This document shows positions 1-64,000 of a DNA stretch of 64,000 bases, piece after piece (the first letter of the stretch is position 1; each line of letters begins with the position of its first letter). Location of the stretch: NCBI GenBank assembly GCA_013115125.1, contig JABANN010000094.1:1-64000 (forward strand). The letters run 5' to 3'. The notes below the pieces were generated by a model. That model did not search any database. It saw only the letters and a list, made by a program, of their open reading frames with translations, and was not told where the DNA came from. The translations under genes and the position numbers were made by a program. The DNA is from Perkinsus olseni. Taxonomy: Eukaryota.

Positions 1-971
1 AAAGGGACAACCGTTGCGTATCGCGCACGCCCGGCGTCACAGTAATATAGTATCGAACCCGCGCTACCGCGCATCCATGCCGTGTTGGTGGTTCTGGGAC
101 TGATGGCGAATACTGCTAGCATGACGATTGAGTCGTGTGTGATCACGATTAGACTTGTCGGATTAGTGAACAGAGCCGGCATAGGTGCAACAACCAGCTC
201 TTCAGAACCTCCTTCTCAATTTCCTGTATAGTAACCATTGGTGTTCCACCAGAGCATTTCGCATTGCCGCCCCATAGTTGGTAACGCAGTACAAGGTGCT
301 CAGTTCGCATTGCTAACGTGGAATGACCCATCTGATCCCCAGCACCCGGAGTTCGTGCGAATGAGCTGAAGTTGTAGACAGAAACAGAGAAGAACTCCGT
401 CATGGTGGTTGGGATCTCCCGAAAAACAAATGCCGACAGTTTCCTTCTGGGCAGGGACTGTCAAGTCTAATGATCAGACCCTAATCCTGTCTCGTACGGG
501 CCATCAAATTGTGTAAGCATCACTTGAAGTAGGTAGCCACCAGCAGAGAATGGTGCTGACTCAGCTTGTTGAACAAGCCTTGTTTCGTTGAATATACCAC
601 TCCGCCTTCTCAAGCCCCTGAGTCGTTGCAAGCTCGATCCATTTGGAGGTACCTGAGGATCTGCTTCTGGAGCTTACGGTCCGGGAGGTGTGTCGCCGCC
701 CGAGGGACTCCTCGTGGCGCCATTTGTGTGGTACCTTGCGGTTACATTTGCGTGGCAGAACTGCCGCCTCATGTCTTCTCGAAAGCATCTGACGTGCGTT
801 TTGCGAGTGAGAATGAGAGTCCTGACGTTGCCACTGTTGGCATTGGCGAATCGACGATCCGCCAATTCGCCAATGGCTGATGGAGAATCGGGTGTTGCCA
901 AGTTGGCAATGCCAACACCATGTTGGGACGCAAGGGTTTCTCCGTCGTGTAGCTCTCTTCTCGTATTCCGA

Positions 972-2012
972 ATGGACAGTGAAGGTCAGCCAGCACCCGT
1001 GCAGATCGCCCAACCGACCGTCCTGCACCACAAGCTCGTCCTTCTAGGCGACGCCAGTGTTGGCAAGAGCTGCATAGTTGTCAGGTATAAGTCACTCAGT
1101 CCATACCGCAATGAACAAACTGATTCCACCTCTGTTCCCTCCGATTCAGAATCTGCCGGGCGTAGACTGCCTTTTTGAAGGTTCGCCCGTGGAGAGTTCT
1201 ATGAATATCAAGAGCCAACGATTGGGGCCGCCTTCATGACGCAGACTGTCAGCCCATTCCCCGATTCACCAGTTCAAATAAAGTTCGAGATCTGGGACAC
1301 AGCAGGACAGGAGCGGTACCGGAGCCTGGCTCCGATGTACTACAGGTAAGCCTTTGAAGAATTGTTGATGCATTGTGGTTTTTTGAACGGGGCATCTGGA
1401 TTTCCGCCTGAGCGTATGATGCGAGCCGGAAGTGGTGTATGACCCACCTAGGCCTAGTTTCGTGGCAATCTTATTGAGATGACCATAATGGTTGAGGAAG
1501 AATATACAACGAAACGTCAGCTTTCAGAGGTGCTGCAGCGGCCGTAGTCGTGTACGATATCACCAGCCGAGAGTCTTTTGAAGGGGCCAAGCGATGGGTC
1601 AATGAACTGCGCAGCTCTCACAACCCTGACGTTGTCATTGGTAAAACACTTAAGGAATTCCTTCGGTCTCTCGGCGCCATCGTCTCTCAGCTTTTTGTGG
1701 CAACAAGTCGGACCTGGCGGTGGAGCGGGAGGTCCCCACGCAGCGAGGGGCGGAGTATGCTCAAGAGAACAATCTGCTTTTCGTAGAGACCAGCGCCAAG
1801 ACGGGAGAAAATGTCCATCACATTTTTGTCGAAATTGGTAGGAGCTTCCGGTCGGCCCCTGTCACTTCTGCTGCCTAGCGAAGCTTCTGCCACACGAGCA
1901 GGAGCAAGACGCGATGAAGACTGGGGCATTCTCGGTCAACCGAAACAGGCCAGGTGGAGGCGCCCAAGGGCAGCCAGGGCGTGGCTGGTGCGGCGGCTGC
2001 GGCTCCCGCTGA
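972..2012 (+). CDS. RAB5: Rab5-family small GTPase (multi-exon)
   Basis: Spliced translation: [59 protein letters not shown]; ends GWCGGCGSR*. Confidence 0.93.
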
Positions 2013-2224
2013 GGTTTGAGGAGAATTAGACACAACATAGAGGGCAAATAACCATGATACAACTCTACTCTGCCGTAGTCAGCTAAAGCGCATGGTCTAG
2101 TGCCTTTTCCTGAGACCCGAGGCTTTTGCGTTCATAGCGTCAATATCAACCACTGCTAGGGCACTGTATCGAAAGAATGGTGCGGAGTGGTACCAAGACA
2201 GTCTTAGAGTGAGTTTTACAGTAA

Positions 2225-3793
2225 ATGACCGCGAAGATCGATGAGAAGCCTGCGGGTGATGTGGTGGCCATCCAAGAGGTACCCCCACCATCGCCACCCG
2301 ATTTCTCACTCGCCCCGTATACAGGATACGAAATACACCTCTCGCGTGGGATGGGCCATATTCATGTACGCGGCCTGCAGCAGCACCCTTCTTGTGAGCC
2401 ATCCGGTATCATCGTTGTCCTTGCAAGTCTCCCGTCAGATAGTCAACAAGTTGGCGGTGCACTCAATACCCTCCCCTTGCTTCGTTCTAGTGTGCCAGTT
2501 CCTTGCAACGGCATGTAGGGCGTTCGCGTAAAGCTTTCCCTCCCTTGCCCTACCTCAGTGTTTGTGAAGTTGTTCGCCAACTACTCGAAGGCTAACGTAG
2601 AGCTCATGCCGCTGGAGTACACGTTGACCCGGCGCTTCAGTGGTGGGGTCGCTCCGTTGTGGGTCACGCGCTCCAGTTTCGTGCTCAGGCGTTGTCGCGA
2701 TATTTTGTCTTTGCCTTTTCACGAATGTGAAAGCCTTGCAGTATGTTAACGTTGAGACCGTCATCGTGTTCAGGCGAGTGTGTATATATCGCTTGAAGCC
2801 AGTGCAGCCTTCACTCATCTCAGATCCTGCTCGCCGCTGGCAGTGACTTTCTTCGACTACTACTATCTGGGACGGGAACTGCCGAGTGGGAAGGTGAGAG
2901 GTTTGTTCATTGTTGCCGTTTTGATCATAGACGTCACGGTCATGAAGCGAGTAGCTCTCCCTTTTAGTCGTGGCTGGCCCTTTTTGGCATCGTCCTGGGT
3001 GCGTTCCTTTACATGGTCAGTGATGATGGAATGCAGGTGAGCCCATCATTCAGTAGGCGGGCCACGCCTCAAGGTCAGGTGCAAGGCTATTTCTGGGTCT
3101 CGCTTTACTTCCTGGCGATTGTCACTGAGATGGCCTTCGTCAAACACATCATCAACACAGGTAAGGCCACTCCACCCCAAACCCGCGACTCTCATCACGG
3201 TTTAGTTGCCATGTCGACATGGACCCGGGTCTACTACAACAACGTTCTGAGCATACCTGTTCTCGCCGTTGCAGCTGCGCTCAATGGCGAGCTTCGAACG
3301 TTGGCTCAGGACTATACTTGGACAGTTGAAGTACTCGGAAGGTGAACGACACTCTCCCATCGAACCAGCGTGCCTCAGGCCGTTCCTTCGTTGCTGGGCT
3401 CGTGCGTTATTGGAATCGGTATATCATTCTACGGATTCCATCTGCGAGAGCTGGTCACGGCCACGACTTTCACTGTGGTAAGGCAACCTCTCAGGTCTGG
3501 CTGAGTCATACCGAGATGGTCAGGTTGGTGTGTTGTGCAAAGTTGCCACGGTTCTGCTGAACCATGCCATATGGGACCACCACTCTAACATGGTTGGTTC
3601 GCTCGCTCTGCTCGGCTGTATAGCGGCAGGCACACAGTAAGGGACCCCGGTGATACAGGAGACACGCGCCCCAACCCTTGGGGGGTTCAGGTATCGCCAG
3701 GCCCCACCTCGCGAAGAGAAGACAGCTTCCGTTCCTGAGGCGAGGGACCTCGAGATGAATGAAGTGCAGTCTGCGAATGAAGAGACGGAATGA
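2225..3793 (+). CDS. Nucleotide-sugar (GDP-mannose/GDP-fucose-type, SLC35/GONST-like) transporter
   Basis: Many hydrophobic exons: CSSTLLV..NKLAV, LFTNVKALQYVNVETVIVFRSCSPLAV, TWTRVYYNNVLS, TATTFTVVG..CKVATV. Confidence 0.85.
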
Positions 3794-4116
3794 ATGTTGT
3801 TCCATACCAGTTGCAATGAAGTGGTTGTAACAAGTTTTGTTGCGTTTGCATAGCAAAAGAGAGTGCCGGAGGACTTTTCAATCCTGGAAATCCACCTGGA
3901 CTCCTCACGATTCGCTTATTCGCTCTATGTATACCGATTCGTGCTCCGCACTCAACAACACAAGTCAAACGCAGAGGAAACTCACGAATTCCGAACTGTA
4001 CAATTATTATAAACGTAATCATCCTTGACATTGAAGTTGCGGACGGCTCTAGCGTTGTGAGCAGCGGGATGCAGTGTTGTAGGCTTCTGAGGGACGGCTG
4101 ATGTCTTCGCATACCG

Positions 4117-5427
4117 TCACGTGGAGATCACCTCAAATGCCCTTGCCGAGTGCACCTTAGCCGCGGACTTGGACGCTTTGTTAAGTTCAGCGAGTACCGC
4201 TCTTCGACCGCTAATGGTGGGCTGCTTGCTCAGTAACGGAACTTGGACACAAACGACCCCGTCCTCAATTCTGTCACAGCGGAACGAACACGGCAGAGAG
4301 TACGAGCTGCGATCATCCCACTTATGGCTCTCGTTCTGGCTAGCGGACGCCTTCACCACATCGACTGGAACCTCATTGGTGAGCTGTGGTGACGCAGCAG
4401 CTGCGGAAATCGCTTCCGAGCAGCCTTCCCGGAGGAGGGCCAGACAGGCTTGGGCTGAGTCATCATCCTCGAGGTAACGCAGCAAGGACTGATAGAAGGC
4501 GTCCGAATGTGTATGAGCCGCCATTGCACACGGCCTTGGAGTCCACCGGTGCAGAGGCCCTTGCGCTGAGCCGAGGTTTCGACGAGTTTCACCTTGACAT
4601 TTCCTCGGCCCAAAACCTCCTCCCTGATATCAGCCTCGAGGGCGTTCAGCTTGCTACTGAGACGCTCGTAGGAACCCCTATACTGTTTTGTCAGTTGCTG
4701 TTGGTGGGTTAGCGAGGCTTTGAGAGTGTTGACTGTCTGGCTGAAGCCTTCCGCGTCCTCGGTCATTTGCTTAACGATGAGACGGAGGTCCTGCACCTGC
4801 AGGGGTCACACCAACGCTTCCTGAGTTTCCTCTACGAACGTGTCCACCTCGGCTTCCAGGGCGACTGAAGTTGAGTCGACCTTAGCCAAGTGCTGCGGCT
4901 GAGTACCTGAGGCAAGCCAAGCTTCATCGAGACCGTGTGGACCACGTTTATTGCCTTCATCCCATCGCAGCGAATCAGCACCCTCTGCGCCAATCGCCGA
5001 AAGGAGGCTGGGCGAGAATACCGGCGTCACGACTGGCTGGACGCTCAGGCTTGGTAAGGCCACTGGCGATGGGACGGGCACAGGGTCGACTTGCAGGTTA
5101 GGAGCCCCGCGGCGGGCCGCCATGACGTCCTCCAGGCGCATACTGGCCGCCTCAGCTCGCAGTAGCCCTCGGTCGTTGTCAGCACTCTGTTGGATGAGGA
5201 GGCTCTGACAGTCGTCGAGCCTCCGGGAGAGGGCGGAGAGGCTGGCGAAGGAGAGCACGTCAAGGGGATGCCGAGGGGTGTTTCTTACTCCTCATCCCGC
5301 TGTCGCCTGACCTTCTGCAGCTCCATTTGCAGTCTCAGTATCTGCTATGCCGAGCGAGAGGGGCTCCGAAGCGGCGCGCGGAGGCCTCACTGACTTGTTC
5401 GTGCTCTGTTGAGCTGTCAGCTTCCAT
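4117..5427 (-). CDS. Hypothetical coiled-coil protein (multi-exon)
   Basis: ORFs 4117-4524, 4353-4796 and 4806-5258 join through short introns; heptad-rich segments such as LRLQMELQKVRRQ and LSSKLNALEADIREE. Confidence 0.55.
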
Positions 5428-5576
5428 GGCTGGAGTCTTCTGATGGGTGGAAGACTTGGCTCGAGGGAGGAGGGGACGAGTATTGCGATAGATGGTATGG
5501 CAAGAAGCCTGGCTACTGGCCGACCAACACAGAGAGCATACGGAGTAGCAAGAAACATCCACATGAAGGTGAACAT

Positions 5577-7966
5577 TCATCGACTCGTCTCACTAAGAGC
5601 GGCGATTTCGGACGCTAGCTCTCGAATTCGCCCCAGATCAACGTTCTCGGAGTTCAACAGCCTCTTGAGACGCTTATAGGGCGACGGCAGGCTGCGGACG
5701 CCCTTCTTCGAGCTCACTGCCTCCGACCATCCCGCGGCGAACTTCACACGGAGAGCGGCGGGAATCTCGCAGCTAGCGACAACATCGGTCGTCTTCAGCC
5801 AAAGGTCGGATAGTATCTACTCTCAAGCAGCTCCAACCTCGCTAGAAAGCGCCCCTTACACCGGCTCTCCTTGCTAGTATGTCGATGACGGGCCTGCTCT
5901 CGTCCAGCCGCCGATGGACTGGGCACGTCGATAGGATGTGTAGCAGCTGCAGCCAGGGAGCCTGCAAAGGCCAGTCGAGACCTGCCCGTCGCAGCCCAGG
6001 ACGGGTCACAGGCTTACACTCGCCTCGAAGTCACTATCCTCACTAAGTTTCTTCTCGGCAAAGATGAGCAGGGCGCGGAGCATTCGGTCGCCAGCGGCAG
6101 AAGGGACGACCGCAGAGGCCCCGGAAAGCAGAACCAGGATCCTGCCTAAGCCCGACTTTAACCGCATCGAAGACTTCACCCTTCCTTCGGCTAGTAGAGT
6201 CGGCGCAACCCTTCGAAGTGCGTCGCACGGGCGAGGCCGCAGCATCGCCAAAAACCAAGGTACCGACTCGGCATCACATCCTCCCATAGTAGATACGACG
6301 GCGGACGTCAGAGCAGGGTCAGAGAGGATATGGTCCGGAAGGACTTTGAGAACAGCAGTGGTGAACCCTGAGATGTTGCCCTCTAGTTGGTAGCACAAAC
6401 ATGACATAATAGTCGGACGGGTCGAGGCTAAGGCGGCGAAGGCCAGCGCCAGTCGGTCCACAGCCAACCCTGCCGTCCTCCTCCCTAGTTCAGCTAGCAG
6501 CCGCGCATGCCGGTCCCCGAACGCCGGGTTGGCATCTCCCATATGGACCAGGACCTCAGCGGCGAAGAAACGTAGCGGAACGGCTTCGCAGAGCGTCCAG
6601 CGAGCCAGCTCGCAGTGCCAAGCTGTACCATTACACGCTAGAGCACAAGCGAGAGGGAGGCCTCCGTTGCGACTAGGACACTTGTGAACCTCATCAGAGC
6701 GATCGTCAGTGATCTCGTCAAGAAGGAGCCTCAGGATGAGTCGCCCGGCCAACTGAGGTTCGCACTTCCGGGAGAGCAGATGGCAACACAGAAGGAGTCG
6801 GCGGAGCGGAAGCGCCTCCGAAATTTCATGCAGCTCCCCGCCCAGTATCTCGCGCCAGAAGCATGTGACCAGTATCATTGTTATCTCTCGGAAAAGCTTG
6901 GCGTGAATCTCAGCGCTCGTCGATCGGTCTGCCTCCACAAGGCCTTGTACAGCCCAGATGAGCTTGTCGGTGAGCTCAGCATCTGCTGCCACCAGGCAGG
7001 CGTCTCGTGTGGCGGCGCTGGCGCTCTTGTCTAGGAGTCGCCTGTGCGTCCTCAAAGCCACAAAATGCTGGTTCAGCCCTGCCGCTGAGTTGCCCCCCTC
7101 GAGGGCCTCTGCGATGCTCCGCAAGTGTCCGATCACTCCCTGGATGGAAATCGGGAGGAGGTCGGCTTCTATCGCAAAATGCTCTTCCACTGCGGCGTTG
7201 ATAAGCTTCACATTAGTAGGAATAACGATGCAGTACTCAGCCACCACTTCCCTCAGAGCCTCCAGAGCAGGGATGGCGCTCACTAAGGAGGCCACGGCGC
7301 TGCTACAGGAAACTGGGGCGACGGGCAGGGCCCTGATGATAGGCTCCAGTGCCCGGACTGTAGGCGGCGGATGGGCCTCTGAAACCCAGGACGCTAAAGC
7401 TTGGCAGACATCCGGGGTCCATGAGGAGGCGCGCTTCGACAAGAAGCGGGTTGCATGCACCGATAGGTTGCCGAGTTTAGGAAGGACGGTGGCCACCAAG
7501 GGAGTCAAGTCAGCTGGGTGGACCGCTGCTGTCGGCAGAGACTCGAGTGCCTGAATACGATGGTCCTGCTCGACTGCTACGCTGCGGGGTGCGGGGTAAC
7601 CTCAGCGAAGGCCTGGAGCTGCCCCTCGGACACTGTGTCCCAGGCGTTGGGCTCCGCAAGGGCGCTGTGGGCCTCCTCCAGCCACTTGTACTTATCTTGT
7701 GACTTCGAGAAGGAGCTCAGCACGTTGCCAAGCGTGAGCCCTGAGTTGACTGAGGTAGGAGCGACCAAGCACCCAGCTGGCTTCATCAGGCCAGTGCGGG
7801 AAGGAGAGGTAGGAGCAGCAGCCTCACCTCTGACCTGGGCCGCGGACTTGCTGGGCGTATGCAGGAAAGTTCGCTGGGAACTGAATATGCCCCGAAGGCG
7901 GTTCGCAGGAGTGAAGCCGATTGGACTCCTCTGTGGAGGCACCCGAGAGCGCCTGGATGACGACAT
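5577..7966 (-). CDS. Hypothetical alpha-helical (ARM/HEAT-like) protein
   Basis: 500-aa Leu/Ala-rich ORF 6006-7508, extended at both ends through GT-AG introns to a stop at 5577. Confidence 0.6.
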
Positions 7967-8149
7967 TCTCTTATGAACCGCCGAGTGAAGATATGCCAAC
8001 TGTCGTACGCAATTCTGATGCCGGGCGGCTCGCGAAGCTCAAGGAGCGCTGGGCTGTTGTTCTTTCTGGCCTATTAACGACACAATAGGGCTATGGTTGA
8101 TAACAAGTCAAATTCATGAAAACAAAAGTCAGTGTACAATACTGTACTT

Positions 8150-11100
8150 CTATGAGACTCTCTCGCCGGTCAGACCAGAGAAGATATCCCGCAGGAGCTC
8201 AGCGTCCTCTTCCTCGTCAGTTCGTCGACTCAGCGTCCACATCGCCTCCTCGACCGTCCTGCACGAGACGAAGTGCCACACAGTGGCCTCTTTCTCCTGC
8301 CCCACCCGCCAGATCCTCGCGGCGGCCTGGGCCGTTTGGGAGTACTTCGCGGGGGGCTCTAGGAGGATCGCATGCGAGGCCACGGTAAGATTCAGGCCTT
8401 GACCGGCAGATGCTAGTGGGCAGAGGAGCACTCGAACTCGACCGTCGAAGAATCTTTCAACCATCTTCAGCCGGCCGACGGACCAGAACACAAAGGGGAC
8501 CTTGTTGGTCTTGAGGGCCGAGCCCAACAAGTGCAGGACCGGGACCCACTTGGAGAACACGCACACAGACTCGCCTAAGGTCTCCGTGATGTGCTTGACC
8601 AGAAGGGTGACACTCGAGATCCGAGTGCCCCACTGACCGACCAGCTGTTGCGTAGCGTCCATGGCCTTCAGGGCCACCTCGGGTATCGGGGTGAAGATCT
8701 CATTGAAGACGGACTCTTCGCAGAGGCTCTCGCTCGGGGCGGGGGAGCTGTCGGCTTCCTCGGGCTCTGGGGGCTCGCCGGCAATGTGGCCAATCTCGTT
8801 GCGACGTGTGAAGACTCGGCACTCAGGGCAGCGGAGACTTCCTCGTCCTCTCTGGAGGAGAATCGTGATGCACTGCTGACAGTAGCTGTGACCGCAGGGG
8901 AGCATACACACCGTCGTCGGCTTCTCAGTGGCACATACTGGGCAGAGTTCGAGACCCGGACGATCTTCGGACTCGGTAGGGAGCTGTGTTTTCAGAAACC
9001 TGCACAGCGGAAGATGACACTACACGTCCAGTAGCGCAACAAATTCACAAAGGCCTCATCGTGAACGAGGAAGAGAGCGGCCGGCCACAAGGAGACAGTG
9101 GATCCTCAGCGTGTCACTCACCGCAAATGCCCAAGGTTTCGCCTCAGTTTGACTTCGGCATCGTTCTCTTCCGCCTGCAGCTCGACAAGTTTGAGCTCAA
9201 GTTCCTCAGGCCCCCACACGATGAGGGCTTGGTCTAGGTCCCAGGACTCAATCTGTCCATTCTGTGGCCGCACATCGCCGTCCGAAGGCCACCGGTAGGC
9301 GAGGCGAGCCTGCCTGAGCTCGTCGTAGCAGCCAAATCGATATCTGCAGGCCTCGCACCAGCTTCGCAGGCAGGCCATGATGCCTTGTATCAATCTGAAG
9401 TACCTGACATGCTGTAAATGGGGGAAGGCTTAACCGACCGCTGCGTGGGCTTACTTGAACAAGTCGGAGCCGGTGGCTGCTTCATAACCGATCTTTTTGA
9501 ACCGCGAAAGCCTCGCGACCCTCTGATACCCCTCGAAGTGCGGGTTCAACCGACAGAAGAAACACGATCGGCCCGGCCGTCCTTTCCCTCGACACTTCTC
9601 GCAGCAGATGCTCTCCGTGACCAAGTGCTCCGGGGGAGAGTCCAGAGGGATGCCCTCCAACGCTTCAACTATTTTCCCTACATGGCCGTCAATCTCCTGA
9701 AGACGAGGAAAAGGCAAAGTCCAATCCGCTGAAAGCTGAGCCGTCTCACTCGGAGATCCTGCTGAAAGTAGGCAGCTGCCATGGGGCCCTGCAGCGTGGG
9801 AGTCGCCACCAGCCACCACTGGCTGGAGTCCGAGGGCAGCTGTTCCCGTAGCTTGTAGTAGTTGGCTGAATGAACTCGGATAGGGACGGAGGTAGCGGCC
9901 AGAAACCTGTAATGGCACGATGAGAGGGAACCAACAAAATAAGGCAGGGACGCACCTCTCGGTCTCTCCCTCTACCTCACGAGGGCTCACTTCGGAGTGA
10001 ACCAAGGCGTGTATCTTCTGAACCTTATCAACCCGCGTGCCGAATTTTCTCTCAGCCTCCAACGCCTTGCTGTATAGCAACCTAGCCTCGGCCTCGTCTT
10101 CTCCCTTCAACTTCAACAGCCCAGCCTGGCCATTCCAGGCCGCCACGAGGTTCCTCAAGGCCTCCTCAGCCCTGTTCGTCGCACCGGCCATCAGCGCCTT
10201 CACGTTCTGCTCGAAGGTGCTGTATTTAACATCAGTAAAGTTCTTCGCCTTCCTCCCCGTGTAAGACGTCTTCTGCTTCATTCGCAAGTCCTGGTGGACG
10301 CATTGCAGCTGCAGCAGCCGCGTGAGGTCCCACAAGTAGGTGACAGCGTTCCTCGAAGCGCCGCGCTTCGCCAGAGACCCCTGGGCCTCCTTCCGTATGG
10401 ACTCCTCCAGCCGACGGTAGCCAAACATCTCCACCGCTGATAGCTCCTGCCAGACCACATGCTGGACAAGACCATGCATCTTCAGTTGGTCCAGCACGTC
10501 CACCTTCCACACTCGCCACAGCAGGCTCTTCATCAACGGCAGCAGCCTGCGCACTCCTCCCTGGGAGTCTTGAATGGCCTTCACATCCGTACCATCGAGT
10601 GGCACTCGCAAAAACTCCAGTACTGGCCGCAGATCCCCTCGGGTCATCGGGGTTCCGGTCACCGCCCATCGGTTAGTGGCCACCAGCCTTCTTAGCATCC
10701 GACAGGCTCCACTGTGGCCGCCCTCAGTCATCTGAGCCTCATCCATAACGAGCCGCCACCATCTCACCCGAAGAAGGGCTGATGGCGTCCGAGTAGAGCT
10801 GGACTGGCGACGGTATCGGAGCGCATGGCGGCTGTCCCACTCGGCCGACTCAGTCCGCAGGAGGCTGGCGCCCAGGACGGTGTATGATACCAATACAATG
10901 TCAGCGGAAACGATATCGGGTAGGCTGGGGTGGACTCCCTGCTCGTTCTCAGCGTAGACTACTAGGCGCATGGCCTGTGCGTGACGACCGATCTCCCGGA
11001 CCCACTGCTGAAGTAAACTCGCTGGCACAACCACGAGCGTGGCGGCTACCGGGAGGAGCTTGACGCGGGCACGGTGGAGGCAGTTGAGGCACACGAACGG

Positions 11101-12579
11101 CTGACCTTCCACCGTCGGAGTGTAGCCAACACACTGCTGATGATGCCAACTATCGCAGACATCACAGGCCACCCAGGATGCACCGGCAGCCCCAGCCTCG
11201 TCGCAGGTCAGACACCACGATCCCTCTATTGGGACCTCAGCAACGTCGGAGATCTCCGGGTAGCCAAACGCTTCCCTGAAGGCGCGAGCCTTCTCCGGGT
11301 GGTACTCGTCCAGCCACGACACTGACCGCTCCCGTTTGCCGGGGGGCGCAGCAGCAGACTTCGCGTACCCGTCCTGGAGCAGGTAGGTGGCGTGAAGATC
11401 GGCGACCTCCCGGCGAAGCTTCCGGGTCTCGACATCACGGCGGTCAGTGAGATCATCGCTGTCTTCCAGTTCACGGAGAGCTCCTTGCTGAGAGGCATAG
11501 AAGTCGTTCAACACTTCAGCCGGCGATCGACCGTCCGATGGGTAGGGCCGAGTCGTCAACAAGGCCAGGACCTCCACGGTCTTACCGAGGCCCATCTCGT
11601 CGCAGAGCATACCGCCACGGACGGAAGCCAATCTCAAAGAAACAGCCGATCTGCTCACCCCTGGCAGCCGGGGGTTGATGAAAACATCGTCGAGTGGGAA
11701 CCATGAGGGATGAGGGACCCTCTGGTCGGATGGTCGTGCTTCCGCCTGGTGCATCCAGGCCACTGTGTGTCGTTGGAAGTCGAGAAGAGTACAGGCCAGC
11801 CGGTCTTCCCCGCTCAAGGGGACAGCCTCATCAAGCGGGCATTCTCCTGGAGGTTTCACCGCAGCCAGAAACTCCTCAGTACCGACTTCAAGATCCACGC
11901 CGACCGGTGGTTCTCGACGAGTAGCAGCCGCCCAGCCAAGCACAGTACCGAGCTCCCTCCGCCTGGCCGCCGTGAGGCTGTTCGCGATGCGCCTAGCTCC
12001 TCGCCTATCCTCCGCCACGAAGCCTGGAGCGATGCCAAGCTCGAACTTGACCTTTTTGTTGTCGAGGTTGACCGCCCTCACCGCAAGCACCCCGTGCTGC
12101 TGCAGTGACCGAAGTGAGTTGAGCACCCTCTCAGTCACTCCCGACCCCACAATACACGCACAAGCCTCGGCGTCGTCTGCGGCGGCGGAAGCCATGATGA
12201 CGCGACCACCCTCATGGAGAGCCGTAATGATGCACTTGCTAGTCTCCGACCAAAAGCCATCGCCGACCCAGGACACCAGGAGACAGGCCACGTCACAACA
12301 GTAGTTGAACTCCTTCCGACTAGGAGTCACGCATTTCTTCCTCGGAGAGGACTTTCTCCTCGAGGCAGGCTTCCTTTTCGGCGCTGAGCTCCTGCGCTCG
12401 CCGTTAGTAGGCACGGTCGGAGAATTGCCGGAATGATCTGAGTCTGCGGAACCCGCGAGTACTGCAGACAGAACCGGAAAGGAGGTGGCCGGACATGGCC
12501 CGAGGGGAGAAGATGCCGCCGTAATGCTCTCGGCAGCACTGAGTATGGCACGTTTAGGGACAGCTTTGAGTCGAGGCAT
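8150..12579 (-). CDS. SHPRH: SHPRH-like SNF2 helicase / E3 ligase (SNF2_N, PHD, RING, HELICc)
   Basis: GGMLCDEMGLGKTVE; PHD (WVACDVCDSWHHQQCVG..CLNC); WWRLVMDEAQM; WAVTGTP; RING (LPCGHSYC..CPECR); GQGLNLTVA..QAAARIWRVGQ. Confidence 0.88.
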
Positions 12580-12939
12580 CCCCAAGTGGACTAGTATAGG
12601 GAGGTGGGGCCGGATGCATACGAATGAAAACTATAAGAACACGGCTGTTCGGTCGTTGCGGGTGACGCGAATTGCAGCAGACCTCTAGAAGGTGAAGAGA
12701 GTCCAAACGAAGCTACAAAGGGGAATCTCAACCTGGCGAGGAAGGAGGGAAGAGCGTGTATCAGAATCTCTTAACTGCGTAAGACACCTGTCTCGTACGA
12801 TTTTGAGAGGAGAAGAGATGCGCCCTCAGAGAAACTCAATGCGTGGGGTGATGAAAAGACTCACTCATTGGCTTGCGCCATCGGGGAAGGGTTATTATCC
12901 TCACTCATCGAAACGTCTGAGTCAACTTGCCGCCCTACA

Positions 12940-15249
12940 TCATCATCAGCCCTTCTCTCAGTGAAAGGGCTCCTCGTTCGAGACTCAAGGGACTCACCAA
13001 AGGTGTCGCTTTTGGGCGGCGTCTGCCTTAAATTGAACCTAGGAAGAGTAGGTCTGATGGCACCGCCAGAGAAGGCCTTTCAACCTACTCCGAAACCGCC
13101 TTCTGTAGATTGGCTGCCAATCCTGTCGGACCACAGGCGACCTCCAGCATCTCCTTCATTTTCTCCCGAGAGTCGGCCTCCACTGCTCGCAACACCTGCA
13201 GCGAATAGAACCCAATCTAAACTGCTCGGCGCCGATGCGAGTCGAACAATGGGAAGAGGCAGTCTCACGCCGGCTTGCAGGTCTATCCGCCCGTTGACGC
13301 ATGTGAAGAGCTTCTCCTCGGCTCCACCAGGCAGGAGTATCTTGCCCTGTATCGCAGCTTCAAGATCGGGTTCCAAGGCCTAGCAGTGAGGAATAGACAG
13401 GGACCGGGAGATAAAGGCCGTGGCTGAGTTTCACCTCGACATTCGAGTAGCCAAGATCTCGGGATATCCGCTGCAGAGGCACCTCCCGAAAAGCACTGCA
13501 ATAGTCTGTGAGGCATCTCATTCGAGCACATCGGCCAATGGCCTGGCACGGACAAATGACACCCTACGACAGTAGAGTGACGCCCTACGTGTGCTCGATG
13601 CCCGATGAGGGGGTCATACACTAAGTCCTTGACATACTCGTCAACCAGAGCAAGGCATTGTGCATAACGGCAGTCAACAACGCTGTCGACCAGGTCTTGC
13701 AGGCGGGGGTATTCGCACAGGACTGAAACGGATGGGAGAGTCCCCATGGACTGGCTCCAACAGGGCTGCCATCACCTCGAAGGAGCCCCGAGGAGCTGTT
13801 GCCGGCTTGAACGGCCGCGTCGGCATCGCAGGCTATCCCTTCCTTCAACTGGGCCCGGGTGTTGGCGCTGGCGATGCGGCAGAGCACGGCAGTCGTGCAG
13901 GCAGTACCTTCACCGATAGAATCATGGGAGCCGAATTCGAGCGAACGATGTGACGCTCACGGTGAGTGACCTACCGACGCTGATGAGGCCACCCAAGGAC
14001 CCGCACAAAAGGCTCGCAGCAGCAGGGGGGACGTCCTGGAAGGCGGCGCATGGCAAGCAGTAAGGCGTTGCGTCACTCGTCTGCTTACATGCATGTTGAC
14101 TTTAGTGAGAGTATTAGCGGCCGTTGAATACGCTCCATTTGCAGCACTACAGAGGCCCTGTAGACAGCTCACAGCTGCCCTTAGCGACCCCACATTGGGA
14201 ATACTGGGCGTATCTGAGCAACGGCATACCAAGCACAAAGCATGAGAGATGGGAGGAAGAGCGCGACGGGCCATCCTCCAGTAGACGCCTTGCGAAGGAT
14301 ACTTCCTCAGTGCTACAGGCCAGACGGGCGCTGTAGCTAGACAATTCAATAGCGATTCACCCGATCGATCATCCCTTCCCAGCGTGCGTGGAGCCTGACC
14401 TGATAGTATTTGGGACACCTTAGCCGCAAAGAGGTGTACGTCACTGGCCTTGCCAATCAGCACAGCCAGCTCACACATATTTATATACATCTCAGCGTAC
14501 TGTCCTGGAGTGGAGCACCTGACCACACAACTCACCATCCGCGACGACCTTCTGAAGGGGCTACCTCTCCCTGTAGGAGATCCCCTGCATCCCTGGTCTG
14601 CCACTACCCTGACCGCATGTATACCTGCGGACGTTCCGAGAGTTCGGCGAATTACGGTATGGCTTCACTGACCATTGGAGAGCAAGAGAGAAGTCATGAG
14701 CTTGCGCCGCCTGCCGAATGATCCTGTCCATAGCCAGCCGACAGCTCTCCTTAATCTGCGATACCGTACAGTGTCGAAGATCCTGCTCCAGTTGCGCCTG
14801 ACATTGGAAGCCTTCCTTGCCGCCGCCAAGCGGAACTCAGATTAGCGTGAACGAACCTCGACTTCTCACCATAATTTCGTTGTTAGATTTTATGACTTGC
14901 TGAGCCCACGCCTCATCAGCTCGGAGACTCTGTCCTCCTAGGCTCGGGGCCAGCTGGTTGTACTGGTGGACAGCCCTGAGGTACCCCTGCCCGTCCCGCG
15001 AGTGATGTCGAAGGAGCTCAACCAGGGACCTCAACAGCAGTCAATGAACCAGCCCTCTCTCGATCGAGCGATGTACTTGTATGCACTGGCCTTCACAGCA
15101 TCGGGAACCTTGCCCACCCCGGCCCTTTCGATTCCCTCCGCAACATGCCACAGTCGAGCAGCGGCTGCATGGGGCGAGAACACTGAGCGGTCCTTCAGAC
15201 TGGCCCAAAAACTCTCCGACGGGGGCGGGAGCTCGACTGCCGACTGCAT
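12940..15249 (-). CDS. COP9 signalosome subunit 1-like PCI-domain protein (3' end approximate)
   Basis: IKESCRLA resembles the CSN1 IKESIR motif; RPN7-like helical region; PCI-like C-terminus (CRYAQCLALVD..YDPLIG..GRIDLQAG). Confidence 0.6.
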
Positions 15250-15436
15250 GGGCAACAACGACAACAACTGCTAAGGACTCGTTGTGAGATTCCCACTTCC
15301 CTTCCAACAGCGGTCCGAGAAGACCGGCTGCAGTTCCAACGTAAATACTCGAGCAGTTTCGCCACGGTAGAAATCGGGGAGAATAACCAAGAGAGAGCTC
15401 ACCCATGTGGTAAGATACCGATACTCAGAAAAAATC

Positions 15437-16153
15437 CTAATCGGTGAGCTCGAAGACAGCGCCGATCTCGACGGCCACGCCGAGAGGAAGAGATGAGCAG
15501 CCGACGGCGAAACGACTGAGGGCCGATGCCGATTCGACCGCGTCGCGCTGCCGAAACCACCCACCTGTGTCGCCCAACATCCCCTCCAAAAACACTGACG
15601 AGCAGATCGCTGCACCCGTTTATAACCTGTAAGTGCACGCTATGAGACGGGGCTGTGACGGCCCGTCCTACTTTGGGGTGGTCCGTAAACTCCGGGGTGG
15701 CGTTGACAAAGGCTTCCACCTTGACAACAGACTTCACTCTTGACAGATCTCCTCCACAGGCTTCCTTAACCTACACTGTGGTTGTTGGTCGCCGAATAAT
15801 AAGATACAACACCCTCACCTGAGCGATCATGTTCAGAGCGCACAACTTGGCAGCAGCTTGGCCTTGCTCCACGGTGAAGTCTTGACCGAGTTTACCAGTC
15901 AATAGAACCGAGGAGCCGTTTTCGTCCACCCTCTTAGGAATTTGCCCACTCAAAAACCTGATGATCCATCATCAGAAAATTTCTTAATGTGCGCTGACAG
16001 TATCGGCGGTCACGGTCCTGTTCAAGTATCAGCAGAGCTCCGTACGACCTACAGGAGATTGCCTGTCCTCCTGAAGGGGACGTAGTTGGCGAGAGGAGTT
16101 GTAGCCGCGGGAAGCTTCAGACCCAGAGAAGCAATGCGAGACTCGATAGACAT
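15437..16153 (-). CDS. RidA/YjgF/YER057c/UK114-family enamine deaminase, copy 1
   Basis: MSIESRIASLGLKLP..ANYVPF; SGQIP; VVKVEAFVNATPEFTDHPKVINGCSDLL; GRHSRFAVGCSSLPLGVAVEI. Confidence 0.9.
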
Positions 16154-16399
16154 CACCCAAAAAACTGGTAAATGTGACAGCGCTCCTTAAAATAACTCTC
16201 GACTCGCCAGGCATTGTAGACAGCACAGTTCTCGTCTTCGTGCCGAAGAAGTCTCATTGCCTCGGGTAGCAAAGCAGGCAGCAGTGATCACTACCCGATG
16301 AAACTCCGCTACCTGCTAACGTTTCCATTCCCATTACAGCTATGGAGCGTTTGGACGCGCACCCAACCGGTTATCCAGAATGGAACCTACCGTTCGGCG

Positions 16400-16679
16400 A
16401 GATGGTCGTTGCGGGGGCCCCGCGGGGCGGGGGGGGGGGGGGCCCCCCCCCCCCCAAAAAAACCCCGCGGGTCGGGGGGGGGGGGAAATGTATACTTTTA
16501 AAAGCGGCAATCTTGGGCACCTATTTTTAAGTAGGCCGCGCGNNNNNNNNNNAAAAAAACCAAATAACCTTTTGGGGGTTTTGGCCCCCCCCCCCACGGT
16601 TTAACCATTATTCACCCACCGGGGGGGGCTTTTGGGGCGCCGCCCCCCCCGCCCCGCGGGGCCCCCGCAACGACCATCT
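16400..16679. repeat. GC-rich inverted repeat of about 38 bp flanking low-complexity sequence and an N gap
   Basis: agatggtcgttgcgggggccccgcggggcggggggg at 16400 and its reverse complement ending at 16679; 10 Ns at 16543-16552. Confidence 0.8.
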
Positions 16680-16814
16680 ACGGACAATTGAGAAGCTCAA
16701 GTCATCGTTGAACTGAAACGCATATTCAAGTCGTTGAATTAACAGAGTGTAGTGAACTCGCTGATGCTTTCGACATCAGAAATTCGAATGGACAAAGTGC
16801 CACGAGCTGCGATG

Positions 16815-16890
16815 ACTCCGTCACGGCTTCGGAGACGTGCCCAATGCCAACAGCGACGCCCAGCGGTATAGAGCAGCCCCTAAGTCGACT
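16815..16890 (-). pseudogene. Degenerate relic of the RidA last exon
   Basis: SRLRGCSIPLGVAVGIGHVSE aligns to SRFAVGCSSLPLGVAVEIGAVFE of the RidA genes; no upstream exons recognisable. Confidence 0.6.
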
Positions 16891-17720
16891 CGGATGAAAA
16901 AACACGACTTGGAAAACCACCGCCAGAGCAAACAAGTGAGGGCAGAATAACTCGGGAACGAACCGGACTTCTATGACCGAGATTGAGGAGTTCTTTTCTG
17001 TTGATTGTCATTCCATCTGCACTACCACTCGAAATGGTGCTCTGCTGTCCATCTACTTCAATCACCCAACTCTAATAGCTGTAGTTCCACTCCAGTTCCG
17101 AGATGAATCATTCATGAATGCCCACCAGCCCAACTGATGCGGATTGCCAGACTAATGGTCTCACTCCCATCCTGGTCCATTATGCTGAGCCCTCACTTCC
17201 TCGGAGTGTATGGCAATTCAGGGGGCCTGTACCGAACCCAGATTAAGTCAACAGGGAATGGAAGGCCCACCCACGCAGTCGATCGAGTGCCTGTAGTATC
17301 CCGACTCGGGATTCCCGAGAGAAAGAGCAAGCCGCAGAGCGATAGAGCACCTTTACTACCTATTCGCCGACAACAGAAAATGCGAGGCCCCCCGCATGCA
17401 GGATTTCCACATGGACTAAATCACATGTCAAAGTAGAACGTAGAAGTGTCGTTACGAAACAGACGGCGGCGCTTTGAAATTCTCAAGTTGAGTAAGCATA
17501 ACTTGAGCGCAACACCAACGGCACAAGGAGGAGAAACACCACATCTATGCAACCGAATAGCACCGCTTCAGGTCGGACCAACATTCAGCATGTTTTCGTG
17601 CATCTGCAAGAAACCCGAACACCAGCGCAGGTACAGTCTCGCTCGCCCTTTATCCGCGACCGCGCGACCGACCACTGTTCGAAGCAGTACTTCTTTAACA
17701 AGAAGTTGAAACTTTCAAAC

Positions 17721-18193
17721 ATGTTTCACAAGTTGATTGCCACGGCTATCCTGGCCATCGCTGCGGGCAGCAGCATTTTGGAGTCCATTACGGTGGAGCC
17801 ACCGGGGACGTGGGCTCAAGATATTAACGGGTAAGCTGGCTTGAATGCTCCTGATCCAATTGCTTCGCACGTTCTCTCTCAGGACCAACCCGTACAACGT
17901 TGGTTCCAAGGAATGGTTGGAGTGGGAGCTGGCCCAGATGGCGGACGCTTTCGCCCTGCCTACTGGATCCCCTCCGCCCGAGCTGACCTTCCCCCCTTTG
18001 GAGCCCACCTCCGCTCCACCAGTGCCCACCACCGCTCCTAGCGGTGGTGAGGCACTGCGCGCAAGGCGCAGCTCGGACGGGTAAGGTGGACCTCTACTCC
18101 ACTCTATTCCTCACGTCATTCTCTGTCAGGTACCGTCCAGCGACCGCCGGCTGCGCCGGTCTTTTTATACCATTTATACTTGTACTATTTTGA
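17721..18193 (+). CDS. Small secreted or putatively GPI-anchored Pro/Thr-rich protein, copy 1 (3 exons)
   Basis: Signal peptide MFHKLIATAILAIAAG; ITVEPPGTWAQ..NG|TNPY; P/T-rich linker; LRARRSSDG; hydrophobic tail AGLFIPFILVLF*. Confidence 0.8.
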
Positions 18194-19671
18194 TGATTTG
18201 ATTGATGCGTGCAAAATGAACGATCCTCTCGGTTGAGTTTTGCTAGTGGGGTATCCGGGGTTGGAACTCATAATAGAGTAATTCGTTCACCAGATCAGTA
18301 TTTGCAGCGAGTCATTGCTAATGACCCTTTCCCTCAAGTGTCGAGTGTGGAACTACAGTAGTTCTTCACTCAACGTAGAAGTTCAACTACTGTGATACTG
18401 CGCCTTGTGATTGCGTCAGCTACGATAAACATTAGTATATTAGCTCAGCTCCCTCATCCATTGTACCATATTTCACTGTACTGATATCTGTTACAGTAAC
18501 AGTGTTACTCTTTAATTAAGAGTCTTCAAATGTGTAATTGGTAATTCAATACTGAGCGATGAAGAGTCTTCATCACTTAGTATTGAATAACCAATTACAT
18601 TCGGTAAATTTTGCTCATCGTAGCCGCTATGATAGCGGCGCTATCCCTCCACTAGACGGAATCCAGGTTGCGTACTGTTGCTCGGTCGGATTCAACGAAA
18701 TCGACAAGTCTCACTCACGCAACTTCAGACTTTCATGCGATTTTCTGCACCTATTTCCGTCGAAAAATAACTTAACCAGCCCTGCATCGCCTTGCTTCGA
18801 CGACCTTGGGCTCCTCCAGCACCCGAAGCAGGTAGACTGCCCAGGCGATCTAGCCATAGCGCTGCTATGATAGCGGCTGTTCGCGGCCGATTGCATGAAG
18901 GACACCTTCCGAAGGCGATATCCGTGCTCCGCGAGCTTGTAACGACCCATATATGACGACTACGGTACAGTATGCGGACGCGCCGTGCGCACCGAAACGC
19001 CATGCAGCACGACATTTTGAGGCCCCCTGCACGCCGCTTGCATCATAGCAGTCACCGAGGAAGCCGACCACTGATCAGCAATCAGGCCACGTAGCACAAT
19101 AATGCGTAACTCACTTGTTTCCCCTGGCCTCCAGAAGTCAATATTCCTGATGAGGACGACCAATTCGCAAGCCTTGGCCACGCGAGCTCTCTCAATGCGC
19201 TTAGGCTCAGCGGCTTAGCCGGGGTGGTTAAGCCTCTATGGTCAGCAGTTGTCGAGCAGCGAAAGCATGGGGCGAGGAGCTCGGCAAAGTCCGTCATGTG
19301 ACATCATGTCACATGACTCATGTCCGCCAGTTCTGAGAATCGAGCGAGCAGCGCCCGTGTTCACTGACAAGACAGCCAGAGATTGACCAGCGATTTTCTA
19401 CTGCAACGACGCATCACTGATACGGCATGCCCCCCAACAGCTCCTACTCAAAGTACAACACTCCGTCAATCGTTATTCGTAGGTAGAGCAAAGATTGGTC
19501 ACCAAACTGCTGTGGACTGCTGTTGGCAATACCTTTAATAAAGTAATGCAAGTCAAGAGCACATTTGAAACACACATTAGAGTCGTCGAATAAACACAGC
19601 GTGATGAAAACCGCTGAAGCCTTTACAGCACAAAGATGAATACTCAATCGGCAATCAAGAAATCTAGTCGC

Positions 19672-20424
19672 TCAGTCAGACACCTCGAAGACACCGCCAA
19701 TCTCAACAGCGACTCCCATAGGTAGAGAGGAGCATCCAATAGCGAAGCGACTGAGGACAGGAAAAAAGCGTAAGAAGGTACCGACGAAATTTAAGCGCAC
19801 GGCGTTTAACAGAAAACTCGAGCGTACTATAGGTAGCGGAGAGTTACTCAAGTTGCCATGACTCACCTATGACGACCAACATCTTCACCGAACACAGCAA
19901 CCAACAGATCGCTGCAGCCATTGATGACCTGAGCGGCATAAGCGAACATGTTTAGGAAGGACTAATAAAGAAGCTAAAGGGCTACCTTGGGTTGGTCCAC
20001 AAAATCCGGGGTAGAGTTAACAAATGCTTCCACCTTCACAACAGACTTCACCTTCGAGAGATCACCTCCGCAGGCCTCTTTAACCTTCGAACGAGGGTAC
20101 GCGAAATTCCTCCTCGCTACTCAATTATCTACCTGCGCTATCACGTTCAAACCGCAAGCCTTAGCAGCGGCCTGACCCTCCTCGACTGTGCAACTTTCTC
20201 CGAGTTTACCTTGGTGGAAGAAGGCCGACCCGTCCTCCTTAACCTCTTTGGGGAGCTGTCCACTTACGAACCTACCAAGAGAGCTCACCGGGACGGAGTA
20301 CCCCCATGATTCCCTACACTAAATGGCCTGACTTTCTATAAGGCACGTAGTTCGCCAGAGGAGTAGCGCCGGAAGGAAGAGTGAGACCGAGCGATGCTAT
20401 GCGAGATTCCGGACTAGATGACAT
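19672..20424 (-). CDS. RidA/YjgF-family enamine deaminase, copy 2
   Basis: MSSSPESRIASLGLTLP..ANYVPY; GQLP; KVEAFVNSTPDFVDQPKVINGCSDLL; SRFAIGCSSLPMGVAVEIGGVFEVSD*. Confidence 0.9.
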
Positions 20425-20639
20425 CATAAAATATAAAACAGTAACAGCTGGCGGGGTCAGAATAACCAAAGTCCCAAGGCCAAGATACGAAAGGGCAAGT
20501 GAAAAATGATTCCACTAGCCATCGGAAGATTCGAGCTAGCGCGGTTTCCCTGCCTTTCGACGCATGATAAAACTGGAGCAATTGACCGAGACTCAACATA
20601 ACATACGGGAAGGTCCATAGAAATCACATATTCATGAGA

Positions 20640-21662
20640 GAACGCAGGAACGTCGTCTGGTGACTTCGCACCCGACAGGCCCGGTGAAATCGAACCTAGC
20701 AGGCGCAGTGATAACCTGCGAGCATGTCGAGAGAGGGACAGGCCTTGTGTAGGCGAGCACGTAAGATCTGTCCCCACCCACAGCGGACCTCCATTACCGC
20801 TCGCTTGCTACGCCCCTCTAGCTCGACTGATCTCATCTTCCTTTTCCTCAGGTTCAACAAGAGCGACGATGCCATCTCTGCGGAGATCGGCAGTATGGCC
20901 TTGATGATTACCGAAGTAAACATATCTACACACTAAAAGTCACATATGAAAACCTATAATGGCAGCAGAACTATTCTCGCACCGGCCGCGATACTTCGCT
21001 GGTTACCGACGAACAACGGTACCACACTTCGCTCAGCGTGGCTGCCACGCACAGTGCTCTCCACATGCCCAACTTACCGCGCAAAGTCAGCTTGATACTT
21101 CTTTATTTTCCCAACCTTCATCCTCTTCTCCAATAGCTCTTCAATCTGCATAACGATCCTCCGCCACTGGTTAACCATCACATCGTCCGCTTGCCTCACT
21201 TCCTTTTCCACTGCATTCAGTCGACGCTCCCAGTAGAGCACCTCCTCAAAATACCGACTAGCTTGCTGCTGGTGGAAGTCCACAAGCCCATTGTTCTTCT
21301 CCAAGTTCCTGTAGACCGTGCTTCGAAGTTGTATCCCGTTTAATCGAAGCAATCCAGATGCTCGCCATCGGGACTTCTCACATGTCGAGTACATCCAGCT
21401 GCTGCCTGATGTTCACCACCAGCGTGCTGGTCCCGACTGCCCTCGGTTTGCTCTCGTTCGAGGGCTCTACTCGGCGGCGCTTGGCCAATGAAGCCAACAG
21501 CTCCGCCCTTCGCTTCCTCGCTGGCTCCACAGAAGCAGCTTCCCCGCCACCCCTGTGCGCTCGAGTTATCCGAAGTGGCTCGTTCAAAACAACAGTAGCG
21601 ACCGCGAAGTCAATCGTTGTGATGTCTTCCTCACATTCATCAGGATCACAAAATTCGTTCAT
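20640..21662 (-). CDS. Hypothetical protein with basic NLS-like and coiled-coil segments (ends approximate)
   Basis: ORFs 21378-21728, 21074-21394 and 20696-20923 link through short introns; ARKRR..AKRRR. Confidence 0.5.
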
Positions 21663-21849
21663 AATGCAAACAAGACGACAAGTCAACTGCAAATGTGCAA
21701 TTCCCGCTGCCAAAATGGTACACAACAATCACAGCTGGTCATTCGAAATCACGTTAGCACACCGCTGTCCCTTCAGTTCTACAATGTCAGCCATTACGAA
21801 TGGCACTAGAGCTCTGCTGCAAGTCTTCCAAATTAATTGACGATTTACC

Positions 21850-23224
21850 TACTTCACCTGCAAAAAACATCGCTGGCCCTTTCGCCCGGAGAGAGGTCAA
21901 GAGGCTCAAATTCAACTCCTAAGAGTGTAGAAGAAGGGTTGAGATGGAACGACTGAGTGAGAGCCCGAGGGGAGGAGCTCACCTTCCAAATTGGTTTCCT
22001 TAGGCCACCATATTTTGTCGATACTCATGATGGAGTCCTTCTCCAATTCTTGGGCTACCGCTATAGCTGCATCGGTTACTTTACGAGTCACCTAGTGAAT
22101 TGCATAACTACACTGGTTAACGTCTGCCACGAGGTGCGGACAGGCACCATGATGGATGCTCCAACTGCAACCCACATTCTACTACCTCTTCGGCCGGCTT
22201 GTCCGCATCAAATATCTGCCAGAAGGGCTCCTTCTCGAACCGCGTGTACATCCTCCGCACCTGCACGGGATTGCTCCGTCACTCGAAGAGAAGTAGACGG
22301 CAGTCGGCATGTGCTACCCACCTTCACTTGCACTTCCTTCTTCTCGTACCGCTCCTCGCCATATGCGCCTCTTCTGGCAGCAGCCTCCGGGCTCAAATCC
22401 AGGAACACAACCATGTCAGGTTTGGGGAGGCCGACCTGCCTTGAGACTAGGAAAGAGCAGCAGAAGGCATTTCTGCAAGTGACTGCCCTCTTCTCCCAAG
22501 CACGGTATATGATTCATCACAACTCTACTTAGCTCTGGGCGATTCTCCGGCAGTCAGCAGCGTCACTCCCATCCAAGAGTCCTACGTCTACGCTTTTGCA
22601 CCATTCGAAGTCCGCCGTTCCCTTCATTGCGGTATATGCCACCCCAGAGAATATATATCGGTCACAGACTGAGATAGTAAAAGATGAACAGAATGAACCA
22701 ACCGACAGAGCCTAGCATACCAATATGTTTTCCCGCAGCCAAGTGGCTCAGCATCTCCGACATCGCCTCCCACCTGAGCGATGCAGGGTCTATACTGCCC
22801 TATGACGCGGGGCAAACCGACATCCGAAAACACAGCCACGGAACCCCACCGCTACCTATTCGCCGAGAACAGTAAGTGTACAGCCTCGTCGCGCATGCTA
22901 TATGATGGGTCCCTCAAGTACGTGTCCAGCATTTTGCCAATCGCGCCGCTGTTGCGGCGAGGGAACCCCATCTCCACCACCTGAAACACGAGATTGACTT
23001 CTCAATGTCCCACGACCTTTCCAACAAGACCAACGAGTCAACTATTCCTTCGTAGATAGACGCTTCTCGTTCCCGGATGAGCGCATTCCGACTCGGGATT
23101 CGAATATCCTAGAGGTCACCTCCTTTCCTGTTCTGCGCCTTAAAGCCTCACTGATACGTCTAAGCTGCGTTGACTTGCCCGACCTGTCCAGCCCCTCCAA
23201 AACAATGAATGCACCTCGAGCCAT
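21850..23224 (-). CDS. DTYMK: Thymidylate kinase (dTMP kinase); 3' end approximate
   Basis: [21 protein letters not shown]-loop; [39 protein letters not shown]. Confidence 0.92.
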
Positions 23225-23863
23225 GCAGGCTCACCCTGGCGGCACGGAAAGAAAAAACACTGTAGACACGTACGGCAAGTGGACAACCAAGACGTGATCT
23301 ACATCGAGACACGAGATGCGACGACGGCTGATCCCAAGGACTCAGTAATGGAGCGGCGCTCGCGGTACTCAACGGCTATCACAAGGACCGAAGAGAATTT
23401 GGAGAGCTATTCGCATCTCCAGTTGGAAAGCGCGCCATACCATTTTGACGTCACTGGACTGACTTTGAACGACCTGCGCGGCTCGCAGCTCTACCTAACA
23501 GACTGGCTGATTCCAACTTGCAATTCGCAATTTGCAAGTCCGCGACCAATCAGAAGGATGCGACGATCGACAACACTTTAGAATCCCACCCATGGCAGCT
23601 TCGATTATACGCTTGACCTCAGCACAACAGAAGCGGGGTATCCTTAAGAAACTCTGCAACATAGGGGCCATGCATGACTCACGCAGCGTGAGGACTCTTG
23701 CTAATGGGATCACAATCACGAGACGTGGTCCACAGTGAAGTGGGAGGAGGACAAGGAACTACTAGGAGCGTTATGAAAGACCACATAGGTGATCGACTGG
23801 AATACCCAATTCCACTTTTTTGCCACTCGGCTTAACGGAGTCCGTCAATAACAGAAGTTATTC

Positions 23864-24490
23864 TCAATCATAATGCGAGAGGCCTTTGGCTACCCTGTAC
23901 TGTAACTCGTCCTCCACGTCTGCCATACACTTGCCCTCGAGCAGAGCTCTGTTCAAGTTGTGCGCCAGTACCTTCATCGCCAGCCAGTGACTGCTGCAAC
24001 AAACTGAGGTGTTCCCAATTTCTAACTCTCCCTTTACCCAGTTACGGTATTCGTAGTAATCATCCACCGAGACCGTAGCACCTCTGCCGGGGCCAAGGCA
24101 TAGGTCCGCGAAGTGCATAGTATTCAATAGCCGCATGAGCGACTGTACCAGTGTGTCATAATCCACCACAATCGAGCCGCTCGTAGAGCCTCTCCGGTAC
24201 AGGTGGGGATGTACAGAAAGGAGGATAGGCAACTGCTTGAATGCCCAGGATAATGTTGCCAGGTTCGTTTGCAGCGAGTTTGGAAGCAGAAAACCGTCGA
24301 GAATACGACAATCCCCACCATCGCTACGTCTCCCTCTAGGTAATGAGCCGTATGTAGCCTGTTCCCCAGGACACTTCTGAAGTCCTGTGGCAGACGTCGT
24401 ACAACCAGAGAAGCCGCCGAGGAGCAGTTGAGGCGTGTTGGATTCAAAAAACGAGGAGGGAGGAGGCGTACCAACATGAGACGAAGGCAT
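23864..24490 (-). CDS. Hypothetical protein (single 208-aa ORF)
   Basis: Uninterrupted ATG-to-stop ORF with protein-like composition; no recognised motif. Confidence 0.45.
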   Translation of the reverse strand: MPSSHVGTPPPSSFFESNTPQLLLGGFSGCTTSATGLQKCPGEQATYGSLPRGRRSDGGDCRILDGFLLPNSLQTNLATLSWAFKQLPILLSVHPHLYRRGSTSGSIVVDYDTLVQSLMRLLNTMHFADLCLGPGRGATVSVDDYYEYRNWVKGELEIGNTSVCCSSHWLAMKVLAHNLNRALLEGKCMADVEDELQYRVAKGLSHYD

Positions 24491-24712
24491 TGCGCTAAAG
24501 TCTTTAGCCTAAAGATCAAGAAAACCTGGACGATATGAATTCAATCCAATTCTCTATCTTGCCTCGGCATTCAGCACTTGTTCCTGCAACTACACGAAAC
24601 GAAGCCGACCATAAGCGCACGGTCATTCTCGCTCGCCCCAAATCCGCGACCACGCGACCGGCACACTTCGGAAACATCTTTAACAGCTGAGTTTTAACAA
24701 CAAGTTGACACA

Positions 24713-25191
24713 ATGTTCTACAAGCTTATTGCCGTGGCTCTCCTGGCTGTTGCTAAGTGCAACAGCATTCTGGAGAACATCACGGTAGAGCCCCCGGGAA
24801 CGTGGGCTCAACACGTCAACGGGTGAGCTACTTTCGGTGTTGTCGGGCCGCTGAGGATGTTTTCTTTTCAGAACCAATCCGTATACCTCTGGTTCCGAGC
24901 AGTGGCTGCAGTGGGAGCTGGGCCGGTTAGTGGACGACCTCAAGGGCGGCACCCTGCCACCTGAGTCCACCTCCGCTCCACCTGAGCCCAGCTCCCCAGC
25001 GAAGTTCACCACCGCCCCACCGCAGCCCACCCATACCGGTACTGACGGTGGAGGGCTTCGAGCGAGGCGCAGCTCCGACGGGTAAGGACAGCTTATAAGA
25101 ATCCTCTCAGTTCGTCACAGCGTTCTCTATTAGGTACCGTACATCGACCGTCGGCTGGGCCGTGTGTCTTGTATTATTACTTGTATCATGA
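24713..25191 (+). CDS. Small secreted or putatively GPI-anchored Pro/Thr-rich protein, copy 2
   Basis: MFYKLIAVALLAVAKC; ITVEPPGTWAQHVNG|TNPY; LRARRSSDG; tail GWAVCLVLLLVS*; same intron positions as copy 1. Confidence 0.8.
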
Positions 25192-26056
25192 GAATGAACG
25201 TTATTTGATTGCACGCGTGCAAACGAACAACGTGTTGTGTTAAGTTCTGCGAGTGGGGAAATCCCGAGTTCAACTTCTAAATTTCCGCTCGGCCGCTGAG
25301 CCTCAGCGAGCAGCTTATGGAGTCCACAAAAACATTGTGACAATGGGGACCCAACGCCAGTGCATTAAGGTCATCTCGTACGGTAAATACTTACAGCCAC
25401 TTCTGTCTTTGCCAATTCCACAACTCATGAGACTAGTGAGGGAATAACCTACAGTCCCTTTCTGTGGCCGAACTCTTTAATCATCCGCGTGTTCGGGTGT
25501 TAATCATCGGGTGTTTTCCTTCGACCCTTTCCGGACGAGAGGCCCCTTCTCACTGAGAAGACCCGGCTGGACCAGCCAGATGCATCGGACGTGGGTAGCG
25601 ATCACCTGATCTTGCACAGCCTTGTATCAAATCATGCGGTTCACATGAGAACGGAGAGGGCACATCCAAGGGCTTCAGCATCGAGTACCCATGACGAATC
25701 GTCGGCAAGAAGTCACTCGGCGCGAGTCGTGGACACTCCTTATGACCTGGGGTTGAACCCCTGCGGTTGTCACAATAACACGCGGCAGAATCTACCGTAT
25801 TACAGTTGAGAATCCCAACTTGAGATTTGATGATCATTGCATCCCAAATACTCGGCGAATAGATGAAATCATTAGGTATATTCCAACTACACTGTGATAT
25901 CGGTTCTGATCCGAGAAGAACCTCCCATTGAGCCCCCACTCAGCACAACACATGAAAATCCACAGTGCGTACTTGACACAATGGTCTCTGAAGAAACTCG
26001 AGGAAACCCGGAAAGTGCCTCGCATCAGCTTTTCCACAACTAGCCAAATCAGTCAG

Positions 26057-26711
26057 CTACGCGGCCGCAGTGGGAGCCTTCCTCAAGTGCTTGACCATAT
26101 CGTCTAGCTCACCCTGGGCATTCTTGCATCGCTTAGATACCATTTCCTCTGACTTCTTCAGCTGTGGTATAACACTGTCTGTCAAATGCTTCTCAGCCTT
26201 CGCCATATCGCTCGTGAGCTCGCTAGAATCGGAGAGGATGAAGCACTTCCCTACTGCGCGGTACGTATCTAAGGGCGACACCATCGAAGAATATCGAGTA
26301 CCAGATCCGAGTTATAGGCAATAATCAGGGAGTGTATGCACCGGGTCTAGGAGTGCTCTGATCTCGAGTCCAACCGCAACTCATTATTCGCGATAGAGCT
26401 GCGCAACAAGCACTTTGCTGTAGCCCTACGTAGTTGTGCGTCCTCCTTCAGCATCGTCTCGATTATCTCACGCGCATTCCCTGTCTTTGCTTTCTCGACT
26501 TCCGCCGAGTCGAGTTGCTGGCGGACTCCTGTATACTGGTCGTTCAGCTCCTGAGATCACAAGATCGCACGCTACAGTGAGTAGCAAGTAGCCCACTCGC
26601 CGAGGACGAGAAACCGAAAGACTGCGAATAGGCCGTTCATTATGTAGTGATGACCATGGTAATTGTGTCCCCATCAGGCTGTAATACCCTAACAAGCCGT
26701 TGCTGTTCCAT
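26057..26711 (-). CDS. Prefoldin beta subunit (PFDN1-like)
   Basis: Coiled coil ELNDQYTGVRQQLD; hairpin YRAVGKCFIL; second coil LKKSEEMVSKRCKNAQGELDDMVK. Confidence 0.75.
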
Positions 26712-28196
26712 TGCCTCCTCCGGTGAAACTTCATCACTTCTGCTATCGCCTCCGCCCACGAAAGAAATAGAAGAGCCGGACTGCTTCGAAGCCTTCCACT
26801 CCCGATATCTGCAATGAGGGATATAGCTGGCCTTCGGACTGTCCGACGGACAGCTTCGCACTATCCTACCTTTGCAACTGTGCTTCGGCATCCGCCAGCA
26901 TCTTCTCTAAATCTTTATTGCCAGGATTAGCACTAAGACCATCCCGAGCGAAATCGATAGCTTGCTGCCAAAGCTTCTCGGAAAGAGAGGCTTTAGCCCC
27001 ACGCCAATAGGCTAAAATAACGAACAGTCTACGCAGAAAATCTTCGCACCGCAAGTTGTTCGATCACTGCAAATAGCGCTCGCAACATCCAATAACTTAA
27101 GATACACCCCAGCGCAGAATTTCTCACTCAATTACGGAGCTCAGAAGTGAATTACCTCAGGCGATACTGCGGTGGTGACGCATTACACGAGGAGTTGTTA
27201 GGCGCATCCACTATCGTCAACAAGAGCACCCTCCATGATGCATCACATACACTCCCTGAACTACCTTTAACGTTATGTTTATCAGCCTTGACAGCTCTCC
27301 GACAGTCGTTGACCACCTTAGTCCATTCCTTTTTCCCCAAGTAAACTTGCGCTCGGTTACCGTACAAGGCAGACGCTAAATTGTCAGACTTGCTTGCTTC
27401 CGCCGCTTCAATGCCCTGAGCGCCGAAAACTTCCACGAGGAGCAATGTAATCGCATCAACGGTCGGGCACCACGCTGATGTGAACTGTCTCTATTTCGCC
27501 ATAATGACGGAAACGTACGGACTCTTATCGACCCACGCAACAAGGGATCTATTGCCCTCATCATGATATTATCATGCAGGAAATGAGATGCGGAGAGCAA
27601 GAAGAGTTCTATCGACGTCTGTTCGAATCGAAGAACCAACCTGCGTGTATAGAGCGAGGGCCCCATCGCGCTTTCCTTCCTTCAGTAACTCATTTCCCCT
27701 CTTCTTGAGCCGCTCGGCGTAGGTTGCGAGCTGAGAGAAGTACAATCAGTCGGCAGAGAACGATCCGTTCGAAAAAGTATTTGAAAAACTCGGCGATTTC
27801 GAATCACTCTACGAATCACTCATGAAACGCATCAATACCATTTGCCGGCCATTGAATGAATCAGATTTTCGCACATCCGCACTGAAATCCGTTCATGGTG
27901 AACGGTTCACCTAGAGTACATCAATTCTCCGTTGGATCTCAGAGCAACAAAGAGCCTTCGATACTAAGATACACTGATGTAGGGCACCACTTCGTTCGAC
28001 TCAAACGTTCATGCAGAGACCATAATTCAGTTTTACTATACTACCGACGCGATTACTGTGTCTCATTACCAACGATCCCATGGTGAGCTCCCCCCCAATA
28101 GTAATCCACTACCTCCTTTAGCTTTTCCTCAGTCGAAGTACTGTCCGTCTCCTTGGGCACCGGAGCAGCTGCAGGTTTCGAATCGGAGTCCGCCAT
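26640..28196 (-). CDS. TPR co-chaperone-like protein (TTC4/Cns1-type TPR triad); boundaries approximate
   Basis: AERLKKRGNELLKEG..ALALYT; ALYGNRAQVYL..VNDCRRAVKADKHNVK; AYWRGAKASL..GLSANPGNKDL. Confidence 0.75.
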
Positions 28197-28726
28197 AATG
28201 TGAAAAAAGGACGAAACTGCGCGATTAACGATCCAATAGGCGTAGAAACCTCTGCCCCGTCTGCTAATACTCGTATCACTAGTAGGGATTCACTACAGCA
28301 ACAGCATTGGGCACAAAATGTGGCCTTCATCTTTGAACGCCACCGACCTGAGTTAGGTCACCTAACATGCTGACGGACCAACGAGCTCTACTGATTAGAC
28401 CAAGATAATGAAAGCGAGATACGAATAACCCAACCCTAAAATTAATTCGAAAGACGCCACACGGAAAAATATGGTCATGCGGCACGATTCATGGCTAAAT
28501 TAAGAGCAGCGGTCGAGCCGCTCGAACTGGAAAATCTTGTTTTCTTGCGCTGACTCAGACCACTCAACGACCGCTGTGTCCGCGAGTCGTGCAAGGTTGA
28601 CGTAACCGTGATACCAGGGTTGAGCGAGAACTGAGCTTCTCAGGCTGATTCGGGGGTGATCAATTGCCACGTAACTTCCATTAGGAGTCGTATGTGATCA
28701 TTATAGTTGAAAGTTGAACCTCGAAA

Positions 28727-29535
28727 ATGTCTCCGCAGATCATCTTCGCGATACTCTTCGGTGCGATCGGCCAAGTCCTCGGTCAGGGAACGTTGTTCTC
28801 CAGAGAACAGATTGAAAATATGAACCTGGAAAAGAACGTGGCCGATTTAGAAGAGGCCAGCACCGAAGAGAAGCTGCTGGACGCCATCGGGAGCATCCCC
28901 ACCGAAATTCCGCTGGGGGCTCTCGAGAACGGCGAAGACGAAGAAGAAGGGTAAGGCGCTGATCCATCTGCACAGCTGCATGTTTCATCTTCTTCAGGGC
29001 AACGAGCGAAGGATTAGACGTCGGCCAGAACCCGGTCAGGACTACAGATTATTCTGGAGTACTGGCTGGGCTTGTGGTCGTATCCGCCGCGATACTCGTC
29101 GTGCTCCTCCTGCAGCTCCTCCTGATGGTGTGGATGGTGAAAACGACGTGGCTCTGGGGCGAAAGGTGAGAGAAACTAAATCAGAGATTGGGACGGTCTA
29201 GTCCATAGCTCACGCATCATTCCTTCAGGTCTCATAGTCCTGACGAGCCTAAGGAGATGGCTGACCGCGTGTGATTGTCGAGGACTCGGCCATTGTACCA
29301 TTCTCTCATGCATGAGAGCTGCTTTTTGGTGTATCCCAATAACGCACTGAGTATGAGTACACTCAATATCGAACCGCGACAGCACTACTGGCAAAAGAAC
29401 ACTTCGTTCAGGAGTCTTGTGGATTTTCCCGCCGTGACGAAGAAGCTTCGAGCTCGCCAGCCAGTCGGAGACCCCTTCCCCGCACACTACCCAATCATGG
29501 ACATGACTCCATCCACGGTGGATGAAAATGAATGA
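28727..29535 (+). CDS. Hypothetical type I membrane protein
   Basis: Signal peptide MSPQIIFAILFGAIGQVLG, acidic ectodomain, TM segment GVLAGLVVVSAAILVVLLLQLLLMVWMV. Confidence 0.6.
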
Positions 29536-29676
29536 TCCACCAGTGTTGAAAAGCCGGGAAATGTGGCTGTTATATAATCGTTTTCACCAGCGATTATGCC
29601 AAGCGGAGATTATCGCTCGCCTGTAATCGTTCCAATGTTTTCAAGTTTCTCGAGCTCATCACAGATTAAATCACGA

Positions 29677-31243
29677 ATGCCCAATTATTCATCAAAACCC
29701 CAGCATTTGGGGAGAGTCGATATCACGCACAAGGTCGCTGCTCGTGAGGATGATAAGCAACACGTAAAACCACAGCGACAGTCGGCCGCATGCGTCCAGG
29801 CAAGAGGCCAGGATCATGATGCTCTTCGGAAGGTACTCGTAGAAGGCCCCAACGCTGGTGGACGAGCTGGGGTAGCTCATCGCGGCCACTTCCGTATGGG
29901 GACCTTTGAGAGCGGACCCGAGTGCTTCACAAAAGTGAGTTCACCGGGGGCATCTTAGTGCGCACATCAGCCCGTTGTTGTTTCAGAATCACATATGGCG
30001 ATCGAAGAGAGCTGGAAGTGCTCTGGAGTTCCTTGGGCCATTCATCCAATGCCGCATGCTCGTCGAAGGAGAAGTCCTAGTCCTCGACTCGAGGCACTAC
30101 TACGTCGTTAATCGTGGCAGACTGAAAATCCCTGCCCATGGCGGCGAGGTATCCACCATCCTAACTACTGGTAAGCAAAGCAACTGCCCCTCGATTCGTA
30201 TTGCAGTCCTCCGTAGGGGGGTCATTTGGCGAGGCCGGTCTCCTGGGCCCACCTCCCGAGTCGGAGAAACAGAATTCGTCAAGTGCCCGAGAGATCCTCA
30301 CGTTAGCACGGAGATCCCACATCCACCAATCGCTCACTGTGAGCTCGCATTATTCGTTGGCTCGATCGTCGCTCGATTCGCCCTTCATTTCTTCTATCAC
30401 TTGTTCGTAGCGCGAGTGAGTGCCTCCCCGCCTGGTGGGGCATTCTCTTCTCGGCAGATACCTAGTCACCGTCGATCTCCACCCAGCACTGCCGTACAGT
30501 TGGAGGAGGCCCGGGCTATGGAGTGGTGTGATGTTCGATTCGTCGAGCTGAGTATATGCCGTGACGTCCTGCGGGTTCACTCGCGGTTCAGAGACGACTT
30601 GAGGGAGTTGTTGGAGCATCCGACACGCGAAGTCCCTCCCCCTTTTGATGACGGCATCAATAGTAAGAAGCAGTCGAAGAAGCCGGCTAGGCAACCTTGG
30701 GGCTATGGGCTGCCTGCCAAGCGTGGCTCAGTCGTGCAGCAGCCCTCGAAATGGTCCATCAGAAGGCCTCAGTCATCGATGAGCGAAGAGATCAAAGCTT
30801 GGGCCGCCGATGAGAGTTTGAAGCAGCGGAAAGCAGCGGCTATGAGACTTGGAAACCACTCCCCAGGTGGAGGCCTATGGTCTGGTAGAGAGTGTCTCCG
30901 ACAGGCCATGCACACGTACCGCAGCCTCAGCACAAAGCGACCCCCTCCTAGGCCCACGAGCTCGGGGAGTGGGAAGAGCCATCGTGATGGTGGTACTCCT
31001 GTCGATGTCTTCGACCGCTTAGTCAATCGCTTTGATCGTCGACCAGCATCCTCAGACCGACGCTGTGAGACGACGAAGACCAACCCCGAGTGCCACCCCG
31101 GACGTCGGCAGGAGAAGCGAGCTATGCAGACGCCTCGGGACTCTACCATCGCTGTGTGCGTCCTGAGAACCCTCTATGGTAGAGTGAGCAAGAGGGCTAT
31201 CGCTGATGGTGTTATCGAGGGGGTGAGGACGGCATGGGTGTGA
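29677..31243 (+). CDS. Cyclic-nucleotide-binding-domain protein (start approximate)
   Basis: YYVVNRGRLKI..GGSFGEAGLLG..ARAMEWCDV cNMP-like pattern followed by a long low-complexity tail. Confidence 0.55.
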
Positions 31244-31580
31244 GCGCATGCGAAGGTGATATACCGCACCTTTGACAACTCTGAATCGCCCGTGCATGGA
31301 CCGCATGAACTTGGAAGGGACGCTGCCTGGCCAACATCCTGGATGGAGCCCGATATTGCTTGGCCCTTGCTCCCTTGGACAAGTCCCATACCCGTTCCTC
31401 ATCACCTGCGTCCCGGCAAGCAGTGAACCATTACTGAGCATGTAAGCTGTTACCAGTCTTTATTGGTGTCGAGTTCGCTTCGCGATTGATGAACTTGATT
31501 CAGTCATCGTCACTTTCGAAGTCCTACCTTCTCGGCGATATCTGCTCTCTCACCAGCTTTCATACAGTAGCCTTTTATCA

Positions 31581-33415
31581 ATGGAATTTGAATTCAAATC
31601 GGCCGTCCAAAAACGACAAGCCGAGCAGCGGAAGCTAGCAGCTCAGTTTCGGAAACGGCAGGAGCATGCACAGAAGATACGCGAAGAGGTGAGTGGGCGA
31701 AGCGGCATGTCTGCGGTATGCCATGTGTTCACTCAGGCAGCTGCGAAGACAGAGGAGATGCTACAGGCGAACAGTCAGCGGAAGATACAAGCCCACATGG
31801 TGGAGGTTCGCGACCAAGGCGCCCCTGATGGTGGGGTCACTTTCGAAGAGGTGCTGCAGTGGCTGCCGAACGACACACTCAAGGGAGATCGAGTGGATTT
31901 GCCGCAAGAGGTGAGCGAAGACGGCTAGACTGTCTATGGAATCGACCGTTTTTGAAGGTGCTGGAGAAACTGCAAACCTTCGGCGACAAGGTCAAGTTCC
32001 CTCTCATGTTTGAGATTTACAACCAGTCCAAAGATACTCGACTGCACTGTGGAGTGCGGGAGTTCTCGGCTCCTGCAGGCCAGGTTCTCGTCGGCTCCCA
32101 ACTGGTGTGTGGTCTCGGCCTGAAGTCCGGTGAAACGATACGGATTCGGTACAAGGCTCTGCCGTTGTGCACCTCAGTGAAGTTGGTGGCGTCTGGTTCA
32201 ACGTTGGGTGACTATCGAGACTTCAGGAGCGTTCTGGAAAGGTTCCTATCGGCCAACTTTTGTACGCTCAGTCTTGGACAGATTTTCGAAGTCGGAGGGG
32301 TCAAAGTGCAGGTGGCCGGGATTGAACCCGCGCCTGCTGTATGTGTGGTGAATGCTGATATCGATCTCGACTTGACGACCAGTATTGAGGCGGCTGATGG
32401 CGTTGGTTCCGTCGAGCTCGACGGCCCGACCGTTGAGGTGACCACAAGCGGTGAGGAGGCGGCTCAATACAGAGTCGTCCTCTCTGACGAGGCGCGCAGC
32501 AGGCTAGGGAACGATGAGAAACTGGTGGTCTCGGCAACGAGTGGTGAGATCTTCGTCGGCACTTACCCTCTGACTGAAGCGACACCGGTGTCTTATATGT
32601 GGGCATCGGGGGCGAGCTCGGAGTCTGTCGTGTCGCTCACCCTCAAGGACATCGACAGCTGCTTGCGTCAGTACGACCTCTCTGGGAGCGATAGTGCTAT
32701 CAGCGAGTGGCCAGAGGTCATCTACATTGGTGTGTCGAACCCTGAAGGCTCCTGCGAGCTCTCTGTTCGGTCGGCTGAGATTTCGGCGACGCAGGAGGAT
32801 GAAGAGGTCCCGTCGGAAGATGGCGAGGAGTGGACGACGTGCTCGAACTGTCACCACCGCGTCCCCAAGGCGTCCCTCTCTCTGCACGAGCTGCGCTGCA
32901 AGCGTCTGTACGTCCAGTGTCCCGAGTGCGACCAACCGATCCGGCGGGACCGGTGGCCACGGCATGTGCACTGCCCAGTATGCAAGTTGCCTTGCGACAA
33001 GGAGAAACTGCCCGACCATCAACGCGCCTGTCACACCCCTATTGAGTGCCCAGACTGTGGCCAGCAGATCCCCGAGGGCCGCTTCGGACTGCTGCCACAT
33101 CGACGAGACTCCTGCCCGCAGCGACCGCATTTATGCCGCTTTTGTAAGCTGTATGTGCCGATAGAAGGAACGACTCCCGAGGATGCTCGAGACCGGTTAA
33201 TGGGTTTGTCCGTCCACGAGGCCCGTTGTGGCAACCGAACCGATGCATGCCCGGAGTGTGGCCGATTGGTTCGCCTGAAGGACATGGACTTGCACATGAA
33301 GGCCGTCCATGAACAGTCCGAGGGTCGCGTCCTTGAGCCGTGCCCGATCTGTGGCCGACGAGACTTCACTAGCCTCGGTGATCTCACCGCACATGTTTCC
33401 CACTGCGTAGAATAG
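31581..33415 (+). CDS. UFD1-like domain protein with C-terminal TRAF/C2H2-like zinc fingers
   Basis: GDRVDLPQ..FPLMFEI..HCGVREFSA; LERFLSANFCTLSLG; repeated CxxC..H..C motifs (HELRC, HEARCGNRTDACPECG). Confidence 0.85.
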
Positions 33416-34039
33416 AAGATACCATTTTACCGTCATACACTTATTGTTACATCTTTGCATTGTGATGAGAGTTCCTCTAATACGACGTCCTCGAGTTAGT
33501 TGTCAATTCACCCGGTAATGCTCCTACTACGTGGCCTCTTGTCTCCCCTCACAAGACGCTCGGTCGCTGGCGTGACAGTTCGACGAATGGTGATCGCGAT
33601 CCGGGAGCAACTGGTGCCTTCCCTATTATCCACACTCGTAGTATCTCACGTACTAGTGTTGTTATTGAGTACAATGACAGGATACTTCCAGTGTATGGCT
33701 GATGATTCAGCATTCGCAATTACAGTTTTGGTATTCCCTAGAAGTGGTCGCCACCCCAGTCGCGGTCGGGTGGTGTAAGCACGTCGCCCGTGCAAACATG
33801 AAACGGTCAATCATCGGTGCGGCATCACTTGTGCTGTGGAGGTCACCGTATCCCCCGATGCTTGCTGTGGGCTTAGCCGTGGACTTAAGTAACTACGCCC
33901 CTCCACGAATTCTTAGCATGATGGGTGTGAACCTCGAACACGTTCATGTTCATCAAATTGTGGAGGGGTTTATCCCCCACTAGACTTGACGAGCAGCATC
34001 CCACCACAGGGTTTGTACTTTTCCTCCCTTCTGCTTGCC

Positions 34040-35422
34040 ATGTACAACCCCACACCAGCCGTGTTCGACCCCCACCATACTCTGGTGGTAGACGAGAACT
34101 CCAGATCATCAACGGCCTCATATGCATCGTAGGCTGAGCGAAGGACTCCCGTTTCTTGGTCGCCGAGTTTATCATTCTTAACCGCTTCTTACAGGTCTAC
34201 CAGCACCGACAGCGGCGTCAATGGCTTTGAAGGGTGGCAAAAGGCTGGTGTCACCGAGTACAACAACACGTAGGCAGCACCCAGGAAAGATGCTCAGGAG
34301 TCCGCTGCCCCAATGGCAGGTCCTGGGGTCGTCGAGGAACCAATTTTTCCGACTCGACCTTCGTTGGTTCAACAGCAAGCAGCGAAGAAAATACCACGCT
34401 CACCGGCGATGAAGACTCTTCCATTGTGAGTGCATTCGCTGGCACTTGCAAGGAGGATACGCTCATCATTTTTGACTGGGACGACACCATCCTCCCCACT
34501 CGCTTCCTCACCGTTGAATGTGTAAGACTCATCACCTACTGTGTCTGAACATGGGTCTCTCCTTTCCCTCTAGGGCTTGAGAGTCGACGGCCCCGGCCCA
34601 AGTCCTGAGCTCCGGAAGACGCTAGACGCCTACGCACAGCTGGCCAATGCCACCCTACTCACCGCCATGGAGCTAGGCAACGCTGGGCGGTATGACTTTC
34701 GCTTGCTTTTGATGGTCTCGGCAAAGGTACCGTTATTATAATTACTAACGCTGAGACGGGTTGGTTGCCATTGACTTGTGCCAAGTTCTTGCCATCTCTA
34801 TTGTCTACCGTCAACTCGATATATCACACCTCAGCCAGGAGTACCTACGAGCCGCAGGTGAGCAGCAGCGGCGCCATGCAGCAACCCTCCATTGGACGTG
34901 ATGGTTGCTCATCAGGGATTCGCCTCAGCCTTCGACTGGAAGGACCAAGCTTTCCGTCACTCCATCGCTTCACACTTTTCTGAGGTCCCCTTCATCCCTG
35001 GGTGAGGTCTGAATCCTGTATTCAACGCTCACGCTCGGCACACCTTCAGGCGTCGAAGATGCGTAATATCACTCGGTGATTCCGCCCATGAGCGGATGGC
35101 TGCGATATATGCCTGCCGTGAGTTCAACGAACAGTCTATGATTGATTCATCCTCACCGGCCGGGCTGCTCTGCAAGAGTCTCAAATTCATGGAGCGTCCG
35201 GATCTGGAACATCTACGAAAGGTACTACCAATGCTTCGGGCCTGCCCATCCTCCACTGTTGCCGATCAGGAACAGTATCTCATACAAGATTGTTTAGCCC
35301 AGATTGTTCGGTACGACCAAGACCTCGACTTGTGCATTCAGCCGCAGCACTGCGTTGCCCGTGACCAGCCACAAGCCGACGTGCTCAGCCAACAGAGCAT
35401 GGCGGCAGCCCACGGTGGCTGA
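34040..35422 (+). CDS. HAD-superfamily phosphatase-like protein (HADO-like), copy 1
   Basis: IIFDWDDTILPT (DxD motif I), IITNAETGW, ISLGDSAHER, KSLKFMERP. Confidence 0.85.
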
Positions 35423-35712
35423 CCCTCTCGTACACTAAGAATAATCCTGCTGTAGTATTCCGCTGAGTAATTCAGAATAGTCGACTACTAGGGTATTTGC
35501 TCGTTGCCGTATACCGGCACCAAAGGCCCTTTAGTAGCTGAACGAAGCGTCGTGTGATTTATCATTCTCCAAATGCTGCCTCCCATGCACCGTGAATTCC
35601 AAATTGCGTCTGCCCGGCTCAGGTCGAGTGCGATCTTTCGACCTCGTGTGTCGTTGAGTTCGAGTGTGGATCAATCTTCCAGCCAGTCTCTGATACTGTC
35701 GTCCGTCGTCCA

Positions 35713-35805
35713 ATGCCCTCTGGTGGAGTTACTGATGTCATCTCTCGCGATAGAGCCTGCAGCAGTGCTCCCGTGCCAGCCGACTCGTCAGTAGACTTGG
35801 CACGC

Positions 35806-35842
<37 letters not shown>

Positions 35843-37160
35843 TACAGCGCGAGGAACAGCGGAAAAGAGAACTGGATGCGAGGTGGTGATGCTGCGCTCG
35901 GCCTCGCCTCAGAGGATTGCTGCTCGTTTTCGGACAGTCGCTGCCTCTCGCAGGTTGACCAACAATGTTACTGAGGGCGGCCTTTCGCGTAGCGTTGAAG
36001 CTAAACAAGCACGGAGTGTCGTGGAAGAGGAGAAAGAGTGGGCGTTGATGACTGAGACGAACCCTGAAACGCTGCGTCAGATCGCGCGGCAGAAGAAATA
36101 TCAGCGCTGTGGACTCGACCTTCACCGGTTCGACGGCGAGCTGTGACAGCGACGAGGATCTTTCCATTGTGAGTGCATTCGCTGGCACTTGCAAGGAGGA
36201 TACGCTCATCATTTTTGACTGGGACGACACTATCCTCCCCACTCGCTTCCTCACCGTTGAATGTGTAAGCCCGGTGCTCATCATTGTATAGTGAAGAGAC
36301 TTTTCATTCGGGGCTCAGGGCCTCAGGGTTGACGGCCCGGACCCTGACAGCGATCTGCGGAAGATACTCGATGCTTATGCTCAGCTCGCTAATGCCACAT
36401 TGTTGGCCGCTATGGAATTGGGTAGTAGACGACAGAAGCGATCTTCGAGCGAGCGTGTGGGCCTCCTGCCAGGTACGGTCATAATCGTCACGAATGCCGA
36501 GACTGGCTGGCTGCCTCTCACGTGCGCCAAGTTCCTTCCATCGATGCTGCCAACTGTCAACATGATTTATCACACCTCAGCTCGAAGCACCTTCGAGCCA
36601 CGGGTGATACGCGGGGTTCGCCGCCGACGGTGATCACGAGTGTTCTCCTCCTCAGGGGTTCGTGTCAGCTTTCGAATGGAAAGAACAAGCCTTCCGCCAC
36701 GCCATAGCCTCTCATTTTGCGGACGTGCCATCAATCCCTGAGTAAAACGGATTGACTGCTGCTGTTGAAGTCCTTATGGCTTCCCTTCAGGCGTCGAAGA
36801 TGCGTAATATCACTCGGTGACTCCGCCCATGAGCGGATGGCTGCGATATATGCCTGCCGTGAGTTCAACGAACAGTCCATAATTGATTCATCCTCACCGG
36901 CCGGGCTGCTCTGCAAGAGTCTTAAATTCATGGAGCGCCCGGATCTGGAACATCTACGAAAGGTACTACTAATGCTCCGGGCCTGCCCATCCGCTACTGT
37001 TGCTCATCAGGAACAGTATCTCATACAAGATTGTTTAGCCCAAGTGGTTCGCTATGACCAAGACCTCGACCTGTGCATTCAACCCCAGCAATGTCTGGCC
37101 AAGGACGACATTCGCGGCAATCAAAGCAGCCGAATGCAGCAGCAACAACAACAGTATTAA
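35713..37160 (+). CDS. HAD-superfamily phosphatase-like protein (HADO-like), copy 2, with polyQ
   Basis: Same motifs as copy 1; different N-terminus containing Q12. Confidence 0.85.
35806..35841 (+). repeat. CAA(CAG)11 microsatellite encoding polyQ
   Basis: Read directly from the sequence. Confidence 0.95.
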
Positions 37161-37752
37161 TTCATTTATAGTAGCTCCATGCAAAGAACCATCGCCATCC
37201 ACGATGCTATTGAGTACGATAATGATCAGAGTATACTGCCTCGCGTACGAGCTCCTCACTGCCCCAGTCCCACTGCTCTTGTATATTTGCTACTATAAAA
37301 GCGCGCCATGGTAAATGCATGGGTAGTGACAGCAGAAGCGTCTTGAGTTTTGTTTCTAGTGAGCATCATTGCTCATGCATGGAGTACCACTCCAATCGCT
37401 TCTTATCCAAGTGCTAATGGTTTCGATACATTTTGTGTCTCGACTGTTCAACTCCGGCGCACACGATTGTTGGTCATACGCTTACCAACGGAGCCTCTCT
37501 GCATCTGCCCGTCGTCAGCTGATTCGCGAAGCACAACGACGCGACAACCACCCCGCTCAATAAACTGATTCTGAAACTCACATTCGATTCTACAATTGAT
37601 TTTTACGCGTAAAATGCTCACAATCAATAGCTTCAAAATTGCTTTATTGAGCACCCCCAACAACTCTCTTAGAATTCCATCGTACATAGCGTAGCCCGAC
37701 TATCAACGCATAACTCGGACATCACCGAAAAAGACAGTCAGATGTTCGGAAA

Positions 37753-39658
37753 CTAATATCCCTTCATATTCATCAGTGGCTTCAACTTATGCACGACCTC
37801 CACCAGGTCCTCCTGGTTTACCATCACCTCCTTGAGGTCCTTGTAGGCCACTGGCGCCTCGTCACGTACCTGAAGTGTATCGCATTGTGGATGAACGCTC
37901 AGCCGACCTCACCAGTTTTGCCGCGTTACTGTCCCAGATGATTCCCTCCATCATTTCGTTGAGCTCGTCCACCCCGACCACACGCTTGGCGGCATTACGG
38001 CTGAGCTTACGACCAGCGCCATGAGAGCCTGAGCGGCAGCTAACAGAAAACCCAGTGAATCTTAGTGCCGCGCGAGAAGTAGCAAACCCACATGAGCTCC
38101 AGGCCATGCTCTCTCCCTTCCCTCGGGTTATAAAGCTGCCGGTGCCCATGCTGCCGGGTATTATCCCAAGCTGACCTTTTCGAGCCTTGCAAAGAGGAGT
38201 GTCGTGCTACAGTCACTCATTCACAGAGCCTCTCCGAGCACCATGGACGAACAGAGGCGAACAGAGGCCATACCGAGGTCGCTCCTTTTCTCGTTATCCA
38301 CAATTTGTCCCGTAGTATTCTCCCTGATTCTGGGTCCCTATACGTACAGTCTTCACATTCGCAGTAATTATGGTGGATGTTCACCAGGGTGCTCCAATCT
38401 GGCACCTTGCCTGTTAGATCTCGTACAGCGCCTGCCACAGAAGCGATACGTCTGGCGACCACACCTGCACCCGGCCGTTACCAACAAATGAATTCATCAT
38501 GAATTTTCGGTTCTCCATAGCATAAGCTTGGCAAAAATGCATGTCCCGGAGGTAGTTCTGGCCAGCCTCACTGGCGATCGCCAGGTGGGCCAAGTTCTCC
38601 TTCGAAGTACCTGTCTGTCTCGCAGCCAGCCTGAAGTCAGGGGAATTCTCAGCTCTCTCTCTGGGGAATCACGAACGGCCATCACGACCCGAAGCGCTCA
38701 AAATGTTCTTTTATACGTCGAGCCGTACACAGCACCATAAGCTCACCCGTCGTAATATTGGGCAGTGACGTTGCCAATATTTCTACTGCCTGAGTGCAGC
38801 ATGAGCCATATGCTCTCCTCCTCGTCATAAAGAAGTTCAATAAAATGGTTACCGCCACCCAGCGTGCCAATCTGTCTAACGTGACGCTCGCCAATGACCT
38901 AAACCGAGGACCGTTCCCTGGAGCCGCTTCAAGGGTCCTCCTGGTTGACTCACTCTCCTGGTGTGCGCGGTGGGATTGTGCTCTTCCATCAGACGTTTCA
39001 TGGCCCCTCGCATTTCCGGTGATGCCTTCTCGTGGCTGTTGAAGCCTGCCAAGGTTCCAATGGCTCGCAAGAGGAGCGAGGCCGGCCCAGACCTACCGGT
39101 GGGAATCCTCTGCACCAACTGGCCGTGTAATTTCACTAGGAAAGTCTCCGAGAGCCCGAGACGAGTGAGACCGGGGACCTGTCGAGGAACCGCCACAAAG
39201 AGTACCACTGTCGAGGGAAAGTCAGAACGGGCGGAGACACGAGGCGCGGACCTTCACGGCGCACATGCCACAGCCAATGTCAACACCAACAGCATTCGGA
39301 CAGACGAAATCTCGAGATGCAAAGACGCTCCCTATCGTGGCACCTGATAACTGCTCTTCTCTCGTACCGTAACTTCCCCACATCACGGCTCACCTTTGCC
39401 CAGGTGCACGTCGGGCATGGCGGCGACGTATCCGACCACCATACGCGACCGAGAGAGGTTGATCCTGGACAGGCACGAGGCAGCGTGAACGATACAGGCT
39501 CATCGTCTTCGTCGAGCGGCGTGGGCTCACAGCTGTTGCATGGTCTGCTCATCGACGTCATCAGTGTAGAGGTGGACAGGCGTGCCACCGGACGGGCGTA
39601 TAACCCTAGGGAACTTCGGTGAAGCCGACGCTAGGATGGCGCGAGAGCATACCAGCAT
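37753..39658 (-). CDS. rtcB: Bacterial-type RtcB RNA 3'-phosphate/5'-OH ligase with N-terminal presequence-like extension
   Basis: AAMPDVHLGKGATIGSV, AVGVDIGCGM, GTLGGGNHFIE, MLHSGSRNIG, NIHHNY, TRKGA, IIPGSMG, SHGAGRKLSR, DEAPVAYKD, LMNMKG. Confidence 0.93.
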
Positions 39659-41031
39659 ACTGACTGGGGGACTGGGGAAAAACTTCCACGTGGCCCCGCC
39701 ACAAAACTGCCGATCTGTGTTGAGGTACCTCGTCCTCGAGCAGAGTACTCAAGAGCCAACAGCGGAAGAACGGCTCTTCTACTTCGGCGATGCGGAGGAC
39801 ACCGGGCAGCGCAACGCCCTTTAATGTAAAACATTAAGAACGACGAATTGGGTCATCATGTTGAACAGAGAGGCCAGGCTCCTGACCCCTGCGGGATGAC
39901 CATGATCTCCTAGAGCTGACCAGTAGCAAGGACGATGTCCACGCTGGTGCAGTCTGCCCTGTACTCTCGATAGTGCCCAACCACCAGCCAGCTGGGCAGC
40001 TCCCAGCAGTTGCGCACCTCCACGTCCGTCCCCTCAGCGACCAAGCCTGTCAGACGGCTTAGTTGGTTCCCTCCGCCCGTTATCAACACATGCTGGCCTT
40101 TCTCGAACCCAATCCACATCCCTTCGCCAAGGACGTAGGAGGCGACCCGCCCGCTCACGTCCACCCACTCGCGGTCGACGGTCATGAGACGACTTGGAAA
40201 TTTCCAACCTCCTGGCAGAGTGAGAGGGGTTTCTAGATCTCGTCTTCTATGGAACTTGCGGCCAGGCAGCAGCCCTTGCCAGCAGAGCTGACAACCCGTA
40301 GGCAGTCCGAACTCTCGCCTCGAGCCAGGCAGTTGATCCTGATCGACTACTAACAGCCCAGCCTTAGCCCTGCCTCCTACGACCGACTTCACGATCGCGC
40401 GGACCTGAGTTTTCACGGAGACAACCTCGTCCCCCACCAGCACATCTTCAGGGCATGTGCTGCTAGCCCCGGCCACGCTGCGACCTGCGCCGTCGAGGCC
40501 GACGTATAGAACGGGGAATCTTCGTACGACCGAGAACTCGAGCACTTCATCAGAATCATCTATGGGGAGACCCGCCTCCAGCGCGTCCAACTCACTGGCG
40601 GTGATATCTTCTTCGGCATGGGTCGGTAGGGGTTGGTCGTTGACCTGCAGGTCGTCGAACATCTCCAGTTTTCGCCTCTTCCCGAGCGGTCGCGGTAACG
40701 TCTCAATAGTTCGGTGGTCGACTTCCCCGGTCTGCCGGACATCATCAGCTTCAGTGGCGTCGCCGGACTCGTTCGACGATGGCTTGGGGCGGAGCAGGGG
40801 TGCCTCGAATGAGAGTAGGTTGTCCCTTGCCGGCCGCTTCTAAAAGGGACGACAGTATCGTGTCCGAACAATGTATGCTGCGATGCTCACGCTGGGTGCT
40901 TTGAGTAGGGCCTCGGTGGTTTCCTCGCCCAGCATCCGGGCGGCCTTGGACAGGGCTGCCTTCGATACCGGCTCCAGGGACTTGCCGCCCGCTGTCAATA
41001 GCAAAGGGATTTCGCCACGGCCGGCTGCCAT
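39605..41031 (-). CDS. Hypothetical protein with an N-terminal BRC-repeat-like motif (BRCA2-like?); 3' end uncertain
   Basis: LLTAGGKSLEPVSKAALSKAARMLGE, then an acidic linker and a beta-rich C-terminal region. Confidence 0.5.
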
Positions 41032-41338
41032 TCGAAACGCGGTTTCCTTTCACCCAATCTCATCCGTCTAAACACTAAGGAGGCCCGCCGACTGTCATGG
41101 TGACAGTGTCACCACCTGGCCATCGGCGGGCTTCCGAAAACCTCTGTCTCGCCCATTTGAGCGGCTAAGCACCGTTCTCGGAGTGATTGAGCACCCTCAC
41201 GCTCTGACTGGTTACTCGCAAACTCGACACATCATCCCAAGGGAGAAAAAAGACACAGTCGCTTGGTGAGATAATAATAAATCGCTAAGGATAAGCCTCG
41301 AGAACAAATGCTATTCAATGGCCATTGGAGATCCAAAC

Positions 41339-43744
41339 TCAGCCCTTGACCACTGCGATGGGGCGCATCTTGACGACCTTGCTGGATATGCCCGCCTGGT
41401 GACACGTGTTAACCACTGCGGTGACATCCTTATACGACTCCGGTGCCTCCTCCACGATCAGCTTCGGCGATGCAACACGCATGCTCACACCCTGAAACAA
41501 CAGCCTGAATCGGGAACCCCGCTCACAATTTTCTGCATCGCCCAGGTTCGGCGCCCCACCCCACCGGGGAGGAGAAGGTCGATACTCACCCTGTCCGCCA
41601 GCTCTGATGTGACATGGTCATAGTCGAGTTTGCGGCGACTCCCACTCCTGCTAAGGACTCTTCCAGCGCCATGGCAAGTACTCGAGAACGTCTCTTTCTG
41701 GAGAATAACCAGGATACACAATTTGCTAGTCCCGCCTCCCCCTACCTCTCCTGTGTGAGTGCCGACCAGCACATACGAACAGGTACCCATCGACCCACCG
41801 ATCAGGACAGGCTCTCCAATACTCTGAAATTAGGGAGAAATGCTCGCCGCAGCGCCGCGAGGAATCGACTCTGTCACCTGATAGTCACTGGCCACGAGGG
41901 GATGGTTGGGCGGGAAGGCTCGAGTGGCCCCCTTACGATGTACTAGAAGCTGCTTCACGGCACCATCGACCAGCTAACGAAAAAATCCGACCATCTAGCA
42001 AAGATGGCCAACTCCCGTACATGCTCCTCCAACTTGGCCGTGTTGTGCGATATGTCATAAACGACATGCATGTCCAGATCATCAGCATCTTGCTTGAAGA
42101 CCTGTAATGGGACGGATACGACCACTCGGCTGTGGCGGGCCGGAATCTAACCTTGCTGAAGGCCTGTCTCGCCATGAAGGTGATGGTGCTGCGGTTGACC
42201 CAGGCGAAGTTGGCCGCGGCTGCCATGGATCTGAGGTACAGCTGGCCCTCCTCGGAGTGGATAGGGGCACATGACAGCTGCGGGTCGTTGAGATGGATCG
42301 GATTCTGACCAGGCAAGGGCATGCCGGATGAGCCCTAGTGTTGCACCAACCTTCCTAGTCATCGCGGCCTTGCACATAAGCTGCAGGGCATCCGTTGCCA
42401 CTTGATGGCCCAGGCCTCGGCTACCGCTGTGCATCATCAGGCACACCTACAACCACTCCCCTATACGGCATTATTAGGAGAAGGCCCACTCACCTGGCCC
42501 TGCCGCTCCAGTCCTAGCTGCTTGGCCGCGTACTTGTCGTAGATCTCGTCAACGACCTAAATACTAATACATCCGCCTCCCATACAGAAAAGTACGGGGG
42601 AGGCCCACCTGCACTTCAGCATAGTGGTTGCCAGCTCCCAGAGTCCCCAGCTGCGGCACGCCTCGGATCATTGCCCTCCTCGATACCTGAGGACGGTGGC
42701 CATACCGCTCACCAGGGCAAGCCTAGACTGTTACTTCGGAGGCATTGGCATTGAGGAGCCGTCCTTGCTCCTCACAGTGGTACTTGTCCTCCACCCAGCT
42801 GTAGCCCTCACGCACCGACCAGTCCATGCCGTATTGCTGCACGTAAAAAGGTCGAGACGCGAGGAGACACTCAACAGCAACATCTCACCAGAGCCTCTCT
42901 GAGCGTATCCTGATTCACCGGCACGACACCCTCCGAGCCAACCCCAACGGGTATGCAGTCGTACAGAGCCTGGACAAGCTGCTCCTTCACAGGTTCCACG
43001 TCGCTTAGGGTAAGATTGGTCCTGACTTAGTTGGCAGTGACAAAGACAGGGAGCGAGGCCTCGGCACCTCAGCAACCTCACACCGCAGTTGATATCGAAA
43101 CCGACTCCTCCTGGTGACACGATGGCCCGGGGGTTTGAAGCATCGACTGAAACGAAGAACGGTGGTTGAAGGCTAGCCACTGGTCCTGGTTTACATGCTG
43201 CAACAGATCCAACAGCAAAGCCGTAGCCACTGTGAATGTCAGGGAGGCCGATGGCGTTGCCGACGATTCCTGAGAGACCCAGGGTGCTCGCGGAAATGCA
43301 ACTCAACACCCTACCTGGCAAAGACGCGACATTCCCCAGCTGCTTCAAGGCTGGTAGAAATCCTGCCTCCCCCGCCGGTCGAACCGAGTACCGCCTGAGA
43401 TAACATCCTCGTCGCTTCCTGACTCCCAAGTTTCTCACAACAACGTGCGACCACTACGACAAGCCTCGCTGTGACTGGTTACCGGTACGCTAGCCGCCCG
43501 CCCTCAGTGCTTTCCGGCGCGCCCCGGACGCCCACTGCCCACATTACTGTAGTTCGTCCATCACAGCCGGCATGATCTTCTCATTGGCATAAAACTTGAC
43601 CGGCACATTCATGTTCTCCACGAAGCCTTTGTCAATGTGCCACCGCGGGGACTCCATTCTTGATATGAACTTTTTGTCCTCCTCGAAGGGCCTCCGTACG
43701 ACTGGTGACGCTGATGATGATGATGATGATGATGATGATGACAT
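41339..43744 (-). CDS. RTCB: Eukaryotic/archaeal-type tRNA-splicing ligase RTCB (HSPC117-like)
   Basis: [107 protein letters not shown]. Confidence 0.95.
43713..43741. repeat. (TGA)n microsatellite encoding the N-terminal poly-Ser of RTCB
   Basis: Read directly from the sequence. Confidence 0.9.
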
Positions 43745-44051
43745 TGTATTCAACAACAACAACAACCACCTCCTCCAACTTCCAAGCACAATCGCCCTGG
43801 TTTCACCATAGACAAGTTTCAGCCCTTTCCAGGCTAGGAGGGACTCAGGAGGCTCACAGCCACCTTAAACGCAACAGGCCGCTTGGGACAATTCAGAAAA
43901 ATCATTTTCAAGTCGGGATCTCTGGGCGTTCCATTATGGACGACGCGCGAGGTATTCAAAACTGTGATTGGTAGTTGAGATAAGAGCGACCCATCACGCC
44001 CGCGCACCACCCCGACCATCCCTCAGAAGGGCTCGTCCAGCATCGTAGATC

Positions 44052-44720
44052 TTAGGTGGTATAAACCCGGCAGGCTGTTCTCACGAGGGACTTGCAGACC
44101 AGACAGGTACTCAACACCTCCGGCGCCTCCAGCCTAATCTGACCGTAGCATTCACGGCATAAGATCATGTGGCCACACGGGACCAGCACAACCTCCGCTC
44201 GGCGATGGAGACAGATGACACAACGGCCATGCTTCTTCTTTGTTTCCGAGGAGCTCTCGTCCTCCGAACTAGCTAGCTGCTTCTCCCATTTTTCCTGGTC
44301 TCCCGCAGGTTGTGCAGCATCATTCCAGCCCTCAACATCGAGCACGCTGGTGATGAATCGCCCGCCATGAACATGGGCCAGTGGCCGTCTAATAAGGTTG
44401 TATATAACCATTCGGGACTTGGCCTCCCACTTGGGGGGCCTCAGGCGTCGATTCATCTCGGTGATGTCGCATTCGATTTCGGGAAGGTGGCCAGGCCTCA
44501 TGCCCGCCCACCGACGGGCCACTCGGTAGCCCCAGTCGGCATACCGCTCCTGTACTTCACTAGGTGCGCTCTTCCACCAGAAGAAGTAGCCCAGTATCAC
44601 CACTATCGGCATCAACGCTTGGGCCATGAGCAACAAGCCGTCCCACGCCAAGGATGGATAGAATAGGAGGTCCTGAAGGGGACCACAACCGCTTACCGTC
44701 AGAACGGCAGTTACATTCAA
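44052..44720 (-). CDS. Membrane-anchored C3HC4 RING-finger protein (start uncertain)
   Basis: TM segment LMPIVVILGYFFWW; CVICLHRRAEVVLVPCGHMILCREC..CLVC. Confidence 0.8.
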   Translation of the reverse strand: MNVTAVLTVSGCGPLQDLLFYPSLAWDGLLLMAQALMPIVVILGYFFWWKSAPSEVQERYADWGYRVARRWAGMRPGHLPEIECDITEMNRRLRPPKWEAKSRMVIYNLIRRPLAHVHGGRFITSVLDVEGWNDAAQPAGDQEKWEKQLASSEDESSSETKKKHGRCVICLHRRAEVVLVPCGHMILCRECYGQIRLEAPEVLSTCLVCKSLVRTACRVYTT

Positions 44721-44950
44721 TGCAGGGCATCAGCTAGGCGTATGCATGCACGCCTTCGGCGTACAGTCCGACAACCGTAGGTACGAGGGTGGCGTTCTCT
44801 CGCCATGCGTACATGCATTCTTCCCCGAGGCGTGTGAATTTGGCGGGGAAAACACGGGTTTTCACAGTGTTATCGCCGATCTAGACGTCTTAAATCCTCA
44901 TCTTCCTCTCTGAGGCGTCAACTCCCGCGATTCTAGATGAACCCTCGTGT

Positions 44951-45709
44951 TCATCCAAGACTGCAGTCTCGAGAAACGAGGATCATCTTGATGCCGAACG
45001 AGGTGGAAATGCCAATGATACTGAAGCACTTCGTGCGGGTCACCACTATGCGGCGAAGAGATCCCCCTCTTATCCCCCTTATTACTTGCAGGGGGTCAGG
45101 CAAGAAGGTGAAGATGGCGCATCTGACCGCGCATTCCCTAGCCGTCCAGTCCAGCTCCTGCATTAGTTCCCCCATGGACCTGATTCTGAGTAGACTGATG
45201 ACCCATATGAAGTCATGGACTGCCACTGTGGCCAGGGAGTAGAGCAAGACCACAGCTAGCAACGCGTTTGTGATGAATAAAGGGAAAACATACGGTAGGA
45301 GCTGGAAGTGCGGGGCCAGCAGTACCCCCGGCCAGTACCATGCCGGATGGAAGGAGATCTCGGGAATCGTCCAGTGAGGGGACACTTCAATCAGCGGTAA
45401 GATGGTGTCCTCGTACTCAAAAAGGAAGAGGTATATGAAGTGACTCCGTAGGCAAGGCAGCAAGTATATTAACCTCAGAATCTTCCGCCGGCCCGGACCC
45501 GTCAGCCACCCGCTGGTGCCATTGATGTACCAAAGCTCAATGCCGTGGGACTGCAGCGCGTCCGAAATCACCTGGTACACGGCTGAGTTGCGATGGTCCT
45601 GGTAGCCGTAGAAGTCAACCCCTCCTGGGCCAGCGAAGGCAAGGCTTGGAGTGACCAGTACCGAGGGGAAGGCAAGGAGGAGAAGGATGCTCCATAGGCT
45701 GGCCATTAA
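44951..45709 (-). CDS. Hypothetical membrane protein with signal peptide
   Basis: MASLWSILLLLAFPSVLV.. and several hydrophobic segments in the 267-aa ORF. Confidence 0.5.
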   Translation of the reverse strand, partial: LMASLWSILLLLAFPSVLVTPSLAFAGPGGVDFYGYQDHRNSAVYQVISDALQSHGIELWYINGTSGWLTGPGRRKILRLIYLLPCLRSHFIYLFLFEYEDTILPLIEVSPHWTIPEISFHPAWYWPGVLLAPHFQLLPYVFPLFITNALLAVVLLYSLATVAVHDFIWVISLLRIRSMGELMQELDWTARECAVRCAIFTFLPDPLQVIRGIRGGSLRRIVVTRTKCFSIIGISTSFGIKMILVSRDCSLG

Positions 45710-45797
45710 CCATACCGCTGTCAACGCAGAGCGGCTACTTCCATTAACACTCAAGTACGCAAGGAAAGGGGGGGGGGGCTGAAACAGCGGGAACGGT

Positions 45798-47029
<1,232 letters not shown>

Positions 47030-47755
47030 CTTCCCAGTGAGTCCCCACAACTAGATCAACACAAGCCCGGTGAGGATTGAAATAGACTTCGCGACTGACG
47101 ATGATGACATATGACAGTTGCAATACCTTCAAAAGTAATATGCCGCTGTGTCACAAGGGACATCGTCCTCTTCAAAAGCGAACGACTACAACAATGAAAC
47201 CTGAGCTTTTTGAGCTCTTCCACGATTCGTGCTGCACGAAGGAGGACGCTTAGGAGACTTCAATGTCACGCCGCCGCTCAGTTGGCATACAGTATATAAT
47301 ACCGTCTTTTTGTTGCGTGAAAGAGGCACCGTTTTGGATTGCGCTTTATCGAATACACTACTGATCCGAAGACGCTTTTCCCCCTCATGAACCAACGGAA
47401 TGATGATCCCAATGGAACCGACAATGGTTCACAACCTAGTACAATACTTGCTGCTGTTACAGTTTAAGATATAATGATCGAACCAATGATAATAATGCAT
47501 AAGTATGTTACAAAAACTGCGACGACGATGACGACGACTACGGCGGTGCTCAACGACATCACACAAACAACCGTGTACAATGATGTTGACTCTGGTCATT
47601 GCTAGCGAAAAATACTTCTAACGACAACGTTAGAGTACCGCAGCAGCGGAGGGGTTAGAGAAATTGTCAGACCGGCCGCCGGCCTCGAAGGAGGAATGAC
47701 AGCTCACGAGGAGTCCAATCAGCCACCGATACTAAGAGTTAAGTTGATGCACACT

Positions 47756-48595
47756 TTAGACAGCTGAACCACTGGTAATAACATGGCTCTGTTCTCTTGA
47801 TAATGGCATCACGGAGGAAGTCCACAGATCTACACCAGAATTGCCCTTATTGTTGTTGTTAAGGTCACCAAACGAGATTGCTGAGGTATCCGTGGAAGTG
47901 TTGGTTTTGGCACCGCTCAGGTCGTCCACCTCGCTCATCCCACGTTCATCTTGTTGAAGTAGACCAACAGCTGGTAGAGCTGGAAGACTCGAAATACCCT
48001 CGACAACTCCACGGGTAGCAAACGAGGGCATTTGAGCAATCCCCGTATTAGATGAAATTATCGTCGGTTCCCCAAATGCGTGTCGATCTCCCTGAATTGT
48101 GTTGTAGGTTCCCTGCATCGGCCCCGAAATGAGCGCCATCGGCGAGGGCCTATCAGTGGTAGTAGCGTTCTCGTATTTGGCGAGACGTCTCCGCAGCTCA
48201 TTACGCTCCATGAGAATGTCAGCCAGCTGCTTCCTCGCCACTTCCAGAGCCGTCCGAGTCGCCCTGAGCTGCGTTTCGTATGCAGTCGACTCCAGCTTTC
48301 GCTTTTCCCTAACCCTATGCGCCGACTCTCTGTTCAATTGGCGCTTCCGGGCGCGCTTCAGAGCGACGAGCTGCTCCCGCGGCATGTTAGAATCATAAAC
48401 CATACGTACTCGCCTCCCTGGAAAGTCATGAAAGGGCATCTGCTCCCGCAAGAAGGACTCCTCCCCTAAACCAGACATGCCAGCCCCGCCAGCTATCATC
48501 CCATGGCCCGAAGAGCTAGAAGATCGCGACGACGCACCCATCACAGTGGAAGACATACCGCCGCTCACCACGGGGAAAGAGAAGTCGAAAGACAT
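47756..48595 (-). CDS. bZIP transcription factor (intronless)
   Basis: Basic region KRARKRQLNRESAHRVREKRK followed by Leu heptads. Confidence 0.85.
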   Translation of the reverse strand: MSFDFSFPVVSGGMSSTVMGASSRSSSSSGHGMIAGGAGMSGLGEESFLREQMPFHDFPGRRVRMVYDSNMPREQLVALKRARKRQLNRESAHRVREKRKLESTAYETQLRATRTALEVARKQLADILMERNELRRRLAKYENATTTDRPSPMALISGPMQGTYNTIQGDRHAFGEPTIISSNTGIAQMPSFATRGVVEGISSLPALPAVGLLQQDERGMSEVDDLSGAKTNTSTDTSAISFGDLNNNNKGNSGVDLWTSSVMPLSREQSHVITSGSAV

Positions 48596-49007
48596 GACTT
48601 GGTAAAATGGCAACTTACAATGGACACGCGTGTGAACAAAAATCTCATTCGCGCTCGCCAGTCTAATCGATTTGCGCGCGATGTATGGGACATGTAGCAC
48701 TCTAAAAGCGGCACTTCCCTTTAACACAGTGAGAGTAAACCTCATGGTGTAAGGCCCACTACTTCAACCATTAAGTCTCATCGCAATAACGGAAAACACT
48801 TTCTGCGTCATGAGGGTACGAAGCACTGTAGGAATTCCGTAGGGCTTGTCTACGTAAGTGTTTGTCCCTATTGATGCTCGATCAGTTAGTTAGGTATAGA
48901 TTGTCCCCCTCTGTAAATGCGTGCAGATGGTCTCCTGTGCTAGCGAGCTAGCGTGGGATGTTCTACTTATCATGAGCCTCGAGTATTGGGCGTCGGTAGC
49001 TCTTAAG

Positions 49008-49088
49008 TCCGTAGCCATCTTGGCTCAAGGTCTCAGTGTACGTTCGGTTGACGCATCTCTTTAGCTATGTCGGGTCGTGTTGACTCCA
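49008..49088 (+). ncRNA. Spliced-leader (SL) RNA gene, Perkinsus type; exon 49008-49029, 3' end approximate
   Basis: TCCGTAGCCATCTTGGCTCAAG matches the perkinsid/dinoflagellate 22-nt SL; it is immediately followed by GT and two plausible stem-loops. Confidence 0.8.
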
Positions 49089-49286
49089 GTAACCATCCAG
49101 AGGCATCGAACAGCAACATAGTGGCGACACCGGCAGGATCTACTAGCCTCCAGAGTCTGAAGTCCGCCCGAAGAACGGCGAAAGAGAGAGGCATCGAACA
49201 GCAAAATCCCCTTCGTCCAACTACGCATACCAACACCACTCAGGGCTGCAGAGAAAACAAATGCAACTTCGTAGCAAATCATCGAC

Positions 49287-51482
49287 CTAATCAACCTTCT
49301 CGTGGACCTGTCCCGTCCTACTCCGAGACTTCCGCCAGAGACGGAATTCTTGCAAAAGATTAACGAGTATTGGAATCAACAGTGGCGCCGCGACCGGCAA
49401 GTAGACAGCCAGAGTGAACTCCTCGCTGAAGTAGCTCCTTGCGGATATGCTGTCGTCCAACAGAAGGTCAACACTTTCCTCGTAGCTCTCCCTAGCCATC
49501 TCCAATGCTCGACGAGTATCATTCAGCATAACCTGACAACCGCCAGTATGGCCCAGAATTTTCATCAGAACCAGTGAGGGATGTTTCTGACGAGAGACAC
49601 TGGAAGCTCTCGGAGAGGCGCAAATCGAAACCAATGGTTTGGTCTCGGGAATGATAAACTAAATTCCTCCCAAGCGTGGCGTTACTAAGTCCGTGTCGAT
49701 GTTCTTCGCAGCCGCTGTGGCTCGACTTGCGATATCCTCGGACACCGCCACTTGAGGGAGGCTCTCCACCAGATCATTAAGCTGTTTCAACGTGCCACGG
49801 GCCGCAGAGCGGTAGTAGATGATAGCTTCTCGCACCAGCTCGAAGAACTCGGGCACGGTCAAGCCGAGAATCGGGTCAGAGCACAACCAACCAACTGCTT
49901 CGTTGCAAGAGGGCACGGGTTCGAATCCCAGGTACGCCCTCAAGTGGGCATGCCACATCCCCGCAGCATAGCCGTATTCGGTCATGGAGGGCACGAAGGC
50001 TACGACACCCCAGCCGGGGACGCCCACACTCGACTTGTCCTCTGCCCCCGCTGTTACCGACATGTTATCGGGCGCTACATAAGCAGCCAGACTGAATGGA
50101 AGAACAAAACCGAGGGCATGCTTCCGAGCAAGTGCCGCAGCTGAGCATAGCGAACATCACGAGCGCAAACTCCCCCGCTCACTGTATCGTATGCGGCAGC
50201 TTCCTATAGCCACGTCTGAGAGTTTCAGGCCTGCCCCAGTGGCTCGCCTCAGCGAGTAGCTGTCGGAGCTGCTTGGTAGTCCTCATTCTATAGCCGCCAT
50301 CTTGCCTGCTTCGAGAATCCCTGGGCAAGACCGCTCCGTGGGCCACCTGTGAGTCCATCTCGATATCGAATACCTGCGAAGGAAGGAACCTTATTTCACT
50401 ACTCAAAACGCCTGGTTGTACTTGTTGTAGGAAACCGCGAACAAACGGCCGCATAAAGGCGTCGAATACGTCATTTCCGAAGTCCCAATGGGCTCTCGCA
50501 GAACTCGCTGCATCGCTCACCAGCAAGAACGTGAGTTGTTGCCTGACACAACCAATACGAGCCAAGGCTGGCCAGTCGGGCGTGACCACCTGGGGTTAGA
50601 CAAAGCAGAGGCCAACGACTCTCGGGAGCTGGCCGCCCGCTCCGGAAACCATACAGTCCTGTAAAGCCACTCAACGCCGAACTGATGGTCACGTGCGTCA
50701 ACAATCCTGACATAGGAACAGAATGCGTACAGACGTAGAGGAACACGCATGCTGAACCAAAATGTGGACTATATTTTTAGAGCCTCTAACCGAGGAATAC
50801 AGTCCAGACCTCGCTTCAACACGCATCCCCGAAAGCGGATGAGACAATAGCCGACCTACGCAAGATTGTCCAGGACAACCGGTCTCCTCGGGGAGGTCAC
50901 TCCGCTAGAGGAATAAGTGAAGATGTGGTAGCGAAGGCCGTCAGCTAGCTTGGCCGATCGTCCCGAAACCACCGTGGTTACGTCGCGCAGAGCAGCAGTG
51001 CAGTTCGAAGAAAGACTGTTGACGGCACAATCTGGCAGAGGAGGGTCAACGCCCAGCTATTGGCGCCCGGGCAAAAACAGGCACGGAAGCTTCATGGTCG
51101 CACCGGCCGCCTTGAGAGCCACTTGATGTCCTCTATCGTAACAGCTATCCACGACTGAGACTTCGAAGGGGCCTCCGAGGGCCGGCACTGGAAGGCTCAC
51201 TACGCTCTGGTCTAGGGAACACGAATGTATCTACAACAACAGTACGGCAACGACATGAAAAAAAAACAGAGGACAACGGTCACCGGTCGAACAGGGGAAG
51301 AGGCCGAGTAGCGCTGAGAGACTTACCAAAACCACAGGCCAGTGTACATCATCATCTCTCCCCAGGTCAACATCGGGCAGAGGGTGCCTCTCCACTGCTT
51401 GCAGCCACGCCCACACCAAGGCGCTGATCGTTATGATGACGCCGTACGCTATTTGCGCCTTATGACGACCCTTCAACCTCAT
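49287..51482 (-). CDS. PIGS: GPI transamidase component PIG-S-like
   Basis: N-terminal TM followed by VERHPLP; VPGWGVV; ARGTLKQLNDLVESLPQVAV; C-terminal YFSEEFTLAVYLPVAAPLLIPIL. Confidence 0.8.
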
Positions 51483-52460
51483 AGGGCACATCGGCCTGGT
51501 CCCTAAACAACAACAACTGCACGACTTCATCACTAGGGCGACAACATCTTTGATTTTCCCGAGCAACAACAACACCGCCTCTCATGCGGCATCGATGCTT
51601 TTGAATACGAAGCGGCAGCGGCGAAGAAGCTGCACGAGCTGCGGCTACGCCGTTCTCAGAGGGGTCACGACAGAATCAAATTGAAGCAATGACCTAGGCG
51701 CTGTAGAGTCACCAGGCGTCCTCTATAGTATAGATATAGTACAGAGTCTTTACACAGACACCACTGGAAGGCGTAGGTATCATCTGAAAACCTGCTGGGC
51801 CTCGCGAGTCAGGAAATATAACGTCATTGGACTTCCACCACTCAGAAGTAGCGGAAACCCTTCGACACGATAGGTCCCTCATTGACTCCACTGACGCAAG
51901 ACGCTTGAAGCGAAGAGGCTGAACAACAGAGGCTGGGGTGGCCTGTACGCACATCGCGTACAGATCACCGCGTCCTCATACGAGTTCGATGTTCTCACTC
52001 CTGCTGGTTCATGCGGGACGGGCTTGGGTTGCCAAGGAAACTCTCAGAGGTCCACCCTAACGTGCCGTCCGCTTTTCGTACCTGAGAGAAAACTGTCATG
52101 GCAAATCAACACGGGAGGGAAGAGTAAGATTCCAAGGACTCGGGCCCTCAACAAACTGGATGAACTCACTTTGATCCAGCCCGACGGGTCGACTTCTTCC
52201 ACACGAACGAGCTCACCCGCCTTGAGCTCAGCCTGCACACCGTAGCGAGCCAGCAACATGACCTCAATATCCTCCTCACCGACCTCATCGCCCGAAGTTT
52301 TGTCGCAGTCTTCCAGCACTCCTTGATTTCAAACAAACCTTCATCCTGTGAGAGGCCAGGTTGCTCACTCTCGCTCAATTCGGCTCCTTTAGAACTCCCT
52401 GAAATCCATCATCCATGGCTTCGGAGGCTTGCCGGTCTTCTAAAGCCTCCCTACTCACCC

Positions 52461-52532
52461 GCTTCAGACGCTTCAGACGCTTCAGACGCTTCAGACGCTT
52501 CAGACGCTTCAGACGCTTCAGACGCTTCAGAC
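52461..52532. repeat. Perfect 9-bp tandem repeat (GCTTCAGAC)x8 encoding (SEA)8
   Basis: Read directly from the sequence; a single unit in the paralog near 56638. Confidence 0.95.
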
Positions 52533-53924
52533 GGTTCGATACGGCGGGTCTTCAGCTTACTCGAGGGACCCGTGACGAGGTCAATGAGAATATCCATCCA
52601 CGTCTCGTCGACCGCCATAACGTCAATTTTCCCTGAGCATTCCCAAACCCCATCCACAGTGACTGAGGTAGCTACCGCCTACTGGTCTCGGGAAAATATT
52701 GAATAACGCCCTGATTCCCGCTCGGCCTCCAGGATATCGAACGGGTCTCGATGTGATCTTCCCACTTGCCCGTATCAAATACCGTCAACCACGTCTTAAA
52801 CTGCTCAGCAGTGACAGGTTCCGTGCATTCGAAGTACCTGTTCACGGATACCCCCATCCGCCTCTCACCGCCATACGGACAATATCACTTACGCACACTC
52901 CCTCATCTTCCCATCACCTCCGGCAACGGTCGTGTCTCCCCTCAGATGAGATCTTCTGCTTTTGAAAGCGTCCTGATTCTGTGGGTTCACGTCCACACAG
53001 CTCCCGCCGGGTCCCGTTCGGGTAACCCGCGAGGCCATAGTGTTCGGAGGGTCCCAGCGAGTAAGGCTGCGCAAAGTACCGTTCATTGAGCAGCACGACG
53101 AAAGCCTCACCCACTGCGACCCCGAGAAAATGCGCTGAAGAAAAAACCCAAATCAATGGTCCTCGACTACCCAGGCGTATCTATGACACATATTCTGGCA
53201 AGAAGCCATTAGTAGCACAGAATGCTGCGTCAAGAGTCAGAAAATCCGCACCCGTTGCGATGAATGATCTCACAAGACTACTCGGAGTAATGAGAAGGCG
53301 CCCAATGCGATGAGACGACCATTGGCGTTGCGAAATTCCACAGCTAAGCCAAGATTCATGGGGTATTTTCAAACTAACCACGTGCCTTCTACGGTACTCA
53401 GGCAAGCCACCTCCCTTAGCGAGGTTCCCCCGGATAACCAGTACTACTTTGGACCAACTGAGCTCTAACTTATCTCTTCTGTACACCAGCATGCCCTCTG
53501 GCTTCAGTGGACGTCCTTCAGGCTTAACCAGCGGCGGCCTGGACTGCTTATCGCAGTAGCACAGACGGTTGCCGAACCTGACCGCCCGACGTGGATAAAT
53601 CTTTTGAGGCTACGACAATACGACTAATTAGCCATCAGCCCCCCTTCATGTGGAGGACACCAGCTCAAGCACCTACCTGTTATTGATACTCGTATCGTCG
53701 ATAACATTACGGAATCTATTCTCCGGAGAGAGGCTTAAGAGGTTATCAGCCAATTGAGCAATGAAGGGATCGTACGATGAGCTGTCTCTGACAGTTGCAA
53801 CCCGCAGCTTTTGCACAACATGAGTACCTGTGAAGCACTTGATTCGAGGACGCATCCGCTCGAGATTCCGTCGTTTGATAGAGCTAAAGGTGAAGTTGTA
53901 CGCGGTGAGGATTGTTCGGGACAA

Positions 53925-54080
53925 TGACATCTCGTAGAAGTCACATCCGTCCAGGCTTGATCCGTACAGTTTCCAGACATACAGTTTTGAGCCATACAGT
54001 GACAACTCGTACAGTATCCAGTGGTACACTTTCAACCCATACGGCGATAACTCGTACACTGTACGAGAGGTCGTACGATG
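53925..54080. repeat. Degenerate 15-bp minisatellite in an intron
   Basis: About 9 units resembling CTGTACGAGTTGTCA on the minus strand. Confidence 0.7.
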
Positions 54081-56013
54081 TAGGGCCTCTTGCGCCGCGG
54101 ACTGTAGGATTACGTATTCTTGCCGCTCGCTCCTTGTTGACGATTATAGAGCGGAACACGAGGTGGAAGGAGACCTTGAAAGACCCCGAGTCCCGGCTGT
54201 ACCCACTAGCCGAGAAGAGAGACGCGCGGATTTTCGCCTTCCGGGGGAATACCTGAAATATCGGTACTCATTCGATATGAACGGACTGGACCTATGGGAA
54301 AACTCTAAGACACGCCACCACCGTATCCAGTTCGAAGCTACCCCATTGGGGTAACCCCAACCACAACCTATCTAAACCTGAGTCTCGAAATTCCGCGCAG
54401 TGGCTCAGCAGACTTACCGGAGATAGATTCCTGAGTATGAACTAGTAAGCATGATACGGTCTCCACCCTTGACTCAAGGGACCTACTTGTCTTCCGCGAT
54501 CTCAGCTTCTCTGAGGAAGGAGGATATCTGCTCCAGCACGCCCTCGTCCACATTAGCAAGGATCTGACATCATCAGGATTCACAGGTAGTGCAACCTCCT
54601 CGGGAGTGAAAACAAGACGCGACTATGGTGAGTGTTCCCCACAACCGTCTACACCATTATAAGTAGCATGGACACGACTATCGAAACGACATCGAGCTTA
54701 AAGGCGGCCCCGCTGATGCAGCTCAAACCTTCACAGAAGAAAGACTTTACAGATTGTCGAAGCCACGAGAGCGATCAGTCGACGAAGCAGGAGCGACTGA
54801 CGATGAGATTGAGGCCCACTTGATCAGCTCTGTCGTCCTTCAAGCTGTTTCTGAGCTCGACCTTGACGTAGTCGAAGGGTGTGATAGGGCCGTTCATTGT
54901 GGAGTTGGCACGGGAAGGAAGAGAAGAGGCCAGTGGAAAAGGTAAAAACGGCGTAGGTATCCAGCCCTGGCATGATAGAGTGCTAGGAGCTCGATGACAC
55001 CGATGCCATTCAGAGCCATGAGCACCCACTCGAGAGACAGGGTGATAAGTGGAGAGGAGAACAGAGTCGGAAGCCAGCAGCTCATTCATTGGAGGATCCG
55101 GAGACAGGTGCACCAGAGGCACCGGCACTGGTTCCGAGTAAACGGAGATGGCCATTCCCTAGCTGGGAGTCGCACCAAGGGTGAGCCGACTTGGCGTGTT
55201 GATCAACAACACTTGCCTGGCAAGTCTTGCCATTAAGGCCAGTGCCATCGAGTCGATTCTAGTGACTCCACGCAGATCTCACCCCATCAAACTCCGGCAG
55301 TCTGTCGGCGGCAACTCCCCTAACCCACGCCGATACTAGATTCTCTCATGGACAGCAAGAGCGAGAAGATGCGAAAAGATGCTTCTCTCCGTCATTCCCT
55401 CATTCATCACCCGAATATGAGCCGAGGCAACTTGCGGAGAAGCCGACCGCTATCAAGAGCAGTCCCACTGAGATCGGGACTGCAAAGGCTGTGATCTAGC
55501 TATGTCACTAATCCTAGTCAACGAGAGTTGAAAAGCGATGTACATGTTGGTCGCGCAGGAGTGTCGTTTCTTCCTCTCTACTTCGTTCGCAGGATTCAAC
55601 TTTCGGCTGAACGGTCAGGTTGGCTGTAATGCGTAGATGGCCGGAGAATTTCAGAGAATACCAGCGGTAACGGCCGGACCCAGCTCCGAGCAGTCGCCAC
55701 AGCAGACGGGGCCAGCCCTCGAGGAGTCGAGTGGTGGCTCTTTACAGAAAGGGAGAGTCACTCCTATCGTGCACTCAACGAACGACGTATCTTCGCCGTA
55801 GCACCGCGCACATACAATCTAGATGGTCGGAAGTTTTCCCACTCCTACTGGCAACCCAAGTCGAATCCAAAGGTTTCAATCGACCAGATTAGATTCAAGG
55901 ACAGGAACCGCATATTGACTCAATTGACAAAAGACTGGCTCTACCAACGAGGACGCGATGGTCTGTGCGCACGCGTGCACAGGCCATCGCTACCCTATAC
56001 AACTGATATCCAC

Positions 56014-59000
56014 TCACTCCTCCATGCGATTAGGGTCGGGATTACCGAGGAACTCGGCCGACACCCAACCCGTACTGCCATCCTCTTTGCGGACCTGAAG
56101 GGACAAGTTCTGAAGCTCGAAACGGGCGAAGCGGTATGATACTGAGAATCAGAGTAACTGCTAGTAGCTTAATACTGAGAATCAGAGCGAGAAGTGCCAA
56201 GTTGAAGCTGTAAGCACGAACAATGATTAAACTCATGATGGGTAGAACTACATAATGTAGCCTACATTCACTACTAGCGGTGAAAATGATAGCCGAGTGA
56301 TAAACCCGAGGTATCGCATTACCCTAGTCCAGCCAGACTGATCAACTTCAATTACTCGAACAAGCTCGCCCGCTTTCAGTTCCACCTGCAGGTAGTGGTG
56401 TGCCGGCGACAAGTCGCAAGACTGTTAGGAGGCCTTCTAACCGACCTCATCGTCCGAAGCCTTAGTATAGTCTTCCAACACTTCTTTAATTTCAAGCATC
56501 TCCTCGTCTTGCGGCGATTCGGGGCCATCCCGACTCGACGTCGCAGCACCGGAAACGCCAGCGGTTTGAAGCATGTCTAAGATCACCAACACGAGTCCCG
56601 GAGGCCTGCCGAGCCCCACTTGCGTCTCTACTTACCCGCTTCAGATGGCTCTATGTGGCGGGTCTTCAGCTTACTCGAGGGACCCGTGACGAGGTCGACG
56701 AGAATATCCATCCACGTCTCGTCAATTGCCATCACGTCAATTTTCCCTGGAAAAATGGTCAAACTCTATTCACACTGACTGAGGCAGGCACGGCCTACTG
56801 GTCTCGGGGAAGTATTGGATAACGCCCTGATTCCCGCTCGGCCTCCAGGATATCGAACGGGTCTCGATGTGATCTTCCCACTTGCCCGTATCAAATACCG
56901 TCAACCATGTCTTAAACTGCTCAGCAGTGACAGGTTCCGTGCATTCGAAGTACCTGTTCACGGATACCCCCATCCGCCTCTCACCGCCAAACCGCCGATG
57001 TCACTTACGCACACTCCCTCATCTTCCCATCACCTCCGGCAACGGTCGTGTCTCCCCTCAGCTGAGATCTTCTGCTTTTGAAAGCGTCCTGGTTCTGTGG
57101 GTTCACGTCCACACAGCTCCCGCCGGGTCCCGTTCGGGTAACCCGCGAGGCCATAGTGTTCGGAGGGTCCCAGCGAGTGAGTTTACGCAAGGTACCATCC
57201 ATTGAACGGCACGACGAAAGCCTCACCCACTTAGAGTCCGACAATTTGTCCTGAGCGGAAAGCCTCACTGAAAACGCCAGGAGAAGTGATTGCGCCAAAG
57301 GACTTCCACTTGCGAGCCGACATCACAACCTAGAGTCGCGTGAGCTACACAGAGACGAGTCTATTCATTCTAATATGAAATGCTCTACCCCATATGGTTG
57401 GGTCCTTGAAGTTGAATCCCGTAGGGAGCACAACATCGGTCAAGCGGCAAGCACCCTTCCGCAGTACTGTGTCAAGCCAAACAAATTTTTGACCATCTCT
57501 GTTGTATCGCAGGATGCCCTCTGGCTTCAGTGGACGTCCCTCAGGCTTAACCAGTGGCGGCCTGGATTGCTTGTCGCAGTAGCACAGACGATTACCGAAC
57601 CTGAGCACCATCAGACCGATATTTCTTTCGAGGCTACGACGATACGACAAGTTAGCCATCATCCCCCCCTTGACGTGAAGGACACTTACCTGTTATTGAT
57701 ACTCGTCTCATCGATAACATTGCGAAACCTGTTCTCCGGAGAGAGCTTGAGGAGATCTCGGGACAACGTGGCAATGAAGGGATCGTACGACGAGTTGTCT
57801 TCCAAGGATGCCGACCACAACATTTGAACCACGTGTGTACCTAACGCGAGCTGTTCCCAACCGAGACGTGCTGGTCTCTCGGTTTACAACAACCCTCACT
57901 TACGTATTTTCGGTGCTCGCCTCCTATCAACAATGATGTTGGGGAATACCAGATGGAGCGAGACCTTGAAGGAGCCCGAATCGCGACTATATCCGCTCGC
58001 CGAGAACAGTGCCGCGTCCACATGCTTTTTCTCGGGGAAAACCTGACACGTGCCACTCGATCCAGCGGATAGAGAATTCATCAAAGAAATTTCGATTTTC
58101 CACCACCGCTCTACATTGAACACGCAGGAACCTCAGCAGCTTTGTGCTTCGCACATTAACACGCCCAGATGTGTTTCGGCGGTCTCGGAAATTTTCTGCG
58201 GAATACACTTGACCTCCAGCCGGTCCCAAATAATCCATCTCAGCAAAGCACCTTCTACCGCTGGAACAGTTACACGAGCCTCGCGGTGAACACTTACCGG
58301 AGACAGGTTCCTGAGTATGAACTCGAAGAAGCGGGTGCCACCGTCCCTATCGATGATGGCCTTCTCAGCAGTGGCGCAATGCTCCCATTTCATATCGGCT
58401 CCCAGCTTAACATCGATATCCAAGACCAGATTGAAATTCTCATCTTGGCGTTCGGTGAGGAACATCGGAATGCCCCAGTCGTAGAGTACAGCGATGTACC
58501 TGTCAAGTCCACCATGGCACGGAAGGCCCCATCAGCCAACCTCTCACTTGTACAGCTGCTCCAGTTGGGTGTGTTGGAATCTGAACCTGTTCGTCGAGCT
58601 GTACCAGGTAACGGCATTACCGTAATTGCAGTGGGTGGCGTGCCTAGTAAGCATGATACGGTCTCCACCCTTGACTCAAGGGACCTACTTGTCTTCCGCG
58701 ATCTCAGCTTCTCTGAGGAAAGAGGATATCTGCTCCAGCACGCCCTCGTCCACATTAGCAAGGATCTGACATCACCACTGTCGATGTTGCGTATCTCACT
58801 AGCTCACGAGTCCACGGACAGGCGATCTACCACGCGCATGCGCTGATGTCCACAGCCTTAGAGATGATTTGACTAGAAGCAGCAGCCTCGAGACCATCAT
58901 ACTGCAACCACAGGTCTAGACTCGTGAGTAGAATCACTATCACGAAGCTACGGAATGTGGATAGGAGTGGCTGGCGAGGACCCTGTCTGGGCGTGACTGC

Positions 59001-59096
59001 AGAGCGATACCCGCTCACCCCCTCAGCTCTATCCTCCTTCAGACAGCTTCTAAGCTCAATCTTAACATAGTCCAACGCCGTGATAGGGGAGCTCAT
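56014..59096 (-). CDS. AEP (PrimPol / NCLDV C962R-like primase-polymerase) domain fused to a C-terminal SH3 domain
   Basis: HATH..FLTERQDENFNLVLDIDVK (motif I), FKVSLHLVFP (II), NVIDETS..RLCYCDK..EGRPL (III); SH3 KEVLEDYTKASDDEVELKAGELVRVIEVDQSGWTRVRKEDGSTGWVSAEFL. Confidence 0.8.
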
Positions 59097-59665
59097 TGGT
59101 GGGGAAGGGCCGATGGGAGGCAGGGGGGACGGGGAGTTCTCGAGGCAATGCCAAGAAAGCTAACACTCCAAGATCTACCGCAGCCGCTATGACGCACAAG
59201 AGGGACCGGGTCACGCTCGTCGAACGCAGCAGAGACGCAGTCAACCTCGCTGAACAAAGGCGTAGGAATCCATCGCAAGATGGTCCCGCTCCGATGCTCA
59301 CGGAGGGAACCATGTCTTGACAGAAAGTTGTCCATGCACTCACAATGTCACAGAAAACCAATGCGGTCAAAAATCCTACTCGCACGCGTGCGCAAGCGCG
59401 CCTACCTGCTATTCCAGGGGCATATCTATAGAACGAGTCCCCGTTGCTACTAGGAGTCAAACCCTCCACCACACTCGTTGCCCGACCGCTGCGCCACGAA
59501 ATTCCCAGGCCGACTAGCCTCATCACACAACCAAACATTGACACTTCCGCCTTGAAGATAATGATTTTGTCGTTATTGGTGGCACTTGCTCGGCGACGCA
59601 AACTCCTTCTAAACGTTGGTGCACCGCCGTCGCCCTTAGAGCCGAGCTCACCATCACCACCTTCT

Positions 59666-61535
59666 TCACTGGCTTCCGCCACCCAGCAACGCCTGGGCCG
59701 CCTCAGCCCCCGCCCGCGCGGCCGCGTCCTGACCCTCACCCTGACCTCCGAAGCTCCGAGGGTTCTGCACCGGCATCGCATTTGCGTTGTCCGAGAAGCC
59801 CCCGGCGCCCCAGGCCTGCTGCTGCAACATCGGGGGGCCTCCACTCCAGCCTTGGCCACCGCTTGTAGAAGTCATTCCCCAACCACAAATACTCGCTTGC
59901 TGCGGCATGGCATTCCATTGCTGCTGGCTGGCCGGTGCTGGCAGGCCTCCAGCAGAGGGCGACTCTACGAAGCCTTGAGGTCGGCTCACAATCAAACGTC
60001 GACCGAGCACTTCCATCTGAGCACAAGTGACGTGAGTGACACTTCAGTTCGACGCTCCTCACCCCATTGAAGATGCTCAGCGCAGCCGTTGCTAATCGGT
60101 CGTTCTGGAACTCGACGAAGGCAAACCTGACCAAACAGCTTCCGCTACCCCCATGTCACCCTCAAACTACCTTCCATCCCCCCTGATGTCCGCCTGGAGC
60201 ACCGGAGGCCCCAGGGCCGGGTCATAGTCCGGTAGCACTTTGCAGGCGGGCTCAAACAACTCGTGAAGGACTTGAGGCGTGACCACCCCAATCTGCCATC
60301 ACATCATTGCACTCAGCACGAGCCCAGCCGCGGCCTACCGCGAGATTTCCGACGTAGAGCTCACGCTGCTTCCGATTCTGCGAGGGGTTGGAAGGCATCG
60401 CCTTGGCTGACAAGGAGGGGATTCACTGAGGCCCCAACGACCAACAGTCTTACTTGGAAGGAAGCCTTGGTTACGCAGGACACTGACGTCCATCGGTGGA
60501 GGGGGAGGGCCCGGTAAGACAAGCCCCGTCGGTCGACCAATCTTCACGGGCCGTCCTGATCGCAATGCAATGACCATTATCATCATCAAAGCCCTCCCGA
60601 CTAGTACCAAGAAACTCAGCCTTGTCCAGCTCAAGGCAGGTGACAGCGATCTCCTCCGATGCGAACTCGACGAAGGCGTACATGCCCTCAGCCGACATCC
60701 TCACTTCCCTCACCGCACCGGTCGGTAGGAGAGCAGCGTACCTGGTCCAAAGGAGTACTAAGAGGAGCTGCCTGGCGGGCTTGGACTCACTTCTGCTGGT
60801 ACTCCGGGAGAGCCGACAAAGCGTTGTTGAAGAAGGCCCGTATGTTGGCCTGCGTTGCCTGGCCTTGGGCTAGGTTTCCCACGTACAGCTGAGGACAAAC
60901 GGTGATGTTCCCTCCCTCTCAACCCGACACCCACCTCCTTAGCCTTCTTATTAGCACCTGCACCACCAGGGAGCATTGCCTGCTGTAAGAGAAGCTGCTG
61001 GGGGTCGATGGAGCCATCCGGCGGCGCCGAACCTGCACGTAACAACACTATCGACCACCCAAGCACGCGCAAAGCCCTGAAGCCCAATGCTACTGAAATT
61101 GCTGTGCTTGGCTCCGGGCTGCTCAGTCTCGTCATCCCAGCCACTCTTCCTAGCGTGCCTCCGTCTCGATCTAGACCGAGATCTTGAACTCCGAGAGCTT
61201 TCGGAGCCCGAGGACGATCCCGATCTGGATCTTCCGCGGTGACGACGGCTGCCGCGATCCCTGGACCTGACCAAGGCCAATCATGTATGGCGATTCGAAG
61301 GGGTTGTTCCAGCATGACCGGCCAGGTCCCACCTCGAGCGCCTCCGACTTCGACTTTCCCGACCGGACCCTCGGCTCCTCCCACGGGATTCGCTTCTGCT
61401 ACTTCGCCTCCCACGGTCTCTACCGCGAGAGCTTTCCTGGCGTTCCCCATTGTACTCTGCCGGAGGGGCGCCGGTCGGCTGAGGCTCAGCACTGGGCGCG
61501 GGGTCGTCCCAACCAGGAGGTGGTGGTGGTGCCAT
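59666..61535 (-). CDS. U2AF65-like splicing factor (RS region, KSGWD motif, two RRMs)
   Basis: RSRSR repeats, RKSGWDD, LYVGNL..YAFVEF, KIGRP, second RELYVGNL..FAFVEF. Confidence 0.8.
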
Positions 61536-61657
61536 TCTATGGGACAATCGCAGTCAATGGAAGATCTGTCATCGCACCCAATGACCCTGCCTCCCACCCG
61601 AGAACACAAACGCCGCGATCACCGAGTACCAGCCGCCAGAGGCAAGCTGAGAAAACA

Positions 61658-62755
61658 TTACTGGACGTCTTTGCTCGTCGTAGCATCGGCCGCGGAAGAA
61701 GAGGATGATAGCCGAGCTTCGATCTCCGGGGGGATCTCACCTGAACGGACGCAGTGCATGAAGGAAACGGCACCGTTAGCCTACCAGTTCTAAGGGCCTT
61801 CTCCAGCTTGGTGACCTCCTCCATTGAGGACGCTGCTTCGATGGCTTCCTTTATGCGGGCCAGGAGGAGGCCTCTATCCGCGGATGCACCTTCACGTACG
61901 AACCATAACTCCCCCACCTCATCCCGATAACACTACCATTTGGAACGTTCTCCTTGGCATTAGCCTCTGCCTTGTTGGCACTGTCCTCTTCCTCTGCAGT
62001 AATTCTAGGCGCAATCTTGAGCAGGAACTTCTCTCCCTCTGGGCCACCAAACAGCTTCGCTGCCGCCTCGCGCTCCTACCAACCACTCTCATCTAAACTC
62101 AAGCCCGGTCCATTACTACCTTATCCTTGACCCTGGCAAAGTCAATAAACCGTACCGTCTTGGGGAGTATGTGTATCAGGAAGAGTCGGTAATGCTGCAC
62201 ATTACAGACCTCGTTATCTAGCACTGTAAGGCGCTCCAGATGCCGCACTGAGGAGAGGGGCTCAACAGGGCTCGGACGACGGAGTAGACGAGGGATTACG
62301 CTGGCCCAAGGGGTAGAGGTCCTGCAGCTTCTCGAGGCGGTTGTTGGTTAGAACGACACTGGTGAGGTTAGGCATGTTGTCGAAGCAAGTAGACCCTATG
62401 CGGGAGATACGGTTATTGGCGAGCATCTGTTTAGAGGTCAAGCTTGAATTTCACAGAGAAAAAGATACCCTTTCCCCGTGGAACTACCAGAGTACGAAGC
62501 CGCGTAAGGGGCGCACTATCATTGGGTATCTTGGCGATGTCGTTGTCCGTCAGATCGAGGCAGTCGTAGTGGTCCTTAGTCGCACTCAAATTCTCCATCA
62601 CGGGAATCTTCAACCTAAAGCCACCAGGATCCTCACCATAAGCGCATACAACTGGCGTAGCCTTCCTCCTACCCACGCAGGACCAGAGCCCTGTCGCCCG
62701 CCGGGGTAATCATCTGCTCCCCGCTCTGCTCTATGAGATCGGCTGTAAGGCGCAT
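61658..62755 (-). CDS. SNRPA1: U2 snRNP protein A' (LRR)
   Basis: MRLTADLIEQS..LVLRGLKIPVMENL..YDCLDLTDNDI..LANNRI..YRLFLI..IDF; IKEAIEAASSMEEVTKLEKALRTG. Confidence 0.93.
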
Positions 62756-62999
62756 GGCTACAACAAAGGCAAACAACAGCGCCTGACCCAGTACATGAAC
62801 CCTCTTCCAAGATGATCAAGCCCCCCCATCCGACCGGCACCACAAGTCGAGTAGAATCAAAAACAGCTAGTAACAAAATGGTCATCATACCGGTGTATGC
62901 GGTGAATGGTACAGGAGCACACAAATCTATCGCAAGCCCAGCCTTGGACGTCACAGATTCCGAACAGCCAGCCAGTCATGTATCCGTCGAGTCTGCTGC

Positions 63000-64000
63000 A
63001 GGGCGCCGTCCACTATGCAGAGGGCCAGCCTGTTGGAGAGCTCGTCCCGAGCCACTCTATTCTGTCTTTTCGCCACCAACTGCCTGAGCGAGTGTGGTTG
63101 GTACCTCTACCGCCCCCATCGAGGGCCTACCTCTCAACCTGGTTGCAGAGTTTGATACCTACCCACGTCCCTGCCTTCCTGATGCACCGCATAGTATAGC
63201 AGGCACCGTGATAGAGAAGGGCCCGGATGGCAGCTTCTGGGGGTATCTCAGCTGACTGGGAAGCTCGGCGAGGTCCGCTACTGTCACTAGCTGTATGCGC
63301 CCTCTCATACCGCTCTTCCGCCGAATCGTAGTTAGAGGACGCCCCTCGCTGAAAGAGCCACAGCTTCAATCCTCTAACCTCCCATCCCCTCTCACCTGAG
63401 ACCAGCTGTACTCACTATTATAATCATCAGCAGTTGCTCGATAACCATAAAAGGCCTGATGCTCCGAAGCCCCTCCTTCAGAACCCTCCCACCGCTGATC
63501 GTGGTGGTAGGCTTCGTAACCGGGCGCCGAAGGCTCCGTTACGTGAGGATACGCTCTGGAAGAAGTCTGGGAGGGATCAACGTCTGCTGTCATAAGGGCA
63601 AACTAACACATACTGCCGAACGGTGACACAGTGCCGGACGAAACAGACACCCGGGCTCTCAGAAACGACGTTAAATGGTGCAAGGATGATACAGGAGGCC
63701 TCAACGGTACATCCCCCCAGAGGGCCCGTAGGAGGGGCCTCGAGGCGGCCACGGGGGCATAGGCATCGGCGGCTGCTGTGGGGGCAGGTTGGGTAACTGC
63801 TGCTGACCGGCGATAATTCCCGCTGGAGGTGGCCGTGGCGGCTCTGAGGGTGGCGGACCCCCCGACTGAAATGCCCCACCGTCATGGAATGGCGGCGCTG
63901 CCATTGGGGGCTGTGGAGGGACGAAACCTTCCGACAGATTCTGAGTGGCTGGCTGAGGCGGCTGATACTGCAGCCCAGGTATCGCTTGGGGGACGGCCCT
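63000..64000 (-). CDS. 3' part of a proline-rich protein (starts beyond the window; boundaries uncertain)
   Basis: PPPSEPPRPPP..PPMPMPPWPP exon with downstream exons linked by GT-AG introns. Confidence 0.45.

Follow-up and report, generated by a model that had tools for sequence, protein, structure and literature searches.

Gene Structure and Expression

The window analyzed here is a 64,000-nt stretch of Perkinsus olseni DNA (contig JABANN010000094.1, positions 1 to 64,000), and it carries on its minus strand two tandem copies of one gene, which we call copies A and B (table 1). A PIG-S gene is their downstream neighbor in the window and is also the neighbor in a P. chesapeaki record. The exon model of copy A was built by tblastn with the P. 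marinus ortholog as guide and comprises 13 exons and 12 introns on the minus strand. The introns are 45–255 nt long, all 12 with GT..AG ends, and the coding sequence of 1,659 nt has a single, terminal stop and encodes 552 amino acids (aa). A first-pass annotation of the sequence had proposed an intron-rich gene at 56014–59096 fusing a virus-like AEP primase-polymerase to an SH3 domain, and the ends of our model, from ATG (59096–59094) to TGA (56016–56014), coincide exactly with that interval.

The spliced form of copy A is present in the RNA contigs of all four runs examined, in a comparison that covered positions 55600–59500 (the copy A region). All 12 joints occur within one 1,880-nt contig in run X2 and within one 1,846-nt contig in run X4, so that the AEP and SH3 exons lie on one transcript, as the first-pass annotation had supposed. 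Run X1 also has all 12 joints, spread over two contigs, and run X16 has 11 of 12 in short contigs. Every joint reads CT..AC on the plus strand, with no differing letters reported. RNA depth is 0 in the intron bins of all four runs; we took the joints alone as evidence of splicing and did not count these gaps. The sole contig reaching the 5′ end of the mRNA begins with the spliced leader of the genus, the loose 5′ end at 59161 (X2 and X16 contigs) being, when reverse-complemented, the Perkinsus leader PmaSL1 as its sequence is quoted in PMC3101222. We infer that the trans-splice junction lies at 59160–59161, where the last two leader bases, AG, coincide with a genomic AG. The locus is an ordinary transcribed nuclear gene of a Perkinsus species.

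Table 1. Features of the tandem gene pair, in window coordinates
Feature	Positions	Strand	Content	Evidence or remark
AG acceptor, spliced-leader trans-splicing	59160..59161	-	mRNA body from 59159	X2/X16 loose end
5′ UTR, 63 nt	59097..59159	-		X2 contig to 59161, ATG 59096
Exon 1, 78 nt	59019..59096	-		Gene model and RNA joints
Exon 2, 77 nt	58689..58765	-		Gene model and RNA joints
Exon 3, 96 nt	58548..58643	-	Family-invariant His of THCNYG	Gene model and RNA joints
Exon 4, 202 nt	58298..58499	-	AEP motif I LDIDV, 58423-58409 (D111, D113)	Model and RNA
Exon 5, 139 nt	57904..58042	-	AEP motif II SLHLVFP, 57961-57941 (S179, H181)	Model and RNA
Exon 6, 151 nt	57690..57840	-	AEP motif III VIDETS, 57718-57701 (D241/E242)	Model and RNA
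Exon 7, 133 nt	57468..57600	-	GNRLCYCDK, 57596-57570, and conserved PEGRPLKP	Model and RNA
Exon 8, 242 nt	57009..57250	-	End of AEP module and disordered linker	Model, RNA, and predicted structure
Linker motif RTGPGGS, residues 331-337	57116..57136	-		Conserved columns; disordered in model
Exon 9, 155 nt	56799..56953	-	Middle domain, first half	Model, RNA, and predicted structure
Exon 10, 111 nt	56636..56746	-	Middle domain, second half	Model, RNA, and predicted structure
Exon 11, 131 nt	56446..56576	-	Acidic linker and SH3 start (LEDYTKAS, 56478-56455)	Model and RNA
Exon 12, 63 nt	56323..56385	-	SH3 middle	Model and RNA
Exon 13, 81 nt including stop	56014..56094	-	SH3 end (GWVSAEFL, 56070-56047)	Model and RNA
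3′ UTR, at least 141 nt	55873..56013	-		Contig ends 55873 (X2), 55883 (X4); X1 contig longer
Copy B, in tandem with copy A	51995..54897	-	Lacks exon 3, 178 nt of exon 4 (motif I), and 1 nt of exon 11	

The AEP Primase-Polymerase Module

The encoded protein is laid out as an AEP module (∼320 aa), a disordered linker, a middle domain (∼95 aa), and an SH3 domain. Pfam and structure runs used the P. marinus ortholog P0002 in place of the window's spliced product; copy A and the P. marinus protein are identical at 455 of 551 positions (82.6%). P0002 matches the Pfam family PF23162 (AEP_C962R) over residues 69–244 with 48.8 bits against a cut-off of 23, and PPL4 with 29.9 bits against a cut-off of 25. 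Taken singly, exons 4 and 5 of the window score 18.6 and 13.5 bits against AEP_C962R, collinear and below the cut-off of 23. An AlphaFold (AF2) model of P0002, computed from a 39-row alignment (A1; one Perkinsus and 38 non-Perkinsus rows), has a pLDDT of 84.7, and in it the N-terminus is predicted to be a folded helix of the AEP module.

The best Foldseek match of this model is AsfvPrimPol, the C962R protein of ASFV (E 1.7e-8). AsfvPrimPol also leads the VIA comparison (Z 18.3, rmsd 3.5, 248 aligned), with human PrimPol (CCDC111) ranking second (Z 13.4, rmsd 4.0, 216 aligned), and then HSV-1 UL52 (Z 11.7), MPXV E5 AEP (10.8), and VACV D5 AEP (10.7). The isolated AsfvPrimPol N-terminal domain (8iqc_B) gives a target-normalized TM of 0.64, at an identity to C962R of 14–17% over the aligned part. 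NCLDV C962R-like and D5-like proteins are the best BFVD matches, and whole-protein matches in the ESM Atlas (0.77–0.80) all fall in viral AEP_C962R clusters, which we treat as leads only. Against PDB sequences, the best 60 matches of profile A1 are all SH3 domains, and a profile built from 13 sequences free of SH3 (A3) has no match at E ≤ 10, so the AEP link to solved structures rests on fold comparison.

All three catalytic motifs that the first-pass annotation had picked out were located in exons 4–7, and copy A has each catalytic residue (D111, D113, S179, H181, and D241/E242). In motif order these parallel D97, D99, H157, and D200 of C962R, with the motif I DxD, motif II His, and motif III Asp in the same succession. 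The C962R study describes those four residues as binding Mn2+ and dCTP, and the protein as a viral primase-helicase of 962 aa that has a tail domain besides its SF3 helicase and assembles into hexamers and dodecamers (PMC10516667). The AEP module of copy A belongs to the C962R/NCLDV-herpes-PrimPol clade and retains every catalytic motif, and the N-terminal domain does model as the NCLDV-like AEP fold that had been predicted.

Copy A differs from C962R in being a 552-aa cellular product of 13 exons that has a TBP-like domain and an SH3 domain and no helicase. It does not have the full NCLDV D5/C962R architecture (AEP, D5_N/PriCT, SF3 helicase), since neither helicase nor PriCT has a Pfam match at E ≤ 1 in P0002 and the full mRNA codes for 552 aa only. 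Human PrimPol is also a cellular, helicase-free AEP of the NCLDV-herpesvirus clade. Its motif I is DxE, whereas that of copy A is DxD, and its C-terminus has a Zn finger and RPA-binding motifs, whereas copy A ends in SH3. P0002 has no match to PF03121 (Herpes_UL52) at E ≤ 1, and residues 241–381, inspected for a UL52-type zinc finger, hold only six Cys, no His, and no family-conserved cluster. The lack of PriCT, helicase, and Zn finger remarked on in the first-pass annotation is therefore upheld. Herpesvirus UL52 and poxvirus D5/E5 share the AEP fold and the clade, but they score below C962R and their domains are parts of viral helicase-primase machines.

Linker, Middle Domain, and SH3 Domain

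The linker holds a strongly conserved motif with the long form R-x-x-R-T-G-P-G-G-S. The R, T, and G of RTGPGGS are kept in 32, 33, and 35 of the 39 A1 rows, respectively, and its T, G, G, and S do not vary at all in a further alignment (A2). The stretch containing the motif in P0002 (residues 328–370) has a pLDDT below 50.

The middle domain folds confidently in the predicted model as beta-alpha-beta4-alpha, a TBP-like arrangement with the same order of elements as a TBP half, the RNase H3 N-domain, the phosphoglucomutase C-domain, CENP-N/L, and Med18/20. Foldseek found no specific relative at E ≤ 0.001 (best E 0.026, with probabilities of 0.8–0.99 for CENP-N and TBP and identities of 4–18%), the VIA scores of Z 6.5–9.0 are spread over many unrelated families in a range that the tool calls common, and region 320–470 gave no usable match in the ESM Atlas. 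As modeled, the domain resembles TBP-like domains in arrangement, a likeness that falls short of indicating membership. The description of this domain as unrecognized stands; of the string by which it had been delimited, YFECTEP and the closing IDVMAIDE are coding, while the leading VNR falls in an intron, as the exon starts at 56953.

The likeness of this arrangement to the RNase H3 N-domain and TBP (Z 6.5–7.2) would suit an enzyme whose substrate is RNA, or nucleic acid that is modified or unusual, instead of one for DNA repriming; it might act, for example, by RNA-templated or untemplated synthesis or by RNA 3′-end extension. Other nucleic-acid-related domains in relatives of the AEP module that phmmer recovered, from Polykrikos and among metagenome and transcript proteins, would suit it as well: P0058 has a CCCH zinc finger and P0082 an N-terminal DCD domain. 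These two are linked by phmmer alone, the Pfam AEP_C962R model falling short of E ≤ 1e-3 on both. However, these fusions belong to paralogs and not to the copy A gene, the middle-domain scores lie within the common range, and C962R, the closest solved relative, is described as preferring dNTPs (PMC10516667). We consider an RNA-acting enzyme quite unlikely.

The C-terminal domain is a canonical eukaryotic SH3 domain, split in the window over exons 11–13 and complete, as had been read from the sequence. Residues 495–543 of P0002 score 33.4 bits against SH3_1 (cut-off 22.9) and 33.2 bits against SH3_2 (cut-off 21.8), and the modeled domain superposes on SH3 domains by VIA with Z ∼11 and an rmsd of 0.9–1.7 over 56–64 residues. 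It shares the fold and the SH3_1 profile match with the SH3 domains of Nck, Csk, Crk/CED-2, and p47phox, but differs from them in sitting at the C-terminus of a polymerase-type enzyme and in having Ser at the Pro position of "P..Y" in the last segment. This Pro is usual in most SH3 domains and is present in most members of the present family, and the Ser of the Perkinsus domain weighs against the reading favored below.

A Cellular Family in Perkinsus and Dinoflagellates

Copy A has orthologs in three Perkinsus species. With exon 4 as query, 17 candidates yielded two proteins, PMAR003674 of P. marinus (553 aa) and FOL47_005396 of P. chesapeaki, and a word-index search with full-length P0002 matched P0002 itself and P0011 only. 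The wider family was recovered by phmmer, with 305 relatives at E ≤ 1e-3, of which 81 reach E ≤ 1e-10. Amphidinium massartii and Polykrikos kofoidii contribute the named members, and a Symbiodinium protein falls in one of the clusters; identity across dinoflagellates is 30–35%. AEP_C962R is detected in 29 and SH3_1 in 25 of the 39 A1 members, and a profile of the 38 non-Perkinsus rows matches the window's spliced product with 312.9 bits in one stretch, residues 33–543. The search for the same architecture in perkinsids and dinoflagellates that the first-pass annotation had proposed is thus positive in both. We found no description of the combination of AEP, TBP-like domain, and SH3 in the literature searched, and as far as that literature goes the protein family is undescribed.

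An intronless homolog lies on a contig (L001) of an uncultured, intron-poor myzozoan among cellular housekeeping genes; its neighbors encode glycogen phosphorylase, a KH protein, a Syf1/Clf1-like HAT protein, and PP2C. The phosphorylase is 60–62% identical to those of apicomplexans and Vitrella and 55–57% identical to those of dinoflagellates. Giant viruses as the source of the near-clade metagenome contigs were ruled out by these housekeeping neighbors and phosphorylase affinities. Scans of viral contigs with A2 and with P0077 found no relatives (15 pattern stretches for A2), which, with few peptide patterns, is weak evidence of absence. The family is a cellular one that spans Perkinsus, dinoflagellates, and uncultured myzozoans.

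By structure and by Pfam the nearest relatives are viral, as would be the case if the locus were a recent endogenous viral element devoid of host function; a gene-model artifact joining two genes would be another account. We regard both as highly improbable and reject them, given the 12 spliceosomal introns, the spliced-leader trans-splicing, the intact frame with one contig across the whole coding sequence, the Perkinsus orthologs, the PIG-S neighbor shared with the P. chesapeaki record, a dN/dS of ∼0.2 between the tandem copies, the cellular neighbors on L001, and the divergence of the family across dinoflagellates.

Copy B and Conservation of the Active Site

Copy B has lost motif I (table 1), and its dN/dS against copy A is nonetheless ∼0.2 with the remaining AEP exons included, giving no sign of relaxed constraint. 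An obligatory frameshift at its first lesion was considered and ruled out, because alternative AGs could keep the frame: if the exon started at 54430, at an AG lying 11 nt beyond the one for exon start 54441, and a further alternative AG (exon start 52321) were used, the frame would be open for 448 codons. A B-type copy in a P. olseni record retains motif I, so that the loss in the window, which goes with an apparent deletion of 322 nt, is read as local. Neither the tandem copy nor the large family had been mentioned in the first-pass annotation.

The active site is unevenly kept across the family, and the function that its members share may therefore be other than polymerization. The acidic triad (111, 113, and 241|242) is intact in 25 of the 39 A1 members, the other 14 lacking at least one of its acids. 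The motif II His occurs in the Perkinsus row alone; in the remaining 38 it is replaced by Arg (37) or Lys (1). Conservation is highest outside the classical motifs, with H56, P95, E100, and R270 invariant in A1 and R252 and D257 present in 38 of 39 rows. Together with the constraint on copy B, this pattern would fit a pseudo-enzyme or adaptor, in which the AEP fold serves as a nucleic-acid- or nucleotide-binding scaffold and what the family conserves is a binding or recruiting task that relies on the TBP-like domain, RTGPGGS, and SH3. Against such a role, copy A and its Perkinsus orthologs keep every catalytic residue, His included; all eight near-clade members save P0012 keep the DxD and the motif III acid; an Arg in place of the motif II His could still contact the triphosphate; and the motif I deletion is local to the window. 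A noncatalytic role is unlikely on balance, if well worth weighing.

Proposed Function and Origin

We favor, at slightly better than even expectation, the interpretation of the 13-exon Perkinsus gene as encoding a cellular, probably active PrimPol-like enzyme that is docked through its SH3 domain. Such a protein would be a helicase-independent primase-polymerase that, in the manner of PrimPol, synthesizes short DNA chains or lengthens them where the template is single-stranded, at stalled forks or at gaps. Docking on a proline-rich partner would fall to its SH3 domain, and the middle domain might hold nucleic acid or a partner protein. Nothing in the analysis favors the roles in signaling, defense, or organelle DNA/RNA synthesis that the first-pass annotation had entertained.

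A viral origin of the AEP module is plausible, and derivation from a giant-virus primase would predate the split of perkinsids and dinoflagellates. A fuller scenario is tentative and rather less likely than not: the perkinsid/dinoflagellate ancestor may have captured a giant-virus C962R-type AEP, which was fused to a TBP-like domain and SH3, making it a second independent eukaryotic domestication of this viral AEP clade besides PrimPol. The family would later have taken on a lineage-specific part in replication or repair and expanded in dinoflagellates into many paralogs, some of them catalytically dead; the RTGPGGS loop, conserved though disordered, would serve as a switch for regulation or docking.

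To our knowledge, eukaryotes have one cellular AEP of the NCLDV-herpesvirus clade, PrimPol, and PrimPol-like proteins are found in trypanosomatids. The locus described here represents another cellular lineage of this clade, structurally nearer to the ASFV enzyme than to PrimPol and with a combination of AEP, TBP-like, and SH3 domains, and it is conserved from Perkinsus to dinoflagellates. If active, the protein is a candidate for a lineage-specific polymerase that reprimes or fills gaps in organisms whose chromatin is very unusual. The family also lends itself to testing whether replication genes in the Dinozoa have passed from virus to host or from host to virus. The SH3 domain provides a direct handle for identifying partners, and the question is open to experiment since Perkinsus species can be cultivated.

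Gene Model and Transcript

The AEP-SH3 gene (copy A), which couples a primase-polymerase module of NCLDV/C962R type to an SH3 domain, is an expressed cellular gene. The protein pieces quoted in the first-pass annotation are present in stop-to-stop frames of the minus strand, and a word-index search (17 candidates) with the motif I exon as query returned two proteins, P. marinus PMAR003674 (P0002, 553 aa) and P. chesapeaki FOL47_005396 (P0001, 1020 aa). Exons placed by tblastn with P0002 as guide gave a model of 13 exons with a 1659-nt CDS, a single stop at its end and a product of 552 aa that is identical to P0002 at 455/551 residues (82.6%). All 12 introns (45–255 nt) are GT..AG, and the modelled ends coincide exactly with the interval 56014–59096 originally proposed for an intron-rich gene.

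Coordinates of copy A exons (tblastn-guided model) and other features of the window
Feature	Position	Strand	Remark
Exon 1	59096-59019	minus	
Exon 2	58765-58689	minus	
Exon 3	58643-58548	minus	
Exon 4	58499-58298	minus	
Exon 5	58042-57904	minus	
Exon 6	57840-57690	minus	
Exon 7	57600-57468	minus	
Exon 8	57250-57009	minus	
Exon 9	56953-56799	minus	
Exon 10	56746-56636	minus	
Exon 11	56576-56446	minus	
Exon 12	56385-56323	minus	
Exon 13	56094-56014	minus	
Linker motif	57136-57116	minus	N-terminal of middle domain
Copy B	54897-51995	minus	directly downstream of copy A
Copy B exon 10, GAAGCGTCT unit run	52459-52545	minus	
PIG-S (GPI transamidase subunit) gene	51467-49290	minus	downstream of copy B
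RRM-like frames	59700-60900	minus	upstream of copy A
Assembly gap	16543-16552		10 N

Between 0.26 and 0.44 of the words sampled from the 3083-nt gene stretch were found in each of 24 sequencing runs, approximately the share expected from exons only, since these account for 1659 of the 3083 nt. Splice joints were checked over 55600–59500 using contigs from four of the 24 runs. All 12 joints are contained in a single 1880-nt contig of X2 (recorded as RNA) and again in a single 1846-nt contig of X4, placing the AEP and SH3 exons on one transcript as the gene reading had presumed. X1 also has all 12, spread over two contigs, and the short contigs of X16 (recorded as RNA) hold 11, the joint 57837/57901 not being among them. 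All joints fall at the modelled positions, with CT..AC on the plus strand corresponding to GT..AG on the minus strand, and no mismatching letters or indels were listed for the contigs of the four runs against this region.

The X2 contig (1880 nt in sum) comprises 15 nt of loose letters, 65 nt matching 59161–59097, the 1659-nt CDS and 141 nt of 3' UTR. Reverse-complemented, the loose letters match a stretch of PmaSL1, the spliced leader of Perkinsus (22 nt), which PMC3101222 quotes in full. This match indicates that copy A mRNA is trans-spliced at the AG at 59161–59160, the junction position being ambiguous by two letters common to leader and genome. On the 3' side, a 2719-nt contig of X1 carries 772 further letters past 55600, which may reflect either a long 3' UTR of copy A or read-through toward copy B.

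Domain Architecture and Fold

The encoded protein has an AEP fold nearest to that of C962R (AsfvPrimPol), the Prim/Pol-helicase of ASFV, with intact motifs, no helicase and a terminal SH3 domain. The ortholog P0002 passes the cut-offs of three Pfam families, AEP_C962R (48.8 bits, cut-off 23; residues 69–244), PPL4 (29.9 bits, cut-off 25) and SH3_1 (33.4 bits, cut-off 22.9; residues 495–538), bearing out the proposed fusion of an NCLDV-like AEP to an SH3 domain. Helicase, PriCT and Herpes_UL52 families gave no Pfam match in P0002 at E<=1, in agreement with the initial impression that PriCT and SF3 helicase domains are lacking. Exon pieces from the window scored 18.6 bits (positions 31–61) and 13.5 bits (89–130) against the AEP profile, collinear and sub-threshold, and were also below cut-off against SH3 profiles, as expected for single exons of domains that are split over several.

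An AlphaFold2 model of P0002 (39-sequence alignment; pLDDT 84.7) is ordered at residues 1–327, 371–463 and 490–553 and disordered at 328–370 and 464–489. Foldseek against the PDB placed AsfvPrimPol on top (E 1.7e-8, probability 1.00), as did a second structural comparison, VIA (Z 18.3, rmsd 3.5, 248 aligned), followed by human PrimPol (Z 13.4, rmsd 4.0, 216 aligned), HSV-1 UL52 (Z 11.7), MPXV E5 AEP (Z 10.8) and VACV D5 AEP (Z 10.7); SH3 domains matched at Z about 11 (rmsd 0.9–1.7, 56–64 aligned). Among predicted viral structures, the best matches were NCLDV C962R-like and D5-like proteins (lowest E 3.5e-12), found in Pandoravirus, medusavirus, mimivirus and Feldmannia virus.

The middle domain (P0002 residues 366–470), modelled separately from a 36-row alignment (pLDDT 83.3), has the order beta-alpha-beta-beta-beta-beta-alpha-beta. 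Foldseek returned no match at E<=0.001, the best being CENP-N (E 0.026), TBP and Iml3. A structure search over 48,161 PDB representatives gave YgiF at Z 9.0 and, at Z 6.5–8.4, a mixture of PabB, Med18/20, the spermine synthase N-domain, the phosphoglucomutase C-domain, the RNase H3 N-domain, TBP and CENP-N. Because the search tool itself rates this Z range as common, we claim for the predicted domain a TBP-like arrangement only, without family membership. N-terminal of it lies the linker motif R-x-x-R-T-G-P-G-G-S, one of the most strongly conserved segments in the family; RTGPGGS is nearly invariant family-wide and falls within a linker that AlphaFold leaves disordered.

Active Site and Predicted Function

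The three catalytic motifs reported from the raw sequence are all present in spliced copy A: D111 and D113 in LDIDV (motif I), S179 and H181 in SLHLVFP (motif II) and D241/E242 in VIDETS (motif III). In C962R, according to PMC10516667, D97, D99 and D200 bind two Mn2+ ions, H157 touches the dCTP phosphates and the enzyme performs primer extension with a preference for dNTPs. The copy A motifs occur in the same order as those of C962R, an equivalence by motif order and not by residue-by-residue superposition. Across the 39 rows of the family alignment, D or E occupies position 111 in 38 and position 113 in 28, and an acid at 241 or 242 makes the triad complete in 25. The motif II His occurs in one row only, that of Perkinsus, with Arg in 37 and Lys in one.

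PrimPol, a cellular AEP without a helicase, serves in repriming and lesion bypass. The Perkinsus protein would similarly be an active primase-polymerase acting on single-stranded DNA, tethered by its SH3 domain to a proline-rich partner, with the middle domain helping to hold nucleic acid or partner; we put the chances of this joint reading at about even. The main rival, that AEP-SH3 proteins are non-catalytic scaffolds, takes its support from the many paralogs in dinoflagellates whose motifs are degenerate, but fits Perkinsus less well given that its gene retains all catalytic residues. The triad is intact in eight of the nine nearest relatives (Perkinsus counted).

Family Distribution

The family ranges over Perkinsus and dinoflagellates. 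Using phmmer, P0002 had 305 matches at E<=1e-3 among 1.84 billion representatives, 81 of them at E<=1e-10. Both AEP_C962R and SH3 were found in 7/10 first-scanned relatives at E<=0.01, and both curated cut-offs were passed by 5/10. The same architecture, sought in perkinsids and dinoflagellates, proved to be present there. Over the whole family alignment, AEP_C962R occurs in 29/39 and SH3_1 in 25/39 sequences. Members include proteins of Amphidinium massartii (P0017) and Polykrikos kofoidii (P0093), a cluster including a Symbiodinium protein (P0066) and several MMETSP transcripts. With the P0002 row left out, the family profile scored the window product at 312.9 bits (residues 33–543). In some phmmer relatives the AEP module is paired with a different domain, namely a CCCH zinc finger in P0058, a DCD domain at the N-terminus of P0082 and a beta-helix in P0093; neither P0058 nor P0082 matched the Pfam AEP model at E<=1e-3.

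A nearer clade (P0004, P0006, P0011, P0013, P0029; 28–35% identity over full length) derives from metagenome contigs, and three of its loci were retrieved. In one of these (L001, 10.6 kb; 1–10663), the homolog is an unbroken 545-codon ORF flanked by genes for glycogen phosphorylase, a KH protein, a HAT-repeat protein of Syf1/Clf1 type and PP2C. The phosphorylase is 60–62% identical to Eimeria, Vitrella, Cryptosporidium and gregarine proteins and 55–57% to dinoflagellate proteins, which together with the gene neighbors points to an uncultured, intron-poor myzozoan as source. A viral origin of L001 is ruled out by its cellular neighbors and apicomplexan/Vitrella-like phosphorylase. Phosphorylase P0195 and AEP-SH3 protein P0011 are both on contigs with a length of 10331, and P0197 and P0004 are both on contigs with a length of 15844. 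Glycogen phosphorylase seems to be kept as a neighbor of AEP-SH3 in this clade.

No description of the fusion or family was found in full-text searches of open-access articles, as judged from titles and the openings of abstracts. Database labels read 'hypothetical' or 'SH3 domain-containing' and Pfam matches are precomputed, so the architecture is visible in databases, though apparently undiscussed in that literature. It is a known type of AEP primase-polymerase, of the NCLDV-herpes-PrimPol clade, within a new cellular architecture.

The Tandem Paralog and Neighboring Genes

Copies A and B are 98.5% identical in DNA across exon 2 and intron 2 and 91.6% across 608 nt of exons 8–10 including introns, and far less elsewhere; judged from sequence, the exons 8–10 block looks like gene conversion. 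Relative to copy A, a 322-nt deletion in copy B takes out exon 3, all of intron 3 and 178 nt of exon 4, motif I included. With copy A's acceptor copy B meets a stop at codon 96, and its exon 11 is short by 1 nt at a site where the frame continues in B-type records of P. olseni; if alternative AG acceptors with exon starts at 54430 and 52321 were both used, 448 codons would be open. The dN/dS between copies is about 0.2 in all regions with unsaturated dS.

The P. olseni protein P0169 (KAF4707550.1) is B-type at both ends, matching copy B in 25 of 26 residues at the N-terminus and 48 of 52 at the C-terminus, and has 95 residues absent from the window's copy B, of which 94 are identical to copy A. 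While spliced leader and orthologs assign the window to Perkinsus, this match narrows its source to P. olseni or a very close relative. The full-length record indicates that both paralogs are normally full-length, and the shortened copy B seen here may be a deletion variant, a young pseudogene or an error of assembly. Its exon 10 contains a run of GAAGCGTCT units encoding repeated Ser-Glu-Ala, which makes the exon 63 nt longer than that of copy A.

In P. chesapeaki P0001 the AEP-SH3 model is fused with the neighboring PIG-S, which looks like an annotation merge. P. marinus PMAR026529 (P0035), a 71-aa motif I fragment on a different contig from P0002, is 93% identical to its residues 96–140; from sequence comparison, this species may have two copies, or two haplotypes. 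Upstream of copy A, frames resemble RRM-type RNA-binding exons ('LYVGNL', 'FAFVEF'), and the window contains one short assembly gap.
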